The position numbers and the translations under genes were made by a program. Shown piece after piece: positions 1 through 64,000 of a stretch of DNA of 64,000 nucleotides. This stretch comes from Botryllus schlosseri (lineage: Eukaryota), in NCBI GenBank assembly GCA_051294905.1, contig CM119371.1, forward strand, positions 36,954,001-37,018,000, in the 5' to 3' direction. How positions within the stretch are numbered: the stretch's first letter is position 1; each line of letters starts with the position of its first letter. The notes below the pieces were generated by a model. That model was not told the DNA's origin and ran no database searches. It worked only from the letters and a program-made list of their open reading frames with translations.

Positions 1-89
1 TAGATAATTTGGATCAAGATGAAGATCTTAATATAGCAGGCATAATGATGAAGATGAAGAAATCAAAGATGATTCAGAACGTAGAGTAT

Positions 90-550
90 TCCATCAACAC
101 AAGTTGATTGATCAGACATACGCTTTGGGACTTGGAAGATAAATATTCGGAACTTTTAGCATCCTTGCGAATTGAGAAAAGATTAATACTTGGCGAGAGA
201 GCAAAGATATCTCACTTTCTGTCATCAGAAACGGCGTTTTCATCATAGGGCTACTTTCGGCAGCTTTGTGTATTGCCGTGGTACTGACATTGGCATGATA
301 CTGTTACCATGGGTTGGTGGAGGAGTTAGGAATCCCGATTCACAACTCTAGTGAATGGCAAATGTCAATATTGGTATCTCAAAAAAGATCCTAAAAAGTG
401 ACATTCTCGAAAATGGCAATGTCTTAGGTGCAGTAACAATTGCACACTCAGTTAGTCTTCGTGGATAATACAGAAACATTGAATTGTTGCAATATCACAA
501 GCACGATTGGATGATATGTGCCAGCTTCAAAATATTGTGTATGCCTATTT
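90..550 (+). pseudogene. Degraded DNA-transposase fragment, Chapaev3/CMC-like
   Basis: Frame-broken translation gives ...SELLAS...KISHF...EELGIPIHNSSEW...NGNVLGAVTIAHSV...YHKHDWMIC. This resembles the ELLASRL...EWRLFIDSSK.SLK.VLLHNGN...IAHSV...W.ICGD blocks I recall from Chapaev3-type transposases. Stops and frameshifts are present. Confidence 0.5.
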
Positions 551-711
551 TCAGTTGTCAGACAATAAGGATGCACATATTGCACATGTACTCTTGATAT
601 AAATGTGCCACTGCACAGCCATATGTCTGTGTCGGACAGCAGACATTCAAAAAAGCTAAAATATCTAAATCAAAAATCACCAGTGTCAGTGTTTACCAGT
701 GTCATTGATAA

Positions 712-990
712 GGATAGGACCCTCGTCCCCAACCTTTGACCGAATGTCATAAACCCTCAACCGTGGACTGACCTTATCGTGAACATACCGATCATATTTT
801 GAACGTAGACACTGATCTTACTGTCAACATATAACATAATCACAGCAAACCTCCTCGTACTGACCTGACTGACACTGACAGTTTTCTATAATACCCACTT
901 CCACGATATTGTTGTTATTGTAATCACATCACGGCCAACACTAAACGGCGGACCGAGCCGACCGTAAACAGGCGGAACTTGCAATGCTGA
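712..990. repeat. Dispersed repeat; inverted copy at ~28430-28685
   Basis: ggataggaccct...ccctcaaccgtggactgacc...taatcacatcacggccaacactaaacggcggacc is the diverged reverse complement of 28430-28685. Confidence 0.7.
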
Positions 991-1494
991 TCCGGTACCG
1001 ATTGTCAATTTTTGTTCACCGACGTTTATCGGCCGCTGATAATGATCATGCACTGGACGAGTGTACCTTTTTCGACGTGGTACACCCTTTGAACGTTTCC
1101 TCAACACTCGTACACCCCTGTTCATTAGGGGTCTTCAAAAATAACTTTTTTTCTCAAATCGTACTGGCTACTTGATAAAATTGTTAGGTTACCTAACTTA
1201 AGCCTACACACCAAATTTGGTTCAATTCCAACCAGTAGCCGCATTGCTACGGGAGAAGAAAGTTTTTATTTATTATATAAAAATAAATAACGAAAGATTT
1301 GAATTTTTTCTGTTCACGCCATGAAAGCATTAGGTCAGTGGTTCCCAACCTTTTTCCAGCCACGTACCATTTTGAGGTTTTATGCAGTGCTCGCGTACCA
1401 CCTATATAAGTTACTCGCGTTTCCACCATTTATGACGTCATACTCACGTATTAGGCCTATGCGAGGTGTATTAACCAATTCTATTAAACTAGGC

Positions 1495-2779
1495 CAGGGA
1501 TGTCAAACATACGGCCCGTGGGCCGGATCCGGCCGCCAGACGATTTTATCCGGCCCGCATAGCAATTCTGAGTACATTGAAAAAAGATTATATTATACAT
1601 CACATCCACATTAATAAACCAAATTATAACGTCCGCGTTGACAGTTAAATATCTTGTATTCATCACAACGCATACGCAGGGCTAACGCCAGATTATGACT
1701 AACGCAGGGGTGGCCAACCTTTTTGCCATTCACGGCCGCATTTCGACCACTCGCGTAGCCTACGGTTGTATTCCAGGGCATAGTCGTAATGAACGAGCTG
1801 GACGCCAAATACCCAGGTTAAAGTGTCTATGTCCATTTCTGGTGTACTCCGGACAAATCTATTTAATGATAGGCTCACTATGCGCACCAAAATCGCGAGT
1901 GGTCACTGGTAATGTTAAGGAAGTAAGTGCTCATAGTCGCGCGAAGCGCGAAAAAAATTCAGATTCACCAATGAATATCGTCATTGATATTAGTAGTTTA
2001 TGAAACATTTATCCTTTCTCATCCCGTGTGATCAGATTCACTGGTATAGAGTTGATGTAGGGGAGTTTTCGAAAATTTAAAGCAAGTTATAAATTATGAT
2101 GCATCTTCGGGTGGGCCAATTGGTATTAGTCACTTTGTAGCATGCTGTTATTTCTTGACCTCTTATCAGGATTGTTAGTATAGTGAGGAGCACACGATTC
2201 CGAGCTGATATTTCCATGTGAGGCGCATCATTTTCACTGATGTTTGCATCTGTATTGTGGGGCTCTGATTGCAAAGGGTGATACTATATAAAAATCGAAA
2301 AACGTAGTTGCATTGAATCGCGCGCAGCGTGAAGAAAATTTCAAGAATAATTAAAATCTTTCAAGAAATCGGGATTCAATTCGGAAATTCGAATTGCATG
2401 TCGACGGCCACCAACACATACTAATTGAATTCCGTGTCTACGGCCGCAGGTTGGCCACCTCTGGACTAAAGCAAAGGGAACACTGAAATATGACTACTTG
2501 TATCGCCGGTAATGCCATTGTTTTAGCGGTTCTTAACTGTATTCAACCGGACAAACATCGTATTTTCGACAATTTCATTGCTCGCAAATATTGGTGTTGA
2601 GACTCGCTAGAATGAAACCCCTACGGTCCGTGTATTATCTATATATGCTTGATAATAAAGTATTCCAGCGAGAAGCAATGGCACGAGGCAACATTTTGGA
2701 TTCCGTTGACTGGTCCGGCCAGCGAGCGATTTCATGACTTCGATCCGACCCGCGATGCAATTTGAGCTTGACACCTCTG
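1495..2779. mobile_element. hAT MITE nested in 1336-3236
   Basis: Termini CAGGGATGTCAA / TTGACACCTCTG; TSD aactaggc / aactagcc (7 of 8). Confidence 0.8.
1705..2463. mobile_element. hAT MITE nested in 1495-2779
   Basis: Termini CAGGGGTGGCCAACC / GGTTGGCCACCTCTG; TSD gactaacg / gactaaag (7 of 8). Confidence 0.8.
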
Positions 2780-2913
2780 AACTAGCCATTATCAGCCAGG
2801 GTTGATGGAATGTATGGAATTGTGTTTTTCACCACCAGTCACAAGAAGAACAACATAATGAAATAAAAACACAGCACAACAAAAAGTCAATTTATTTAAT
2901 GCGATGGCTGTAC

Positions 2914-3095
2914 TTATTTATTTTCCACTAGCTTGTCGATGCGTGGCATACGTTTGCTTACAGCGCATCGAAAGTCATGTATGTTCGCAACAAGTCGGTT
3001 TCGTTTCTTCGACTTGATAGCAATCAGGGGTGAAAATCCTTGCTCGCATTCCCACGTATAAGGGAAAATTAGCAGCTGGGGAATAGCGCGGGACG
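2914..3095 (-). pseudogene. hAT transposase C-terminal dimerisation-domain remnant
   Basis: LLIFPYTWECEQGFSPLIAIKSKKRNRL matches the Charlie/ZBED5-type motif F.STY.CE.GFS....K.K.RNRL. Confidence 0.8.
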
Positions 3096-3616
3096 ACGGC
3101 TTCAAAAAAACTCAAAATCAACCTCACCTGAACTAATTACTCCCTTCGGTCGAAAAAAGCAGAATCTACTCGCGTACCACCTGGAAGACCTTCGCGTACC
3201 ACTAGTGGTACGCGTACCACAGGTTGGGAACCACTGCATTAGGTTGTCTATAAAAACGATGTTCTTCAAATTTGGTTCAATTCTAACCAGTAGAAGCGGA
3301 GTTATTGCCGTCAACAAATTTGGATTGGAATAAAATAGTATTTGGTCACAGAGTCTATTCGCAGCCAGTTAAGCCGCCCACCACGCAATTTGGAATTTAT
3401 TTCGTGTCAGCCCAAAAACAGCATGACATTACGAACGATAATCAACCTAAATGTAACAGTATTGGAGAGAGAGTAGATAAAGCCACTGCTGCAGAAGCGG
3501 TATTTCAGATCAGCGATGATAGCAGGCGCACCAGCCTACTGCGTATCAGTCCTGCCCAACATCACACACAGTCGATTGTAGCACTTGGGCTGCAAGAGAT
3601 GTCAGTAACCTCAGAT

Positions 3617-4242
3617 CATAGTGTCCTATATGGTGTCGACACAGGCAAATCTCACGCCTCAGTGAAATTGTATCACGTCACAATTTCCATTTGGCTACAG
3701 GCAATTTGACGGTCATTTCTGACCGGCTTGCCAAGCATTAAATTTGGTAAAACGGGTATTAATCGAAAGCTGACTCTCCACTGATTACGAAAATATAAAT
3801 TTTATTCCGCTCGTATCCCTGGAACTCCCACAATCAGCCTCGAATTTTTCATTGTTATGGAGATTGGCATTGTGACGCAACAATGGTGTCTGGCTCTTTT
3901 TCTCTTGAGCTACTCTCTCGTTTCGCCAGACAGCATTGTTACGTCCTGAGCTACTCTCTCGTTTCGCCAGGCAGCATTGTTGCGTATCAATGCCAATCTC
4001 CATAACAATGAAAAATTCGAGGCTGATTGTGGGAGTTCCTGGGCCACGAGCGGAATAAAATTTATATTTTCGTAATCAGTGGAGAATCAGCTTTCGATTG
4101 ATACCCGTTTTACCAAATTTAATGCTCGGCAAGCCGGTCAAAATGACCGTCAAATTGCCTGTAGCCAAATGGAAATTGTGACGTGATACAATTTCACTGA
4201 GGCATGAGATTTGCCTGTGTTGACACCATATAGGACACTATG
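3617..4242. mobile_element. Foldback MITE, P-superfamily-like
   Basis: Almost fully palindromic 626 bp; CATAGTGTCC...GGACACTATG ends; 7-bp TSD ctcagat. Confidence 0.85.
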
Positions 4243-5056
4243 CTCAGATCGTATGCCGCTATACACAGTCTATTGTCGCTAATTTGCATCACTAATAACA
4301 AAATACTAAATTGCAAATGTATGGCGAAATATCGGACATAAAATCGGCATTTTAAAACAAAAGGGTTTCGATTTCAACATGGAAGCTGTTTCGACCCTGG
4401 CTGGCTACGTCACTTCATTTATGTGCATTGCGGTATTTATTAACGTCGGGTAGGAAGTACCGATTCAAGAAGTCTGAGCTATCGCGGCGGTTTCCTCAAA
4501 AATCACCAAAAGACAAATGACTAGCTGAACACATGTTTGTTAACTGCATACTTTCCAACACCAAACGGAACCATCGGTCTATTGCCGACGGCTAAATGAC
4601 TAGGAGAAATATTTGCTTATGATATCACAATCAAGCGGTGTACAGTATTACACTTGAGATAACATCGTACCATATTGCTTATTAACCTGTGCGTCAACCT
4701 GTACTGACCCATAAACCTGCATTTGTGATAGCTAGCCATCGGCTCATTGTAATTCGGATCTGGTACACCCCTGTACACCCCATCCGAGTGGTACACCCTT
4801 CGCAAATTCTGGTACACCCTAGGGTGTACGACAACCCCGGTTGAAGAGCACTGTTCTATAGTACGACTGTACTGTGGGCCAAAGAATATAGAAGGACAAG
4901 AAGTGCGAGGTCAGTGTGTCGTCATTTCATTGTTACGTAGGACGTCAGCCATTTTGGTCTCAGAAGCTGCTGCCGTCTGCCTATAATTTGCCTATAGACG
5001 CGCTCGCCGGTTCTACTGAAATTGACATTTTGGGTGATTTCGCGCTTTATTTATAA

Positions 5057-5960
5057 AGTCCGGGTATCAGTGATTAATTTATACTCTAACTTATCATTAC
5101 TAAGAAACTGAAACGAACGCTAGCCCAGGAATATATTAAAATAATTAGGAAATGTTCATGGTACAGAACTTGAAGATTATGGTTTCATATCGCAACACCC
5201 ATTGCAATAGTACATTTAGTCTTAAAGTTATGGCAAATGTATAATATTGCAAGAGATGTTGTGATAAAAAAGTAATGCAATATAGTTCAAACTACAATTA
5301 TATATATACACATAATGCCGAGTATAATGACAGCCACAACAAGAACAAACAAAGAGTAGAATAAGATTAGCCTAAAGGAACAATATGACAATTTACTATA
5401 TGATATTTGGAGATCCATAATGGAAATAGCATTCCAATAATTTGCGAAAAGTCCGAGTATCAGGGTTTAATTTATAATCTATTATTACCAAGAAACTGAA
5501 ACGAACCCAGCTATAACCCGAGAATACATGCAAAAATTAATGACTGTTCGTGGTACAGAACTTGAAGACTGGTTTCATCACAACACCCATTGCAATAATA
5601 CGTTTACCCTTCAAGTTATGGTAAATGTATGTTATTGCAATAGATGTTGTGATCAAAAAGCAATGCAATATAATATAAATAACAATTATATATAACAAAT
5701 GTAATGTCGAATACCAATTGCAACAACACTAACAAAGAAACAGTAAGACTATAAAGCGACAATAAATATGACAATACGAATAATACAACAATTAAAATGC
5801 AATAAATTAGAAATAACAAATATTTATATATAACTTCGAATATAATGGCATTAATCGCAAGCACGCGAACAAAGGAACATTATGAATAAAGGAGCAATAA
5901 ATATGAAAGTACTAGCCTATATATGATATTGAGAAATCCATAGTATAGAAATAGCAGTCG
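5057..5960. repeat. Imperfect ~390-bp tandem duplication in the P-1 3' subterminal region
   Basis: aagtccg(g/a)gtatcag...aagaaactgaaacgaac...ggtacagaacttgaaga...caacacccattgcaata occurs at ~5057 and ~5449. Confidence 0.75.
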
Positions 5961-7655
5961 AAAAAGTAGCGAAACGTGTATCGTGGCCGGAAAATCAGCT
6001 CCTAAATACTAGAAAAGCAGTAACTTATAAGGCAAGAACTTAGCAGTGTTCGAAGTATTTGTCTCACTTAATATTTGAACGTGTGGTCAATTTCCCTGCA
6101 TGACTGTGTGCATTCGATTTCCTCGATACATTTCTTGCATAAGCATGCAGTCTTAATTTAATGTATCGGAGCGCCATTCTGGAAAAGGCGACATTAGCGT
6201 GGCACGGGGGGAAATCATTTGGTTTCGAAAGTTTTTCAAAAATTAACAGATCAGGTGAATTTTCGAACCGCGCCAAATCTATATTACTGCGAAAAATTGT
6301 TTCTATAATCCGGAAAAAACGGAGCATTGACGGAGTCGGGTGGGTTAAGTATTCATCCTCATTTGCAATTGACAAATTTCCATCCTTAGTGTAGGACCGT
6401 ATGACTGTTAAATTTGAAGAACTGTGAGATGAACGGAGAACCGGTTCCTGTACGGAAAAATGCGAGCGACAACTCTCGCACTCTGAATGCTTGATTTCCT
6501 TAGCGATCACCCAGCCGCAAACGTAATAGTGGGCGTTTACTTCTCCTTCGTCCAGGCAAGCGTCGGCAAGTAACTTCAAATTTTCTTCCACTTCGTGTCT
6601 CTCCTCCTGTTCTTGATTTTTGTGGTTGTCCACCGCCGATTTCAAAAAATCTATCAAATTCGCTGAATCATCCTGCTCACAATTCTCCCCTCTGCTGCAT
6701 CCCATGTACTGCGATACGCAAATGAGTTTTAAGGCGTTACGGAATTGTATCGCTTTCGGGTGTGATTGACCACGGCTTCTTATCTGCAAAATATATATAC
6801 TATTATAATGTCAAGCATATTTCTGTTACTTCAGCGCAGAATAGATAATACCACATAATAGCCTACCTGCGCAAAAAGATTCTCTACGGCATCTTGCGTG
6901 AGGCGGCCAGTGAGAAGGTATTTTAGTTCACCTCCGATTACCAGCGTCTGATGGAGATAGAGGACGCTTTGGGAGGACATCAATATCCCGGTCTGGACAG
7001 GCTTCCATCCTGGCTTCGAAAATACGAGGTCCGCAGTCATTTTGATAGCCTTCGATTTTAATTACGATTATAGTGGATAATTGTGATGAGCCATTGCAAA
7101 ATATCAAATTACCATTTCGATTGATTGTATTTTTGCATCGGAGGTGGCAAATAAACCTTCTACTGGCCTTCTAACATTCATCAAATCGAACCAATTATTG
7201 TAAAATTCGCAGAAAAAGGCAGTTGTCTCTGCATCCTTGTTAACAGCACCGCAAGCGTGCATTGCTCGTAGAGCAGACGCGGTGCTGTGACTGAGTACCT
7301 GGAATAAATATGATATGGTATATCCAAAACCAACAGATGCATAGGCCTATAGGCCTACATGAAATGCAATATCATGACGAATATTGATATCTCACTTGAG
7401 CAGCAGTGCAAACTCTCATCTTTTCCAGTTTTGTCGGGTGGACGTGTTTTTGAGTAAGTTTTGGTGCCATTTTCAGTTCCTTACCCTCCTGGTAGTTGAC
7501 TAATTCCTTGACGTAAGATGAAGAAACCTAAATTGCGGAGATGATTGTGATGGTTTAAAAATATTAATATTAGTACGTCCTACCATACCGTTGCGGAAGT
7601 TAATGGGACATCTGGTATTGTCAATGCATATTCAAGCAAGTAAATCTCATTGGAT

Positions 7656-9290
7656 TGTAGCGTCCCTGATACGGCATGGAAACCTAACAGGGACTTCGTC
7701 GTGTTCGTGCTTTCGGGACCTCACCTTTCCGCGATCGCACGCACCGGTAACACAAATCCGCATTGCTTAATACGCATATATTCACATAACGACATAACAC
7801 CGCAAAACATACACTGGCATAATACTCAACCAACTACGTTACACAACATACATAAATCACTGCACACACCCCAGTAGCCCTGTCAACCCCAGACACTTCC
7901 TACTGGCTACTCCACTTGCACTACTACTTCAACTTCAGACCCCAACATACTCGCTCACAACCAGCACCTCCAGCCACACTCCCAGCCAGACCAAGAACTT
8001 CTCCTTCTACCAGACTTCCACGTGCAACTCTCCTACCGAACATTCTAGAAACAGCTCAATGACAGCACAATGTGATTACCAGAGCGTTACACTACCCTCC
8101 CCTTTCTTGATTAGATTTTCTGAAAAGAATATCTTAATCACCTAATCAACATGCATCAATCATCACGACTGCATAAAATATCACATTGAAGCAATAAACG
8201 ACCCGCGATTCCGTGAGTAGGCTACACTTCTCCGACTGTTCCCCCACATCACAGCATGTCGCACCAGTTCACAGCAGCCTCGGCCGTCGGTCCCCATTCC
8301 ACAGCTGTTCGCATCAAAGCAGCTCTCAACGAGATGCACCTTCACTGTCACCAATGACCTTTCCCGGAAGGCAACACCTGATTCCATGCCGCAGCAGACA
8401 CCGACACATTAGCCAATGTTGTCTTCATCTCGAGACCCCCACTGACATTTCCCGGTCCCGGTAACCTCTGCGCAGCAACACAGCGCTTTTCCAGCTCCAC
8501 CACAGCCATGACCCGACGAGTCACTGCATTCGACCGACACGCCCATAATGTGTGACATTGACGACCGCCACGTCGTCTTCCAGCCAAGACCAGCATACTC
8601 AGGCTCCATCAATCAATGTTCACTGTTCATAACACAGCCTTCCGCAGGCTCCGACAATCAATGTCCTGTTCATAAACACAGCCTTCCGCAGGCTCCGGCA
8701 ATCAATGTCCCGTTCATAAACACGGCCTTCCCCAACAGCACGATATCACCAGTCTCTTGTCGTAATTCCCATGCATACGAAACAAATCTTCCGATTATCA
8801 CCATGTACCGGTACGGCAACCACGAAAATGAACAAGCTCCTGGCGTGCTCGCCAATTGTAGCGTCCCTGATACGGCATGGAAACCTAACAGGGACTTCGT
8901 CGTGTTCGTGCGCTCGGGACCTCACCTTTCCGCGATCGCACGCACCGGTAACACAAATCCGCATTGCTTAATACATATATTCATATAACGACATAAAACC
9001 GCAAAACATACACTGGCATAATACTCAACCAACTACGTTACACAACATACATAAATCACTGCACACACCCCAGTAGCCCTGTCAACCCCAGACATTTCCT
9101 ACTGCCTACTCCACTTGCACTACTACTTCAACTTCAGACCCCAACATACTCGCTCACAACCAGCACCTCCAGCCACACTCCCAGCCAGACCAAGAACTTC
9201 TCCTTCTACCAGACTTCCACGTGCAACTCTCCTACCGAACATTCTAGAAACAGCTCAATGACAGCACAATGTGATTACCAGAGCGTTACA
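7656..9290 (-). mobile_element. Short non-autonomous LTR retroelement (TRIM-like)
   Basis: Near-identical TG...CA LTRs at 7656-8091 and 8857-9290; 4-bp TSD ggat. The minus strand has PBS TGGCGAGCACGCCAGGAG (tRNA-Arg-like) and PPT AAGAAAGGGGAGGGTAG. The ~765-bp interior has no pol. Confidence 0.92.
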
Positions 9291-9681
9291 GGATAAAAAT
9301 GAGGACCGTAAATTTTTTATAAGATGAGGGACATCAGTCACGAAACATAGCTTCGCGCCATCAAGATGCGGATGGTCAACCAATGACGATACTTGATTTC
9401 TAGTTGGTTAAAACGTTCGCAGTTAGTTGAACTGACAAAGGCGATCCATACTAATCGTCACCAAACCTTCCCGTTTTGATTTTGGCAGATCGCCACATTG
9501 CTTGATTGGATGGCCCCATATCACTCACGACAGCAGCGACGAACATTCCTCGTCGACCCAACTCTTTGATCAATGTTTTTGTCACTTCCCACAATTGATC
9601 GCCAGATACCGAATTTCCCGTGAAATAATAAGCTGTTAAATTCAATATGAATTTTCCCTAAGATGTGTATTCTCTATATAA

Positions 9682-11280
9682 CAGTGGTTCTCAACCTTTT
9701 TCACCTCGCGGACCGGTGAACTTTCACAATTGAAATGAAGCCAAAAGTATGCAACCGTTTTTGAAATTATATGGTGCTAGAGAGTGACGAGATTTATAGA
9801 GTTTTGATCGCATAAAATTATCTTTATGACGGCATCCATGTGATGTTATGGTAGCTAGTCTGCTGAGTCGAGGTAAAATTGCCTTGTCGAGATAAACGTG
9901 CTACCGCAGAGAGTCTTTTACAGTTTTTCGCGCCGAAGGCCGCGGGCCTAACCGACCACGCCAACTCGAATAATATTCTTCTCTTTGACAATATCGAAAG
10001 AAGAAGCGTTACGGAGTCGAACCAAGCACCTTGTCGTGCTACCTTGCTCATTCCAAACTGCCACCAGACACATAAGCTAGTCTGGCAACTACGAATACAA
10101 TGCGGCGAATACCGGCCATCCGCAAATCCGGGCCGAACAATCACTTCGTAAGCCCACCCCAAAAAACGGTTGTCTTGGGCCACCACAGGGCGATAAGCCA
10201 AACTTCCGGAGGGCTTCGCTCCCAGACCCTACAGTTAGGTGGATATTTTCACCTGTACTTGTGAGCACATTCATTCTGCTCACCGTAAATGGCGGGTATT
10301 GATCCGTTTATATTTATTTATATTCGAGGTGACCTAAGTCGCGAATGTAATTATTTTCAATTTCATGTTTCCTTTCCCATGATACATGGATGAATAAAAT
10401 ACTTGAAACCCAGCGTTTACGGAGCTTAATCGCGCCAATAGCGAAAATGTTGGGTCATTCATGACTGAATCGGATTTCTCACTGCCGTATTTGTGGCACA
10501 CCTTTCAGAGTCCCATGTCAGCCTAAGCTTGATTATGTGTTGGTAAGTCATGGCGTGGTAATGGCCGACGCCGAATAGCTATTTCCATAAATCATGCGTA
10601 TTTCTCGGAGAAGGGCACCTAATAAGCAAGACATTTAGCGACACTAAATCGCGAAAGGAAATTGAAAAATGTTGGAAAAAGTTTCAAAAGAATACTCTAT
10701 TATTCATGTTCATTTGCAAAATAATTTTTGCTCTTTTTTCAAGCTCGGCCCCTCTCCAATTTGGCGGTTTGGAGTGCCCCAGTTACGGTCCTATACAAAA
10801 TGAATGAACTGAAAACGAATGATCGCGCAAACTGCGCTGCTTAGCGATAAGTCAGCTCGAATCTGTTCTGTAGCCTACTTGTCGCTCGCATGTCGTCAAA
10901 TGACACCTCTTGAACTTAAAGCCAAATCGAACACGTTTCCAGCCCTAATGTTACCTCACGAAGTTCTGAATCATTTTAAAATTTGATGTTTTATTCATTT
11001 TATCAATGGGCGATAGGGCTGTTCAAAAATAACTTTCATCATTTACTGATTAAATTGTCAGGTGACCATAAAAACGCTGCACACCAAATTTGGTTCAATT
11101 CTAACAATTTTAAGACTCCGCAGGTCAGTAAATGGCTGGAACCCAGAAAATAAAAGTTATTTTTGAACAGCCCTAACGGGCAAGCCTTTAACATTGCATC
11201 TTGAAATTAAGGTATAAAATTGTAATATACCTGGCGGACCGGCAGGAATGTCGTCGCGGACCGGCGGTTGAGAACCACTG
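9682..11280. mobile_element. Non-autonomous hAT element in a P-1 intron
   Basis: CAGTGGTTCTCAACC / GGTTGAGAACCACTG; TSD ctatataa / ctttataa. A related copy starts at ~63747. Confidence 0.85.
11016..11173. mobile_element. TA-flanked MITE (Tc1/mariner-type) nested in 9682-11280
   Basis: GGGCTGTTCAAAAATAACT / AGTTATTTTTGAACAGCCC flanked by TA on both sides. Relatives occur at ~1128 and 58408-58862. Confidence 0.8.
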
Positions 11281-13929
11281 CTTTATAATACGAGTATACT
11301 ATCATATATATATATATATATATATAAATACTATATACCTATTACTTGCTTCCACTTTGTGGCAAGTCCCTTCAGCATGAAGCACAAAGCGTGTGATGCG
11401 AATTCTTGTCGTTCGCCTGACCTGAACTCAGGGCTGACGTACCCGACAAATGATTTTAATCCGGGGTCGAATTCCACGCTCTGGGACAGCTGCATTTCAT
11501 CTAGAGCTAAAATGCAGTTCCTGTCCCAGTCATGCAGGCTGCCTAGTTTTTTGGCAATCCAATCCAAGACTATGTTCTGGATTCCAGCAGCAAACTTCAG
11601 TGATACCACCCGTTCACAGAGCGTACGATAAGAGGGAAGAGGATAGGAGGATTTTCTCATGTATTCATATCTGAAGATCATTTATACTGTTGGAGCTCAA
11701 AGACTTAAATAAATCCTGTAGTTATCTACCCGTGTTTTCCAGATGAAAACCTGATTTTCAATGCTGACATAATTGTGTCATCGCTCCATTTGCATCCAGA
11801 GGCCTGCCCTTCTCTTTTCAAAACTTGAATCTGATCCTCGTTAAGAAACCTTCCTATCACCTTCTCCACCTGTTCCATCTTATCGGAGCTTACATTCAAC
11901 TACCAAAATGATCAGGAATTAGGTGCAATAACGCTATAATCACATTTGGATATCTTGCATGGTTCTCTGTATTTGAAATGTAAAAAAGGCTAATGAATTT
12001 CACAAGGATTTCGCATTACCTGCGATTTCAGCCGCGCAATTTCTTCATCTTTTTCCTGACACTGGCCTTGGAGCTGCAATTTGTAAGGAGCGATTTTATA
12101 TCGAAGTGGGTGATATGAGCTGTTACTCTGTCTACACTGAAATTTATGGAGCTATCGGCAATATTTAATCTTACCAGTTCCAGCTCCTGCCTCAACAGGG
12201 TACACTCCTCACAAGAAGCCTCTTCGATGATAGTCTAAATCAGTGGTTCTTAACCTTTTTTCTTCCACCACCCCCTTTCAAAAATTATCGTGCTCCAGCG
12301 CCCCCAAACTTCATATTGTAAGAAATGTAATAAAGGCAATGAGTAAGAGGGAGGGCCGTAACAGCACTTCGTTAACCCCCCTAAAAACGATTGCCTTGTG
12401 CACCCATAGCGTGATAAACCGAACTTCTGAGGGCTTCGCCCCCACGAACCCCATATCGTGATTTTGATGGAAAGCCAAGTTTGTGTGGCCTGGTCGCCCT
12501 AGATATCAAAATTTTCCATAATGCATGAATGAATAGGTGGTAATTACATATATAAGTCGCTATAAACTTTTTATCCTCTCAGCCCACGTAATCAGATTTA
12601 CCAGTAGCACTGAGTGAGCTGTGGTATAGGAAAATAAAGGGCACGTAATTAATAATTAAACGTATTCGGGCGTGCCCGCAAGTACAATTATTCGTTACCA
12701 GGGCCGTAACAGCACTTCGTCAGCCCCCCCCCAAACAAAAAACGTTGGTCCTGGGCCCCTATCGGGTGATAAACCAAACTTCCGGGGGACTTCACTCCCA
12801 GACCCCAATAGGCTGACCGCTATTTGCTGATAGCCTATTAGGTATCTACATTGGGTGTCGATTTACTGAGGCAGGTATTCTCGCAAAAAATTTCACTAAT
12901 TAATGATTGAATTGGTCAATATCATTGGGAATTGCATGTAAATTGAGATCAATTTTATCCTCTCTCTGCTCACGTAAACACATTTACCGGTAGAGCTGAG
13001 TGAGGTGCAATGTTCCCTCTAAGCTGCGAACGTGCGCAGTGCTGAAACGGTCTCTGCGCACAGAAAATCTACGTTGCGCACAACAAATCCGGAGTTATTA
13101 CCTTTTTTTAGTCGTTACGTACTGTTGTCCAAGGGTCAGCGCAGTGAGTTGTTAAGTGTGCGCAGACTCATCAAAACTTAAAGGGGCACTGCACTCAAAA
13201 AATGATGTGGTCTCAAATTGAAGGGCAGATCGAAAAAAAATTTTTGGCCGCAGCCGTCTTCTTCAGAACGCCACCGTAATGGAGCTGCAATTTATTGAAA
13301 TTTCCAGAGTTGCACCCGGCTGCAGCAGTCGCGGCTCCGGGTAATTTCTTAACCCGTTACATGGCACAATGACTTCATCGCCGCACTTGCTCGACGCGAT
13401 TACGCAGACGAACTTTAGATAGTTTTCAGTCGATGTTATGAAGGACTCATGTCTTGCACACCAAGGCGGCGCACAACGTACGGTTTTAGGTCAGGAGGAT
13501 TTGTGTCTGGAGCTTGTCATGACTCTATAGTATTTGCCGGTTGAATGATACTGAGATGCCGTTACAGTTGTATATTGATGCAGATACAGCTGTCATTTTC
13601 AAGATGTATTAATGACTGCACAGTGCACAACCTTTTGGAGTAGTGGTCTTGCGGAAGAGACAGACACAGGATATTTTGCATCATTTACCCATGGCATAGC
13701 AACCATCTTGATACGGTCTAGTTTACTTGTTCAAGACACAGATGTATAGATAATCAACACGAAAATATCATTATTTCATTCTCATCAAAGTTCCAATATT
13801 GTTGTGGAAATTTTTATCGTAACATTGTTGTTCTCAGTTTCACAAACGAATCTTCTGTCTCGATCAGTTCATTCATGCAATTCCTTTGACACGTAGTTTA
13901 CATAAAATTGGTTAAAAATTATTAAGGGT

Positions 13930-14878
13930 ATGGAAGAAGATTTTGTTGATGAATTAACTTCTGATGAAGATACAGATGTAGAAGATTTCGATGATATCAC
14001 GATATTTGGTGAATGGTGAGAGCCTGCCGTATCAATTTGAGCCACAATATTCAGAGGAGGAATTCGCCCGTCTTGTTGCAACTCTAGAAGCACAAACTCA
14101 TGTCTCTGTAAGTATTGTACCTGTCTTTCTTGAATGCAATTTATCAATCTCATTGTATTGGTTAAAGGAATCGTCAGAAAACCAGAGTCAACTTCGGACA
14201 CTTGACAACAATGAATGGTGCAGTTGCTTGAACTGTGCATCCATGACAAACCAGAACGAGCGCGTCTGCTGCAGGGAAATACAACAAATAATGGAGCTTC
14301 TGGGGAATGGAGGGTCGACTTGCATAACAGAACATGACGATTTTCTCCTACATATACATCCCTCCATTCTTGAAACGTTTTTCAAAGTGAACAGAAAAAA
14401 TTGGAATAATAACAATCAACCACATGGTCCTGGCAGAAGGCTTTCTAACAAGTGGGTCCTAGAACATTTTGTGTTGTTTATTATTGGACCTATATGTATG
14501 CGACAGGGTCTTGGGACTTGTCATGGTTCCTGGATATAAACGGCAATTTCCTGCATTCTTTACCTTTTCTCGCATGCTTTTATATAAATGCCTACACTTT
14601 ATAAATTGGGAGCATTATACTCTCCATCATATATATGCTGCTATTACTTATCAGCACTTTTTTTATTGCTGCAATATACTTTGATATTTTCCAATTGCAG
14701 ACAATATCGCTTGGTGTCTTATCGACACACACTGGAATGGATTATTGATGGTGACGTTTTGGGTAGCAAAAACAGGATGCCCTTGCCAGCCTGCATCGTG
14801 ACTGCTATAAGGAAAAAGTACCCTAGTAATGATGGACTGTATGTCGGTTTCAAATGGCCGATAGAAAACGAACTGTGA
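13930..14878 (+). CDS. KolX-like Cys-rich protein (P2X7 cytoplasmic-ballast-like domain), 3 exons, possible 5' frameshift
   Basis: Exons ~13930/13991-14107, 14168-14451 and 14701-14878 give PYQFEP, WCSCLNC...ERVCCREI, CITEHDDF, YRLVSYR and LGSKNRMPLPACIVTAIRKKYP. The acidic ATG at 13930 is out of frame with PYQFEP. Confidence 0.8.
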
Positions 14879-15193
14879 TTGATAATACTGCGGCTATGCT
14901 ATATAAGTCGAAATCAGTTCTGTTACTGTATTACTAGACAGTGAACTGGAACTGTTTGCATTGTATATTCCACGAATGGCTGCTGTGCCTGATACATCAC
15001 TACTTTGCTTGCTCGTTATTTATTAAAATAAATAATAAAAAAGAAACATCCGAGGACTATATAGCCGACTATATAGCCAGGGTATTACAACGGGGCAGTC
15101 AGGCAGTGTGGAAGAATGAAATTGAGCTAGTAAGCTACGCAGCACTGCACCACATGCCATTCAACTCTGAGATAGGGATGTATTGTAAGTAAG

Positions 15194-17818
15194 TCACGTT
15201 CTAGAACGACGTTTTGAAAGTAATTCCTCTTTAGAGGGGGCTGGTTCTGGTGCAATGCTGACTGGATGCACACTTCTTGAAATGTTACTGGGAAAGTTGA
15301 TGCCAGTGCGATTCTCAGTAGTTCGCCTCAAAAGCTCTCTCGCATAGTGGTTTGTCTTCTTTTCATACATGTTCTTCAAGATCCACTCTTTTGCTGACCG
15401 AGAGTAACTTTTTTTGTATCGTGCAGCACCTGCTTAAACAAATATAGAGTAAGTAACTAAGTACCTTGACTTGCAAACATTTCATCTGCACAGCAAACCT
15501 GCTCGTGTCACCGCCTGAAATCTACCAACATTCTCATTGTGGTCCAGGACAGCCAATTTGGTTCGTGCAAGCATTGTGTCATAAGTAAAATGAAGACGTT
15601 TAGGTGCAAATTTCAATATGACGTTGTGATAAACTTCCAATGATCCTTTATCTTTATCTTTGTATTCAATAATGATATATCATTTCTGAAACTAGGAATC
15701 CGTCGCCACTTGCATAAGCGCCTATGCTTTCCCTCGTTGAAAACAAGGCATATAGGTTACGGCGGTTTCTTTCACAATAAAGCAGTCATGCTTTAGACGT
15801 TTTTGTGAAGCAGCTGTTGTTTGTTCATCATGTATTTCGTACCTCAACATACCCTTAATCAATCCTAAATCATTATCTGTCAACCTACATACAATGCGCT
15901 TTCAGAATCGCCGCCAGTAGCAGACTCCTTGTTCACCTAATCAGCAAGCTGCTGCTGACGTGGTCATTGAAGCATAGCCGATTATCCAATCAAGAGCCGT
16001 GGTTTCTTGATTACTAGTCTTCTCGCCGTTCTATGGTCGGTGGCACGCCCATTCTTCGGCAGCTACTTTCAAACGCTTTGTACGAAATCTAAACGGCCTT
16101 TCTGTGAGCTTCTTTCAGGCTCAGTGTCGTTTTTTATCAATAATCTATCGAATAAGACATTACAACCGAGGATTTGTACGATTTTCCAAATTATGGACAA
16201 CCCTAGGTACATAAAGAAGATGCACATGGCACAAAGTGCTGCAACATGACTTACTTCACACTTGCTAAATGCGTATCGAAGTAAATGTTGAAATACCAGA
16301 ATTGTCCTACTTTCATCAATTTGTTGACTGTTTGTCGCATCCTCACTACACAGGCTTGTTTCAACATTTGAAAGAGGCTCGATAGTGCTGAGTGACGACG
16401 TAATGCTGAAGTCCTTGGTAACAAAATGATGGGTTGTTATTTAGATGTACTGTGATTAGAAAAGTAGCAGGGCTATCTCACGTCACAATCACCTTTCCTA
16501 CGTTTAGCAACGGGGCTTTCAAACGGATCAGGAAGAGTTCTCCTTGGTTCTTTCAACTTTATTGGAGTCTACCGAGAAATAAGTTGTGGAACACATTAGC
16601 GTGACTTTGTAGAAAGTTGGTATACCCGTCACCACCTTGAACACAGGCGATTTTGTATTGCCGGATGGACGGCAAACTGGTGCCGTGAAGTCGGAGTCTG
16701 ATGACTGAATAGAAATATGTTGAAGATATTAATACGCACAGTATGATATGGGATATCTACTTACATGACTCGATTCAGTAGCTGCACCAGCAAGAAGTTC
16801 GCGTGAGGTTCTTCTCACCGCAATCTACAATATTTGTCAAATAATAACCATCAAGTGGACAAATTGGGGTCACTGTGCAAGTGCACCAACCGCAATCTTA
16901 GACGAAGCCTTTTTTCATGCAATTCCAATGACTGCACAATAAAGACGATGCACACATATTCATGCAAGTATACCTTCTTAAATCAATTAACTCAAGTGTA
17001 CTTACTTGAAGCTTCTGCGTGGAAGGTCTTTTATTGATGGCTGTACTAGATTTCGATTCAATAAAATCTGAATCCGATGACTGAATAAAAACGTTGCAAA
17101 TCCCTATGGAATCATTGTCATGTGAAATTGAAAACAAGGACTTACATTGCAAGATTCTGGAGTTTTAGTGACTGGAGATTCTTCAATTGCTGTTGTTTTC
17201 GCAACCGTCTGTCAAGATAAAAGTTATACAATGCATATAGGGAACTTTAAATATAGTTACCCACCAATGCCTTAGACTTGGTGGGCTTCCCACCAATCAA
17301 TTTCGAACATGTTGAGCCCATAAAATCCGAGTCAGATGACTAAACAGAGAGGACCAAAAGTCAATCCAACACGTCTTAGGGAAAAGCAAATGCAGCCATA
17401 CTTGACAAGATTCCTCCAAAGATTGATCTTCCTTCAAAACTATAGTCAATTTGTGATCTGTTACGTTCTTGGTTTTATGGAACTTCTTTGTAAGATCCAA
17501 CGAAGGTACAGCTTCTGTCAATAAATACAAAGGAACATTTTATAAATATACACAAGAGTTTGCTAGAGATGATTGCCACCAACCCTTCTTAAGTCGTCGA
17601 CGCTTGCTAGTTCCTTTACGATGACGAATAAAATCGCTTTTCTTGAAATGCTTACTGCATACAAAAATATTTCTCTGCTGTATCTTGGTCGACGAGATTC
17701 CTATGGCACTAAACCACTGTCGTCTTAGTGCAATTTCAGAAGGAATTTTATGAAGAGTATGCGATTCGTCATTCCTTTTGACATCACACGATGTAACGGC
17801 ACAACTTCTCCATGTCAT
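15194..17818 (-). pseudogene. Kolobok THAP-transposase with the central catalytic region apparently deleted
   Basis: N-terminal THAP (CAVTSC...W...VCSKHF), low-complexity exons and ILVFQHLLRYAFSKCE. Only ~600 bp later come the C-terminal GSLEVYHNVILKFAPKR..LARTKLAVLDHN exons. Confidence 0.75.
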
Positions 17819-17896
17819 TGCAGCTTGCTATAATGTCAATGTATATTCTATATACTATTACGAAGACTCTGAGTAGAGCAAGACAATACCGTTGAC

Positions 17897-18409
17897 AAGT
17901 GCTTTTCAACCTTTTTGGGCTCCATTCAAAAACAATTTAATTCGCACCAGCCAGCTGGAATTTATCACACAAAAAGAAAATGAAAAGCTTATCACTTTTT
18001 GTATTTGTAGACCTTCCTGTAGGTACAGAGCGTCATTATTTCACATTTAGTGTATCGTATTGCTGAGTAATCAGATACTAAAATCACTGCAGTAGAAAAA
18101 TCACAGATATCGCACTTCCGCTGTTCTCAAGGTCTTGGTACTTTTTCTGCGGGTATCGTGCACTTATTTCTTTCGAAGCTTAAAGGGCGAACCCATGAAC
18201 AATATTCACTCGCAAGAATATCACTTTTCCACTAAATCGACGTATTATGTCAACGCTATATGAATGTGTGCCGAAATTCCAATACTTTGCATTCAAATCA
18301 ACACTGGCATCGCACACTATTTTCTACAAGGTAGGGTTATCATATTTTGGATTCGGGAAAGGAGGACGTTCGCACAAGTACTAACCGTCACACAGGTTGA
18401 AAAGCACTT
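17897..18409. mobile_element. Old hAT-like MITE within Kolobok
   Basis: AAGTGCTTTTCAACC / GGTTGAAAAGCACTT inverted ends; no clear TSD. Confidence 0.5.
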
Positions 18410-19163
18410 TATGCTGTAGCCGTTTTTCAGGGTAACAGTAATTTCTTATCCACAACACGAATATCACCAGTCAGGGTTCCCCATGAACATGACAAAATTC
18501 ATGACATTCAAAATTGGTGGTTCGGGTACTGTATAGGAAAATTCATCATCCCTAACCAAAATCCAACGGTACGCAAACCTAACCTCAACACACAACTCCG
18601 CAGCTGACCCTAAAACATATATATTCATTATATTGTAATCTTACTAATCCCCAAGCCATAATTTTAAGATACTCTCAAACCCTCATCTTATGATTCTCCA
18701 ACCTGAATGCGAAACCAAATATGACCGCTCTGAATTTTGAAATGTTCAGAGGGCACACCGATTGGTGATGGTAATGTTTTATACATAACATAAGAATAGG
18801 ACATGATCTATTCCTGCCCTCAAGAAATAGAATACACTAGGTCCGATTAATAGAAAATCTACTGACTGAATATCGTCCGTGGAACGCCGTATCTACACCA
18901 CCTTGGCGTGTAAGACATATTTGCTTCATAACATCGGCTGACAACTATCTGAAGTTCGTCCTCTGCGTGACTGCGTAATCGCGTCGAGCAAGTGCGACGA
19001 TGAAGTCATTGTGCCATGTAACTATAGATAACTAACCTACGGATAGATGGGCAACACGTGATTCACGGTCGAGAGCCCAGATGCCGTCAAATTTGTTGTC
19101 GCTTCACAGCATGAAGCGGCAGGTTGTTGTCCAGATTGATGTTTGGTGCAGATAGGATATAGG

Positions 19164-19604
19164 TAGGCTTACCATACGTCCGTTTTAAGAGGATTTGTCC
19201 TCTTTTTTGAAAGTGTCCTCGGAGGACGCCCGATTGTCCTCTTTTTTGAGATTTTGTCCTCTTTTTTGAAAATTTAGGTCAGATTTATAGCAAATTGCGA
19301 GTGATATGCCGAAAATAAGCACAGAAGTGACGGTCCGGCGGATATTTCGGTGTGAAAAACGGTGAATTTAGCTCTGAGCGAAAAGCTGACCTTTTTTTTT
19401 TTTTAGTCATCCACCTGGCAATGTGGAGAGAAAAACGGTATTCTGAGCTCTGAGCAGAAGTGATGGCCTTTTTTTTTTTTTTTAGTCAACCGATCACAAA
19501 GTGGGTATAATGCACCGGTTGTTGAGAGTTCTACTCCGGTTTTGCATCCTGCAAATTTCTGAAAAAGTGTCCTCTTTTTACATTTTCAATATATGGTAAG
19601 CCTA
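19164..19604. mobile_element. TAGG-ended MITE (hAT Blackjack/hATm-like) in the P-2 left TIR
   Basis: TAGGCTTACCATA / TATGGTAAGCCTA, with duplication ggatatagg (9 bp). The right TIR provides the empty site. Confidence 0.85.
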
Positions 19605-19860
19605 GGATATAGGGAAATCACAACAGGTTATGTAGTGATACAGTACATAGCCACTGGCGCGGCTATCATTACATTAATATCAGGGGGATATTTCATGAGC
19701 AAAAGAAGTCATGATATTCACTCTATTATTAATTGGTTTCAATATTGACTTCGGCTGAGGTTTCCTTGAACTATTTTGGTTTGTATAATCATAGAGGTTT
19801 TGATATGTATTGATTAATAGCCTAAAGAGAAGACGTTTTCATGATTCAGGCATAATTAAG

Positions 19861-20790
19861 ATGGAGGAATTTGATTTCGAATTACTGACTGAGGATATCA
19901 TCCATGAGTTACTGTATGTAGATATGGATGACAAATCTATTGACAGCAGCAGTACTCCGAAGTGTTCAAAAGGAAGCAGAACTTGTGGCGGTGTTACACC
20001 GGGACATGTGTCAGATGCAGGCAAGCCACATTGTGATATAACACCAGGGCAAATTATGGAGGCTCTCGATGAGAAAGTTGTTTTAACACCATTCGGGCAG
20101 GATAAAGTAAAGCAGTTCATATCGGATTATGTTACCGCCACAAATTCTGGATCGATTATCACTCTGTACCCAACAGAGTGCCTCCAGGCAGATAAATACT
20201 TTGACAGGTTAACGTCAGACCATCGGCCAGCACGACTGTTGCTTGAGGTTATGCGTAAAATTGCAGAAATTGGTGATACGAGAAAAGAAGATAAATTGAT
20301 TGGAGGAGAAATTGGACAATTTGAAAATGAGACACTTGAGTATATAGCTGGCTACACCCTGAAAAAGGCTCATGCGAGATTCCCACTAAGCATTGTCGAA
20401 CAGTTGTGCAGTAAGATGCCACAAGGGTCCCTTATCCGCTTAATGGAACGAAAAGCGAACTCCCTACTTTATCCTTCTGAGGATTACGTGTACTTCGTAC
20501 AGTATGTGTATTTAAAGTTTGCTAGGGAAGCGAGCAGAACTGCAAATAAAATAGATTTCCGGGCAGTGACGGATGAAGTTCTTCATGGTGAATATTTCAG
20601 GTCAACCGTTCAGACAGTTTCTGACATGTGTGTTGATGCTGCTGATGAGTCAAATGTTGAGGAACTTTTCATTTACGTCACAAAGCTAATGGTACGACTG
20701 TTTTCTCATAGCTTTGCTAAGAAGTTGTTTGAGAGGATGGATCAACGAGTCACAACTGGAGCTATTTCACTTCGAAGTCAGCTATCATAA
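19861..20790 (+). CDS. P-2 ORF2, ~309 aa, intronless; resembles the P-transposase C-terminal domain
   Basis: Uninterrupted ORF (ATG at 19861; frame open from 19810). Motifs: ENETLEYIAGY, SLLYPSEDY..F and KLMVRLFSHSFAKK. Confidence 0.8.
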   Translation: MEEFDFELLTEDIIHELLYVDMDDKSIDSSSTPKCSKGSRTCGGVTPGHVSDAGKPHCDITPGQIMEALDEKVVLTPFGQDKVKQFISDYVTATNSGSIITLYPTECLQADKYFDRLTSDHRPARLLLEVMRKIAEIGDTRKEDKLIGGEIGQFENETLEYIAGYTLKKAHARFPLSIVEQLCSKMPQGSLIRLMERKANSLLYPSEDYVYFVQYVYLKFAREASRTANKIDFRAVTDEVLHGEYFRSTVQTVSDMCVDAADESNVEELFIYVTKLMVRLFSHSFAKKLFERMDQRVTTGAISLRSQLS

Positions 20791-21158
20791 AATTAGCCAG
20801 TTTTTGTGCCACAAAATCATGAGAGTCAAGTTTTCAGCCAGGAAATCCCACAGATATCTAACACCTCGGAAACAAGTTGAATCAAGGCCGGAAAGCAGTG
20901 TACAAAAATACATTTTCGTAGCATATCCCTGATGTCATAGTCTCCTTGCTTTGCATGTTGATACTGCCTAGCCATGCAAAGATTCCTCCTATGTAAAAAA
21001 GAGGTAAACCAACACTACGGCTGAAACCTTGACGTTGGTGTGTTGGCTATTGTCCAATATCAGCTGGCAGTCCCTTCGTACTGGTGACAACATATCAAAC
21101 TGACATTTCCATCCTCAGTCTTTTCAATATTTATTGTTTTCAATATTCAATATATTAT

Positions 21159-24100
21159 TCACTCCTTGGATGACTTTTGCTTGGGTTGTGTAGATGCATC
21201 ATAAGGCTTTGCAGATCTTTTGATTATTTTCGATTGGGTGACATGATGGATGTCATACGCCAGTTGTGAAATGTCCGGATTTGTCCGTCTTCTACCCATT
21301 TGCCTCTGCAATCATAATCCCTGTCATTGCTCTGACACCAAATAATGTTAAGGATCTTACCAAATTTCCAAAAAATGCCTCTAGCACATCCTGTGTGAAC
21401 GTGCCAAGGGCCAACTTTGGCATTTCTTTAAGGAGACGATCGCACAGACCCACCATATTGCGAGACGTGAAAATTAGGCCTTCCATCGTGGGTTTTGCCA
21501 TTATTCGTTTTGGCTCACCACGACTTTCAGCATATTTCTAAAAAATTACATGATAACCCGAAAATACCTTGAATAATAACTATGAGGAACTGACCTTCCA
21601 ACTCAATAATCGATCCGCAAATTCACTCAGCCATGCAATTCTTTCATCGTCCAGGCTGCATATCGGAAAACTAATGCGGCATGTGACGATATTGAACCAT
21701 CTGTTTTAGGTCATAAAATCAAGCCCCTTGTTATATAAGTGAAAATTCGTTACTCGTACCTTTCCATCATCAGAACAAAATCAGATGTACCTGTTGCTCC
21801 CATCCCTTTCAAACAATTTCCAACTTTGTGACTCAATACACCCGTAGCCAAACTGACATTCATCTGGCATGAAAAATGGTCACATCTCAGCCCAGTGAAT
21901 TCTTGCAAGCGCATTATCTAGACCAGTGCTTCTCAACCTTTTTAAATTCGCCTCCCACTTTCCATCCAAATTTCATTGCGTGGCCCACCAGACACCCTTT
22001 CGCGAAAACGTTTAATATTTTGACATTTTTCGACTTGCGTGGTAGAAAACAGATCTACAAATTGGGATACATCATCGTTTCTTAAAATGTCTTCGTGACC
22101 CAAGTGGGCCACAGCTCACCGGTTGAAAAGCACTGATCTAGACCAGGGGTGTCTAACATATTTTTTGCCTACTTTAGATCTTGGATTTAAATTAACATGG
22201 GCCAATGTCAATCCGGACTGGTAAAGTGCCAGGCTGCGCGACTCCATGTCAAACAGTTTTTGGATATCCGTCCATAATATATCTTGCCCTTTCCCATTCA
22301 TGTTCATGTATCGAGTTCCCTCTGCTTTCGATGAATAGAGAGAGTTCCGTGTGGTCTGTTGGGATGTAAGAATATATCGGGTATGGTAGTGCTCACCGTA
22401 CTACAATAATATGATCTAAAATTATGAGGTAAAGCTACCTTGAGGAGATGCTGAGGATCGGAGCATAGAAAAATTGGCCTTTCAGGAGCGTACGGATTTG
22501 GAGCAGTAAAAAGTCCATCTAATGGAATCTTCCTTGTCCCAGCAATCACCTTGAAAAAGCTCCTGTTGACTGATAGCCCATCAGCGACAAGGGCATGGAT
22601 GTTGAGCCCTCTCGATTCACATTCATCCAGCATCTCCCAGAATAAGAATGCCAATTCGTCAGGTGTCAAGTGGTGTGTTGGATACCATGCCAATGGTAAT
22701 GATATCTCCTTTTTGACACTTCGGACATAGAAAACTGAATATTTTTTATTAAGGATTGATTTTTTGAAATGCTCGACTGTTACATCATAACCATACCTAA
22801 TATGTGACTTGCAATCACACTTCTGCTTGTGATTGGTGACTCAACAAATCCCACCAGTTTTCCATCCTTTATGACTAAATTTTCACGGACTAGTCACAGA
22901 AACATAATACAGTGAAAAGTTGAGGCGATGTTCATGAACCATTGCACTAACTTTTCATTTCATCAATGGTAATATAGCATGGTAGTTTCTTGTAAGTAGA
23001 CATCACCCGATCGATTTCAGTAACTGCTGCTTTGTTGATGCCACAGGAGGGAGTGATATAGTTTCTTTGATATATTACGGCATGGTTTTTAAAGCATTTT
23101 CGAATTCATAGTATGCTTACCTATAATTTCGGATTGTCTTGACTGACGGTAAGATCAAGACATTGGTCTCTCTGATGAATTTATAGGCCACAGGAGACCT
23201 AGAAAATAATTCAACGGCCCATTGAATGACGTCTGGATGGTAACGTCGCGCAAATTTGTTCATTGAGCTGCATGCTTGTTGGCATGAATTGAATAACTTC
23301 TGCCACTCCACAATTTTTGCTTCTTGCTGACTTGATTCCTGTAAAACAAGTTGTTCACTACAATACAGCAATTATATCTTTAATGGAACTACCTCTGTGT
23401 TGTCAACCAAGACATCAACTTCGATGGCATCACTACATCTCAATTGAAAGTTTGCACATGCTCGACATGCACTCTTAGTTTGCCAACCTTTCCCTGAAGT
23501 ACTAAACATCATACACCGCAATCATATTATGTAAATGGAGAGTTCTACCCAAAATGGAGCACCCAGGAGACCTTGATACGCTGCTAGTAACTACTTGAGC
23601 TCCATTCCATTTGACAAAAGGATGATGTACTGCTCCGCCAATGTCGCCTTGCAAGCCACAGCATATTGATAATTCTTCCAGTTCACCTTCAAGTCAATTA
23701 CAAAATAACAATAATATTATATATAAAATCAAGCATTTGTCTGATTGAACTTGCATAACCACTCCAGTATCCCTGTATGCATTATCTGTGATACTCCAAG
23801 ATTTTTGAAATCCAGCTGCCAACCATAGCATGCAACACTTTCAATTCTAACTTCATTGTTGATTACAATTCTGTGCAAAATCAGTATGATTATCAAGACA
23901 AACTCAACTAATTGTTAACAAAATATAACCTTAGTTTTGGTACCAAGCTTTCTTCTACATTCTCTCTTTTCTCCACTATCAAATCTGCACCGTGATCAGT
24001 AAATATCCAAGCCTCTAAAAATAATCCTGAACTGCATACTGCGAATAGTGCTTAGCATGAGTTGAAGACTTATTTACAGAATAACTGTTACCTTGAACAT

Positions 24101-24793
24101 TTTTAGGAAGGTCATTAATAGCTTCTCGAAGTGCTCTGAGTGAAGAGTGAACTTGTCTGCGAGGTGATAGATGCCTGCGGTTTGTGGGAGGTTTCCTGAC
24201 TGAAGGCTTTGCACTATGGGATTTTTGTGGCAAATTCAAGGTTGGCAAGGCTCCACAACGAAGAGATCGTTTTCCACCAGCAGATATGATTATGGCGTCC
24301 TTTTCAAAATGGTGATCACAGATGGCTGCACTGAAATATGAAACAGTATTACTCTCGCATGATTTTCACAATAATTCAAGCAGAATAATAAATATCCAGA
24401 ACTGATCGGACTGAACAAGATATTGTAGCATTGACCTACTGGAAACTGAAAATAAAAACAACTTGCAGCAGTGGAAGCGAAATATAAAATATGGTAACAT
24501 AGAGGATAACATGTCGGCTACTTCCAATTATAAAGGTAGAGATAGTAATTATTGAGACACAGCTGATACTACCAAGAAACAAGTCGAACTTACGTTTCTT
24601 TATGCAGTAGATGTTGGATATTATCACCTTTGGACGGATCTCGCCAATGCAATATGAATTGGGTTAAAGCACGTCTGTGCCTCCGCTCTTCATCAGACGT
24701 TGCCAAGTCTGGCCTATATATTGTGAAGATAGAGCGTTTTTCCTTAGATTTACGCTGCCAGTGACATCCTGGTATTGCGCAGGTGTTTGCCAT
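21159..24793 (-). CDS. P-2 THAP + DDE transposase, ~15 exons, apparently intact, no C-terminal domain
   Basis: Hand splicing gives MANTCAIPGC...AICDHHF...ALPT (THAP), LILPSVKTIR, TIDEMKIRENL (D1), VADGLSVN (D2), SDPQHLLK, WFNI, TQDVLEAFFG (E), NPDISQ, then a stop at 21159. An alternative short last exon would end at ~21095. Confidence 0.88.
21924..22135. mobile_element. hAT MITE in a P-2 transposase intron
   Basis: CAGTGCTTCTCAACC / GGTTGAAAAGCACTG; perfect 8-bp TSD atctagac. Confidence 0.9.
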
Positions 24794-26625
24794 ACTAAGC
24801 GTTCAAGACTCAATAATTAACAAAATGCTTATTATACCAATCTGAAATTAGTCAAGTTCTCCAGGTCAAATCCAAAATAACTGAATAGTGCATCAAGTCA
24901 CAAATTGAAGAGTGGTGCAAAATCTATCCAAATACTGGTATGGTTGCTGCATCACAGCACAGTGCGCAGAAGCTTGCTGACTGACAGCTGACTACGAAGT
25001 GAAATTGATCCTGTTGTCAGCCTGGGGGGCACTCTGTTGAGTACAGGCACCTTGAAAAAATCTTCTTTTACTACTTGATTCAGATTCGAGAATCATTGTA
25101 CCCAGCCCTATGCACACATGATATCCTCAGTCAGTAATTCGAAATATAATTATACCATATTAATTATGCCTGGATTATGAAAACATATTCTCTTTATTTA
25201 GCAATACATACTAAAACCTATCTCTGATTATTAGGGCGTTTTATTGACCACATTATGTTAAAATTGTAGCCAACTTCTTATCTTCATTTCTGGTAGGATC
25301 TAGCCGTCCTAACCAAGTAGTTCAGCATCAAAAAACGTTTTTGGCTACGATTTTGACAAAATTTTGACATGTCAAAAAATGGCCGCTCTAATGATTATAC
25401 AAACCAAAATAGTTAAAGGAAACCTCAGCCGAAGTCAATAATGAAACCAATTAATAGTAGAGTGAATATCATGACTTCTTTTGCTCATGAAATATCCCCC
25501 TGATATTAATGTAATGATAGCCGCGCCAGTGGCTATGTACTGTATCACTACATAACCTGTTGTGATTGCCCTATATCCTATCTGCACCAAACATACTTGC
25601 ATTTTTAACAGTCAATCTGGCCAACATGCTATGAAGCGACAACAAATCTGACGGCATCTGGGCTCTCGACCGTGAATCACGTGTTGCCCATCTATCCGTA
25701 GGTTAGTTATCTATAATGTAACGGGTTAAGAAATTACCCGGAGCCGCGACAGCTGCAGCCGGGTGCAACTCTGGAAATTTCAATAAATTGCAGCTCCATT
25801 ACGGTGGCGTTCTGAAGAAAACGGCTGCGGCCAAAAATTTTTTTTCGATCTGCCCTTCAATTTGAGACCACATCATTTTTTGAGTGCAGTGCCCCTTTAA
25901 AGCGAACATTGTGAGGTTTCTTGGAAACTGTAGGGCCCGTTACTAATAATTAAACATATTCGGGCGGGCGAACCCGTTGGTATGACTTCGTTGCATGATG
26001 TTATTTCGTGACCCCGTGTCTGCAATATCAAAAAATATAGAATCGCTCAACGGGGATATCGCCTAACAGGAATATCCCTGTCGCCAAATCGTACTAAACT
26101 AAAATACGCACACGATTTCAAATTGGTATTTCTTCACTGACATATAATTTTTCCCTGCCATATGGAATTCGTCTTTTGGGGTTCAGATTGCCAACACAGG
26201 AACATTCGGTGTCAGTCATTTAGGCGCCCATGGACAATTGAACCTATATGTATTTTGAAGGCTATATGTGACGAAGTTTTCGGTGTTAATTTGCTCTGAA
26301 TACTCATTAGGGATATGTCCTATCACCACATCATCTACTGCGAAGCCATTTTTCTCCAGCGCCCCCAATACCGCCCCCCTGAGCCAAGCGCCCCCCCATA
26401 TCGCCCCCTGAGCGTTTCCGCCCCCTTCAAGATCACCAGCGCCCCCTGGGGGGCGCTGTGGGCAAGGTTAAGAACCACTGGTCTAAATGAAGAGATTATT
26501 TGTGCAGACGAATGTTGGTTATCGCCAAAACATGTGAAGAAGCAATGTTGGTCTACCAGTGATTCTCCTGTGATTTGCTCTTCACCAGACATATCGACGC
26601 AATCATTGCAATCCATTTCTGTGAC

Positions 26626-27212
26626 TATAGAATGTAAACGTGGAATGGCAGCGACCGATTTTGCAGCTTCGTTCCGCTTCGCTGAAGCTTTACTCAGACT
26701 TATTTTACGGCAGCTACTGTAGAATTACTGGCAATCCAAAAGTTGTCTTCCAGAGCTCAGAATTTACTGAATCCGGTCTTGATCGAAAGCTACTGTCGCA
26801 CTGATTTCGAAAATATCAATCAAAATATGGTGAAGCACCGTACTGAGATGAAAAACCACCCTCAACATCTAAAAGCTGCATTGTTCAGAACAATCGGATA
26901 ACCGCAAAACAATGACCATAACAATGACCCATTGCGGCTCTTCGATTGTTCGGACAATGCCGATAATTCAGACTTGGAGGGCGAATTCTAATCGGTTCAG
27001 TACCTGATCATATTTTTATTTACATTTTCGGAATCAGTGCGATAGTAGCTTTCGATCAAGACCAGATTCAGTAAATTCTGAGCTCTGGAAGACAACTTTT
27101 GGATTGCCAGAAATCCTACAGTAGCTGCCATAAAATAAGTCTGAGTAAAGCTTCAGCGAAGCGGAACGAAGCTGCAAAATCGGTCGCTGCCATTCCATGT
27201 TTACATTCTATA
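26626..27212. mobile_element. Foldback MITE, P-superfamily-like
   Basis: Palindromic; TATAGAATGTAAAC / GTTTACATTCTATA ends; 7-bp TSD ctgtgac. A diverged partial relative lies at ~28230-28420. Confidence 0.88.
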
Positions 27213-27789
27213 CTGTGACAATTGAATTTTATAGGCCAGCGAAATTTTCATCTAATTACTCAATATAATCTCGTACCTTCAGCTGACATTGACCTTTTAA
27301 GAATAAGCCCAGCGATATACAGCAGGCCCGCAATATAGTCTAGTGACAATAATATTGACCTACGAACTTCAAAATTCTTTCGCGCTTCGCGCGGCTAGTG
27401 GCCCGCGCCATAATTCGTCATTCGAATGTGGCCCTTTGGCTGAAAAGGTTGGCCACCCCTGTGTTATGAGAACAGACCTGGCGAATACCTAAATCCCGAA
27501 AAAAATCGTCTAACATTACAAGAAAATGCCATCCCACAAGCTTTACAGCTGATATTATTTACCTTGGCGACGCTCGCCGTCCCTAATCACTCAAGCGCAG
27601 CCAGCCTAAACGGAGAACAATGGGTCGTCACTCCATCCTACATCCTCTATAATGGTACTACGTTGCCACACTTAAGACACCCAATAGTTACCCTAGACAA
27701 GATCTCCTTATGTTCGGTATGCTCCTTATCGCCAAAATGAAAGGCACCCTTTCAGAATTTTGGAGTATTGCGACATTTGCGAGTTGCGC

Positions 27790-28110
27790 CTGATCCGCGG
27801 TCCGCTGTTTACATTGTGGTCTTTGTAGTAGTCCGCTCGGTCCGCAGTTCCGCTCAGTCCGCCGTTTAGTATTGCAAGTTTCGCCGGTTCCGCGGTTCGC
27901 TCGTTCCGCCGTTTAGTATCGAGCTATTTTGTTATGGTCTGCTCGGTCCGCCGTTTAGTGTAGCAAGTTCCGCCAGTTCAGCGGCCCGCTTGTTCCGCCG
28001 TTTAGTATTGAACTATTTTCTTATGGTCCGCTCCGTCCGCAGTTCCGCTCGGTCCGCCGTTTAGTATTACATGTTCCGTTGTTCCGCGGTCCGCCGTTTA
28101 GAGTTGCCCG
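27790..28110. repeat. Imperfect minisatellite (core (g)tccgccgtttag)
   Basis: Repeated gttccgctcggtccgccgtttagta-type units; the same core occurs in the 712-990 / 28430-28685 repeat. Confidence 0.75.
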
Positions 28111-29064
28111 TTTGAGACCTCTGCACTAGGTAATAGAAATCCCAAATCCGCTCATCTCTGGAATTTATCTATCGAATGTAAAAACCACTTAGCTATATAA
28201 TAACAATATTATAATATTATATAATATAATATGTAAACATGGAATGGCAACGACCGACTTTGATGTTTCGTTCCGCTTCGCTGAGGCATGATTCAGAATT
28301 GTTTTACGGCAGCGACTGTGGGATTTCTGGCAATCCAAATGTTATCATTCAGAGCGCAGAATTTACTGAATCTCACCTTGACCGAAAGCTATTGTCGAAT
28401 CGAGGCCGAAAATTTCACATTCGATAATGCAGCATTGTAATTTACGCCTTGTTTACGGTCCGCCGTTTAGTGTTGGCCGCGTGATGTGATTACAATAGCA
28501 ACAATATCGTGAATATTATAGAAAATTGTCAGTCAGTAGCTCAGAGCTTAGTTCAGTACCACTCACGAGGAGGGTTGCTGTGATTATTTCGCAATAAGGT
28601 CAGTCCCTACGCTCAATATGAGGTCAGTCCACGGTTGAGGGTTTATGGCATTAGGAGGAAGGGTTGGGGACTAGGGTCCTGTCCGGGGGTCGCACACCAC
28701 TACGCTATCCCCCCTTATGACAGTAACCCATAATCTAATGACCCGAGCCTCAATCCTAAGGACCCTCACCCCCAAATCTAATTACACTAACCCATAATCT
28801 AATGACCCGAGCCTCAACCTAAGGACCCTCCTCACCCCCAAATCAAATTACACTAACTCGTAACCGTGGACTGAAAGTCTTGTGAACGTAGCCTATAGCA
28901 GCTCAACTGACCTTATTGGGAACGTAATCGCACCAACCCTGTAGAATAAGCTGCACGCGACAAGGGTTGATTGCATGGAAGAATTGAGTTATTGAACAGA
29001 AAATTGCGTGTGATATTGCCACTAATTCCACTCTAGCACCCACCCACTGACCCACTTTTGCCTA

Positions 29065-29493
29065 CACTACAAAAAAAAATAAGACATTTTTTATCTTATT
29101 ATCTTAAAGTGACTTTTTATGAAAAAATGTCTTAAAGACCAATTAGTCTTACCAAGTACTTCATGTGTCAAAAGTAAGCCAGAAATTGATCGAAAATAGT
29201 AACAGTGCCTTGGGGGCATCCTTTTCAATGTTAGGGGTCTGAGCGGAGGAGGGGAAGGATGAGAGAGACCAGAAATTGCAGGGTTGAGTTGATCCTGGAC
29301 TAAGTTTACAAGATATTCACTAGATATAGTTATCAAGGTACATGCCACTTACTACTCACATTTACTATTCAGATCAATATATATATGGTTGTCTGAGTCG
29401 AAAATAGCATTTATGGTGAGTGGGTAAAATGAGACCAAATCATCCTCATTTCTTAAATTTGAGACCAAATTTGTCTAATTTTTTTTTGTAGTG
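29065..29493 (-). mobile_element. Solo CACTA (EnSpm-like) MITE
   Basis: CACTACAAAAAAAA...TTTTTTTTGTAGTG, with 2-bp TA duplication. It is a diverged inverted copy of the array MITE. Confidence 0.85.
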
Positions 29494-31998
29494 TAGAACA
29501 GGGTGTCCAAGTCCAACCTTTTTTACCAAAGGGCAATATTCGGTTAACGAATGATTACAAGGGCCACTTGATTATTGATGAACTTTTTGCTGTTTTTCCA
29601 CATACGATGGAGCCAAGTTGCTAAAATAAATGATATGAGAAATCAGTGTCCATCAATTTATCGGTTGCGCAAAAATCTACCTGTAAGCTAATTTCTTTCT
29701 CCGCTCAAGGGTTCCATACTCCAGTAGATGGTTTTAGTGTGACATTTTCAAGTCCAGTGTGTTAGGTACTATAACCAATAAGTGTCGCGCGTAGAAAGTT
29801 GTTATGACGATTGCCAGAGAACCCGGACCTTGGAGAACCCGGCCTTACAAACTCGGCCCTCGGAGAACTCGGCCCTCGGAGAACCCGGACCTCGGAGAAC
29901 CCGGCCCTCGGGAAATTTTGTATATCAAGCACGCGTGGTCTACTTCACTACAAAAAAAATTAGACAAATTGGTCTCAAAATTAGACAAATTTGGTCTCAA
30001 ATTTAAGAAATGAGGATGATTTGGTCTCATTTTACCACCCACTCACCATAAATGCTATTTTCGACTCAGACAACCATATATATATTGATATGAATAGTAC
30101 ATGTGAGTAGTAAGTGGCATGTACCTTGATAACTATATCTAGTGAATACCTTGTAAACTTAGTACAGGATCATCTCAACACTGCAATTTCTGGTCTCTCT
30201 CATCCTTCCCCTCCTCCGCTCAGACCCCTAACACTGAAAAGGATGCCCCCGAGGCACTGCTACTATTTTCGATCAATTTCTGGCTTACTTTTGAGACATA
30301 AAGTACTTGGTAAGACTAATTGGTCTTTAAGACTTTTTTTTGTAAAAAATCGATTTGAGACATTGAGACCAAATTTGTCTTATTTTTTTTTGTAGTGTAT
30401 GTACGGGAATTCGAAACAAGCTATGAAGTTAATCGGTCACACTCTAGCCTCGGCCTACAAAGGAAGCGGCATGCACACACAAATAAAATAAATTACATAT
30501 ATCCACAGTGTCCCCTTTCTAACCTACATGAATAATGCCAAATACCTCCGTTGATGTTCTACTAGATTCGACTCGACTCGATCATTTCCTCGAAGATTCC
30601 GATCCGTTAGCTCGAAGCTAAAACCCGTCCACGAACTCCGGACCGTCAAAAATCCAGTTTCTATATGCGCAAATGAATTTATTGAATTCACGGGACTGTG
30701 ATGGAAATATGCATATTGAAACTGATATTATACGAGAAAAACAAATTGTTTTTAACATAAATACCCGCTTGAACCTTTCTCTATAGGAAATGATCATGAA
30801 TTCTAGGAAAAAGGTAATGCAGAGGCGTCCAGGTCCGCTAATCTAATTGACGAACCTACGGGGCTCGTTCACTTTCGGACCAAAAATCAATTTTCTCCAT
30901 AAGGACGTAGTAGAATTGGTCCTCAAGTGAACGAGCCCCGTCCCGGTCCGTATTGGGGCGCGTGTAGTCGCGTTTGTCGCGGGCGGACAGGGGTATCGGC
31001 GGTTGTTTTTGTTGTATTTCTGCGTATTCGGGTCGGATTCCGTCGCATATTTTGTTTGTGATTTTTTGCCGAGAACATATTAAAAAATTAATAAAAATGT
31101 TCGTGGTATCAGAGGATTTACTCAGATATCTACACCATCGAATGTTTACATTCGATATAGAAGCACTGTTGGAGCTCAAAAACTACCCATGCTTTCCAAA
31201 TGAAAACCTGATTTTCAGTGCTGACATAAATGTATCACCGGCCCATCTGCATCCAGAGGCCTGCCCTTCTCTTTTCAAAGCCTGAATCTGATCCTTGTTG
31301 AAAAAACCTTCCTATCCTTCTCCATCTGTTCCTTGTTATCCGAGCTTACATCCAAGTTCCAAAACGATCATAAATTGTGCAATTCCGCTATTAATCACAT
31401 TTGGGTATCTTGTTTGGTTTTCATTGTGTATTTGTATCGTCAAAATGCTACAATTAATTTCACAATGATTTCGCATTACCAGCGATTTCAACAGCGCAAT
31501 TTCTTCGTCTTTCTCCCTGAATTTCTTTGCACTGTATTCCGTGGCACACAAGACCTAAACAGGTGATAAGGGCGGCGACTCTATAAACTTTTAATCATAA
31601 TAATAACGCGCAATTTCTTCATCTTTCTCCTGACACCGGCCTTGTAGCTGCAAATTGTAAGATGGGTGACTTTATATCGTATTGGGTGGTCTATGCTGTT
31701 ACAGTATGTATGCGGCAAGTTTCTATTGGCCATATTGAATCTTACTAGCTCCATCTCCTGCTTCAACAGGATACAATTCTCACAAGAAGCCTTTAGGTTG
31801 AGATTCTAAATATATCGCCATATGTAGGCCTACAATTCGTTGATGCAGCCCAGAAATGCATTTTGCTGTGGTAGTCCGGGGTGATCTGAAATAAAAACGA
31901 CCAGCAGACAACGAAAATACATAAATTCACCTTGGTTTCTATGTCCAATATACCAGTTGCGGGCGTAATCCCATAAATATCACTGCCAATATGAACGA

Positions 31999-32098
31999 NN
32001 NNNNNNNNNNNNNNNNNNNNNNNNNNNNNNNNNNNNNNNNNNNNNNNNNNNNNNNNNNNNNNNNNNNNNNNNNNNNNNNNNNNNNNNNNNNNNNNNNN
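31999..32098. other. Assembly gap (100 N) in the first array unit
   Basis: Run of N; the first unit lacks ~1 kb of the 4124-bp period. Confidence 0.99.
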
Positions 32099-33138
32099 TA
32101 CTTTCATTCAGTGTGCATGCCTCCTCTTTACTACGCCTAGGCCAAGGTGGGTGTCCGATTCCATTGACAAATCCAAGTCGCTTCGACATCTTCCTGTCTA
32201 TTCATTGTATCGCATTTTTTGTGGTGTATTGAACTGATAAAATTGCTAATAAACCAATGATGATGTCGCTAAGAGTTAATTTATAGTTTCGAAGTAATTT
32301 CCCAACGCGTTGCGGCATACGAAGCGGGGTGCGTCATTGTATATGAGATATCTGTGAAGTCGTGGTCGAGCCGCGGCAACAGTGACAATGGATGCGCAAT
32401 AGGACTGTTGAAAAATAACCTTTATTTCTGAATCTTGTTGGTTACGTGATTAAATCGATAAAACGACGTATTTTATTCGCTGTGGCCACTCTACATGTAT
32501 AATTTGTATACATTTCAACTTTCCACGCCGTTCTCATTGATAATCGAACACTCGACACGACTCGAAGCCCAATACACATTGTCGTCTACTTATGACCCGT
32601 CGTTTCTAAAAGCTTATCGCTCTTTCAATTTAGAGTCCCAATTTCCAGCGCGGCGCTCGACGCTCAGGCTATCGCTCTCCCCCGTGGCGAGCGAGGGCCG
32701 ATCATCAATGGGCTTTTGCCGCGTTGTAGTACTGGTTGGCGACGTGGCAGAACCGGGCTGCGGTCATCGCCTGACAGGTCTGAACTGCCCCTCAGACGAG
32801 CGCGGGTCAGATGGGGCTGCGGGTCTTGCTAGCTCCGCGAAACGCGGCTGTAGGAAGTAGAGGTGTTAATTTTGCACAGCTCGATCGAGCTGCCCCGCCG
32901 TCGAAAACCGGTCGTTTACGCAGCCGTCTCGCGCGGATCCGGAGCTTGCGCGCCGGTCAGCGCGCGAACACGTTCCGCCCCGCGGACCGGTCGGCCACTT
33001 CCGGGGTCGGCGCCACGGCCCGGGTCACGACGAACACTAGCACAGAAAGCCGTGCCCCGACCGGCGTCGGCCGTCGCCGAGAGCTTCATCGTTTCGTTCG
33101 CGTCTGCTCGTTCGGCAGTCGTTGGTTATATACGTATA

Positions 33139-33590
33139 CACTACAAAAAAAATTAGACAAATTGGTCTCAAAATTAGACAAATTTGGTCTCAAATTTAAG
33201 AAATGAGGATGATTTGGTCTCATTTTACCACCCACTCACCATAAATGCTATTTTCGACTCAGACAACCATATATATATTGATATGAATAGTACATGTGAG
33301 TAGTAAGTGGCATGTACCTTGATAACTATATCTAGTGAATACCTTGTAAACTTAGTACAGGATCATCTCAACACTGCAATTTCTGGTCTCTCTCATCCTT
33401 CCCCTCCTCCGCTCAGACCCCTAACACTGAAAAGGATGCCCCCGAGGCACTGCTACTATTTTCGATCAATTTCTGGCTTACTTTTGAGACATAAAGTACT
33501 TGGTAAGACTAATTGGTCTTTAAGACTTTTTTTTGTAAAAAATCGATTTGAGACATTGAGACCAAATTTGTCTTATTTTTTTTTGTAGTG
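33139..33590 (+). mobile_element. CACTA MITE (representative array copy)
   Basis: CACTA...TAGTG termini, repeated ttggtctca motifs, TA on both sides. Confidence 0.88.
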
Positions 33591-34339
33591 TATGTACGGG
33601 AATTCGAAACAAGCTATGAAGTTAATCGGTCACACTCTAGCCTCGGCCTACAAAGGAAGCGGCATGCACACACAAATAAAATAAATTACATATATCCACA
33701 GTGTCCCCTTTCTAACCTACATGAATAATGCCAAATACCTCCGTTGATGTTCTACTAGATTCGACTCGACTCGATCATTTCCTCGAAGATTCCGATCCGT
33801 TAGCTCGAAGCTAAAACCCGTCCACGAACTCCGGACCGTCAAAATTCCAGTTTCTATATGCGCAAATGAATTTATTGAATTCACGGGACTGTGATGGAAA
33901 TATGCATATTGAAACTGATATTATACGAGAAAAACAAATTGTTTTTAACATAAATACCCGCTTGAACCTTTCTCTATAGGAAATGATCATGAATTCTAGG
34001 AAAAAGGTAATGCAGAGGCGTCCAGGTCCGCTAATCTAATTGACGAACCTACGGGGCTCGTTCACTTTCGGACCAAAAATCAATTTTCTCCATAAGGACG
34101 TAGTAGAATTGGTCCTCAAGTGAACGAGCCCCGTCCCGGTCCGTATTGGGGCGCGTGTAGTCGCGTTTGTCGCGGGCGGACAGGGGTATCGGCGGTTGTT
34201 TTTGTTGTATTTCTGCGTATTCGGGTCGGATTCCGTCGCATATTTTGTTTGTGATTTTTTGCCGAGAACATATTAAAAAATTAATAAAAATGTTCGTGGT
34301 ATCAGAGGATTTACTCAGATATCTACACCATCGAATGTT

Positions 34340-35317
34340 TACATTCGATATAGAAGCACTGTTGGAGCTCAAAAACTACCCATGCTTTCCAAATGAAAAC
34401 CTGATTTTCAGTGCTGACATAAATGTATCACCGGCCCATCTGCATCCAGAGGCCTGCCCTTCTCTTTTCAAAGCCTGAATCTGATCCTTGTTGAAAAAAC
34501 CTTCCTATCCTTCTCCATCTGTTCCTTGTTATCCGAGCTTACATCCAAGTTCCAAAACGATCATAAATTGTGCAATTCCGCTATTAATCACATTTGGGTA
34601 TCTTGTTTGGTTTTCATTGTGTATTTGTATCGTCAAAATGCTACAATTAATTTCACAATGATTTCGCATTACCAGCGATTTCAACAGCGCAATTTCTTCG
34701 TCTTTCTCCCTGAATTTCTTTGCACTGTATTCCGTGGCACACAAGACCTAAACAGGTGATAAGGGCGGCGACTCTATAAACTTTTAATCATAATAATAAC
34801 GCGCAATTTCTTCATCTTTCTCCTGACACCGGCCTTGTAGCTGCAAATTGTAAGATGGGTGACTTTATATCGTATTGGGTGGTCTATGCTGTTACAGTAT
34901 GTATGCGGCAAGTTTCTATTGGCCATATTGAATCTTACTAGCTCCATCTCCTGCTTCAACAGGATACAATTCTCACAAGAAGCCTTTAGGTTGAGATTCT
35001 AAATATATCGCCATATGTAGGCCTACAATTCGTTGATGCAGCCCAGAAATGCATTTTGCTGTGGTAGTCCGGGGTGATCTGAAATAAAAACGACCAGCAG
35101 ACAACGAAAATACATAAATTCACCTTGGTTTCTATGTCCAATATACCAGTTGCGGGCGTAATCCCATAAATATCACTGCCAATATGAACGAAAACTACAG
35201 CCTCACACATAGGTTCAGGCTGTTTTTGTGGTCTTTTGAGACCAAAATGGATGCCGCAACGTAACAGTGGCATGACGCAACAATGACCTCGCACTTCTTG
35301 CCCTTCTACATTCTTTG
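34340..35317 (-). pseudogene. 5' part of a P-1-family element in each array unit (TIR plus degenerate N-terminal exons)
   Basis: The terminus CAAAGAATGTAGAAGGGCAAGAAGTGCGAGGTCA is at 35317. Exons CENCILLKQEMEL, LQGRCQEKDEEIA and DQIQALKREGQASGCRW..ALKIRFS parallel the P-1 exons at 11729-12234. Confidence 0.85.
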
Positions 35318-35361
35318 GGCGTAACCATACCGTATACTTTTTCGCTCTTCATTTTCGCCTT

Positions 35362-35439
35362 TGGTGGGAGGGATTCGAGCCCCGGCGCGGCGTGGCGGCG
35401 AGGCAAGCACAGTGCTTATACCCATTAGGCCACGACGCC
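35362..35439 (-). other. tRNA-like Pol III promoter / SINE head in each array unit
   Basis: A-box TGGCCTAATGG and B-box-like GGCTCGAATCC at tRNA-like spacing. The acceptor stem does not pair. Confidence 0.55.
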
Positions 35440-35659
35440 CTCGAGAGCGGGAGACGATACGCGGCAATTCGAATTCGCACGCTCGCGTCATCCGCTGGAG
35501 GTCTCTCGCATAATCCCGCGGTTCCCGCCGTCCGCGAGCGGGCTCGTAGTTTGGGGCCGGGCGAACACAATGGCACGGGCACTCAAAAATGAACAGAGTA
35601 ACAATTTAAAGATTCTAATCGTGTAGTGATACATGATTTCTTAGCGTACTGAAATTAGA

Positions 35660-36389
35660 CGATCCTGTCGAAGTTACATTATGGCATCCTCTGTTGGGGG
35701 GCTGCCAGTAAAACTGCACTCAAGCCACTGCAGAAACTACAGCATAAAGTGCTCCGAATCATAGCTAGGGCCCCAAAGGGGCCTGGCTGCCCATCCAATA
35801 AGTCGCTGCTGAAGAGATTCGGCGTCCTAAACATAGAAGATATGCGGAAACTAGAAATCGCCAAGTTTATGTATCAGTTTCACTGCGGTCGTTGCCCCGA
35901 ATATTTCAATGACTTCTTTACCTCTGAATCAAAAGCGCGCACAAGTACAACACACGCGCGTCCACGTCGTCCAAATATCATATGATCGACCGAAAAGATC
36001 ATCGCTCCATCAGATATGCCGGACCTGATGTGTGGAATAGTATCCCGCCGGCCATCCGACAGTCGACGAGCATGTCCACATTCAAGTCGAAATACAAGCA
36101 ATTACTACTAAATAAATACAGTCCGTCCTCAAGATTACCGGACCACGACTGACCTATCGATCTCGCTTCCCATGACATGCCGCCCTATTTCTTGTCGCTT
36201 TCTTTTTCTATACTGTATTCTTTACTTTCATTCAGTGTGCATGCCTCCTCTTTACTACGCCTAGGCCAAGGTGGGTGTCCGATTCCATTGACAAATCCAA
36301 GTCGCTTCGACATCTTCCTGTCTATTCATTGTATCGCATTTTTTGTGGTGTATTGAACTGATAAAATTGCTAATAAACCAATGATGATG
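35660..36389 (+). mobile_element. 3' fragment of a CR1/L2-group LINE in each array unit
   Basis: SKLHYGILCWG...LQKLQHKVLRII...KFMY...YAGPDVWNSIP...FKSK is a typical ORF2 C-terminus (frameshifted), followed by a 3' UTR ending aataaa-ccaatgatgatg. Confidence 0.85.
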
Positions 36390-39300
36390 TCGCTAAGAGT
36401 TAATTTATAGTTTCGAAGTAATTTCCCAACGCGTTGCGGCATACGAAGCGGGGTGCGTCATTGTATATGAGATATCTGTGAAGTCGTGGTCGAGCCGCGG
36501 CAACAGTGACAATGGATGCGCAATAGGACTGTTGAAAAATAACCTTTATTTCTGAATCTTGTTGGTTACGTGATTAAATCGATAAAACGACGTATTTTAT
36601 TCGCTGTGGCCACTCTACATGTATAATTTGTATACATTTCAACTTTCCACGCCGTTCTCATTGATAATCGAACACTCGACACGACTCGAAGCCCAATACA
36701 CATTGTCGTCTACTTATGACCCGTCGTTTCTAAAAGCTTATCGCTCTTTCAATTTAGAGTCCCAATTTCCAGCGCGGCGCTCGACGCTCAGGCTATCGCT
36801 CTCCCCCGTGGCGAGCGAGGGCCGATCATCAATGGGCTTTTGCCGCGTTGTAGTACTGGTTGGCGACGTGGCAGAACCGGGCTGCGGTCATCGCCTGACA
36901 GGTCTGAACTGCCCCTCAGACGAGCGCGGGTCAGATGGGGCTGCGGGTCTTGCTAGCTCCGCGAAACGCGGCTGTAGGAAGTAGAGGTGTTAATTTTGCA
37001 CAGCTCGATCGAGCTGCCCCGCCGTCGAAAACCGGTCGTTTACGCAGCCGTCTCGCGCGGATCCGGAGCTTGCGCGCCGGTCAGCGCGCGAACACGTTCC
37101 GCCCCGCGGACCGGTCGGCCACTTCCGGGGTCGGCGCCACGGCCCGGGTCACGACGAACACTAGCACAGAAAGCCGTGCCCCGACCGGCGTCGGCCGTCG
37201 CCGAGAGCTTCATCGTTTCGTTCGCGTCTGCTCGTTCGGCAGTCGTTGGTTATATACGTATACACTACAAAAAAAATTAGACAAATTGGTCTCAAAATTA
37301 GACAAATTTGGTCTCAAATTTAAGAAATGAGGATGATTTGGTCTCATTTTACCACCCACTCACCATAAATGCTATTTTCGACTCAGACAACCATATATAT
37401 ATTGATATGAATAGTACATGTGAGTAGTAAGTGGCATGTACCTTGATAACTATATCTAGTGAATACCTTGTAAACTTAGTACAGGATCATCTCAACACTG
37501 CAATTTCTGGTCTCTCTCATCCTTCCCCTCCTCCGCTCAGACCCCTAACACTGAAAAGGATGCCCCCGAGGCACTGCTACTATTTTCGATCAATTTCTGG
37601 CTTACTTTTGAGACATAAAGTACTTGGTAAGACTAATTGGTCTTTAAGACTTTTTTTTGTAAAAAATCGATTTGAGACATTGAGACCAAATTTGTCTTAT
37701 TTTTTTTTGTAGTGTATGTACGGGAATTCGAAACAAGCTATGAAGTTAATCGGTCACACTCTAGCCTCGGCCTACAAAGGAAGCGGCATGCACACACAAA
37801 TAAAATAAATTACATATATCCACAGTGTCCCCTTTCTAACCTACATGAATAATGCCAAATACCTCCGTTGATGTTCTACTAGATTCGACTCGACTCGATC
37901 ATTTCCTCGAAGATTCCGATCCGTTAGCTCGAAGCTAAAACCCGTCCACGAACTCCGGACCGTCAAAAATCCAGTTTCTATATGCGCAAATGAATTTATT
38001 GAATTCACGGGACTGTGATGGAAATATGCATATTGAAACTGATATTATACGAGAAAAACAAATTGTTTTTAACATAAATACCCGCTTGAACCTTTCTCTA
38101 TAGGAAATGATCATGAATTCTAGGAAAAAGGTAATGCAGAGGCGTCCAGGTCCGCTAATCTAATTGACGAACCTACGGGGCTCGTTCACTTTCGGACCAA
38201 AAATCAATTTTCTCCATAAGGACGTAGTAGAATTGGTCCTCAAGTGAACGAGCCCCGTCCCGGTCCGTATTGGGGCGCGTGTAGTCGCGTTTGTCGCGGG
38301 CGGACAGGGGTATCGGCGGTTGTTTTTGTTGTATTTCTGCGTATTCGGGTCGGATTCCGTCGCATATTTTGTTTGTGATTTTTTGCCGAGAACATATTAA
38401 AAAATTAATAAAAATGTTCGTGGTATCAGAGGATTTACTCAGATATCTACACCATCGAATGTTTACATTCGATATAGAAGCACTGTTGGAGCTCAAAAAC
38501 TACCCATGCTTTCCAAATGAAAACCTGATTTTCAGTGCTGACATAAATGTATCACCGGCCCATCTGCATCCAGAGGCCTGCCCTTCTCTTTTCAAAGCCT
38601 GAATCTGATCCTTGTTGAAAAAACCTTCCTATCCTTCTCCATCTGTTCCTTGTTATCCGAGCTTACATCCAAGTTCCAAAACGATCATAAATTGTGCAAT
38701 TCCGCTATTAATCACATTTGGGTATCTTGTTTGGTTTTCATTGTGTATTTGTATCGTCAAAATGCTACAATTAATTTCACAATGATTTCGCATTACCAGC
38801 GATTTCAACAGCGCAATTTCTTCGTCTTTCTCCCTGAATTTCTTTGCACTGTATTCCGTGGCACACAAGACCTAAACAGGTGATAAGGGCGGCGACTCTA
38901 TAAACTTTTAATCATAATAATAACGCGCAATTTCTTCATCTTTCTCCTGACACCGGCCTTGTAGCTGCAAATTGTAAGATGGGTGACTTTATATCGTATT
39001 GGGTGGTCTATGCTGTTACAGTATGTATGCGGCAAGTTTCTATTGGCCATATTGAATCTTACTAGCTCCATCTCCTGCTTCAACAGGATACAATTCTCAC
39101 AAGAAGCCTTTAGGTTGAGATTCTAAATATATCGCCATATGTAGGCCTACAATTCGTTGATGCAGCCCAGAAATGCATTTTGCTGTGGTAGTCCGGGGTG
39201 ATCTGAAATAAAAACGACCAGCAGACAACGAAAATACATAAATTCACCTTGGTTTCTATGTCCAATATACCAGTTGCGGGCGTAATCCCATAAATATCAC

Positions 39301-42300
39301 TGCCAATATGAACGAAAACTACAGCCTCACACATAGGTTCAGGCTGTTTTTGTGGTCTTTTGAGACCAAAATGGATGCCGCAACGTAACAGTGGCATGAC
39401 GCAACAATGACCTCGCACTTCTTGCCCTTCTACATTCTTTGGGCGTAACCATACCGTATACTTTTTCGCTCTTCATTTTCGCCTTTGGTGGGAGGGATTC
39501 GAGCCCCGGCGCGGCGTGGCGGCGAGGCAAGCACAGTGCTTATACCCATTAGGCCACGACGCCCTCGAGAGCGGGAGACGATACGCGGCAATTCGAATTC
39601 GCACGCTCGCGTCATCCGCTGGAGGTCTCTCGCATAATCCCGCGGTTCCCGCCGTCCGCGAGCGGGCTCGTAGTTTGGGGCCGGGCGAACACAATGGCAC
39701 GGGCACTCAAAAATGAACAGAGTAACAATTTAAAGATTCTAATCGTGTAGTGATACATGATTTCTTAGCGTACTGAAATTAGACGATCCTGTCGAAGTTA
39801 CATTATGGCATCCTCTGTTGGGGGGCTGCCAGTAAAACTGCACTCAAGCCACTGCAGAAACTACAGCATAAAGTGCTCCGAATCATAGCTAGGGCCCCAA
39901 AGGGGCCTGGCTGCCCATCCAATAAGTCGCTGCTGAAGAGATTCGGCGTCCTAAACATAGAAGATATGCGGAAACTAGAAATCGCCAAGTTTATGTATCA
40001 GTTTCACTGCGGTCGTTGCCCCGAATATTTCAATGACTTCTTTACCTCTGAATCAAAAGCGCGCACAAGTACAACACACGCGCGTCCACGTCGTCCAAAT
40101 ATCATATGATCGACCGAAAAGATCATCGCTCCATCAGATATGCCGGACCTGATGTGTGGAATAGTATCCCGCCGGCCATCCGACAGTCGACGAGCATGTC
40201 CACATTCAAGTCGAAATACAAGCAATTACTACTAAATAAATACAGTCCGTCCTCAAGATTACCGGACCACGACTGACCTATCGATCTCGCTTCCCATGAC
40301 ATGCCGCCCTATTTCTTGTCGCTTTCTTTTTCTATACTGTATTCTTTACTTTCATTCAGTGTGCATGCCTCCTCTTTACTACGCCTAGGCCAAGGTGGGT
40401 GTCCGATTCCATTGACAAATCCAAGTCGCTTCGACATCTTCCTGTCTATTCATTGTATCGCATTTTTTGTGGTGTATTGAACTGATAAAATTGCTAATAA
40501 ACCAATGATGATGTCGCTAAGAGTTAATTTATAGTTTCGAAGTAATTTCCCAACGCGTTGCGGCATACGAAGCGGGGTGCGTCATTGTATATGAGATATC
40601 TGTGAAGTCGTGGTCGAGCCGCGGCAACAGTGACAATGGATGCGCAATAGGACTGTTGAAAAATAACCTTTATTTCTGAATCTTGTTGGTTACGTGATTA
40701 AATCGATAAAACGACGTATTTTATTCGCTGTGGCCACTCTACATGTATAATTTGTATACATTTCAACTTTCCACGCCGTTCTCATTGATAATCGAACACT
40801 CGACACGACTCGAAGCCCAATACACATTGTCGTCTACTTATGACCCGTCGTTTCTAAAAGCTTATCGCTCTTTCAATTTAGAGTCCCAATTTCCAGCGCG
40901 GCGCTCGACGCTCAGGCTATCGCTCTCCCCCGTGGCGAGCGAGGGCCGATCATCAATGGGCTTTTGCCGCGTTGTAGTACTGGTTGGCGACGTGGCAGAA
41001 CCGGGCTGCGGTCATCGCCTGACAGGTCTGAACTGCCCCTCAGACGAGCGCGGGTCAGATGGGGCTGCGGGTCTTGCTAGCTCCGCGAAACGCGGCTGTA
41101 GGAAGTAGAGGTGTTAATTTTGCACAGCTCGATCGAGCTGCCCCGCCGTCGAAAACCGGTCGTTTACGCAGCCGTCTCGCGCGGATCCGGAGCTTGCGCG
41201 CCGGTCAGCGCGCGAACACGTTCCGCCCCGCGGACCGGTCGGCCACTTCCGGGGTCGGCGCCACGGCCCGGGTCACGACGAACACTAGCACAGAAAGCCG
41301 TGCCCCGACCGGCGTCGGCCGTCGCCGAGAGCTTCATCGTTTCGTTCGCGTCTGCTCGTTCGGCAGTCGTTGGTTATATACGTATACACTACAAAAAAAA
41401 TTAGACAAATTGGTCTCAAAATTAGACAAATTTGGTCTCAAATTTAAGAAATGAGGATGATTTGGTCTCATTTTACCACCCACTCACCATAAATGCTATT
41501 TTCGACTCAGACAACCATATATATATTGATATGAATAGTACATGTGAGTAGTAAGTGGCATGTACCTTGATAACTATATCTAGTGAATACCTTGTAAACT
41601 TAGTACAGGATCATCTCAACACTGCAATTTCTGGTCTCTCTCATCCTTCCCCTCCTCCGCTCAGACCCCTAACACTGAAAAGGATGCCCCCGAGGCACTG
41701 CTACTATTTTCGATCAATTTCTGGCTTACTTTTGAGACATAAAGTACTTGGTAAGACTAATTGGTCTTTAAGACTTTTTTTTGTAAAAAATCGATTTGAG
41801 ACATTGAGACCAAATTTGTCTTATTTTTTTTTGTAGTGTATGTACGGGAATTCGAAACAAGCTATGAAGTTAATCGGTCACACTCTAGCCTCGGCCTACA
41901 AAGGAAGCGGCATGCACACACAAATAAAATAAATTACATATATCCACAGTGTCCCCTTTCTAACCTACATGAATAATGCCAAATACCTCCGTTGATGTTC
42001 TACTAGATTCGACTCGACTCGATCATTTCCTCGAAGATTCCGATCCGTTAGCTCGAAGCTAAAACCCGTCCACGAACTCCGGACCGTCAAAAATCCAGTT
42101 TCTATATGCGCAAATGAATTTATTGAATTCACGGGACTGTGATGGAAATATGCATATTGAAACTGATATTATACGAGAAAAACAAATTGTTTTTAACATA
42201 AATACCCGCTTGAACCTTTCTCTATAGGAAATGATCATGAATTCTAGGAAAAAGGTAATGCAGAGGCGTCCAGGTCCGCTAATCTAATTGACGAACCTAC

Positions 42301-45300
42301 GGGGCTCGTTCACTTTCGGACCAAAAATCAATTTTCTCCATAAGGACGTAGTAGAATTGGTCCTCAAGTGAACGAGCCCCGTCCCGGTCCGTATTGGGGC
42401 GCGTGTAGTCGCGTTTGTCGCGGGCGGACAGGGGTATCGGCGGTTGTTTTTGTTGTATTTCTGCGTATTCGGGTCGGATTCCGTCGCATATTTTGTTTGT
42501 GATTTTTTGCCGAGAACATATTAAAAAATTAATAAAAATGTTCGTGGTATCAGAGGATTTACTCAGATATCTACACCATCGAATGTTTACATTCGATATA
42601 GAAGCACTGTTGGAGCTCAAAAACTACCCATGCTTTCCAAATGAAAACCTGATTTTCAGTGCTGACATAAATGTATCACCGGCCCATCTGCATCCAGAGG
42701 CCTGCCCTTCTCTTTTCAAAGCCTGAATCTGATCCTTGTTGAAAAAACCTTCCTATCCTTCTCCATCTGTTCCTTGTTATCCGAGCTTACATCCAAGTTC
42801 CAAAACGATCATAAATTGTGCAATTCCGCTATTAATCACATTTGGGTATCTTGTTTGGTTTTCATTGTGTATTTGTATCGTCAAAATGCTACAATTAATT
42901 TCACAATGATTTCGCATTACCAGCGATTTCAACAGCGCAATTTCTTCGTCTTTCTCCCTGAATTTCTTTGCACTGTATTCCGTGGCACACAAGACCTAAA
43001 CAGGTGATAAGGGCGGCGACTCTATAAACTTTTAATCATAATAATAACGCGCAATTTCTTCATCTTTCTCCTGACACCGGCCTTGTAGCTGCAAATTGTA
43101 AGATGGGTGACTTTATATCGTATTGGGTGGTCTATGCTGTTACAGTATGTATGCGGCAAGTTTCTATTGGCCATATTGAATCTTACTAGCTCCATCTCCT
43201 GCTTCAACAGGATACAATTCTCACAAGAAGCCTTTAGGTTGAGATTCTAAATATATCGCCATATGTAGGCCTACAATTCGTTGATGCAGCCCAGAAATGC
43301 ATTTTGCTGTGGTAGTCCGGGGTGATCTGAAATAAAAACGACCAGCAGACAACGAAAATACATAAATTCACCTTGGTTTCTATGTCCAATATACCAGTTG
43401 CGGGCGTAATCCCATAAATATCACTGCCAATATGAACGAAAACTACAGCCTCACACATAGGTTCAGGCTGTTTTTGTGGTCTTTTGAGACCAAAATGGAT
43501 GCCGCAACGTAACAGTGGCATGACGCAACAATGACCTCGCACTTCTTGCCCTTCTACATTCTTTGGGCGTAACCATACCGTATACTTTTTCGCTCTTCAT
43601 TTTCGCCTTTGGTGGGAGGGATTCGAGCCCCGGCGCGGCGTGGCGGCGAGGCAAGCACAGTGCTTATACCCATTAGGCCACGACGCCCTCGAGAGCGGGA
43701 GACGATACGCGGCAATTCGAATTCGCACGCTCGCGTCATCCGCTGGAGGTCTCTCGCATAATCCCGCGGTTCCCGCCGTCCGCGAGCGGGCTCGTAGTTT
43801 GGGGCCGGGCGAACACAATGGCACGGGCACTCAAAAATGAACAGAGTAACAATTTAAAGATTCTAATCGTGTAGTGATACATGATTTCTTAGCGTACTGA
43901 AATTAGACGATCCTGTCGAAGTTACATTATGGCATCCTCTGTTGGGGGGCTGCCAGTAAAACTGCACTCAAGCCACTGCAGAAACTACAGCATAAAGTGC
44001 TCCGAATCATAGCTAGGGCCCCAAAGGGGCCTGGCTGCCCATCCAATAAGTCGCTGCTGAAGAGATTCGGCGTCCTAAACATAGAAGATATGCGGAAACT
44101 AGAAATCGCCAAGTTTATGTATCAGTTTCACTGCGGTCGTTGCCCCGAATATTTCAATGACTTCTTTACCTCTGAATCAAAAGCGCGCACAAGTACAACA
44201 CACGCGCGTCCACGTCGTCCAAATATCATATGATCGACCGAAAAGATCATCGCTCCATCAGATATGCCGGACCTGATGTGTGGAATAGTATCCCGCCGGC
44301 CATCCGACAGTCGACGAGCATGTCCACATTCAAGTCGAAATACAAGCAATTACTACTAAATAAATACAGTCCGTCCTCAAGATTACCGGACCACGACTGA
44401 CCTATCGATCTCGCTTCCCATGACATGCCGCCCTATTTCTTGTCGCTTTCTTTTTCTATACTGTATTCTTTACTTTCATTCAGTGTGCATGCCTCCTCTT
44501 TACTACGCCTAGGCCAAGGTGGGTGTCCGATTCCATTGACAAATCCAAGTCGCTTCGACATCTTCCTGTCTATTCATTGTATCGCATTTTTTGTGGTGTA
44601 TTGAACTGATAAAATTGCTAATAAACCAATGATGATGTCGCTAAGAGTTAATTTATAGTTTCGAAGTAATTTCCCAACGCGTTGCGGCATACGAAGCGGG
44701 GTGCGTCATTGTATATGAGATATCTGTGAAGTCGTGGTCGAGCCGCGGCAACAGTGACAATGGATGCGCAATAGGACTGTTGAAAAATAACCTTTATTTC
44801 TGAATCTTGTTGGTTACGTGATTAAATCGATAAAACGACGTATTTTATTCGCTGTGGCCACTCTACATGTATAATTTGTATACATTTCAACTTTCCACGC
44901 CGTTCTCATTGATAATCGAACACTCGACACGACTCGAAGCCCAATACACATTGTCGTCTACTTATGACCCGTCGTTTCTAAAAGCTTATCGCTCTTTCAA
45001 TTTAGAGTCCCAATTTCCAGCGCGGCGCTCGACGCTCAGGCTATCGCTCTCCCCCGTGGCGAGCGAGGGCCGATCATCAATGGGCTTTTGCCGCGTTGTA
45101 GTACTGGTTGGCGACGTGGCAGAACCGGGCTGCGGTCATCGCCTGACAGGTCTGAACTGCCCCTCAGACGAGCGCGGGTCAGATGGGGCTGCGGGTCTTG
45201 CTAGCTCCGCGAAACGCGGCTGTAGGAAGTAGAGGTGTTAATTTTGCACAGCTCGATCGAGCTGCCCCGCCGTCGAAAACCGGTCGTTTACGCAGCCGTC

Positions 45301-48300
45301 TCGCGCGGATCCGGAGCTTGCGCGCCGGTCAGCGCGCGAACACGTTCCGCCCCGCGGACCGGTCGGCCACTTCCGGGGTCGGCGCCACGGCCCGGGTCAC
45401 GACGAACACTAGCACAGAAAGCCGTGCCCCGACCGGCGTCGGCCGTCGCCGAGAGCTTCATCGTTTCGTTCGCGTCTGCTCGTTCGGCAGTCGTTGGTTA
45501 TATACGTATACACTACAAAAAAAATTAGACAAATTGGTCTCAAAATTAGACAAATTTGGTCTCAAATTTAAGAAATGAGGATGATTTGGTCTCATTTTAC
45601 CACCCACTCACCATAAATGCTATTTTCGACTCAGACAACCATATATATATTGATATGAATAGTACATGTGAGTAGTAAGTGGCATGTACCTTGATAACTA
45701 TATCTAGTGAATACCTTGTAAACTTAGTACAGGATCATCTCAACACTGCAATTTCTGGTCTCTCTCATCCTTCCCCTCCTCCGCTCAGACCCCTAACACT
45801 GAAAAGGATGCCCCCGAGGCACTGCTACTATTTTCGATCAATTTCTGGCTTACTTTTGAGACATAAAGTACTTGGTAAGACTAATTGGTCTTTAAGACTT
45901 TTTTTTGTAAAAAATCGATTTGAGACATTGAGACCAAATTTGTCTTATTTTTTTTTGTAGTGTATGTACGGGAATTCGAAACAAGCTATGAAGTTAATCG
46001 GTCACACTCTAGCCTCGGCCTACAAAGGAAGCGGCATGCACACACAAATAAAATAAATTACATATATCCACAGTGTCCCCTTTCTAACCTACATGAATAA
46101 TGCCAAATACCTCCGTTGATGTTCTACTAGATTCGACTCGACTCGATCATTTCCTCGAAGATTCCGATCCGTTAGCTCGAAGCTAAAACCCGTCCACGAA
46201 CTCCGGACCGTCAAAAATCCAGTTTCTATATGCGCAAATGAATTTATTGAATTCACGGGACTGTGATGGAAATATGCATATTGAAACTGATATTATACGA
46301 GAAAAACAAATTGTTTTTAACATAAATACCCGCTTGAACCTTTCTCTATAGGAAATGATCATGAATTCTAGGAAAAAGGTAATGCAGAGGCGTCCAGGTC
46401 CGCTAATCTAATTGACGAACCTACGGGGCTCGTTCACTTTCGGACCAAAAATCAATTTTCTCCATAAGGACGTAGTAGAATTGGTCCTCAAGTGAACGAG
46501 CCCCGTCCCGGTCCGTATTGGGGCGCGTGTAGTCGCGTTTGTCGCGGGCGGACAGGGGTATCGGCGGTTGTTTTTGTTGTATTTCTGCGTATTCGGGTCG
46601 GATTCCGTCGCATATTTTGTTTGTGATTTTTTGCCGAGAACATATTAAAAAATTAATAAAAATGTTCGTGGTATCAGAGGATTTACTCAGATATCTACAC
46701 CATCGAATGTTTACATTCGATATAGAAGCACTGTTGGAGCTCAAAAACTACCCATGCTTTCCAAATGAAAACCTGATTTTCAGTGCTGACATAAATGTAT
46801 CACCGGCCCATCTGCATCCAGAGGCCTGCCCTTCTCTTTTCAAAGCCTGAATCTGATCCTTGTTGAAAAAACCTTCCTATCCTTCTCCATCTGTTCCTTG
46901 TTATCCGAGCTTACATCCAAGTTCCAAAACGATCATAAATTGTGCAATTCCGCTATTAATCACATTTGGGTATCTTGTTTGGTTTTCATTGTGTATTTGT
47001 ATCGTCAAAATGCTACAATTAATTTCACAATGATTTCGCATTACCAGCGATTTCAACAGCGCAATTTCTTCGTCTTTCTCCCTGAATTTCTTTGCACTGT
47101 ATTCCGTGGCACACAAGACCTAAACAGGTGATAAGGGCGGCGACTCTATAAACTTTTAATCATAATAATAACGCGCAATTTCTTCATCTTTCTCCTGACA
47201 CCGGCCTTGTAGCTGCAAATTGTAAGATGGGTGACTTTATATCGTATTGGGTGGTCTATGCTGTTACAGTATGTATGCGGCAAGTTTCTATTGGCCATAT
47301 TGAATCTTACTAGCTCCATCTCCTGCTTCAACAGGATACAATTCTCACAAGAAGCCTTTAGGTTGAGATTCTAAATATATCGCCATATGTAGGCCTACAA
47401 TTCGTTGATGCAGCCCAGAAATGCATTTTGCTGTGGTAGTCCGGGGTGATCTGAAATAAAAACGACCAGCAGACAACGAAAATACATAAATTCACCTTGG
47501 TTTCTATGTCCAATATACCAGTTGCGGGCGTAATCCCATAAATATCACTGCCAATATGAACGAAAACTACAGCCTCACACATAGGTTCAGGCTGTTTTTG
47601 TGGTCTTTTGAGACCAAAATGGATGCCGCAACGTAACAGTGGCATGACGCAACAATGACCTCGCACTTCTTGCCCTTCTACATTCTTTGGGCGTAACCAT
47701 ACCGTATACTTTTTCGCTCTTCATTTTCGCCTTTGGTGGGAGGGATTCGAGCCCCGGCGCGGCGTGGCGGCGAGGCAAGCACAGTGCTTATACCCATTAG
47801 GCCACGACGCCCTCGAGAGCGGGAGACGATACGCGGCAATTCGAATTCGCACGCTCGCGTCATCCGCTGGAGGTCTCTCGCATAATCCCGCGGTTCCCGC
47901 CGTCCGCGAGCGGGCTCGTAGTTTGGGGCCGGGCGAACACAATGGCACGGGCACTCAAAAATGAACAGAGTAACAATTTAAAGATTCTAATCGTGTAGTG
48001 ATACATGATTTCTTAGCGTACTGAAATTAGACGATCCTGTCGAAGTTACATTATGGCATCCTCTGTTGGGGGGCTGCCAGTAAAACTGCACTCAAGCCAC
48101 TGCAGAAACTACAGCATAAAGTGCTCCGAATCATAGCTAGGGCCCCAAAGGGGCCTGGCTGCCCATCCAATAAGTCGCTGCTGAAGAGATTCGGCGTCCT
48201 AAACATAGAAGATATGCGGAAACTAGAAATCGCCAAGTTTATGTATCAGTTTCACTGCGGTCGTTGCCCCGAATATTTCAATGACTTCTTTACCTCTGAA

Positions 48301-51300
48301 TCAAAAGCGCGCACAAGTACAACACACGCGCGTCCACGTCGTCCAAATATCATATGATCGACCGAAAAGATCATCGCTCCATCAGATATGCCGGACCTGA
48401 TGTGTGGAATAGTATCCCGCCGGCCATCCGACAGTCGACGAGCATGTCCACATTCAAGTCGAAATACAAGCAATTACTACTAAATAAATACAGTCCGTCC
48501 TCAAGATTACCGGACCACGACTGACCTATCGATCTCGCTTCCCATGACATGCCGCCCTATTTCTTGTCGCTTTCTTTTTCTATACTGTATTCTTTACTTT
48601 CATTCAGTGTGCATGCCTCCTCTTTACTACGCCTAGGCCAAGGTGGGTGTCCGATTCCATTGACAAATCCAAGTCGCTTCGACATCTTCCTGTCTATTCA
48701 TTGTATCGCATTTTTTGTGGTGTATTGAACTGATAAAATTGCTAATAAACCAATGATGATGTCGCTAAGAGTTAATTTATAGTTTCGAAGTAATTTCCCA
48801 ACGCGTTGCGGCATACGAAGCGGGGTGCGTCATTGTATATGAGATATCTGTGAAGTCGTGGTCGAGCCGCGGCAACAGTGACAATGGATGCGCAATAGGA
48901 CTGTTGAAAAATAACCTTTATTTCTGAATCTTGTTGGTTACGTGATTAAATCGATAAAACGACGTATTTTATTCGCTGTGGCCACTCTACATGTATAATT
49001 TGTATACATTTCAACTTTCCACGCCGTTCTCATTGATAATCGAACACTCGACACGACTCGAAGCCCAATACACATTGTCGTCTACTTATGACCCGTCGTT
49101 TCTAAAAGCTTATCGCTCTTTCAATTTAGAGTCCCAATTTCCAGCGCGGCGCTCGACGCTCAGGCTATCGCTCTCCCCCGTGGCGAGCGAGGGCCGATCA
49201 TCAATGGGCTTTTGCCGCGTTGTAGTACTGGTTGGCGACGTGGCAGAACCGGGCTGCGGTCATCGCCTGACAGGTCTGAACTGCCCCTCAGACGAGCGCG
49301 GGTCAGATGGGGCTGCGGGTCTTGCTAGCTCCGCGAAACGCGGCTGTAGGAAGTAGAGGTGTTAATTTTGCACAGCTCGATCGAGCTGCCCCGCCGTCGA
49401 AAACCGGTCGTTTACGCAGCCGTCTCGCGCGGATCCGGAGCTTGCGCGCCGGTCAGCGCGCGAACACGTTCCGCCCCGCGGACCGGTCGGCCACTTCCGG
49501 GGTCGGCGCCACGGCCCGGGTCACGACGAACACTAGCACAGAAAGCCGTGCCCCGACCGGCGTCGGCCGTCGCCGAGAGCTTCATCGTTTCGTTCGCGTC
49601 TGCTCGTTCGGCAGTCGTTGGTTATATACGTATACACTACAAAAAAAATTAGACAAATTGGTCTCAAAATTAGACAAATTTGGTCTCAAATTTAAGAAAT
49701 GAGGATGATTTGGTCTCATTTTACCACCCACTCACCATAAATGCTATTTTCGACTCAGACAACCATATATATATTGATATGAATAGTACATGTGAGTAGT
49801 AAGTGGCATGTACCTTGATAACTATATCTAGTGAATACCTTGTAAACTTAGTACAGGATCATCTCAACACTGCAATTTCTGGTCTCTCTCATCCTTCCCC
49901 TCCTCCGCTCAGACCCCTAACACTGAAAAGGATGCCCCCGAGGCACTGCTACTATTTTCGATCAATTTCTGGCTTACTTTTGAGACATAAAGTACTTGGT
50001 AAGACTAATTGGTCTTTAAGACTTTTTTTTGTAAAAAATCGATTTGAGACATTGAGACCAAATTTGTCTTATTTTTTTTTGTAGTGTATGTACGGGAATT
50101 CGAAACAAGCTATGAAGTTAATCGGTCACACTCTAGCCTCGGCCTACAAAGGAAGCGGCATGCACACACAAATAAAATAAATTACATATATCCACAGTGT
50201 CCCCTTTCTAACCTACATGAATAATGCCAAATACCTCCGTTGATGTTCTACTAGATTCGACTCGACTCGATCATTTCCTCGAAGATTCCGATCCGTTAGC
50301 TCGAAGCTAAAACCCGTCCACGAACTCCGGACCGTCAAAAATCCAGTTTCTATATGCGCAAATGAATTTATTGAATTCACGGGACTGTGATGGAAATATG
50401 CATATTGAAACTGATATTATACGAGAAAAACAAATTGTTTTTAACATAAATACCCGCTTGAACCTTTCTCTATAGGAAATGATCATGAATTCTAGGAAAA
50501 AGGTAATGCAGAGGCGTCCAGGTCCGCTAATCTAATTGACGAACCTACGGGGCTCGTTCACTTTCGGACCAAAAATCAATTTTCTCCATAAGGACGTAGT
50601 AGAATTGGTCCTCAAGTGAACGAGCCCCGTCCCGGTCCGTATTGGGGCGCGTGTAGTCGCGTTTGTCGCGGGCGGACAGGGGTATCGGCGGTTGTTTTTG
50701 TTGTATTTCTGCGTATTCGGGTCGGATTCCGTCGCATATTTTGTTTGTGATTTTTTGCCGAGAACATATTAAAAAATTAATAAAAATGTTCGTGGTATCA
50801 GAGGATTTACTCAGATATCTACACCATCGAATGTTTACATTCGATATAGAAGCACTGTTGGAGCTCAAAAACTACCCATGCTTTCCAAATGAAAACCTGA
50901 TTTTCAGTGCTGACATAAATGTATCACCGGCCCATCTGCATCCAGAGGCCTGCCCTTCTCTTTTCAAAGCCTGAATCTGATCCTTGTTGAAAAAACCTTC
51001 CTATCCTTCTCCATCTGTTCCTTGTTATCCGAGCTTACATCCAAGTTCCAAAACGATCATAAATTGTGCAATTCCGCTATTAATCACATTTGGGTATCTT
51101 GTTTGGTTTTCATTGTGTATTTGTATCGTCAAAATGCTACAATTAATTTCACAATGATTTCGCATTACCAGCGATTTCAACAGCGCAATTTCTTCGTCTT
51201 TCTCCCTGAATTTCTTTGCACTGTATTCCGTGGCACACAAGACCTAAACAGGTGATAAGGGCGGCGACTCTATAAACTTTTAATCATAATAATAACGCGC

Positions 51301-54210
51301 AATTTCTTCATCTTTCTCCTGACACCGGCCTTGTAGCTGCAAATTGTAAGATGGGTGACTTTATATCGTATTGGGTGGTCTATGCTGTTACAGTATGTAT
51401 GCGGCAAGTTTCTATTGGCCATATTGAATCTTACTAGCTCCATCTCCTGCTTCAACAGGATACAATTCTCACAAGAAGCCTTTAGGTTGAGATTCTAAAT
51501 ATATCGCCATATGTAGGCCTACAATTCGTTGATGCAGCCCAGAAATGCATTTTGCTGTGGTAGTCCGGGGTGATCTGAAATAAAAACGACCAGCAGACAA
51601 CGAAAATACATAAATTCACCTTGGTTTCTATGTCCAATATACCAGTTGCGGGCGTAATCCCATAAATATCACTGCCAATATGAACGAAAACTACAGCCTC
51701 ACACATAGGTTCAGGCTGTTTTTGTGGTCTTTTGAGACCAAAATGGATGCCGCAACGTAACAGTGGCATGACGCAACAATGACCTCGCACTTCTTGCCCT
51801 TCTACATTCGTTGGGCGTAACCATACCGTATACTTTTTCGCTCTTCATTTTCGCCTTTGGTGGGAGGGATTCGAGCCCCGGCGCGGCGTGGCGGCGAGGC
51901 AAGCACAGTGCTTATACCCATTAGGCCACGACGCCCTCGAGAGCGGGAGACGATACGCGGCAATTCGAATTCGCACGCTCGCGTCATCCGCTGGAGGTCT
52001 CTCGCATAATCCCGCGGTTCCCGCCGTCCGCGAGCGGGCTCGTAGTTTGGGGCCGGGCGAACACAATGGCACGGGCACTCAAAAATGAACAGAGTAACAA
52101 TTTAAAGATTCTAATCGTGTAGTGATACATGATTTCTTAGCGTACTGAAATTAGACGATCCTGTCGAAGTTACATTATGGCATCCTCTGTTGGGGGGCTG
52201 CCAGTAAAACTGCACTCAAGCCACTGCAGAAACTACAGCATAAAGTGCTCCGAATCATAGCTAGGGCCCCAAAGGGGCCTGGCTGCCCATCCAATAAGTC
52301 GCTGCTGAAGAGATTCGGCGTCCTAAACATAGAAGATATGCGGAAACTAGAAATCGCCAAGTTTATGTATCAGTTTCACTGCGGTCGTTGCCCCGAATAT
52401 TTCAATGACTTCTTTACCTCTGAATCAAAAGCGCGCACAAGTACAACACACGCGCGTCCACGTCGTCCAAATATCATATGATCGACCGAAAAGATCATCG
52501 CTCCATCAGATATGCCGGACCTGATGTGTGGAATAGTATCCCGCCGGCCATCCGACAGTCGACGAGCATGTCCACATTCAAGTCGAAATACAAGCAATTA
52601 CTACTAAATAAATACAGTCCGTCCTCAAGATTACCGGACCACGACTGACCTATCGATCTCGCTTCCCATGACATGCCGCCCTATTTCTTGTCGCTTTCTT
52701 TTTCTATACTGTATTCTTTACTTTCATTCAGTGTGCATGCCTCCTCTTTACTACGCCTAGGCCAAGGTGGGTGTCCGATTCCATTGACAAATCCAAGTCG
52801 CTTCGACATCTTCCTGTCTATTCATTGTATCGCATTTTTTGTGGTGTATTGAACTGATAAAATTGCTAATAAACCAATGATGATGTCGCTAAGAGTTAAT
52901 TTATAGTTTCGAAGTAATTTCCCAACGCGTTGCGGCATACGAAGCGGGGTGCGTCATTGTATATGAGATATCTGTGAAGTCGTGGTCGAGCCGCGGCAAC
53001 AGTGACAATGGATGCGCAATAGGACTGTTGAAAAATAACCTTTATTTCTGAATCTTGTTGGTTACGTGATTAAATCGATAAAACGACGTATTTTATTCGC
53101 TGTGGCCACTCTACATGTATAATTTGTATACATTTCAACTTTCCACGCCGTTCTCATTGATAATCGAACACTCGACACGACTCGAAGCCCAATACACATT
53201 GTCGTCTACTTATGACCCGTCGTTTCTAAAAGCTTATCGCTCTTTCAATTTAGAGTCCCAATTTCCAGCGCGGCGCTCGACGCTCAGGCTATCGCTCTCC
53301 CCCGTGGCGAGCGAGGGCCGATCATCAATGGGCTTTTGCCGCGTTGTAGTACTGGTTGGCGACGTGGCAGAACCGGGCTGCGGTCATCGCCTGACAGGTC
53401 TGAACTGCCCCTCAGACGAGCGCGGGTCAGATGGGGCTGCGGGTCTTGCTAGCTCCGCGAAACGCGGCTGTAGGAAGTAGAGGTGTTAATTTTGCACAGC
53501 TCGATCGAGCTGCCCCGCCGTCGAAAACCGGTCGTTTACGCAGCCGTCTCGCGCGGATCCGGAGCTTGCGCGCCGGTCAGCGCGCGAACACGTTCCGCCC
53601 CGCGGACCGGTCGGCCACTTCCGGGGTCGGCGCCACGGCCCGGGTCACGACGAACACTAGCACAGAAAGCCGTGCCCCGACCGGCGTCGGCCGTCGCCGA
53701 GAGCTTCATCGTTTCGTTCGCGTCTGCTCGTTCGGCAGTCGTTGGTTATATACGTATACACTACAAAAAAAATTAGACAAATTGGTCTCAAAATTAGACA
53801 AATTTGGTCTCAAATTTAAGAAATGAGGATGATTTGGTCTCATTTTACCACCCACTCACCATAAATGCTATTTTCGACTCAGACAACCATATATATATTG
53901 ATATGAATAGTACATGTGAGTAGTAAGTGGCATGTACCTTGATAACTATATCTAGTGAATACCTTGTAAACTTAGTACAGGATCATCTCAACACTGCAAT
54001 TTCTGGTCTCTCTCATCCTTCCCCTCCTCCGCTCAGACCCCTAACACTGAAAAGGATGCCCCCGAGGCACTGCTACTATTTTCGATCAATTTCTGGCTTA
54101 CTTTTGAGACATAAAGTACTTGGTAAGACTAATTGGTCTTTAAGACTTTTTTTTGTAAAAAATCGATTTGAGACATTGAGACCAAATTTGTCTTATTTTT
54201 TTTTGTAGTG

Positions 54211-54702
54211 TTGTTGTGGTATTCGTGGTGTTTTTCGATTACTCCGGACCGCGGTGAATGCGGCCCTCGAACAATTTTGAATTGAAAATGCATTAAATGT
54301 GAACCCGGCCCTCGGGAAATTTTGTATTCACCGGCAACCCTAATATCCTAACCCTAACCCTAATATCCCACCTCCGGCAACCCTAATATACCACCTCCAC
54401 CAACCCTAATATCCCCCTCCCCCAACCCTAATATCCCCCCTGCCCCAACCACGCGTGGTCTACTTGTTGTGGTATTCGTGGTGTTTTTCGATTACTCCGG
54501 ACCGCGGTGAATGCGGCCCTCGAACAATTTTGAATTGAAAATGCATTAAATGTGAACCCGGCCCTCGGGAAATTTTGTATTCACCGGCAACCCTAATATC
54601 CTAACCCTAACCCTAATATCCCACCTCCGGCAACCCTAATATACCACCTCCACCAACCCTAATATCCCCCTCCCCCAACCCTAATATCCCCCCTGCCCCA
54701 AC
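54211..54702. repeat. 253-bp tandem duplication with aaccctaatatccc repeats
   Basis: 54211-54450 is repeated from 54464. Similar C-rich repeats continue at 56605-56880. Confidence 0.85.
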
Positions 54703-56604
54703 CACTGGCGTAGCAGCATGTGCTGCCGCCCCTGGCTCTCGCTTAAAATGCCGCCCCCTAAGTAGACCCGGTACGGTAACAGCACTTCGTCAGCTCCCCT
54801 CCCCCATAGGTGATAAACCGAACTTCTGGTGGGTTTCGCCCCTCAGACCCCCTCACGCTATTCGCTGTTTATCGATACTTTTCGTCTACATTGGGTGTCC
54901 GTTCCTGAGTCAGTTTTTTTCGCCTATACGCGCGAGGCGCGAGAAATTTACATAATTCATGATTGAATCGGTCAATATGATGCGAAATTGCATATATATT
55001 GCTATCAATTTTTATCCTCTCTCTGCTCACTTAATCTGATATACCGGTAGAGCAGAGTGAGGTGTGTTAGAAATGGTAGGACCCCTCAATAATAATTGAA
55101 CATCTTCGGGCGGCCGGATCCATTGGTATGACTTCGTTACGTAGGCCTAATGTTATTTGGCGACCTCCTGTCTGCCATATAAAAATATAGAATCGCCCAA
55201 ATGTACTAAACTAAAAGATCACACGATTTCAAATTGTTATTTCTTCACTGGCTTATAATTTTTCCGTGCGGGATAGTGTCAGTCTTGTGAGGTTCAGATT
55301 GCCAAGACAGCAACATTCGGCGCCAGTCATTTAAGCGCCTATGGACAATTAAACCTATATGTATTTTGTAAAGGTATATATAACGAAGTTTTCGGTAAGC
55401 ATGAGCGCAGTCCTTTTTGGCCAATGTTTTCTCGCTGCCGATCGTTCTGGCGCACTTCTTGGAGTTGCATGTTACATGACCGAAAACTATATATGTCTTG
55501 GTGCGTCGTGGCGCGGTAATGGCCAACGGCGATATGCCAATTTCTAAAAGTCGCGCGTATTTCTTCTTGAGGGAAGAGTAGGCTTCCCAATAAACAAAAT
55601 ATTTGTCTACTTGAGATAGTTGCATAAATTTTCAAAAAATACTCTATAATTTATACTAATTCATGAAATAATTTTGGCCCCCCTTCGAGCTCCCCCCCCA
55701 ATTGGGGGTTTGGGGTGCGGCAGTTGCGTAGACCGCAACAAATTTCGACATGGATTCATGTTCAAGCAATGTTTTCAGTAAAAATTATTACAAATAGTAT
55801 GTAGTAATAGTAATAAGACCAAAAAATAATAAAGACAAGAAATAACGAACTAATGTAGTTCATTATCGAGTCTGAATTACACTTGTATAAATTTAAGCAC
55901 AATCTGCCAATCTGACAATTATTACCAGGTTAAGACCGGTTTACCCGTTTAGCTTACCGGTTTACCCGTTTACCTTCACAGCTATCTCGGTCTGCCGTAC
56001 CAAATCGTAACCCAGCGTATATATAGATCACTAACCTACGGATAGATGGGCACTGGGCAACTTAGTTGTCACACTTGAATACCCGGACAAGCCTACTGAT
56101 GAGACAGCTAAAAGCAGCATAATTGGCCATGGTCATTGGTCATCCTATAGTTGGCCATGCCTTCCGAGCGTTCAAATTTAACAATACTGATTCTATAATC
56201 GAAAGCTATCGTTGCACTGATTACGGAAATAGAATTTATGCTGGTTTTAAAATCGGCATTTTTCCGAATAATCGCTCGATATAATTTCCATTATCACGGC
56301 CAATTGGTCATTGTGTTATGTTGCGGCACTCCGATTGTTGGGAACAACCGGCCTTGACGACTATTTTGGAGTGGTTCCATTGTCATGTTAACATATTCGG
56401 AATCAGCGTGACACTAGCTTTCGATTGAGACAAGTTTGATTAAATTTCAACTCATGGGACGCCAGCTATAGGACTACCAATTATGCTGCTTTTAGCCGGC
56501 TGCGTACAGTACACTGTGCAGTGTACAGCCTCATTTTGCCGCCCCCTTGGAGCCTGCCGCCCCTGGCGCAGAGCCAGAACCGCCAAATGGCTGCTACGCC
56601 ACTG
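54703..56604. mobile_element. Non-autonomous hAT-like element
   Basis: CA(C)TGGCGTAGCAGC / GCTGCTACGCCACTG; flanks gccccaac / cccccaac. The interior shares blocks with 9682-11280 and 12241-26480. Confidence 0.75.
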
Positions 56605-58407
56605 CCCCCAACCCTAGTATCCCCCCTCCCCCAACCCTAGTATCCCCCCTCCCCCAACCCTAACATCCCCCTCCCCCAATATCCCACCTCCCCCAACCCT
56701 AGTATCCCCCCTCCCCCAACCCTAATATCCCACCTCCGGCAACCCTAATATCCTAACCCTAACATCCCACCTCCACCAACCCTAATATCCCACCTCCCCC
56801 AACCCTAGTATCCTACCGAACCCAATGTCCCACTCCCCGAACCCTAATGTCTCCCTCCCCCCTACCCTACCCCACCTCAACCTACAGTTGCAATAACGAG
56901 CAGACCACGCGTGGTTGATATGTGAGCAATAACAATCGTTGGGATATATTTTTCATCTGAACAAGTCACACACAATATACAATGCGATAAGACCCAATGC
57001 GATGTCATGAACAGATACGAGGATGTCGAGCGTCGTACGTCCGCCCCTCGCCAAGTCAATTCAACAATGAGCCGACCACGCAATCATGATCACGTGATGT
57101 GATCACGCCGTGACTGCGTGACCTACGCATGCCCTGACCTCCTTACAAGACCGACAAATCAGTTGATAATAACATTATTAGTTTATTAATTCATATTAAT
57201 ACTTGTTAATACACTTAATTTCAAAATTTCCCGAGAGCGGAGTTCACCGAGGGCCGAGTTCATCGAGGGCCGGGTTCTCCGAGGGCCGGGTTCTCCGGGG
57301 GCCGAGTTTGTAAGGCCGTGTTCTCCAAGGTCCGGGTTCTCCGGCAACCGTTACGACAGTATGGATTGATCGTAAAATATGTGCCCGTCCCAGCTGACTT
57401 ACAAAATTCGTCTGACATTTGGTTTCCCTGGAAAGCTTCAACAGGCCCGGGCAATTTGCCGTCATGGTAGAGTGGAGGAGGGAGTTGGTGTCAGACTTGC
57501 TAAGGTTAAACCATCGTTGTCATAGTGACGTTTTCCAACCATCTGGTCATCGGTTTCTGCCGTACCGGGTAAAATTAGGTAACCATGTTCACATGCTAAT
57601 GGCACACCTTCACACAGTTTAGTGCTTGTTATTTTTAATTAAATCACCAATCTTGATAATTCAGGTGTCATTTAGCTTGAAAATTCCTTGCAATGAGTCC
57701 GTGACTAGGAAATAAATAGGATCCATTGACGCATACATTGTGCCGCACAGGAAAAAAGAGTCCTGCAGTAGAATACTATGAAGGAGCAATTTCAGTCACA
57801 TCAACCTTACTAAACCCAACTGAATCGATGACCTTTATTGAAATTAATTAATTTTCTTCCAATTGTGTGGCATACAGCTGGTTGTCAGTCTACTACCATT
57901 AGATATGCATTTGCGTCGACGTGTCTGACTCATTTCGTGAGAAATTATTAAAACTCAGTTTCGGGTAGAGTTCTAAAAAGTTTGAAAACCACTGCATTAC
58001 ATGCATTGTACTTGTTTTTGAATTTCCTCCGCTTCGTAGCAACACGTCATTGAGGTGCACATCGAAAAACTATCTACCGTATGCAGAAACTGATATTCCA
58101 ACATTAAAAAATATTGAAATAGAAGTAGTACAGTATATGAAAAACAATACTTGAGCAAGTGAAACTATAGTAGTTTTCGACTCGAGTCGAGTATTGCAGT
58201 ATCACTCATTATGATGCCAACAAATTGCGAATGATGCGGAAAGTTCTAATATGTGCCTTTTATGCGGCCACAATGAATTGAATACCAATTCTACTTCACA
58301 TCGAAGATTTGGTATTTTTCGACCATACCTATGTGGTTGCACTTTGTGTCAATGCTGTGATTGATCACGACTTCACAGATATGTCATTTCCACTAACGTG
58401 CGCAGTG

Positions 58408-58862
58408 GGGCTGTTCAAAAATAACTTTTTTTTCTGGATTCCAGCCATTCACTGATTAAATTGTCAGGTTACCATATAAAACGCTCCACAACAAACTTGA
58501 TTCAATTCTAACAAGTACAATTTGGGGCAATTATAACAAGTATAGACTTCGCAGATCCAATTTATAATTTTAACTTATTAGATAAATAACAAAAAATTCA
58601 AATTTTTCTGCCATTTCTATGAAATTGTTGAGCTTTCTTCAAAGACGATGCAAAACAAATTTGACTCAATTCCAACTAGTATAAGCGGTGGTATTTGAGT
58701 TTTTCCTCAATAATTCTCCCTTATAAATTGAAATTTTCAATTGGACCTGTGGAGTCTTATACTTGTTATAATTGCACCAAATTTGGAGTGCAGGGTTTTT
58801 TATGGTAACCTGACCAACTAATCAGTGAATGGCTGGAATACAGAAAAAAAATTGAGCAGCCC
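58408..58862. mobile_element. GGGCTGTTCAAAA-family MITE
   Basis: Long imperfect inverted arms; same family as 11016-11173. Confidence 0.75.
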
Positions 58863-59309
58863 TAGTGCACAGCTTTGTACTGCTGAATTCGTATGTTGCG
58901 ATATCATCAATTATCACAGTGGAAAACTGCATCAAAAACGTAACTGTTAGCGATAAGAAGGATCGAATAATTTCAGTACTCGAGCAAGTCGTCTCTCACG
59001 ACTCGAATCATTAGGATGAATGTTCAATTCAAATTTGAGTCCCCGAATCATTGTGCCTTGCTGTAGTAATGAGTTAATTACAGTTTGCAAACTTCGTTAC
59101 AAAATCTGTTGAAAATTTGTGCCTAACATTTTGCATTTAAAACTTCAAGCAGGATGTTTTCATAATTGCTATATTTTATAGATGCATTCAGTAGCGATCA
59201 TTTCAACAAGTGAGTGACACAGACTCTAGTATTGTAACTATTCATCGTGACTTGAAAGATCGTTTAGGACTTAGTTGGTATTTACAAGAGTAGTGGAGGA
59301 TTTGAGGTC

Positions 59310-60848
59310 ATGCATTGCGGTGTCAAAAATCATGAATGTGATGTATGTGGGAAAACATTTACTCATAAGTGTGACCTGAAGCGTCATATGGAGATGCATG
59401 TCGGCGTCAAAAACCATGTATGTAATGTATGTGGAAAAGCATTTACTCAGAAGGGTGGCCTCAAACCTCATATGGAGATGCATGCTGGCGTCAAAAATCA
59501 TGAATGTGATGTATGTGGGAAAGCATTTACTCTGAAAGGTCACCTCAAGCGTCATATGGAGATACATGCTGGCCTCAAAAACCATGGATGTAATGTGTGT
59601 GGAAAAGCATTTACTCAGAAGGGTAGCCTCAAACTTCATATGGAGAGGCATGCTGGCGTCAAAAATCATGAATGTGATGTGTGTGGAAAAGCTTTTACTC
59701 AGAAAGAAGACCTCAAGCAGCATATGGACATGCATGCTGGCGTCAAAAATCATGAATGTGCTGTGTGTGGAAAAGCATTTCCTCACAAAAGTAACCTTGA
59801 TCTTCATATGAAGATGCATGCTGGCGTCAAAAATCATGAATGTGAGATATGTGGAAAATCATTTCTACATATGGGTAAGCTGAAGCTTCACATGGAGATG
59901 CATGCTGGCGTCGAAAATCATGAATGTAATGTATGTGGAAAAGCATTCACTCTGAAGTGTTACCTGAAGCTTCATATGGAGATACATGCTGGCGTCAAAA
60001 ATTATGAATGTAATGTGTGTGGAAAAGCTTTCACTCAGAAGGGTTTCCTCAAGCGTCATATGGAGGCGCATTTTGCCGTCAAAAATCATGAATGTGCTGT
60101 ATGTGGAAAATCATTTACTCGAAAGGATATTCTGAAGCTTCATATGGAGATGCATGCTGGCGTCAAAAATCATGAATGTGCTGTGTGTGGAAAAGCATTT
60201 CCTCTGAAGTGTTACCTCAAGCGTCATATGGAGAGGCATGCTGGCGTCAAGAACTATGAATGTAATGTGTGTGGCACAGAATTTAGTCAGAAGGGTCACC
60301 TGAAGATTCATATGGAGATACATGCTGGCTTCAGAAATCATGAATGTGTTGTATGTGGAAAAGCATTTCCTCGTATGCATAGCATCAAGCTTCATATGGA
60401 AATGCATGCTGGCGTCAAGAACCATAAATGTAATGTGTGTGGCAAAGCATTCTCTCAGAAGAGTCAGCTGAAGATTCATATGGAGATACATGCTGGCGTG
60501 AAAAATCATGAATGTGCTGTGTGTGGAAAATCATTTACACATAAGGGTAACCTGAAGCTTCACACGGAGATGCATGCTTGCGTCAAAAATCATGAATGTG
60601 CTATATGTGGAAAAGCATTTACTCGGAAGGGTGGCCTCCAACCTCATATGGAGATGCATGCTGGCGTCAAGAATCATGAATGTAATGTATGTGGAAAAGC
60701 ATTTACTCAGAAGAGTAACCTGAAGTGCCATATGGAGATACATGCCAGCGTCAAAAATCATGAATGTGATGTGTGTGGGAAAGCATTTACTCAAAAGGGT
60801 CACCTGAAGCGCCATATGGAGAGGCAAGCTGGCGTCAAAAATCATTAA
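59310..60848 (+). CDS. Tandem C2H2 zinc-finger protein (18 repeats of 28 aa); possibly the last exon of a spliced gene
   Basis: CxxC-x12-HxxxH repeats with an (H)AGVKNHE linker. The 18th repeat lacks the final His, and a decayed 19th follows the TAA. Confidence 0.93.
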   Translation: MHCGVKNHECDVCGKTFTHKCDLKRHMEMHVGVKNHVCNVCGKAFTQKGGLKPHMEMHAGVKNHECDVCGKAFTLKGHLKRHMEIHAGLKNHGCNVCGKAFTQKGSLKLHMERHAGVKNHECDVCGKAFTQKEDLKQHMDMHAGVKNHECAVCGKAFPHKSNLDLHMKMHAGVKNHECEICGKSFLHMGKLKLHMEMHAGVENHECNVCGKAFTLKCYLKLHMEIHAGVKNYECNVCGKAFTQKGFLKRHMEAHFAVKNHECAVCGKSFTRKDILKLHMEMHAGVKNHECAVCGKAFPLKCYLKRHMERHAGVKNYECNVCGTEFSQKGHLKIHMEIHAGFRNHECVVCGKAFPRMHSIKLHMEMHAGVKNHKCNVCGKAFSQKSQLKIHMEIHAGVKNHECAVCGKSFTHKGNLKLHTEMHACVKNHECAICGKAFTRKGGLQPHMEMHAGVKNHECNVCGKAFTQKSNLKCHMEIHASVKNHECDVCGKAFTQKGHLKRHMERQAGVKNH

Positions 60849-61752
60849 TGTGGTATATGAGGGAAGTCATTTACTCAGAAGAGTCACTCATGATTATCCT
60901 TGGTGACATCAAAAATCTTGTCTGCAATATTGGCAACAAAGCTCGAACATGCCCCAGACGTGGTGTCCGAGTGGCAATACAGTCCAAATCTACCCCATAC
61001 GTAATGTCGTCCGGTCACTTGCATACAATATCTGTTTACGAAGCGAAAAGCAATCGCTAGCTGCAACTGGGTACCAATCCGTTAATCACGTGTTGCGCAT
61101 CTATCCTTAGGTTGGTTATCCATAGTCGAACGCTTCGTAGACACTCGGCCGCGTCTGGCGTCTGAGCGGGTTCAGTTTCTGTCGCACTCATGTGCAGAGT
61201 CGTATTGAACTTGCTGGACACCAAACACCCATGTTCAGAGTCCATTTCTGGTGAATCTATTTTTTCATATCAGCTTACTGTGTGCACCGAAATCGCGAGT
61301 GGTCTAATTATGAACAGTTACTGGCAGTCAGCATGATCGCTTGAATGCAAAAGTGAATGTTGTCATTATTATTAGCAGTTTCACATATTACTATCAAATA
61401 TTTAAATGATGAAGGTGGTGTATTCAAAAATTTAGGGCAAGTTATAAATGATGATGCATCTTCGGACTCTTTTGCATGCTGTTTTTTCTTGAACTCCTGT
61501 CAGGATTGTCGGTATAATGGTAAGATGTTGGAATCGCCCAAACGCACCAGAAACAAATTTCTTTCGTGAGGAGCACACGGTTACATACTAAGTGAATAAC
61601 GTATTGACAGCCGCTCAAAATTCTTTCTACGGCCACAGGATGCAGGGTTGTAATCAAGTCACAAGTCAACTCTCACTTTTATAGTTTTGACTCGAGTCAA
61701 GTCGAGTCATTTTTAATTCACCATCGAGTCAAGTACGAGTCAGTTAGTCGAG

Positions 61753-62007
61753 CAGTGGTTCCCAAATCTCGGAAGGGGGTGCGAAGAAGAGGTCAACCTC
61801 TAATCCTCACATGTTTCTCTCTATATACACCGCATTTCTTATTTTTTAATTTCTTTCATCAACAGTTATCACCTTCCATGCCATCAAAAAATCTGTTGGA
61901 GTTGCTAGCATCCCGGTTGGATTTTGTGACATGACGATAAGGAGGCGCGAAATTTTCACTACAGTATCATAAAGGGGGGCGTGTCTAAAAAAAGTTGGGA
62001 ACCACTG
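61753..62007. mobile_element. hAT MITE
   Basis: CAGTGGTTCCCAA / TTGGGAACCACTG; degenerate 8-bp flanks tagtcgag / ttgtagag. Confidence 0.65.
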
Positions 62008-63746
62008 TTGTAGAGGTACGAGTCTGAGTCAAAGTCCACTGTTCAATTTTCAGTTCAATCCACTTTTTCAACTTTGCTCGAGTGAAATAGAATGTCTCGC
62101 ATTGATATTAGCCCATAGTAAATTTCCTCAGTCTAATAGTTTCTGGCCCTATTCTCCAAGTATCGGGACTGATGGACGAGATACCAATAATGTGTTAACT
62201 TTATTATCCTTCGAAGTTACAATGAAATGTCTGTCCTGTCCGCCCTATAGTATCGAGTCATATGACTTGGTTCGCGTCATGTACAATGACTCGAGACGAT
62301 TCATTACAACCCTTGCATGTTGGCCAGCCATGAGCGAGAGTGCTTTGCAGCAAGTGTTTCACATGACATGCTGTTGTGTTTCAAATTGCCATAAATATTG
62401 TGTTGCTATTGTTGCAGATTAGTTGTAGTCGTCGAGAATACGAAAGTTCTGTATTCAGGATAACGTGACTACTGATTATGACTGGTAATTGGCTATGCTG
62501 CTGCATCAGCCCTTTACAGTGGTGGTGTTTCACATAGGGCGAGCACGAGCATATACGAAAGGTGGGATTGCTGCAGAATTGACGCCCCCCTGTTCTGAAA
62601 ATCCATGGTGAGTTGACGAACGCCGAGTTGTGCTATACTATTACTCGAAGTATTTTAGTTGGACATTTTCTGAATCATAATTAGCAGTTTTATAATTTCT
62701 ATCAGCCCTTACCATGCAATCCAATGTACATCTCATTTATGTTTAAGCGTAGTAAGTAACGCTGCGATGATAGCAGTAAGCTAACATGAATCCACATTTT
62801 GGCAATTTCACATTTCATGCATAATTTGGCTTTTGGCGCAACGACCTAATACATTGGTTCTTAAACCTTTTTGATCGCGGATCCCGTCAAGTTTTCTGGA
62901 CGGTTGCGCGTAACCCCCATATGTCAGAGGCCAGAGACTGGAAGCTCATCACCTCAAACTGTATTGTCATCACCTCAAACTGTATTTAGGCTATTTTACT
63001 TTTGAAATAACATAACAAATGCCAAGATTAAGTAGTCACAGTGCAACTCACAACGTCATTCTCAGAGGATAATCTGGTTTTGTAGTTTCTTGATAATGTA
63101 ATGCCTTTTCACGTGACCCTAAAACTAGTTCGTGTGTCCCTAAGGGGCTCGTGGACCCCAGTTTGAGAAACCTGACCTTGATTTCAGTACGATTTGATAT
63201 GATTATTTGCCATTCTCATGCTTATTTGAATTTAATCTGATCTGATGAAGAACTGAACTTGATTTTGTTGTATTTCTTTCTAATGCGGGATATAGTTCAA
63301 CCACCGAGTTGTGGAGAATTCTGTGGTTCTTATTGTTATTTAATTTTGAAAAATCTGTGTAGCTACATGATATTAATTCTAATATCATTTGTAAAATCTG
63401 TCCCACTCTCCTTGCCAGCTTGCGGGACCCGTCATTCACCAACAGATTCAAACATTCATTCGGGCCGACGGGCTGATGCAGATGAAAGACGGAAATATCG
63501 TGAAAATAACGGAAGACCTCGGTCACAGAAGATATTAAGGTGTGTGCGGCTCAGTGCCTCATGAAATGAGCCCACTGCGACGACACACCACGTTCTGATT
63601 TTCCACGATCGTGGATTTTCCAGGAACGGGATCACGTCGCCAGCCCAGATATGCCTAAATTTTGTCAAAGTAGTCACAGCAGATACTTTAGTGAAAATAA
63701 AAGTAATGTTGTACATCTCTACTCAAGTACAAGAAATGATCTACAT

Positions 63747-64000
63747 CAGTCGTTCTCAACCTTTTTCACCTTGCGGACTGGTGGATTTTCAAAAATTGAG
63801 ATGAAGCCAAAATGTAACGTATGCAAGTTTTTTTGTAATTACATGGTGCCAGAGAGTGACATTTAGAGGGTTTTATTCCTAATTATCTATCTTCATAATG
63901 GCATCCATTTGATTTCATGGCAATGAGTCTGCTGAGTCGAGGTAAAATTGGCTTGTCCAGATTGACGTGCCGCCGAATGTCGTTTACAGTCTTTCACGCC
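63747..64000. mobile_element. Left part of a hAT element of the 9682-11280 family (runs off the window)
   Basis: CAGTCGTTCTCAACCTTTTTCACC...; aligns by eye with 9682-9940. Confidence 0.8.

Follow-up and report, generated by a model that had tools for sequence, protein, structure and literature searches.

Whether the C-terminal domain (CTD) of a P transposase has to be part of the transposase itself, or can be supplied by a gene of its own, is the question raised by this locus of Botryllus schlosseri. P elements are a textbook system; the structural position of their CTD dates only from 2019, and most knowledge of its role comes from a single cryo-EM complex. A first-pass annotation of the 64,000-nucleotide stretch of DNA analysed here (hereafter the window) had proposed a P transposon in which the transposase lacks its CTD and a second, convergent gene (ORF2) encodes it.

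The P-superfamily DNA transposon occupies positions 19023–25715 of the window. The 330-bp terminal inverted repeats (TIRs) and the 7-bp target site duplication (TSD) claimed for it are both present in the sequence, as are all remaining sequence features that the annotation had listed for the element (Table 1). Taken together, the two parts of the left arm pair with the right TIR, the long blocks being 97–98% complementary. The 439-bp insertion splitting the left arm is private to the window copy, as it was missing in all eight other copies compared (L031–L035 and L039–L041; element positions 141–581), which carry a contiguous TIR of about 330–340 bp. Tandem Repeats Finder detected only a T-run in this insertion, and repeat comparison revealed loose repeats ~59–104 bp apart. 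A deletion of roughly 157 bp in an intron is another rearrangement private to the window copy. TSDs of 7 bp were obtained for all three complete copies checked (ATGTAAC in the window, GTAAAAC in L031, and GGGATAG in L033); for P elements, 8 bp are stated (PMC3698922), and TSDs of 7–8 bp are characteristic of the P superfamily. Among the matches listed for the right TIR, at least 42 reached E ≤ 0.001 with 79–100% identity (552 first-look candidates, 40 scored).

Table 1: Features of the element in the window and its target site.
Feature	Position	Strand	Remarks
Left TSD	19016–19022		ATGTAAC, 7 bp; left flanks ...CCATGTAAC / TATAGATAAC...
Left TIR	19023–19796		Two parts, 19023–19163 and 19603–19796, split by a 439-bp insertion (19164–19602); inverted arms 97–98%
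Sub-terminal stretch common to both ends	19785–19901	+	81.5% to 25231–25118; contains ORF2 5′ leader, ATG and first 41 nt
ORF2	19861–20790	+	Intronless, 309 aa; ATG 19861, stop 20788–20790
Inter-stop spacer	20791–21158		368 bp; minus-strand AATAAA for the transposase at 21135
Last transposase exon	21159–21305	-	Opens RQMGRRRTNPD, ends SSKE; 48 codons plus stop (21159–21161); splice reading; junction kept in Ciona/Styela proteins
Last intron	21306–21360	-	gtaaga...ttgcag, 55 nt; donor at 21360, its position kept in 7/7 loci checked (five subfamilies)
Penultimate exon	21361–21537	-	Third catalytic acid; ends ...TQDVLEAFFGNL
GTP-binding insertion domain and RNase H C-part	21595–21863	-	Two exons, MNVSLATG...MME (21762–21863) and WFNIVTC...LLSWK (21595–21699); PF21788 weak; collinear with P0049
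MITE-like insertion	21915–22165		Own short inverted ends, within a transposase intron; repeat comparison and sequence reading
Exons with HTH, first catalytic D and RNase H N-part	22170–23338	-	HTH 23121–23338; first D 22952–23064 (...ITIDEMK); exon 22797–22889; RNase H N-part with second D 22439–22734 (...VADGLSVN); exon 22170–22358; splice sites read
Exons 3–4 and Cys-rich region	23385–24014	-	Join ~23690–23760 may hold a frameshift in the window copy
THAP domain	24092–24793	-	Two exons, 24594–24793 (ATG 24793–24791) and 24092–24330
Decayed, internally deleted ORF2 remnant	24982–25231	-	Retains start and last codons, ...TTGSISLRSQLS; located 5′ of the transposase ATG
Right TIR	25386–25715		330 bp; inverted repeat of the left arm
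Right TSD	25716–25722		ATGTAAC; right flanks ...TATCTATA / ATGTAACGGG...

In the non-autonomous copies L039–L041, which are long-armed, foldback-like members of the same family, both ends are built of the same deleted ORF2 arm that is found next to the right TIR of the window copy. The TIR of L033 measures 405 bp and reaches into the transposase gene, so that each end carries the initial 16 codons of THAP; in the same copy, the blocks that flank the site of the MITE-like insertion are only ~40 bp apart.

Pfam matches to the THAP, HTH, RNase H N-terminal and GTP-binding domains of the transposase were found on successive minus-strand exons. The THAP match (PF05485, E = 0.0013 on exon 2 alone) stays below the cut-off because an intron splits the domain, the C...C...C..H pattern of which spans exons 1 and 2. 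The exons between 22170 and 23338 match PF12017 (E = 6e-7) and PF21787 (E = 2.7e-9) and are collinear with residues 139–446 of the Ciona protein P0049, which carries PF21787, PF21788 and PF21789; in the window, PF21788 was detected on a single exon (E = 0.04). The species of the database transposases (Ciona intestinalis, Styela clava) are the names given by their source. The catalytic acids were located in the motifs ITIDEM, VADGLS and QDVLE, with the assignment of motif to residue being our own reading. The window-copy transposase may be defective in its N-terminal third, since no GT-AG join keeping the frame from the fourth to the Cys-rich exon (~23690–23760) was found in this copy or in L031; L033 reads through the equivalent join in one frame. 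In the window copy, this join may hold either a frameshift or an unusual intron.

The stop codon, placed by the annotation ~55 codons past TQDVLE, was measured 54 codons after the E of this motif. This end is conserved: in seven loci from five subfamilies the donor lies directly past FFGN[LIV], followed by an intron of 52–59 nt and 45–60 codons to the stop, and both the junction FFGNL/RQ.G....NPD and the same end point are found in the Ciona and Styela proteins P0049, P0042, P0043 and P0047. The resulting tail is basic and conserved in all subfamilies as well as in the Ciona and Styela proteins. PF12596 is absent from the precomputed Pfam domains of P0045, P0047 and P0049; for the Styela proteins no domains are listed. 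When the complete 64-kb window was searched with an HMM of the ORF2 family, plus-strand ORF2 was the sole match and no CTD was detected in the transposase. This search and the conserved stop across the five subfamilies and Ciona/Styela clearly bear out that the transposase ends without a C-terminal domain. The single polypeptide including the CTD that is usual in the P superfamily was thus not found; the only CTD-like coding sequence lies on the opposite strand.

This sequence, ORF2, is arranged tail to tail with the transposase gene as proposed, the stop codons being 368 bp apart. The alignment of a database homolog with residues 3–309 shows it to be intronless. On the plus strand, neither AATAAA nor ATTAAA occurs after ORF2 up to position 21200. 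The protein consists of an acidic N-terminal motif, a helical lineage-specific N-half (~residues 60–148) and a part with the fold of the P transposase CTD (149–296), and it has kept the terminal basic helix. A profile built from ORF2 and 24 database relatives yielded as top match 6p5a_B, the C-terminal chain of the Drosophila P transposase (E = 7.2e-4), at the EYIAGY helix. The window ORF2 matched PF12596 with E = 0.0016 and 19.5 bits, which is under the Pfam gathering cut-off of 22.6 bits. Matches at E ≤ 0.1 were obtained for 16 of the 25 family members and at E ≤ 0.02 for 13 of the 24 relatives, and three of these 24 exceed the cut-off (24.8, 26.5 and 23.3 bits); all PF12596 matches of the family are confined to profile positions ~58–105. 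The sequence signal for CTD homology depends on one helix motif.

Using the AF2 model of ORF2 (pLDDT 81), Foldseek ranked 6p5a_B first among 350,542 chains (E = 0.065, prob 0.99). Residues 149–296 of the predicted model align with residues 617–734 of 6p5a_B at Z = 10.4 and an rmsd of 2.3 Å over 114 of 118 residues, and this chain was the only one at Z ≥ 8 among 48,161 aligned without Foldseek, the runner-up reaching 7.0. Since a helical fold can be trusted by itself only at a Z higher than the 10.4 reached here, the argument needs sequence and fold to agree. The 6p5a_B profile match, the PF12596 matches and the fold match point in the same direction, as the annotation had supposed: judged by sequence and model together, ORF2 residues 149–296 are homologous to the CTD of the Drosophila P transposase. 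The N-half of ~150 aa has no counterpart, and structural searches with the acidic motif and the helical N-domain gave no known-fold match (best Z about 5–6). A search of 1.84 billion representatives returned 34 relatives of ORF2, all of 83–331 aa and none a long fused protein. When the RNase H exon was used to look for relatives of greater length, only one 200-aa fragment emerged, and a word-based search with the family profile returned five proteins. No relative was found in the JGI metagenome scan and no usable match in the ESM Atlas.

As regards the likeness proposed between ORF2 and the C-terminal exon of the P-1 transposase in the same window, the three motifs named for ORF2 and the three for P-1 are all present, but their likeness is not statistically significant. 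The best BLASTP E was 2.5. With hhalign, the ORF2 family profile gave E = 0.036 and a probability of 1.4% against the P-1 exon, and E = 0.024 and 2% over 68 columns, with two motif pairs in register, against a three-row P-1 alignment. The P-1 exon matched neither PF12596 at E ≤ 0.1 nor any P transposase in the PDB, and its AF2 model (pLDDT 36) was too low for use.

In Drosophila, a flexible and disordered linker connects the CTD with RNase H (PMC7776569), with domain limits of 200–566 for RNase H and 566–751 for the CTD in DmTNP (PMC10824691). We suggest, with somewhat more confidence than doubt, that an ancestral one-piece P transposase was split at this linker after RNase H and that the ORF2 protein acts non-covalently with the transposase-DNA complex. 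Gene 1, spliced and on the minus strand, would provide THAP, HTH and RNase H with the GTP-binding insertion, ending in a short basic tail, and gene 2 (ORF2, plus strand, intronless) the all-helical C-terminal domain behind its lineage-specific N-half of ~150 aa. Both genes read inward from the TIRs, and because TIR and sub-terminal sequence are common to the regions upstream of both start codons, one and the same promoter sequence within the TIRs probably drives them both. The CTD of one Drosophila subunit packs against the GTP-binding domain of its partner and touches both transposon and target DNA, its terminal helix pointing at the latter (PMC7776569). Most likely, ORF2 would occupy the position held by the CTD in the Drosophila strand-transfer complex, with RNase H of one subunit on one side and the GTP-binding domain of the second subunit on the other, and would contact both DNAs. 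Transposition would then need both products, and transposase without ORF2 would act like the CTD-less 66-kDa repressor isoform of Drosophila; the P protein form that lacks the C-terminal part is a repressor able to bind P DNA (PMC7776569). Co-folding Ciona P0049 residues 240–635 with ORF2 residues 55–309 gave a score of 0.00 for this cross-species pair, computed from single sequences in place of alignments, and speaks neither for nor against binding.

Alternatively, the layout might be accidental: a one-off inversion, a different element nested in this one or a faulty assembly could have produced it, ORF2 being open by chance. The private rearrangements of the window copy (TIR insertion, intron deletion, possible frameshift) would fit such an origin. 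The genome, however, contains 113 ORF2-family loci, of which 46 have a convergent penultimate transposase exon 397–1936 bp downstream (two show another arrangement, and for 65 no transposase-exon match was found nearby), and since these 46 have the same convergent neighbour the layout is not due to chance. Both genes lie within TIRs and 7-bp TSDs in three copies, namely the window, L031 (a 96% copy) and L033 (ORF2 61% identical), and the convergent pair is also found in subfamilies with ORF2 identities of 45%, about 30% and lower, so that the arrangement is lineage-wide and not a single inversion. ORF2 identity and identity of the transposase 3′ end drop together (Pearson r = 0.78 for 10 non-independent pairs). 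An accident is further contradicted by the transposase stop position kept in five subfamilies and the Ciona/Styela proteins and by the dN/dS of ORF2, for which the suggested check gave 0.10 (window versus the L033 copy, L004) and 0.11 (L008 versus L010), demonstrating purifying selection. The copies examined already refute an accidental layout, their different flanks and TSDs arguing against duplicates of one rearranged segment, and we assign it hardly any probability.

An unlikely but more serious alternative is that ORF2 regulates transposition without being a subunit. In this case the short transposase would suffice for catalysis, its basic tail replacing the functions of the CTD, and ORF2, derived from a CTD, would damp transposition or set its timing, e.g. 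through competition for transposon or target DNA or as a poison of the complex. This would agree with the conserved basic tail, the new N-terminal half of ORF2 and its much faster evolution compared to the transposase (e.g. 45% versus 73% identity), as well as with the protein repressors made by P elements (PMC7776569). It would also fit L010–L014, a young multi-copy derivative with near-identical copies and intact ORF2, in which most of the transposase has been lost (L012, the copy examined in full); the copy seen of the 45%-identity subfamily is a deletion derivative. Nevertheless, the Drosophila CTD makes many contacts to transposon and target DNA in the strand-transfer complex, and the protein form lacking the C-terminal part has no activity and acts as a repressor (PMC7776569). 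Strict long-term linkage in at least five subfamilies and a dN/dS of about 0.1 are no less compatible with a component that the element requires. That ORF2 serves outside transposition, for instance in nuclear import, chromatin targeting or anti-silencing, with only the CTD fold retained, appears quite improbable. The conserved acidic N-terminal motif and the helical N-domain, both without known-fold match, would be consistent with such a service, as would the 65 loci without transposase exon, which include a group of 166-aa frames with a C2H2 zinc-finger ORF upstream in L036, the one locus of the group fetched. It is the CTD part of ORF2, however, that is best conserved (dN 0.18 for the C-half versus 0.38 for the N-half, window versus L004), and the retained terminal basic helix is the one aimed at target DNA in Drosophila. 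The fast divergence of ORF2 and its N-half without counterpart also weigh against two subunits of a split transposase and would fit a changed role. Counted on the same side are the transposase-less loci, the L012 derivative, the possibly broken window transposase, the score of the window ORF2 below the PF12596 cut-off and a Z of only 10.4 for a helical domain.

We retain a transposase split into two cooperating proteins as the favoured reading. More tentatively, and with slightly more doubt than confidence, we propose a natural obligate two-subunit P transposase of eukaryotes, encoded by convergent genes with mirror-image TIR promoters, in which the supply of CTD licenses transposition, in a lineage including Ciona and Styela. 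If this is true, the supply of CTD protein would be the same switch as intron-3 splicing in Drosophila, and the lineage would extend to these tunicates. The evolutionary route might have been simple: a promoter lying in one TIR automatically recurs in the other, its mirror image, and there also points inward, so that a detached or inverted 3′ exon beside the far TIR would be expressed at once. A lineage with the CTD detached into its own gene represents a natural dissection, separating the action of the CTD in trans from that of a CTD-less core as repressor or enzyme, and could show how a transposase splits without loss of mobility. Genome annotation would call such transposases truncated and ORF2 an orphan protein. 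In a full-text literature search, no P-superfamily element with a separate CTD gene was found; Repbase and the 2009 paper on Ciona P elements were outside its scope, and earlier cataloguing is possible.

Transposons with two genes are known from other superfamilies. The second protein of PIF/Harbinger elements is a Myb-like DNA-binding factor and is not known to be a piece of an ancestral transposase. These elements resemble the present one in combining a transposase and a second protein (PMC5543537), but belong to another superfamily. Maize MuDR (Mutator) has the same architecture at the level of the element: two convergent genes, mudrA for the transposase and mudrB, whose promoters and transcription starts lie within the TIRs (PMC3440606). 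It is, however, of an unrelated superfamily, and in that account mudrB is of unknown function and not described as a detached transposase domain. Galileo and foldback-like relatives share the P superfamily and very long TIRs (PMC3688188), whereas for Galileo one transposase gene product is described. Drosophila P and vertebrate THAP9 have in common with the element described here the TIRs, three catalytic acids in conserved motifs and the CTD fold (chain residues 617–734), but here the CTD has its own gene, which lies on the other strand and adds ~150 N-terminal residues, and the transposase stops in the linker. A parallel to such a transposase form without C-terminal part is the 66-kDa repressor of Drosophila, which arises by retention of intron 3 and ends near residue 576. 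In Drosophila, splicing of one transcript chooses the form, whereas in the present element gene 1 yields nothing but the CTD-less form and gene 2 supplies the CTD.

The two-gene structure proposed in the first-pass annotation for this P-superfamily transposon, with terminal inverted repeats (TIRs), a target-site duplication (TSD), a short spliced transposase gene and a convergent second gene (ORF2), was confirmed by the sequence (see table). The two stop codons are located 368 bp apart, tail to tail, and an AATAAA for the transposase stands between them on the minus strand at 21135. ORF2 is intact in the window copy and carries one TAG in each of two close copies. The transposase gene encodes a THAP domain over two exons, followed by an HTH exon (PF12017, E 6e-7), the N-terminal exons of the RNase H domain (PF21787, E 2.7e-9) and the exons of the GTP-binding domain. 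The motifs ITIDEM, VADGLS and QDVLE were all found, which we read as the putative carriers of the three catalytic acids. The penultimate exon terminates with ...TQDVLEAFFGNL, directly followed by the donor gtaaga; the last intron comprises 55 nt, and the last exon begins with RQMGRRRTNPD and runs for 48 codons to the stop. The insertion in the left TIR, composed of T-runs and loose repeats at a spacing of ~59-104 bp, is missing in all eight other aligned copies, where the TIR is uninterrupted and 330-340 bp long. In this subfamily, one transposase intron contains a small MITE-like insertion that has inverted ends of its own (21915-22165); at this site the window copy is ~157 bp shorter than four other copies.

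Features of the two-gene P element (window coordinates)
Feature	Position	Strand	Remarks
Left TIR	19023-19163 and 19603-19796		pairs with 25386-25715; long blocks 97-98% complementary
Right TIR	25386-25715		inverted partner of the left arm
Target-site duplication	both flanks of 19023-25715		7 bp, ATGTAAC
Insertion in left TIR	19164-19602		439 bp; private to the window copy
ORF2	19861 (ATG) to 20788-20790 (stop)	+	open frame of 309 aa
Transposase gene	24793 (ATG) to 21159-21161 (stop)	-	spliced

The claim that the transposase lacks the P C-terminal domain (CTD) held, as an HMM of the ORF2 family, run over all reading frames of the 64-kb window, gave one match, ORF2 itself. Across seven loci drawn from five diverged subfamilies, the donor directly follows FFGN[L/I/V], the intron comprises 52-59 nt and the last exon reaches its stop after 45-60 codons, with a basic stretch at the end. 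A profile of the penultimate exon recovered database proteins recorded by their sources as uncharacterized, from Ciona intestinalis (P0049, 635 aa; P0045, 468 aa) and from Styela clava (P0042, P0043 and P0050). In P0049, P0045, P0042, P0043 and a further database protein, P0047, FFGN(L/V) is joined straight to R..G....NPD and the terminus follows 55-60 residues on, thus independently confirming the splice; P0050 and several fragments show intron-like sequence after the FFGN site instead. P0049 is collinear with the window transposase from the HTH through the tail. Precomputed Pfam annotations of P0045, P0047 and P0049 comprise RNase H and GTP-binding families without PF12596 (Tnp_P_element_C), and for the Styela proteins no Pfam domains are listed. 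Since both the junction and the end recur in the five subfamilies and in the Ciona and Styela proteins, the short transposase is a conserved trait of the lineage rather than a product of decay.

ORF2 had been proposed to correspond to the missing domain, and sequence and fold both bear this out. Searching 1.84 billion representative proteins yielded 34 relatives of ORF2 (E<=0.001), all 83-331 aa in length and therefore stand-alone proteins, with no long fused transposase among them. For a profile built from ORF2 and 24 relatives, the best PDB match was 6p5a_B, the C-terminal chain in the Drosophila P transposase complex (E 7.2e-4), with an alignment spanning the EYIAGY helix and the next segment. 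PF12596 was matched by 16 of 25 family members at E<=0.1 and by 13 of 24 at E<=0.02, three of the 24 scoring above Pfam's own cut-off; the window ORF2 reached 19.5 bits, below that cut-off of 22.6 bits. The AlphaFold2 model of ORF2 (pLDDT 81) is all-helical from residue 60, and Foldseek ranked 6p5a_B first of 350,542 chains (E 0.065, probability 0.99). When the model was aligned to 48,161 representative chains, 6p5a_B was the sole chain at Z>=8 (Z 10.4, rmsd 2.3 Å, 114 of the 118 chain residues 617-734 placed on ORF2 149-296), with the runner-up at Z 7.0. A Z near 10 is by itself unsafe for a helical domain; the match is trusted because the sequence signal agrees and nearly the whole target is covered. 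Based on the sequence signal and the fold of the predicted model, we regard the homology of ORF2 to the P CTD with high confidence as established. ORF2 also retains the long basic terminal helix. Residues 1-148, in which a helical domain follows an acidic motif conserved at the N-terminus, found no counterpart in the same sequence and structure searches.

The original argument for this homology, motif parallels between ORF2 and the fused C-terminal exon of P-1, the second P element of the window, fell short of significance. BLASTP of ORF2 against this exon (6064-6810) gave E 2.5, and profile comparisons paired exactly the proposed motifs, at E 0.024-0.036 and a probability of 1.4-2%. The P-1 exon showed no match to PF12596, and its structure model was unusable (pLDDT 36). 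The evidence independent of P-1 is far stronger. P-1 itself (6064-11681, minus strand) is a conventional P element with exons for the GTP-binding domain (PF21788, E 9.7e-9) and the N-terminal part of RNase H (PF21787, E 1.9e-17), in which the C-terminal region shares one exon with the last part of the RNase H domain; a genome search with this fused exon gave 27 matches, with one diverged intact paralog at 33% identity (L056). Near word-for-word repeats of long ORF-like stretches within 7644-9296 (for example, 7798-8145 versus 8997-9296; 7644-7877 versus 8512-8988) suggest a direct duplication of ~1.2 kb between P-1 exons, and the region shows strong negative GC skew (-0.27 in 8001-10000).

The two-gene layout is not confined to one copy. 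L031, a 96% copy, shares the entire structure and has the 7-bp TSD GTAAAAC. L033 on C4, a 5.5-kb element with an ORF2 61% identical, shows the same pair of convergent genes, 405-bp TIRs (97-98%), the terminal bases of the window element and the 7-bp TSD GGGATAG. An ORF2-like frame convergent with transposase 3' exons was also found at 45% ORF2 identity (L008-L012, L014 and L028), in L037 at about 30%, in the yet more diverged element L034 (435-3830) and, weakly, in L038. Genome-wide, 130 ORF2 matches (113 loci after merging of fragments) were crossed with 114 matches of the penultimate exon. In 46 of the 113 loci this exon lies 397-1936 bp downstream of ORF2 in the opposite orientation; two loci show other arrangements (same strand, 3.6 kb downstream and 2.1 kb upstream, respectively), and for the other 65 no penultimate exon was found within range. 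About half of these 65 are 28-29% identity matches with open frames of the 166-aa type (150-205 aa); others are fragments. The findings run against each of the three outcomes named as refuting the proposal, namely missing homology of ORF2, its absence from other copies, and copies carrying it in sense orientation spliced to the transposase. The identities of ORF2 and the transposase 3' end to the window copy (61/68%, 45/73%, 31/61% and 31/54%, respectively) demonstrate that both diverge together, ORF2 faster (Pearson r 0.78, Spearman 0.58, for ten non-independent pairs). Between subfamilies, dN/dS of ORF2 was 0.10 and 0.11, and its CTD half is under tighter constraint than the N-half. An ORF2 relative (P0010) and a database protein related to the short-transposase exon (P0051) are each recorded on a 1,356,230-bp ENA contig, and may lie on one contig of another organism.

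A segment comprising the ORF2 leader, its ATG and the first 41 nt (19785-19901) recurs inverted at 25231-25118, and the final 36 nt of ORF2 recur at 25017-24982. The transposase end thus holds a decayed ORF2 copy with an internal deletion, lying upstream of the THAP ATG; in this copy a stop follows almost directly after the ORF2 ATG. L033 represents the opposite situation, with the first 16 THAP codons inside the TIR at both ends. The two ends are thus homogenised beyond the TIR, with the same sequence upstream of each gene.

No frame-keeping GT-AG join from exon 4 to the Cys-rich exon of the transposase was found in the window copy or L031, so that non-autonomy of the window copy is possible. 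The equivalent stretch of L033 is open in one frame, and L033 seems preferable as a reference. A genome search with the TIR (552 first-look candidates, 40 scored) listed at least 42 matches at E<=0.001 with 79-100% identity, many paired 4.0-6.3 kb apart. The three pairs fetched, L039 (C2:11.54 Mb), L040 (C14:9.22 Mb) and L041 (C8:20.09 Mb), are non-autonomous foldback-like copies of 4.9-6.1 kb, in which both long inverted arms consist of the TIR, the 3' exons of the transposase and an internally deleted ORF2 remnant; TIR pairs with this spacing number at least a dozen among the matches. In the 45% subfamily, several near-identical copies (dS 0.01-0.02) carry a full ORF2; L012 and its near-identical relatives L010, L011, L013 and L014 form a young group. 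The one copy read through, L012 with L069 (C10:27.18 Mb), has an intact 331-aa ORF2, but its transposase gene is deleted from the end of the first THAP exon to the penultimate exon, the former being joined almost directly to the last two exons, reminiscent of internally deleted P elements coding for short THAP proteins. At L036 (C4:8.997 Mb), a distant ORF2-like C-half (165-aa frame) follows a 192-aa C2H2 zinc-finger ORF in the same frame, separated by one stop codon, and no transposase piece was found within 7 kb of this locus, the one of its kind fetched. Roughly 35 similar loci occur among the ORF2 matches, and they may belong to another family of elements or be a derivative that was domesticated.

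According to passages in PMC7776569, a flexible, disordered linker connects the Drosophila CTD with the RNase H domain; the CTD contacts both transposon and target DNA at many points, one of its basic helices reaches toward the target, and an isoform without the C-terminal part acts as a repressor. A split should be tolerated in the linker, and the split in this lineage falls there. We consider it rather probable that a complex of dimeric transposase and DNA receives its CTD in trans from the ORF2 protein, whose extra N-half would help it to dock; binding, co-expression and requirement are what we infer here. In the main rival reading, the short transposase would be self-sufficient and ORF2 a modulator derived from the CTD. 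This appears unlikely to us, even though it is favoured by the faster evolution of ORF2, the conserved basic tail of the transposase and the spread of derivatives carrying only ORF2.

P and THAP9 transposases are described in passages of PMC7776569 and PMC10824691 as single multi-domain polypeptides. In a full-text literature search, Repbase and the 2009 Ciona P-element paper lying beyond its scope, no report was found of Tnp_P_element_C proteins that stand alone, or of any P-superfamily element whose CTD has its own gene. The shared upstream sequence suggests that a TIR-borne promoter may drive both genes of the element. This would resemble maize MuDR, whose two genes, according to passages in PMC3440606, are transcribed convergently from promoters and start sites located within the TIRs.

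Follow-up and report, generated by a model that had tools for sequence, protein, structure and literature searches.

A macrosatellite array within a common TT target duplication in Botryllus schlosseri: a candidate macrotransposition between CACTA-type MITEs

How do large tandem arrays reach new chromosomal sites? The route is usually inferred, with circles or ectopic recombination as the means. We addressed this question for an array in Botryllus schlosseri that lies in a 64,000-nucleotide stretch (GenBank assembly GCA_051294905.1, contig CM119371.1, positions 36,954,001 to 37,018,000, forward strand), from here on called the window (Table 1). The array contains seven MITE copies of 452 bp (starts 29946, 33139, 37263, 41387, 45511, 49635 and 53759), and six of them showed no difference over 452 bp from the copy at 41387, which served as the reference. 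The MITE and the 3672 bp that follow it, here called X, make up a period of 4124 bp. The five complete units showed 2 differences in total (at 33845 and 51810; 2 per 24,165 compared bases), and the longest stop-free frame in the unit has 140 codons. The first MITE has TT on its left and TA on its right, the five inner copies have TA on both sides, and the last has TA on its left and TT on its right. The sequence-only reading had proposed this layout, a MITE followed by repeats of X plus MITE with TT outside and TA inside, and the seven identical copies at a regular period bear it out. Its array length of 24 kb is a minimum, since the 100-N assembly gap, with 2,053 bp of array DNA on its left and 22,112 bp on its right, hides 1031 bp modulo 4124.

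Table 1. Coordinates of the array, its flanks and the parts of its unit (positions in the window)
Feature	Position	Strand	Remarks
Solo MITE of this family, older, 429 bp	29065..29493	-	TA target duplication on both sides
Left flank, first 16 bp of interrupted 253-bp repeat copy	29930..29945	+	TT target duplication at 29944-29945
MITE copy 1, left outer end of array	29946..30397	+	TT left, TA right
X copy 1, interrupted by assembly gap	30398..33138	+	
Assembly gap, 100 N	31999..32098		Replaces 1031 + k x 4124 bp
Five complete 4124-bp units (starts 33139, 37263, 41387, 45511, 49635)	33139..53758	+	Each MITE between TA and TA
Start of X, unit-specific sequence (last unit)	50087..50513	+	Depth 4104-4141 in run X16, equal to single unit contig (4069)
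Hairpin-forming dispersed repeat in X, long stem	50514..50660		Depth 54,000-56,000 in run X16
Old dispersed repeat in X	50872..51500	+	79-84% alike to window 11726-12240
tRNA-like head with A box	51690..51936	-	Body 84% alike to 4879-4966
Very high-copy insertion in X, short frames, ATG-repeat tail	52167..52925	+	Depth near 10^6 in runs X1 and X16
GC-rich end of X	53287..53758		64-69% over 53287-53686; also in other high-depth families
MITE copy 7, right outer end of array	53759..54210	+	TA left, TT right
Right flank, 253-bp perfect tandem duplication	54211..54705	+	TT duplication at 54211-54212
hAT-like element, left end adjoins 253-bp duplication	54703..56604		Termini alike at 14 of the first 15 bases; flanked by an 8-bp duplication (7/8)

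The MITE has terminal inverted repeats with a CACTA-type start (14/14 end bases match; 91% over 35), and its target duplication was 2 bp in all three distinct contexts, namely solo TA, inner TA and outer TT. Short subterminal repeats, direct and inverted, are a feature of CACTA/EnSpm (CMC) elements; here a 12-nt subterminal motif was found three times at the left end and once, inverted, at the right end. Judged by its ends, target duplications and subterminal repeats, the MITE is classified as a non-autonomous CACTA/EnSpm (CMC) element. According to the accessible text of PMC13189230, the zebrafish elements EnSpm-N49 and N49B resemble it in that they open with CACT and then a run of A, duplicate 2 bp of target and lack a transposase, but form a lone 2.5-kb insertion, neither an array nor a compound move. 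In fungi the target duplication is 3 bp. An Rfam row for mir-2755 at the MITE was a hairpin match far under threshold. The MITE-end pattern gave no matches in metagenome or viral contigs, and its four matches in prokaryote genomes were dropped as chance (only 22-35 bases matching). Two metagenome matches of a 21-mer from the end of X were likewise dropped (only 22-24 bases).

The solo copy of the MITE, which lies 452 bp from the array, was absent from the earlier reading. It is 93% alike to the array MITE (25 substitutions over 429 aligned bases, plus indels) and is missing one subterminal segment of 20 bp as well as 3 other bases. At offset 145 it has C, whereas all seven array copies, both outer ones included, have A. 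The TA at the inner MITEs had been taken to mean that X was circularly permuted around its MITE, with a circle as one possible route. As the solo copy also sits in TA, this match speaks only weakly for a circle (likelihood ratio about 3, counting the solo TA site).

The insertion site could be reconstructed from the window itself. The left flank is a palindrome that belongs to a dispersed repeat and may be a Helitron/HINE-like 3' end (HINE features as outlined in PMC4067079). Its 16-mer occurs exactly twice in the 64 kb, and the second occurrence (54450-54465) continues as right-flank sequence. An uninterrupted target site had been noted near 54457-54472, and it lies at 54450-54472, within the perfect 253-bp tandem duplication. 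The interrupted 253-bp copy and its twin were identical at 242 of 242 positions (< 1.2% divergence). Since any 2-bp match has a chance of 0.066, the evidence for the TT duplication comes from this empty-site paralogue and not from the two bases. An inverted paralogue near 56.9 kb gave weak flank contiguity (beyond the site 6 of 12 bases agree, chance 0.07; the first 3 of 3 match, chance 0.015). The target motif may be an insertion hotspot, as it belongs to a repeat family. The 253-bp duplication was also considered as a large target duplication and rejected, as it is not on both sides of the array. The element that adjoins it is assigned to the hAT superfamily, an inference from its 8-bp duplication.

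Parts of the stretch were present in 20 of 24 listed sequencing runs of other samples, and contigs were compared in four (X1, X5, X16 and X18); runs with small shares (0.27-0.47; seawater and other labels) were excluded from the evidence. Runs X2-X4 contained 0.69-0.70 of the stretch, as compared to 0.697 for the unit alone. Run X16 had six near-identical unit contigs with a depth of 4069-4789 versus 39.5 for one diverged contig, and run X18 had unit contigs at 171-258 (one at 504) versus 9-13 for diverged pieces; in these two runs, both of unrecorded kind, the depth of a contig does not equal a number of copies. Record 25 of run X5 spans the MITE-to-X junction (54 + 140 bases) with zero differences. 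Unit haplotypes vary between samples at 50227, 50812, 51008 and 51018, each sample having its own fixed variants. As the unit is near-identical, far deeper than diverged pieces and marked by sample-specific fixed variants, these data point to a pre-existing homogenised macrosatellite, and on this sequence comparison we regard the 4124-bp unit as an established one of this animal.

The near-identity of the units had been read as a sign of a recent event. The arrays of other samples are just as homogeneous, and unit identity therefore does not show when the insertion took place; the better clock is the duplication, with 0/242 differences (< 1.2%). A check for a MITE-free X junction had also been suggested. 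In the run contigs, such a junction, linking the end of X to its start, was not among the 15 of 186 joints listed; the same pattern had no match in viral contigs, which is uninformative. The X-to-MITE junction was not among the 32 of 103,135 pieces listed, and the start of X lacked the extra depth of its end.

Neither the left nor the right outer junction appeared among the rows listed for the four runs (32 of 103,135 pieces, 15 of 186 joints and 24 of 2,812 loose ends), where the contig comparison covered the right one. All compared contigs of the four runs differ from the flank in the window at 54245 and 54251. The locus is therefore confirmed by no independent sample, although absence of a flank from contigs does not prove its absence from the sample. 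This, together with the 100-N gap inside the array and a target motif from a dispersed repeat, would fit a scaffolding or assembly chimera, in which array ends of different loci were joined at the gap or through the MITE. We consider such a chimera quite unlikely. Both flanks rebuild one uninterrupted site to the base, with a 16-mer that is this rare in the window, the orientation is the same on either side of the gap, and on both sides the sequence passes from the MITE into X, with 1.6 kb at the left end and 22 kb of array at the right one. A chimera would require two insertions at the identical base of one repeat family.

The locus could also be the founding or main macrosatellite locus, old and species-wide, with most units inside the gap. 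The size of the gap is open-ended, and unit depth in other samples far exceeds six units' worth. Against this stand the identity of the interrupted 253-bp copy to its twin, flank alleles that were not seen in X1, X16 and X18, runs with high unit depth, and the variation of unit haplotypes between samples; we hold a founding locus to be highly improbable.

On balance we favor the explanation that two MITEs moved at least one unit here as a macrotransposon, probably with local expansion afterwards. Two MITEs bound the array, their outer ends have the TT in common, the terminal copies have no duplication of their own, and the flanks are contiguous at 54450-54472, which is a paralogue and not an empty allele. 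The donor would be a pre-existing macrosatellite array with an intact MITE in each unit. Acting in trans, a CACTA transposase would pair the left end of one MITE with the right end of a MITE further along, and the block between the chosen ends, one unit or several, would insert at TT and duplicate it. Unequal exchange would then probably have enlarged the block in place. The array anatomy, the empty-site paralogue, and the unit with its MITE-to-X junction in other samples were seen directly, whereas the transposition itself, its donor locus, how many units moved and the local expansion are inferred. The idea of a compound transposon in the sequence-only reading thus agrees with the outer TT, the terminal MITEs, the paralogue flanks and the high-depth array elsewhere. 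Its version in which all 24 kb moved at once does not follow, as one unit with later expansion fits equally.

The same final structure would result from two steps, in which a single MITE hops to TT and array DNA then recombines with it through the 452-bp identity. The source could be an excised unit circle, a concatemer or ectopic copying from a donor array, and circle and concatemer routes for TE arrays are discussed in parts of PMC5932611 and PMC12628747. In that case the first copy would hold one part of the resident MITE and the last copy the other, yet both equal the inner copies over 452 bases. The outer copies also carry the A at offset 145, which is rare in the runs (C in all compared depth of X16, X18 and X5; 94% C in X1), so the resident would have to derive from the array lineage or have been converted later. 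This argument is a modest one, as contigs drop rare variants. We judge the two-step route unlikely.

The cargo X is transposon debris, to which each unit adds one intact MITE. The high-copy insertion at 52167..52925 is presumably a LINE 3' fragment. Relatives without it exist, as 52166 is joined to 52926 in runs X16 (3854) and X5 (25). Pfam gave no credible family for two of its frames, and in the Atlas it met only unnamed eukaryotic clusters at 0.92-0.93, with recognition under the useful level. The tRNA-like piece is probably a SINE; ARAGORN predicted no tRNA and a B-box pattern search had no match there. An array of functional RNA genes (5S, snRNA, tRNA, rDNA) was rejected, as no RNA gene was recognisable in the unit: Rfam gave no match at the gathering score and three sub-threshold rows, none credible by E-value, and ARAGORN found no tRNA gene. 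An rDNA spacer at the GC-rich end of X had no support. Tandem LTR retrotransposons or TRIMs have direct repeats, TG...CA ends and 4-6 bp duplications, and were ruled out by the inverted CACTA ends and 2-bp duplications.

The mechanism is already known from maize. At White Cap, a Tam3L macro-transposon of 1-23 tandem 28-kb repeats is attributed to macro-transposition followed by tandem expansion (bioRxiv 10.1101/082677). According to the same portion of that source, paired TIR elements bound the moved segment, the target duplication is common to the outer ends only, transposon sequence punctuates the repeats, and unequal crossing-over is proposed for the expansion. That system is a plant hAT with an 8-bp duplication and gene cargo, whereas here CACTA-type MITEs with a 2-bp duplication, one intact in each unit, carry a non-coding high-depth macrosatellite in an animal. 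The ends of two linked maize Ac/Ds elements move 10-28 kb as a unit, and excision of a 28-kb Ac macrotransposon is reported (PMC9910405, citing Huang and Dooner 2008). That case was shown genetically, whereas ours comes from one assembly. Other TE-derived arrays and composite satellite monomers, coral CMITE arrays with spacers (PMC2872659) among them, share the order element-spacer-element with common elements, monomers that hold several TE remnants, and growth via unequal exchange (PMC5932611, PMC12628747); the accessible parts of these three sources describe no array that lies as a whole within one target duplication where it has newly inserted. The Takifugu sex-determining supergene is another animal segment that changed position, with CACTA elements in direct orientation on its two sides; for that case the passages of PMC9191631 report no TIRs and prefer ectopic recombination, whereas TIRs and target duplication are intact here.

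From the maize cases this one departs in its CACTA-type element, its animal host and its macrosatellite cargo. A target duplication records the event, as does the empty-site twin next to it, and they point to a transposase acting on ends embedded in the unit. With an intact CACTA end pair in each unit, any series of consecutive units could serve as a macrotransposon. More tentatively, the macrosatellite could be self-mobilising, with the array repeatedly seeding daughter arrays by cut-and-paste and a separate 2-bp scar marking each of them. Should further daughter arrays turn up whose 2-bp scars differ, the seeding rate and block size of the satellite would become measurable. Such a self-mobilising macrosatellite, if true, would provide a countable mechanism for the spread of satellites among loci in an animal.

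The array that the sequence-only reading described was found to be real, with seven CACTA...TAGTG elements repeated at a period of 4124 bp and with TT on the outside and TA on the inside (table). The claimed length of 24 kb is only a floor, because the length that the assembly gap stands for is fixed only up to whole units; the gap is preceded by 2,053 bp of array and followed by 22,112 bp. Among the five complete units two variable positions were detected in total (2 in 24,165 bases compared).

Features in the window (window-relative positions)
Feature	Position	Details
MITE 1 (452 bp)	start 29946	flanks TT/TA
MITEs 2-6 (452 bp each)	starts 33139, 37263, 41387, 45511, 49635	flanks TA/TA
MITE 7 (452 bp)	start 53759	flanks TA/TT
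Assembly gap	31999-32098	100 N, stands for 1031 bp modulo unit length
Solo MITE copy	29065-29493	older, inverted, flanks TA/TA
Uninterrupted target site	54450-54472 (16 left-flank bases at 54450-54465)	
Tandem duplication, 253 bp	54211-54705	
hAT-like element	54703-56604	
Repeat family	29805-29945, 54300-54450, 56605-57351	both orientations
GC- and CpG-rich end of X	53287-53758	
Relative of old dispersed repeat	11726-12240	
Open frame	59310-60845	single, 512 codons, 18 C2H2 zinc fingers (84-bp repeats)
Direct repeat	7654-8091, 8855-9290	438 bp, 98%, about 1.2 kb apart
Inverted pair	3617-4242	278 bp, 95%
Inverted pair	13178-13362, 25716-25900	185 bp, 99%, 12.5 kb apart

The terminal inverted repeats of the MITE have 14 matching terminal bases, and a subterminal 12-nt motif is present three times at the left and once, inverted, at the right. 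No coding frame was found in the MITE, and the longest frame in the whole unit has 140 codons. The remainder of the unit, X, is a patchwork that begins with unit-specific sequence, followed by a hairpin repeat, an old dispersed repeat (79-84% likeness to its relative in the window), a tRNA-like head, a 759-bp insertion of very high copy and a GC-rich end. We take the insertion to be a LINE 3' fragment; neither Pfam nor Atlas gave a family name for it, and no RNA gene was found in the unit. By its make-up X fits a composite satellite monomer, a class described in PMC12628747. In all four sequencing runs compared, the depth over the GC-rich end was several times that of the unit; this end belongs to another high-copy family.

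A zebrafish non-autonomous EnSpm element with a similar end is described with a 2-bp CA duplication (PMC13189230). A spacer of 452 bp, coincidentally the length of the MITE, separates the solo copy from the left end of the array; such nearness is close for chance if the MITE family has only hundreds of copies. X had been read as circularly permuted around its MITE. The matching inner TA/TA favours permutation over two separate TA insertions, but at about 3:1 and not 15:1, because the two independent MITE sites comprise one TA (solo copy) and one TT (outer ends of the array). In our judgement the unit arose with equal probability, slightly under even in each case, by tandem duplication of a segment with one MITE or by two TA insertions 3.7 kb apart, and a circle is improbable.

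The chance of a 2-bp match alone is 0.066. Stronger evidence for the target site is the uninterrupted twin right of the array, as had been claimed: the 16-base stretch next to the array on the left has exactly two copies in the window, the second of which continues into sequence identical to the right flank. This twin falls within the 253-bp tandem duplication, the copies of which are identical at 242/242 bases, bounding their divergence at 1.2%. The simplest order is duplication followed by insertion of the array into the first copy, and the insertion is therefore young. That this is the founding or main locus of the macrosatellite is at odds with so young a flank and is very improbable; an assembly chimera would require two insertions at the same base of the same repeat family, and we give it little more credence.

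As described for HINE/Helentron elements at their 3' end (PMC4067079), the target motif consists of a palindrome with T's after it. Being repeat-family sequence, it may be an insertion hotspot. An inverted paralogue near 56.9 kb showed weak likeness beyond the site (6/12 bases, chance 0.07, versus 2/12 for the MITE start). The repeat family listed in the table has internal 16-bp and 23-bp tandem repeats and a 3' palindrome, and is similar to HINE/Helentron non-autonomous elements. The 253-bp duplication stops exactly at the left terminus of the hAT-like element, has 3-bp microhomology at both breakpoints and may be a by-product of the activity of that element. The direct and inverted repeat pairs elsewhere in the window are further young elements.

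Of 24 public runs listed for 50087-56000, 20 (from 11 studies) contain part of it and 11 contain half or more; three contain 0.69-0.70, the share made up by the unit alone. Contigs of four runs (X1, X5, X16 and X18) were compared with 49960-54463. X16 gave six contigs with 0-2 differences at depth 4069-4789, versus 39.5 for one diverged contig, and X18 gave unit contigs at 171-258 (one 504) versus 9-13. The even cover of the unit reads as a high-copy array, contig depth not being equal to copy number and the kind of run not being on record for either. The MITE-to-X junction was bridged by X5 record 25 (54 + 140 bases, zero differences); X16 record 9 reaches just 28 bases into the MITE and was left out. 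At 50227, 50812, 51008 and 51018, X16 and X18 carry letters other than those of the window, fixed or nearly so. Arrays are therefore homogenised within samples, and near-identity of the units, previously taken to imply a recent event, gives no insertion date.

In a relative, about 90% alike, the 759-bp insertion is missing (joint from 52166 to 52926, with a depth of 3854 in X16 and 25 in X5). A sister family with about 90% likeness to the middle and right-hand parts of X (about 50800-53758), and without this insertion, has about the depth of the unit in X16. In that run the X start was at the depth of the unit alone (4104-4141) and the X end 5-9 times deeper. A joint linking the end of X directly to its start, as proposed for a MITE-free X, was absent from the 15 joints listed of 186, and a common MITE-free X has no support. 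Another X16 joint, 50088 to 50514 (depth 406), drops 425 bp just after the MITE end; together with the full form at 4069 it makes up the interior depth of the unit, and about a tenth of X16 units may have this deletion.

Offset 145 of the MITE is A in all seven array copies versus C in the solo copy; in the runs it is C at all depth covering it in three and at 94% in X1. This links the outer two MITEs with the array lineage. Paired-MITE macrotransposition of an array block is the reading we favour, with some reserve: within a donor array, transposase would join in one complex the left end of a first MITE and the right end of a second, the block between them would move to this site, and it probably would expand after arrival. 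A solo MITE hopping from the array, followed by recombination, is a less likely course, the A in both outer MITEs making a random resident copy a less likely partner. Neither outer junction was seen in the 32 pieces listed of 103,135 or the 24 loose ends listed of 2,812, the compared stretch reaching only the right one, and the flank letters of the window at 54245 and 54251 were absent from every contig compared. This counts against macrotransposition; the runs seem to be without this flank copy, an absence from contigs that proves nothing.

The nearest case is maize White Cap, where a segment is described as moved by a Tam3L pair, with a duplication common to the outer ends only, and 28-kb repeats as grown to 23 copies (bioRxiv 10.1101/082677). 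Reports also describe excision of a 28-kb Ac macrotransposon (PMC9910405), enlargement of TE tandems by unequal exchange (PMC5932611), arrays with spacers formed by coral MITEs (PMC2872659) and a Takifugu supergene flanked by CACTA elements without TIRs (PMC9191631). Among the matches listed, from a search with most subscription papers outside it, there was no animal case in which a pair of CACTA MITEs had moved a macrosatellite. The array is real and its components are ordinary, and the favoured mechanism is one already known, here in a new setting; more boldly, and tentatively, it may be a macrosatellite that seeds new loci through its own embedded ends.
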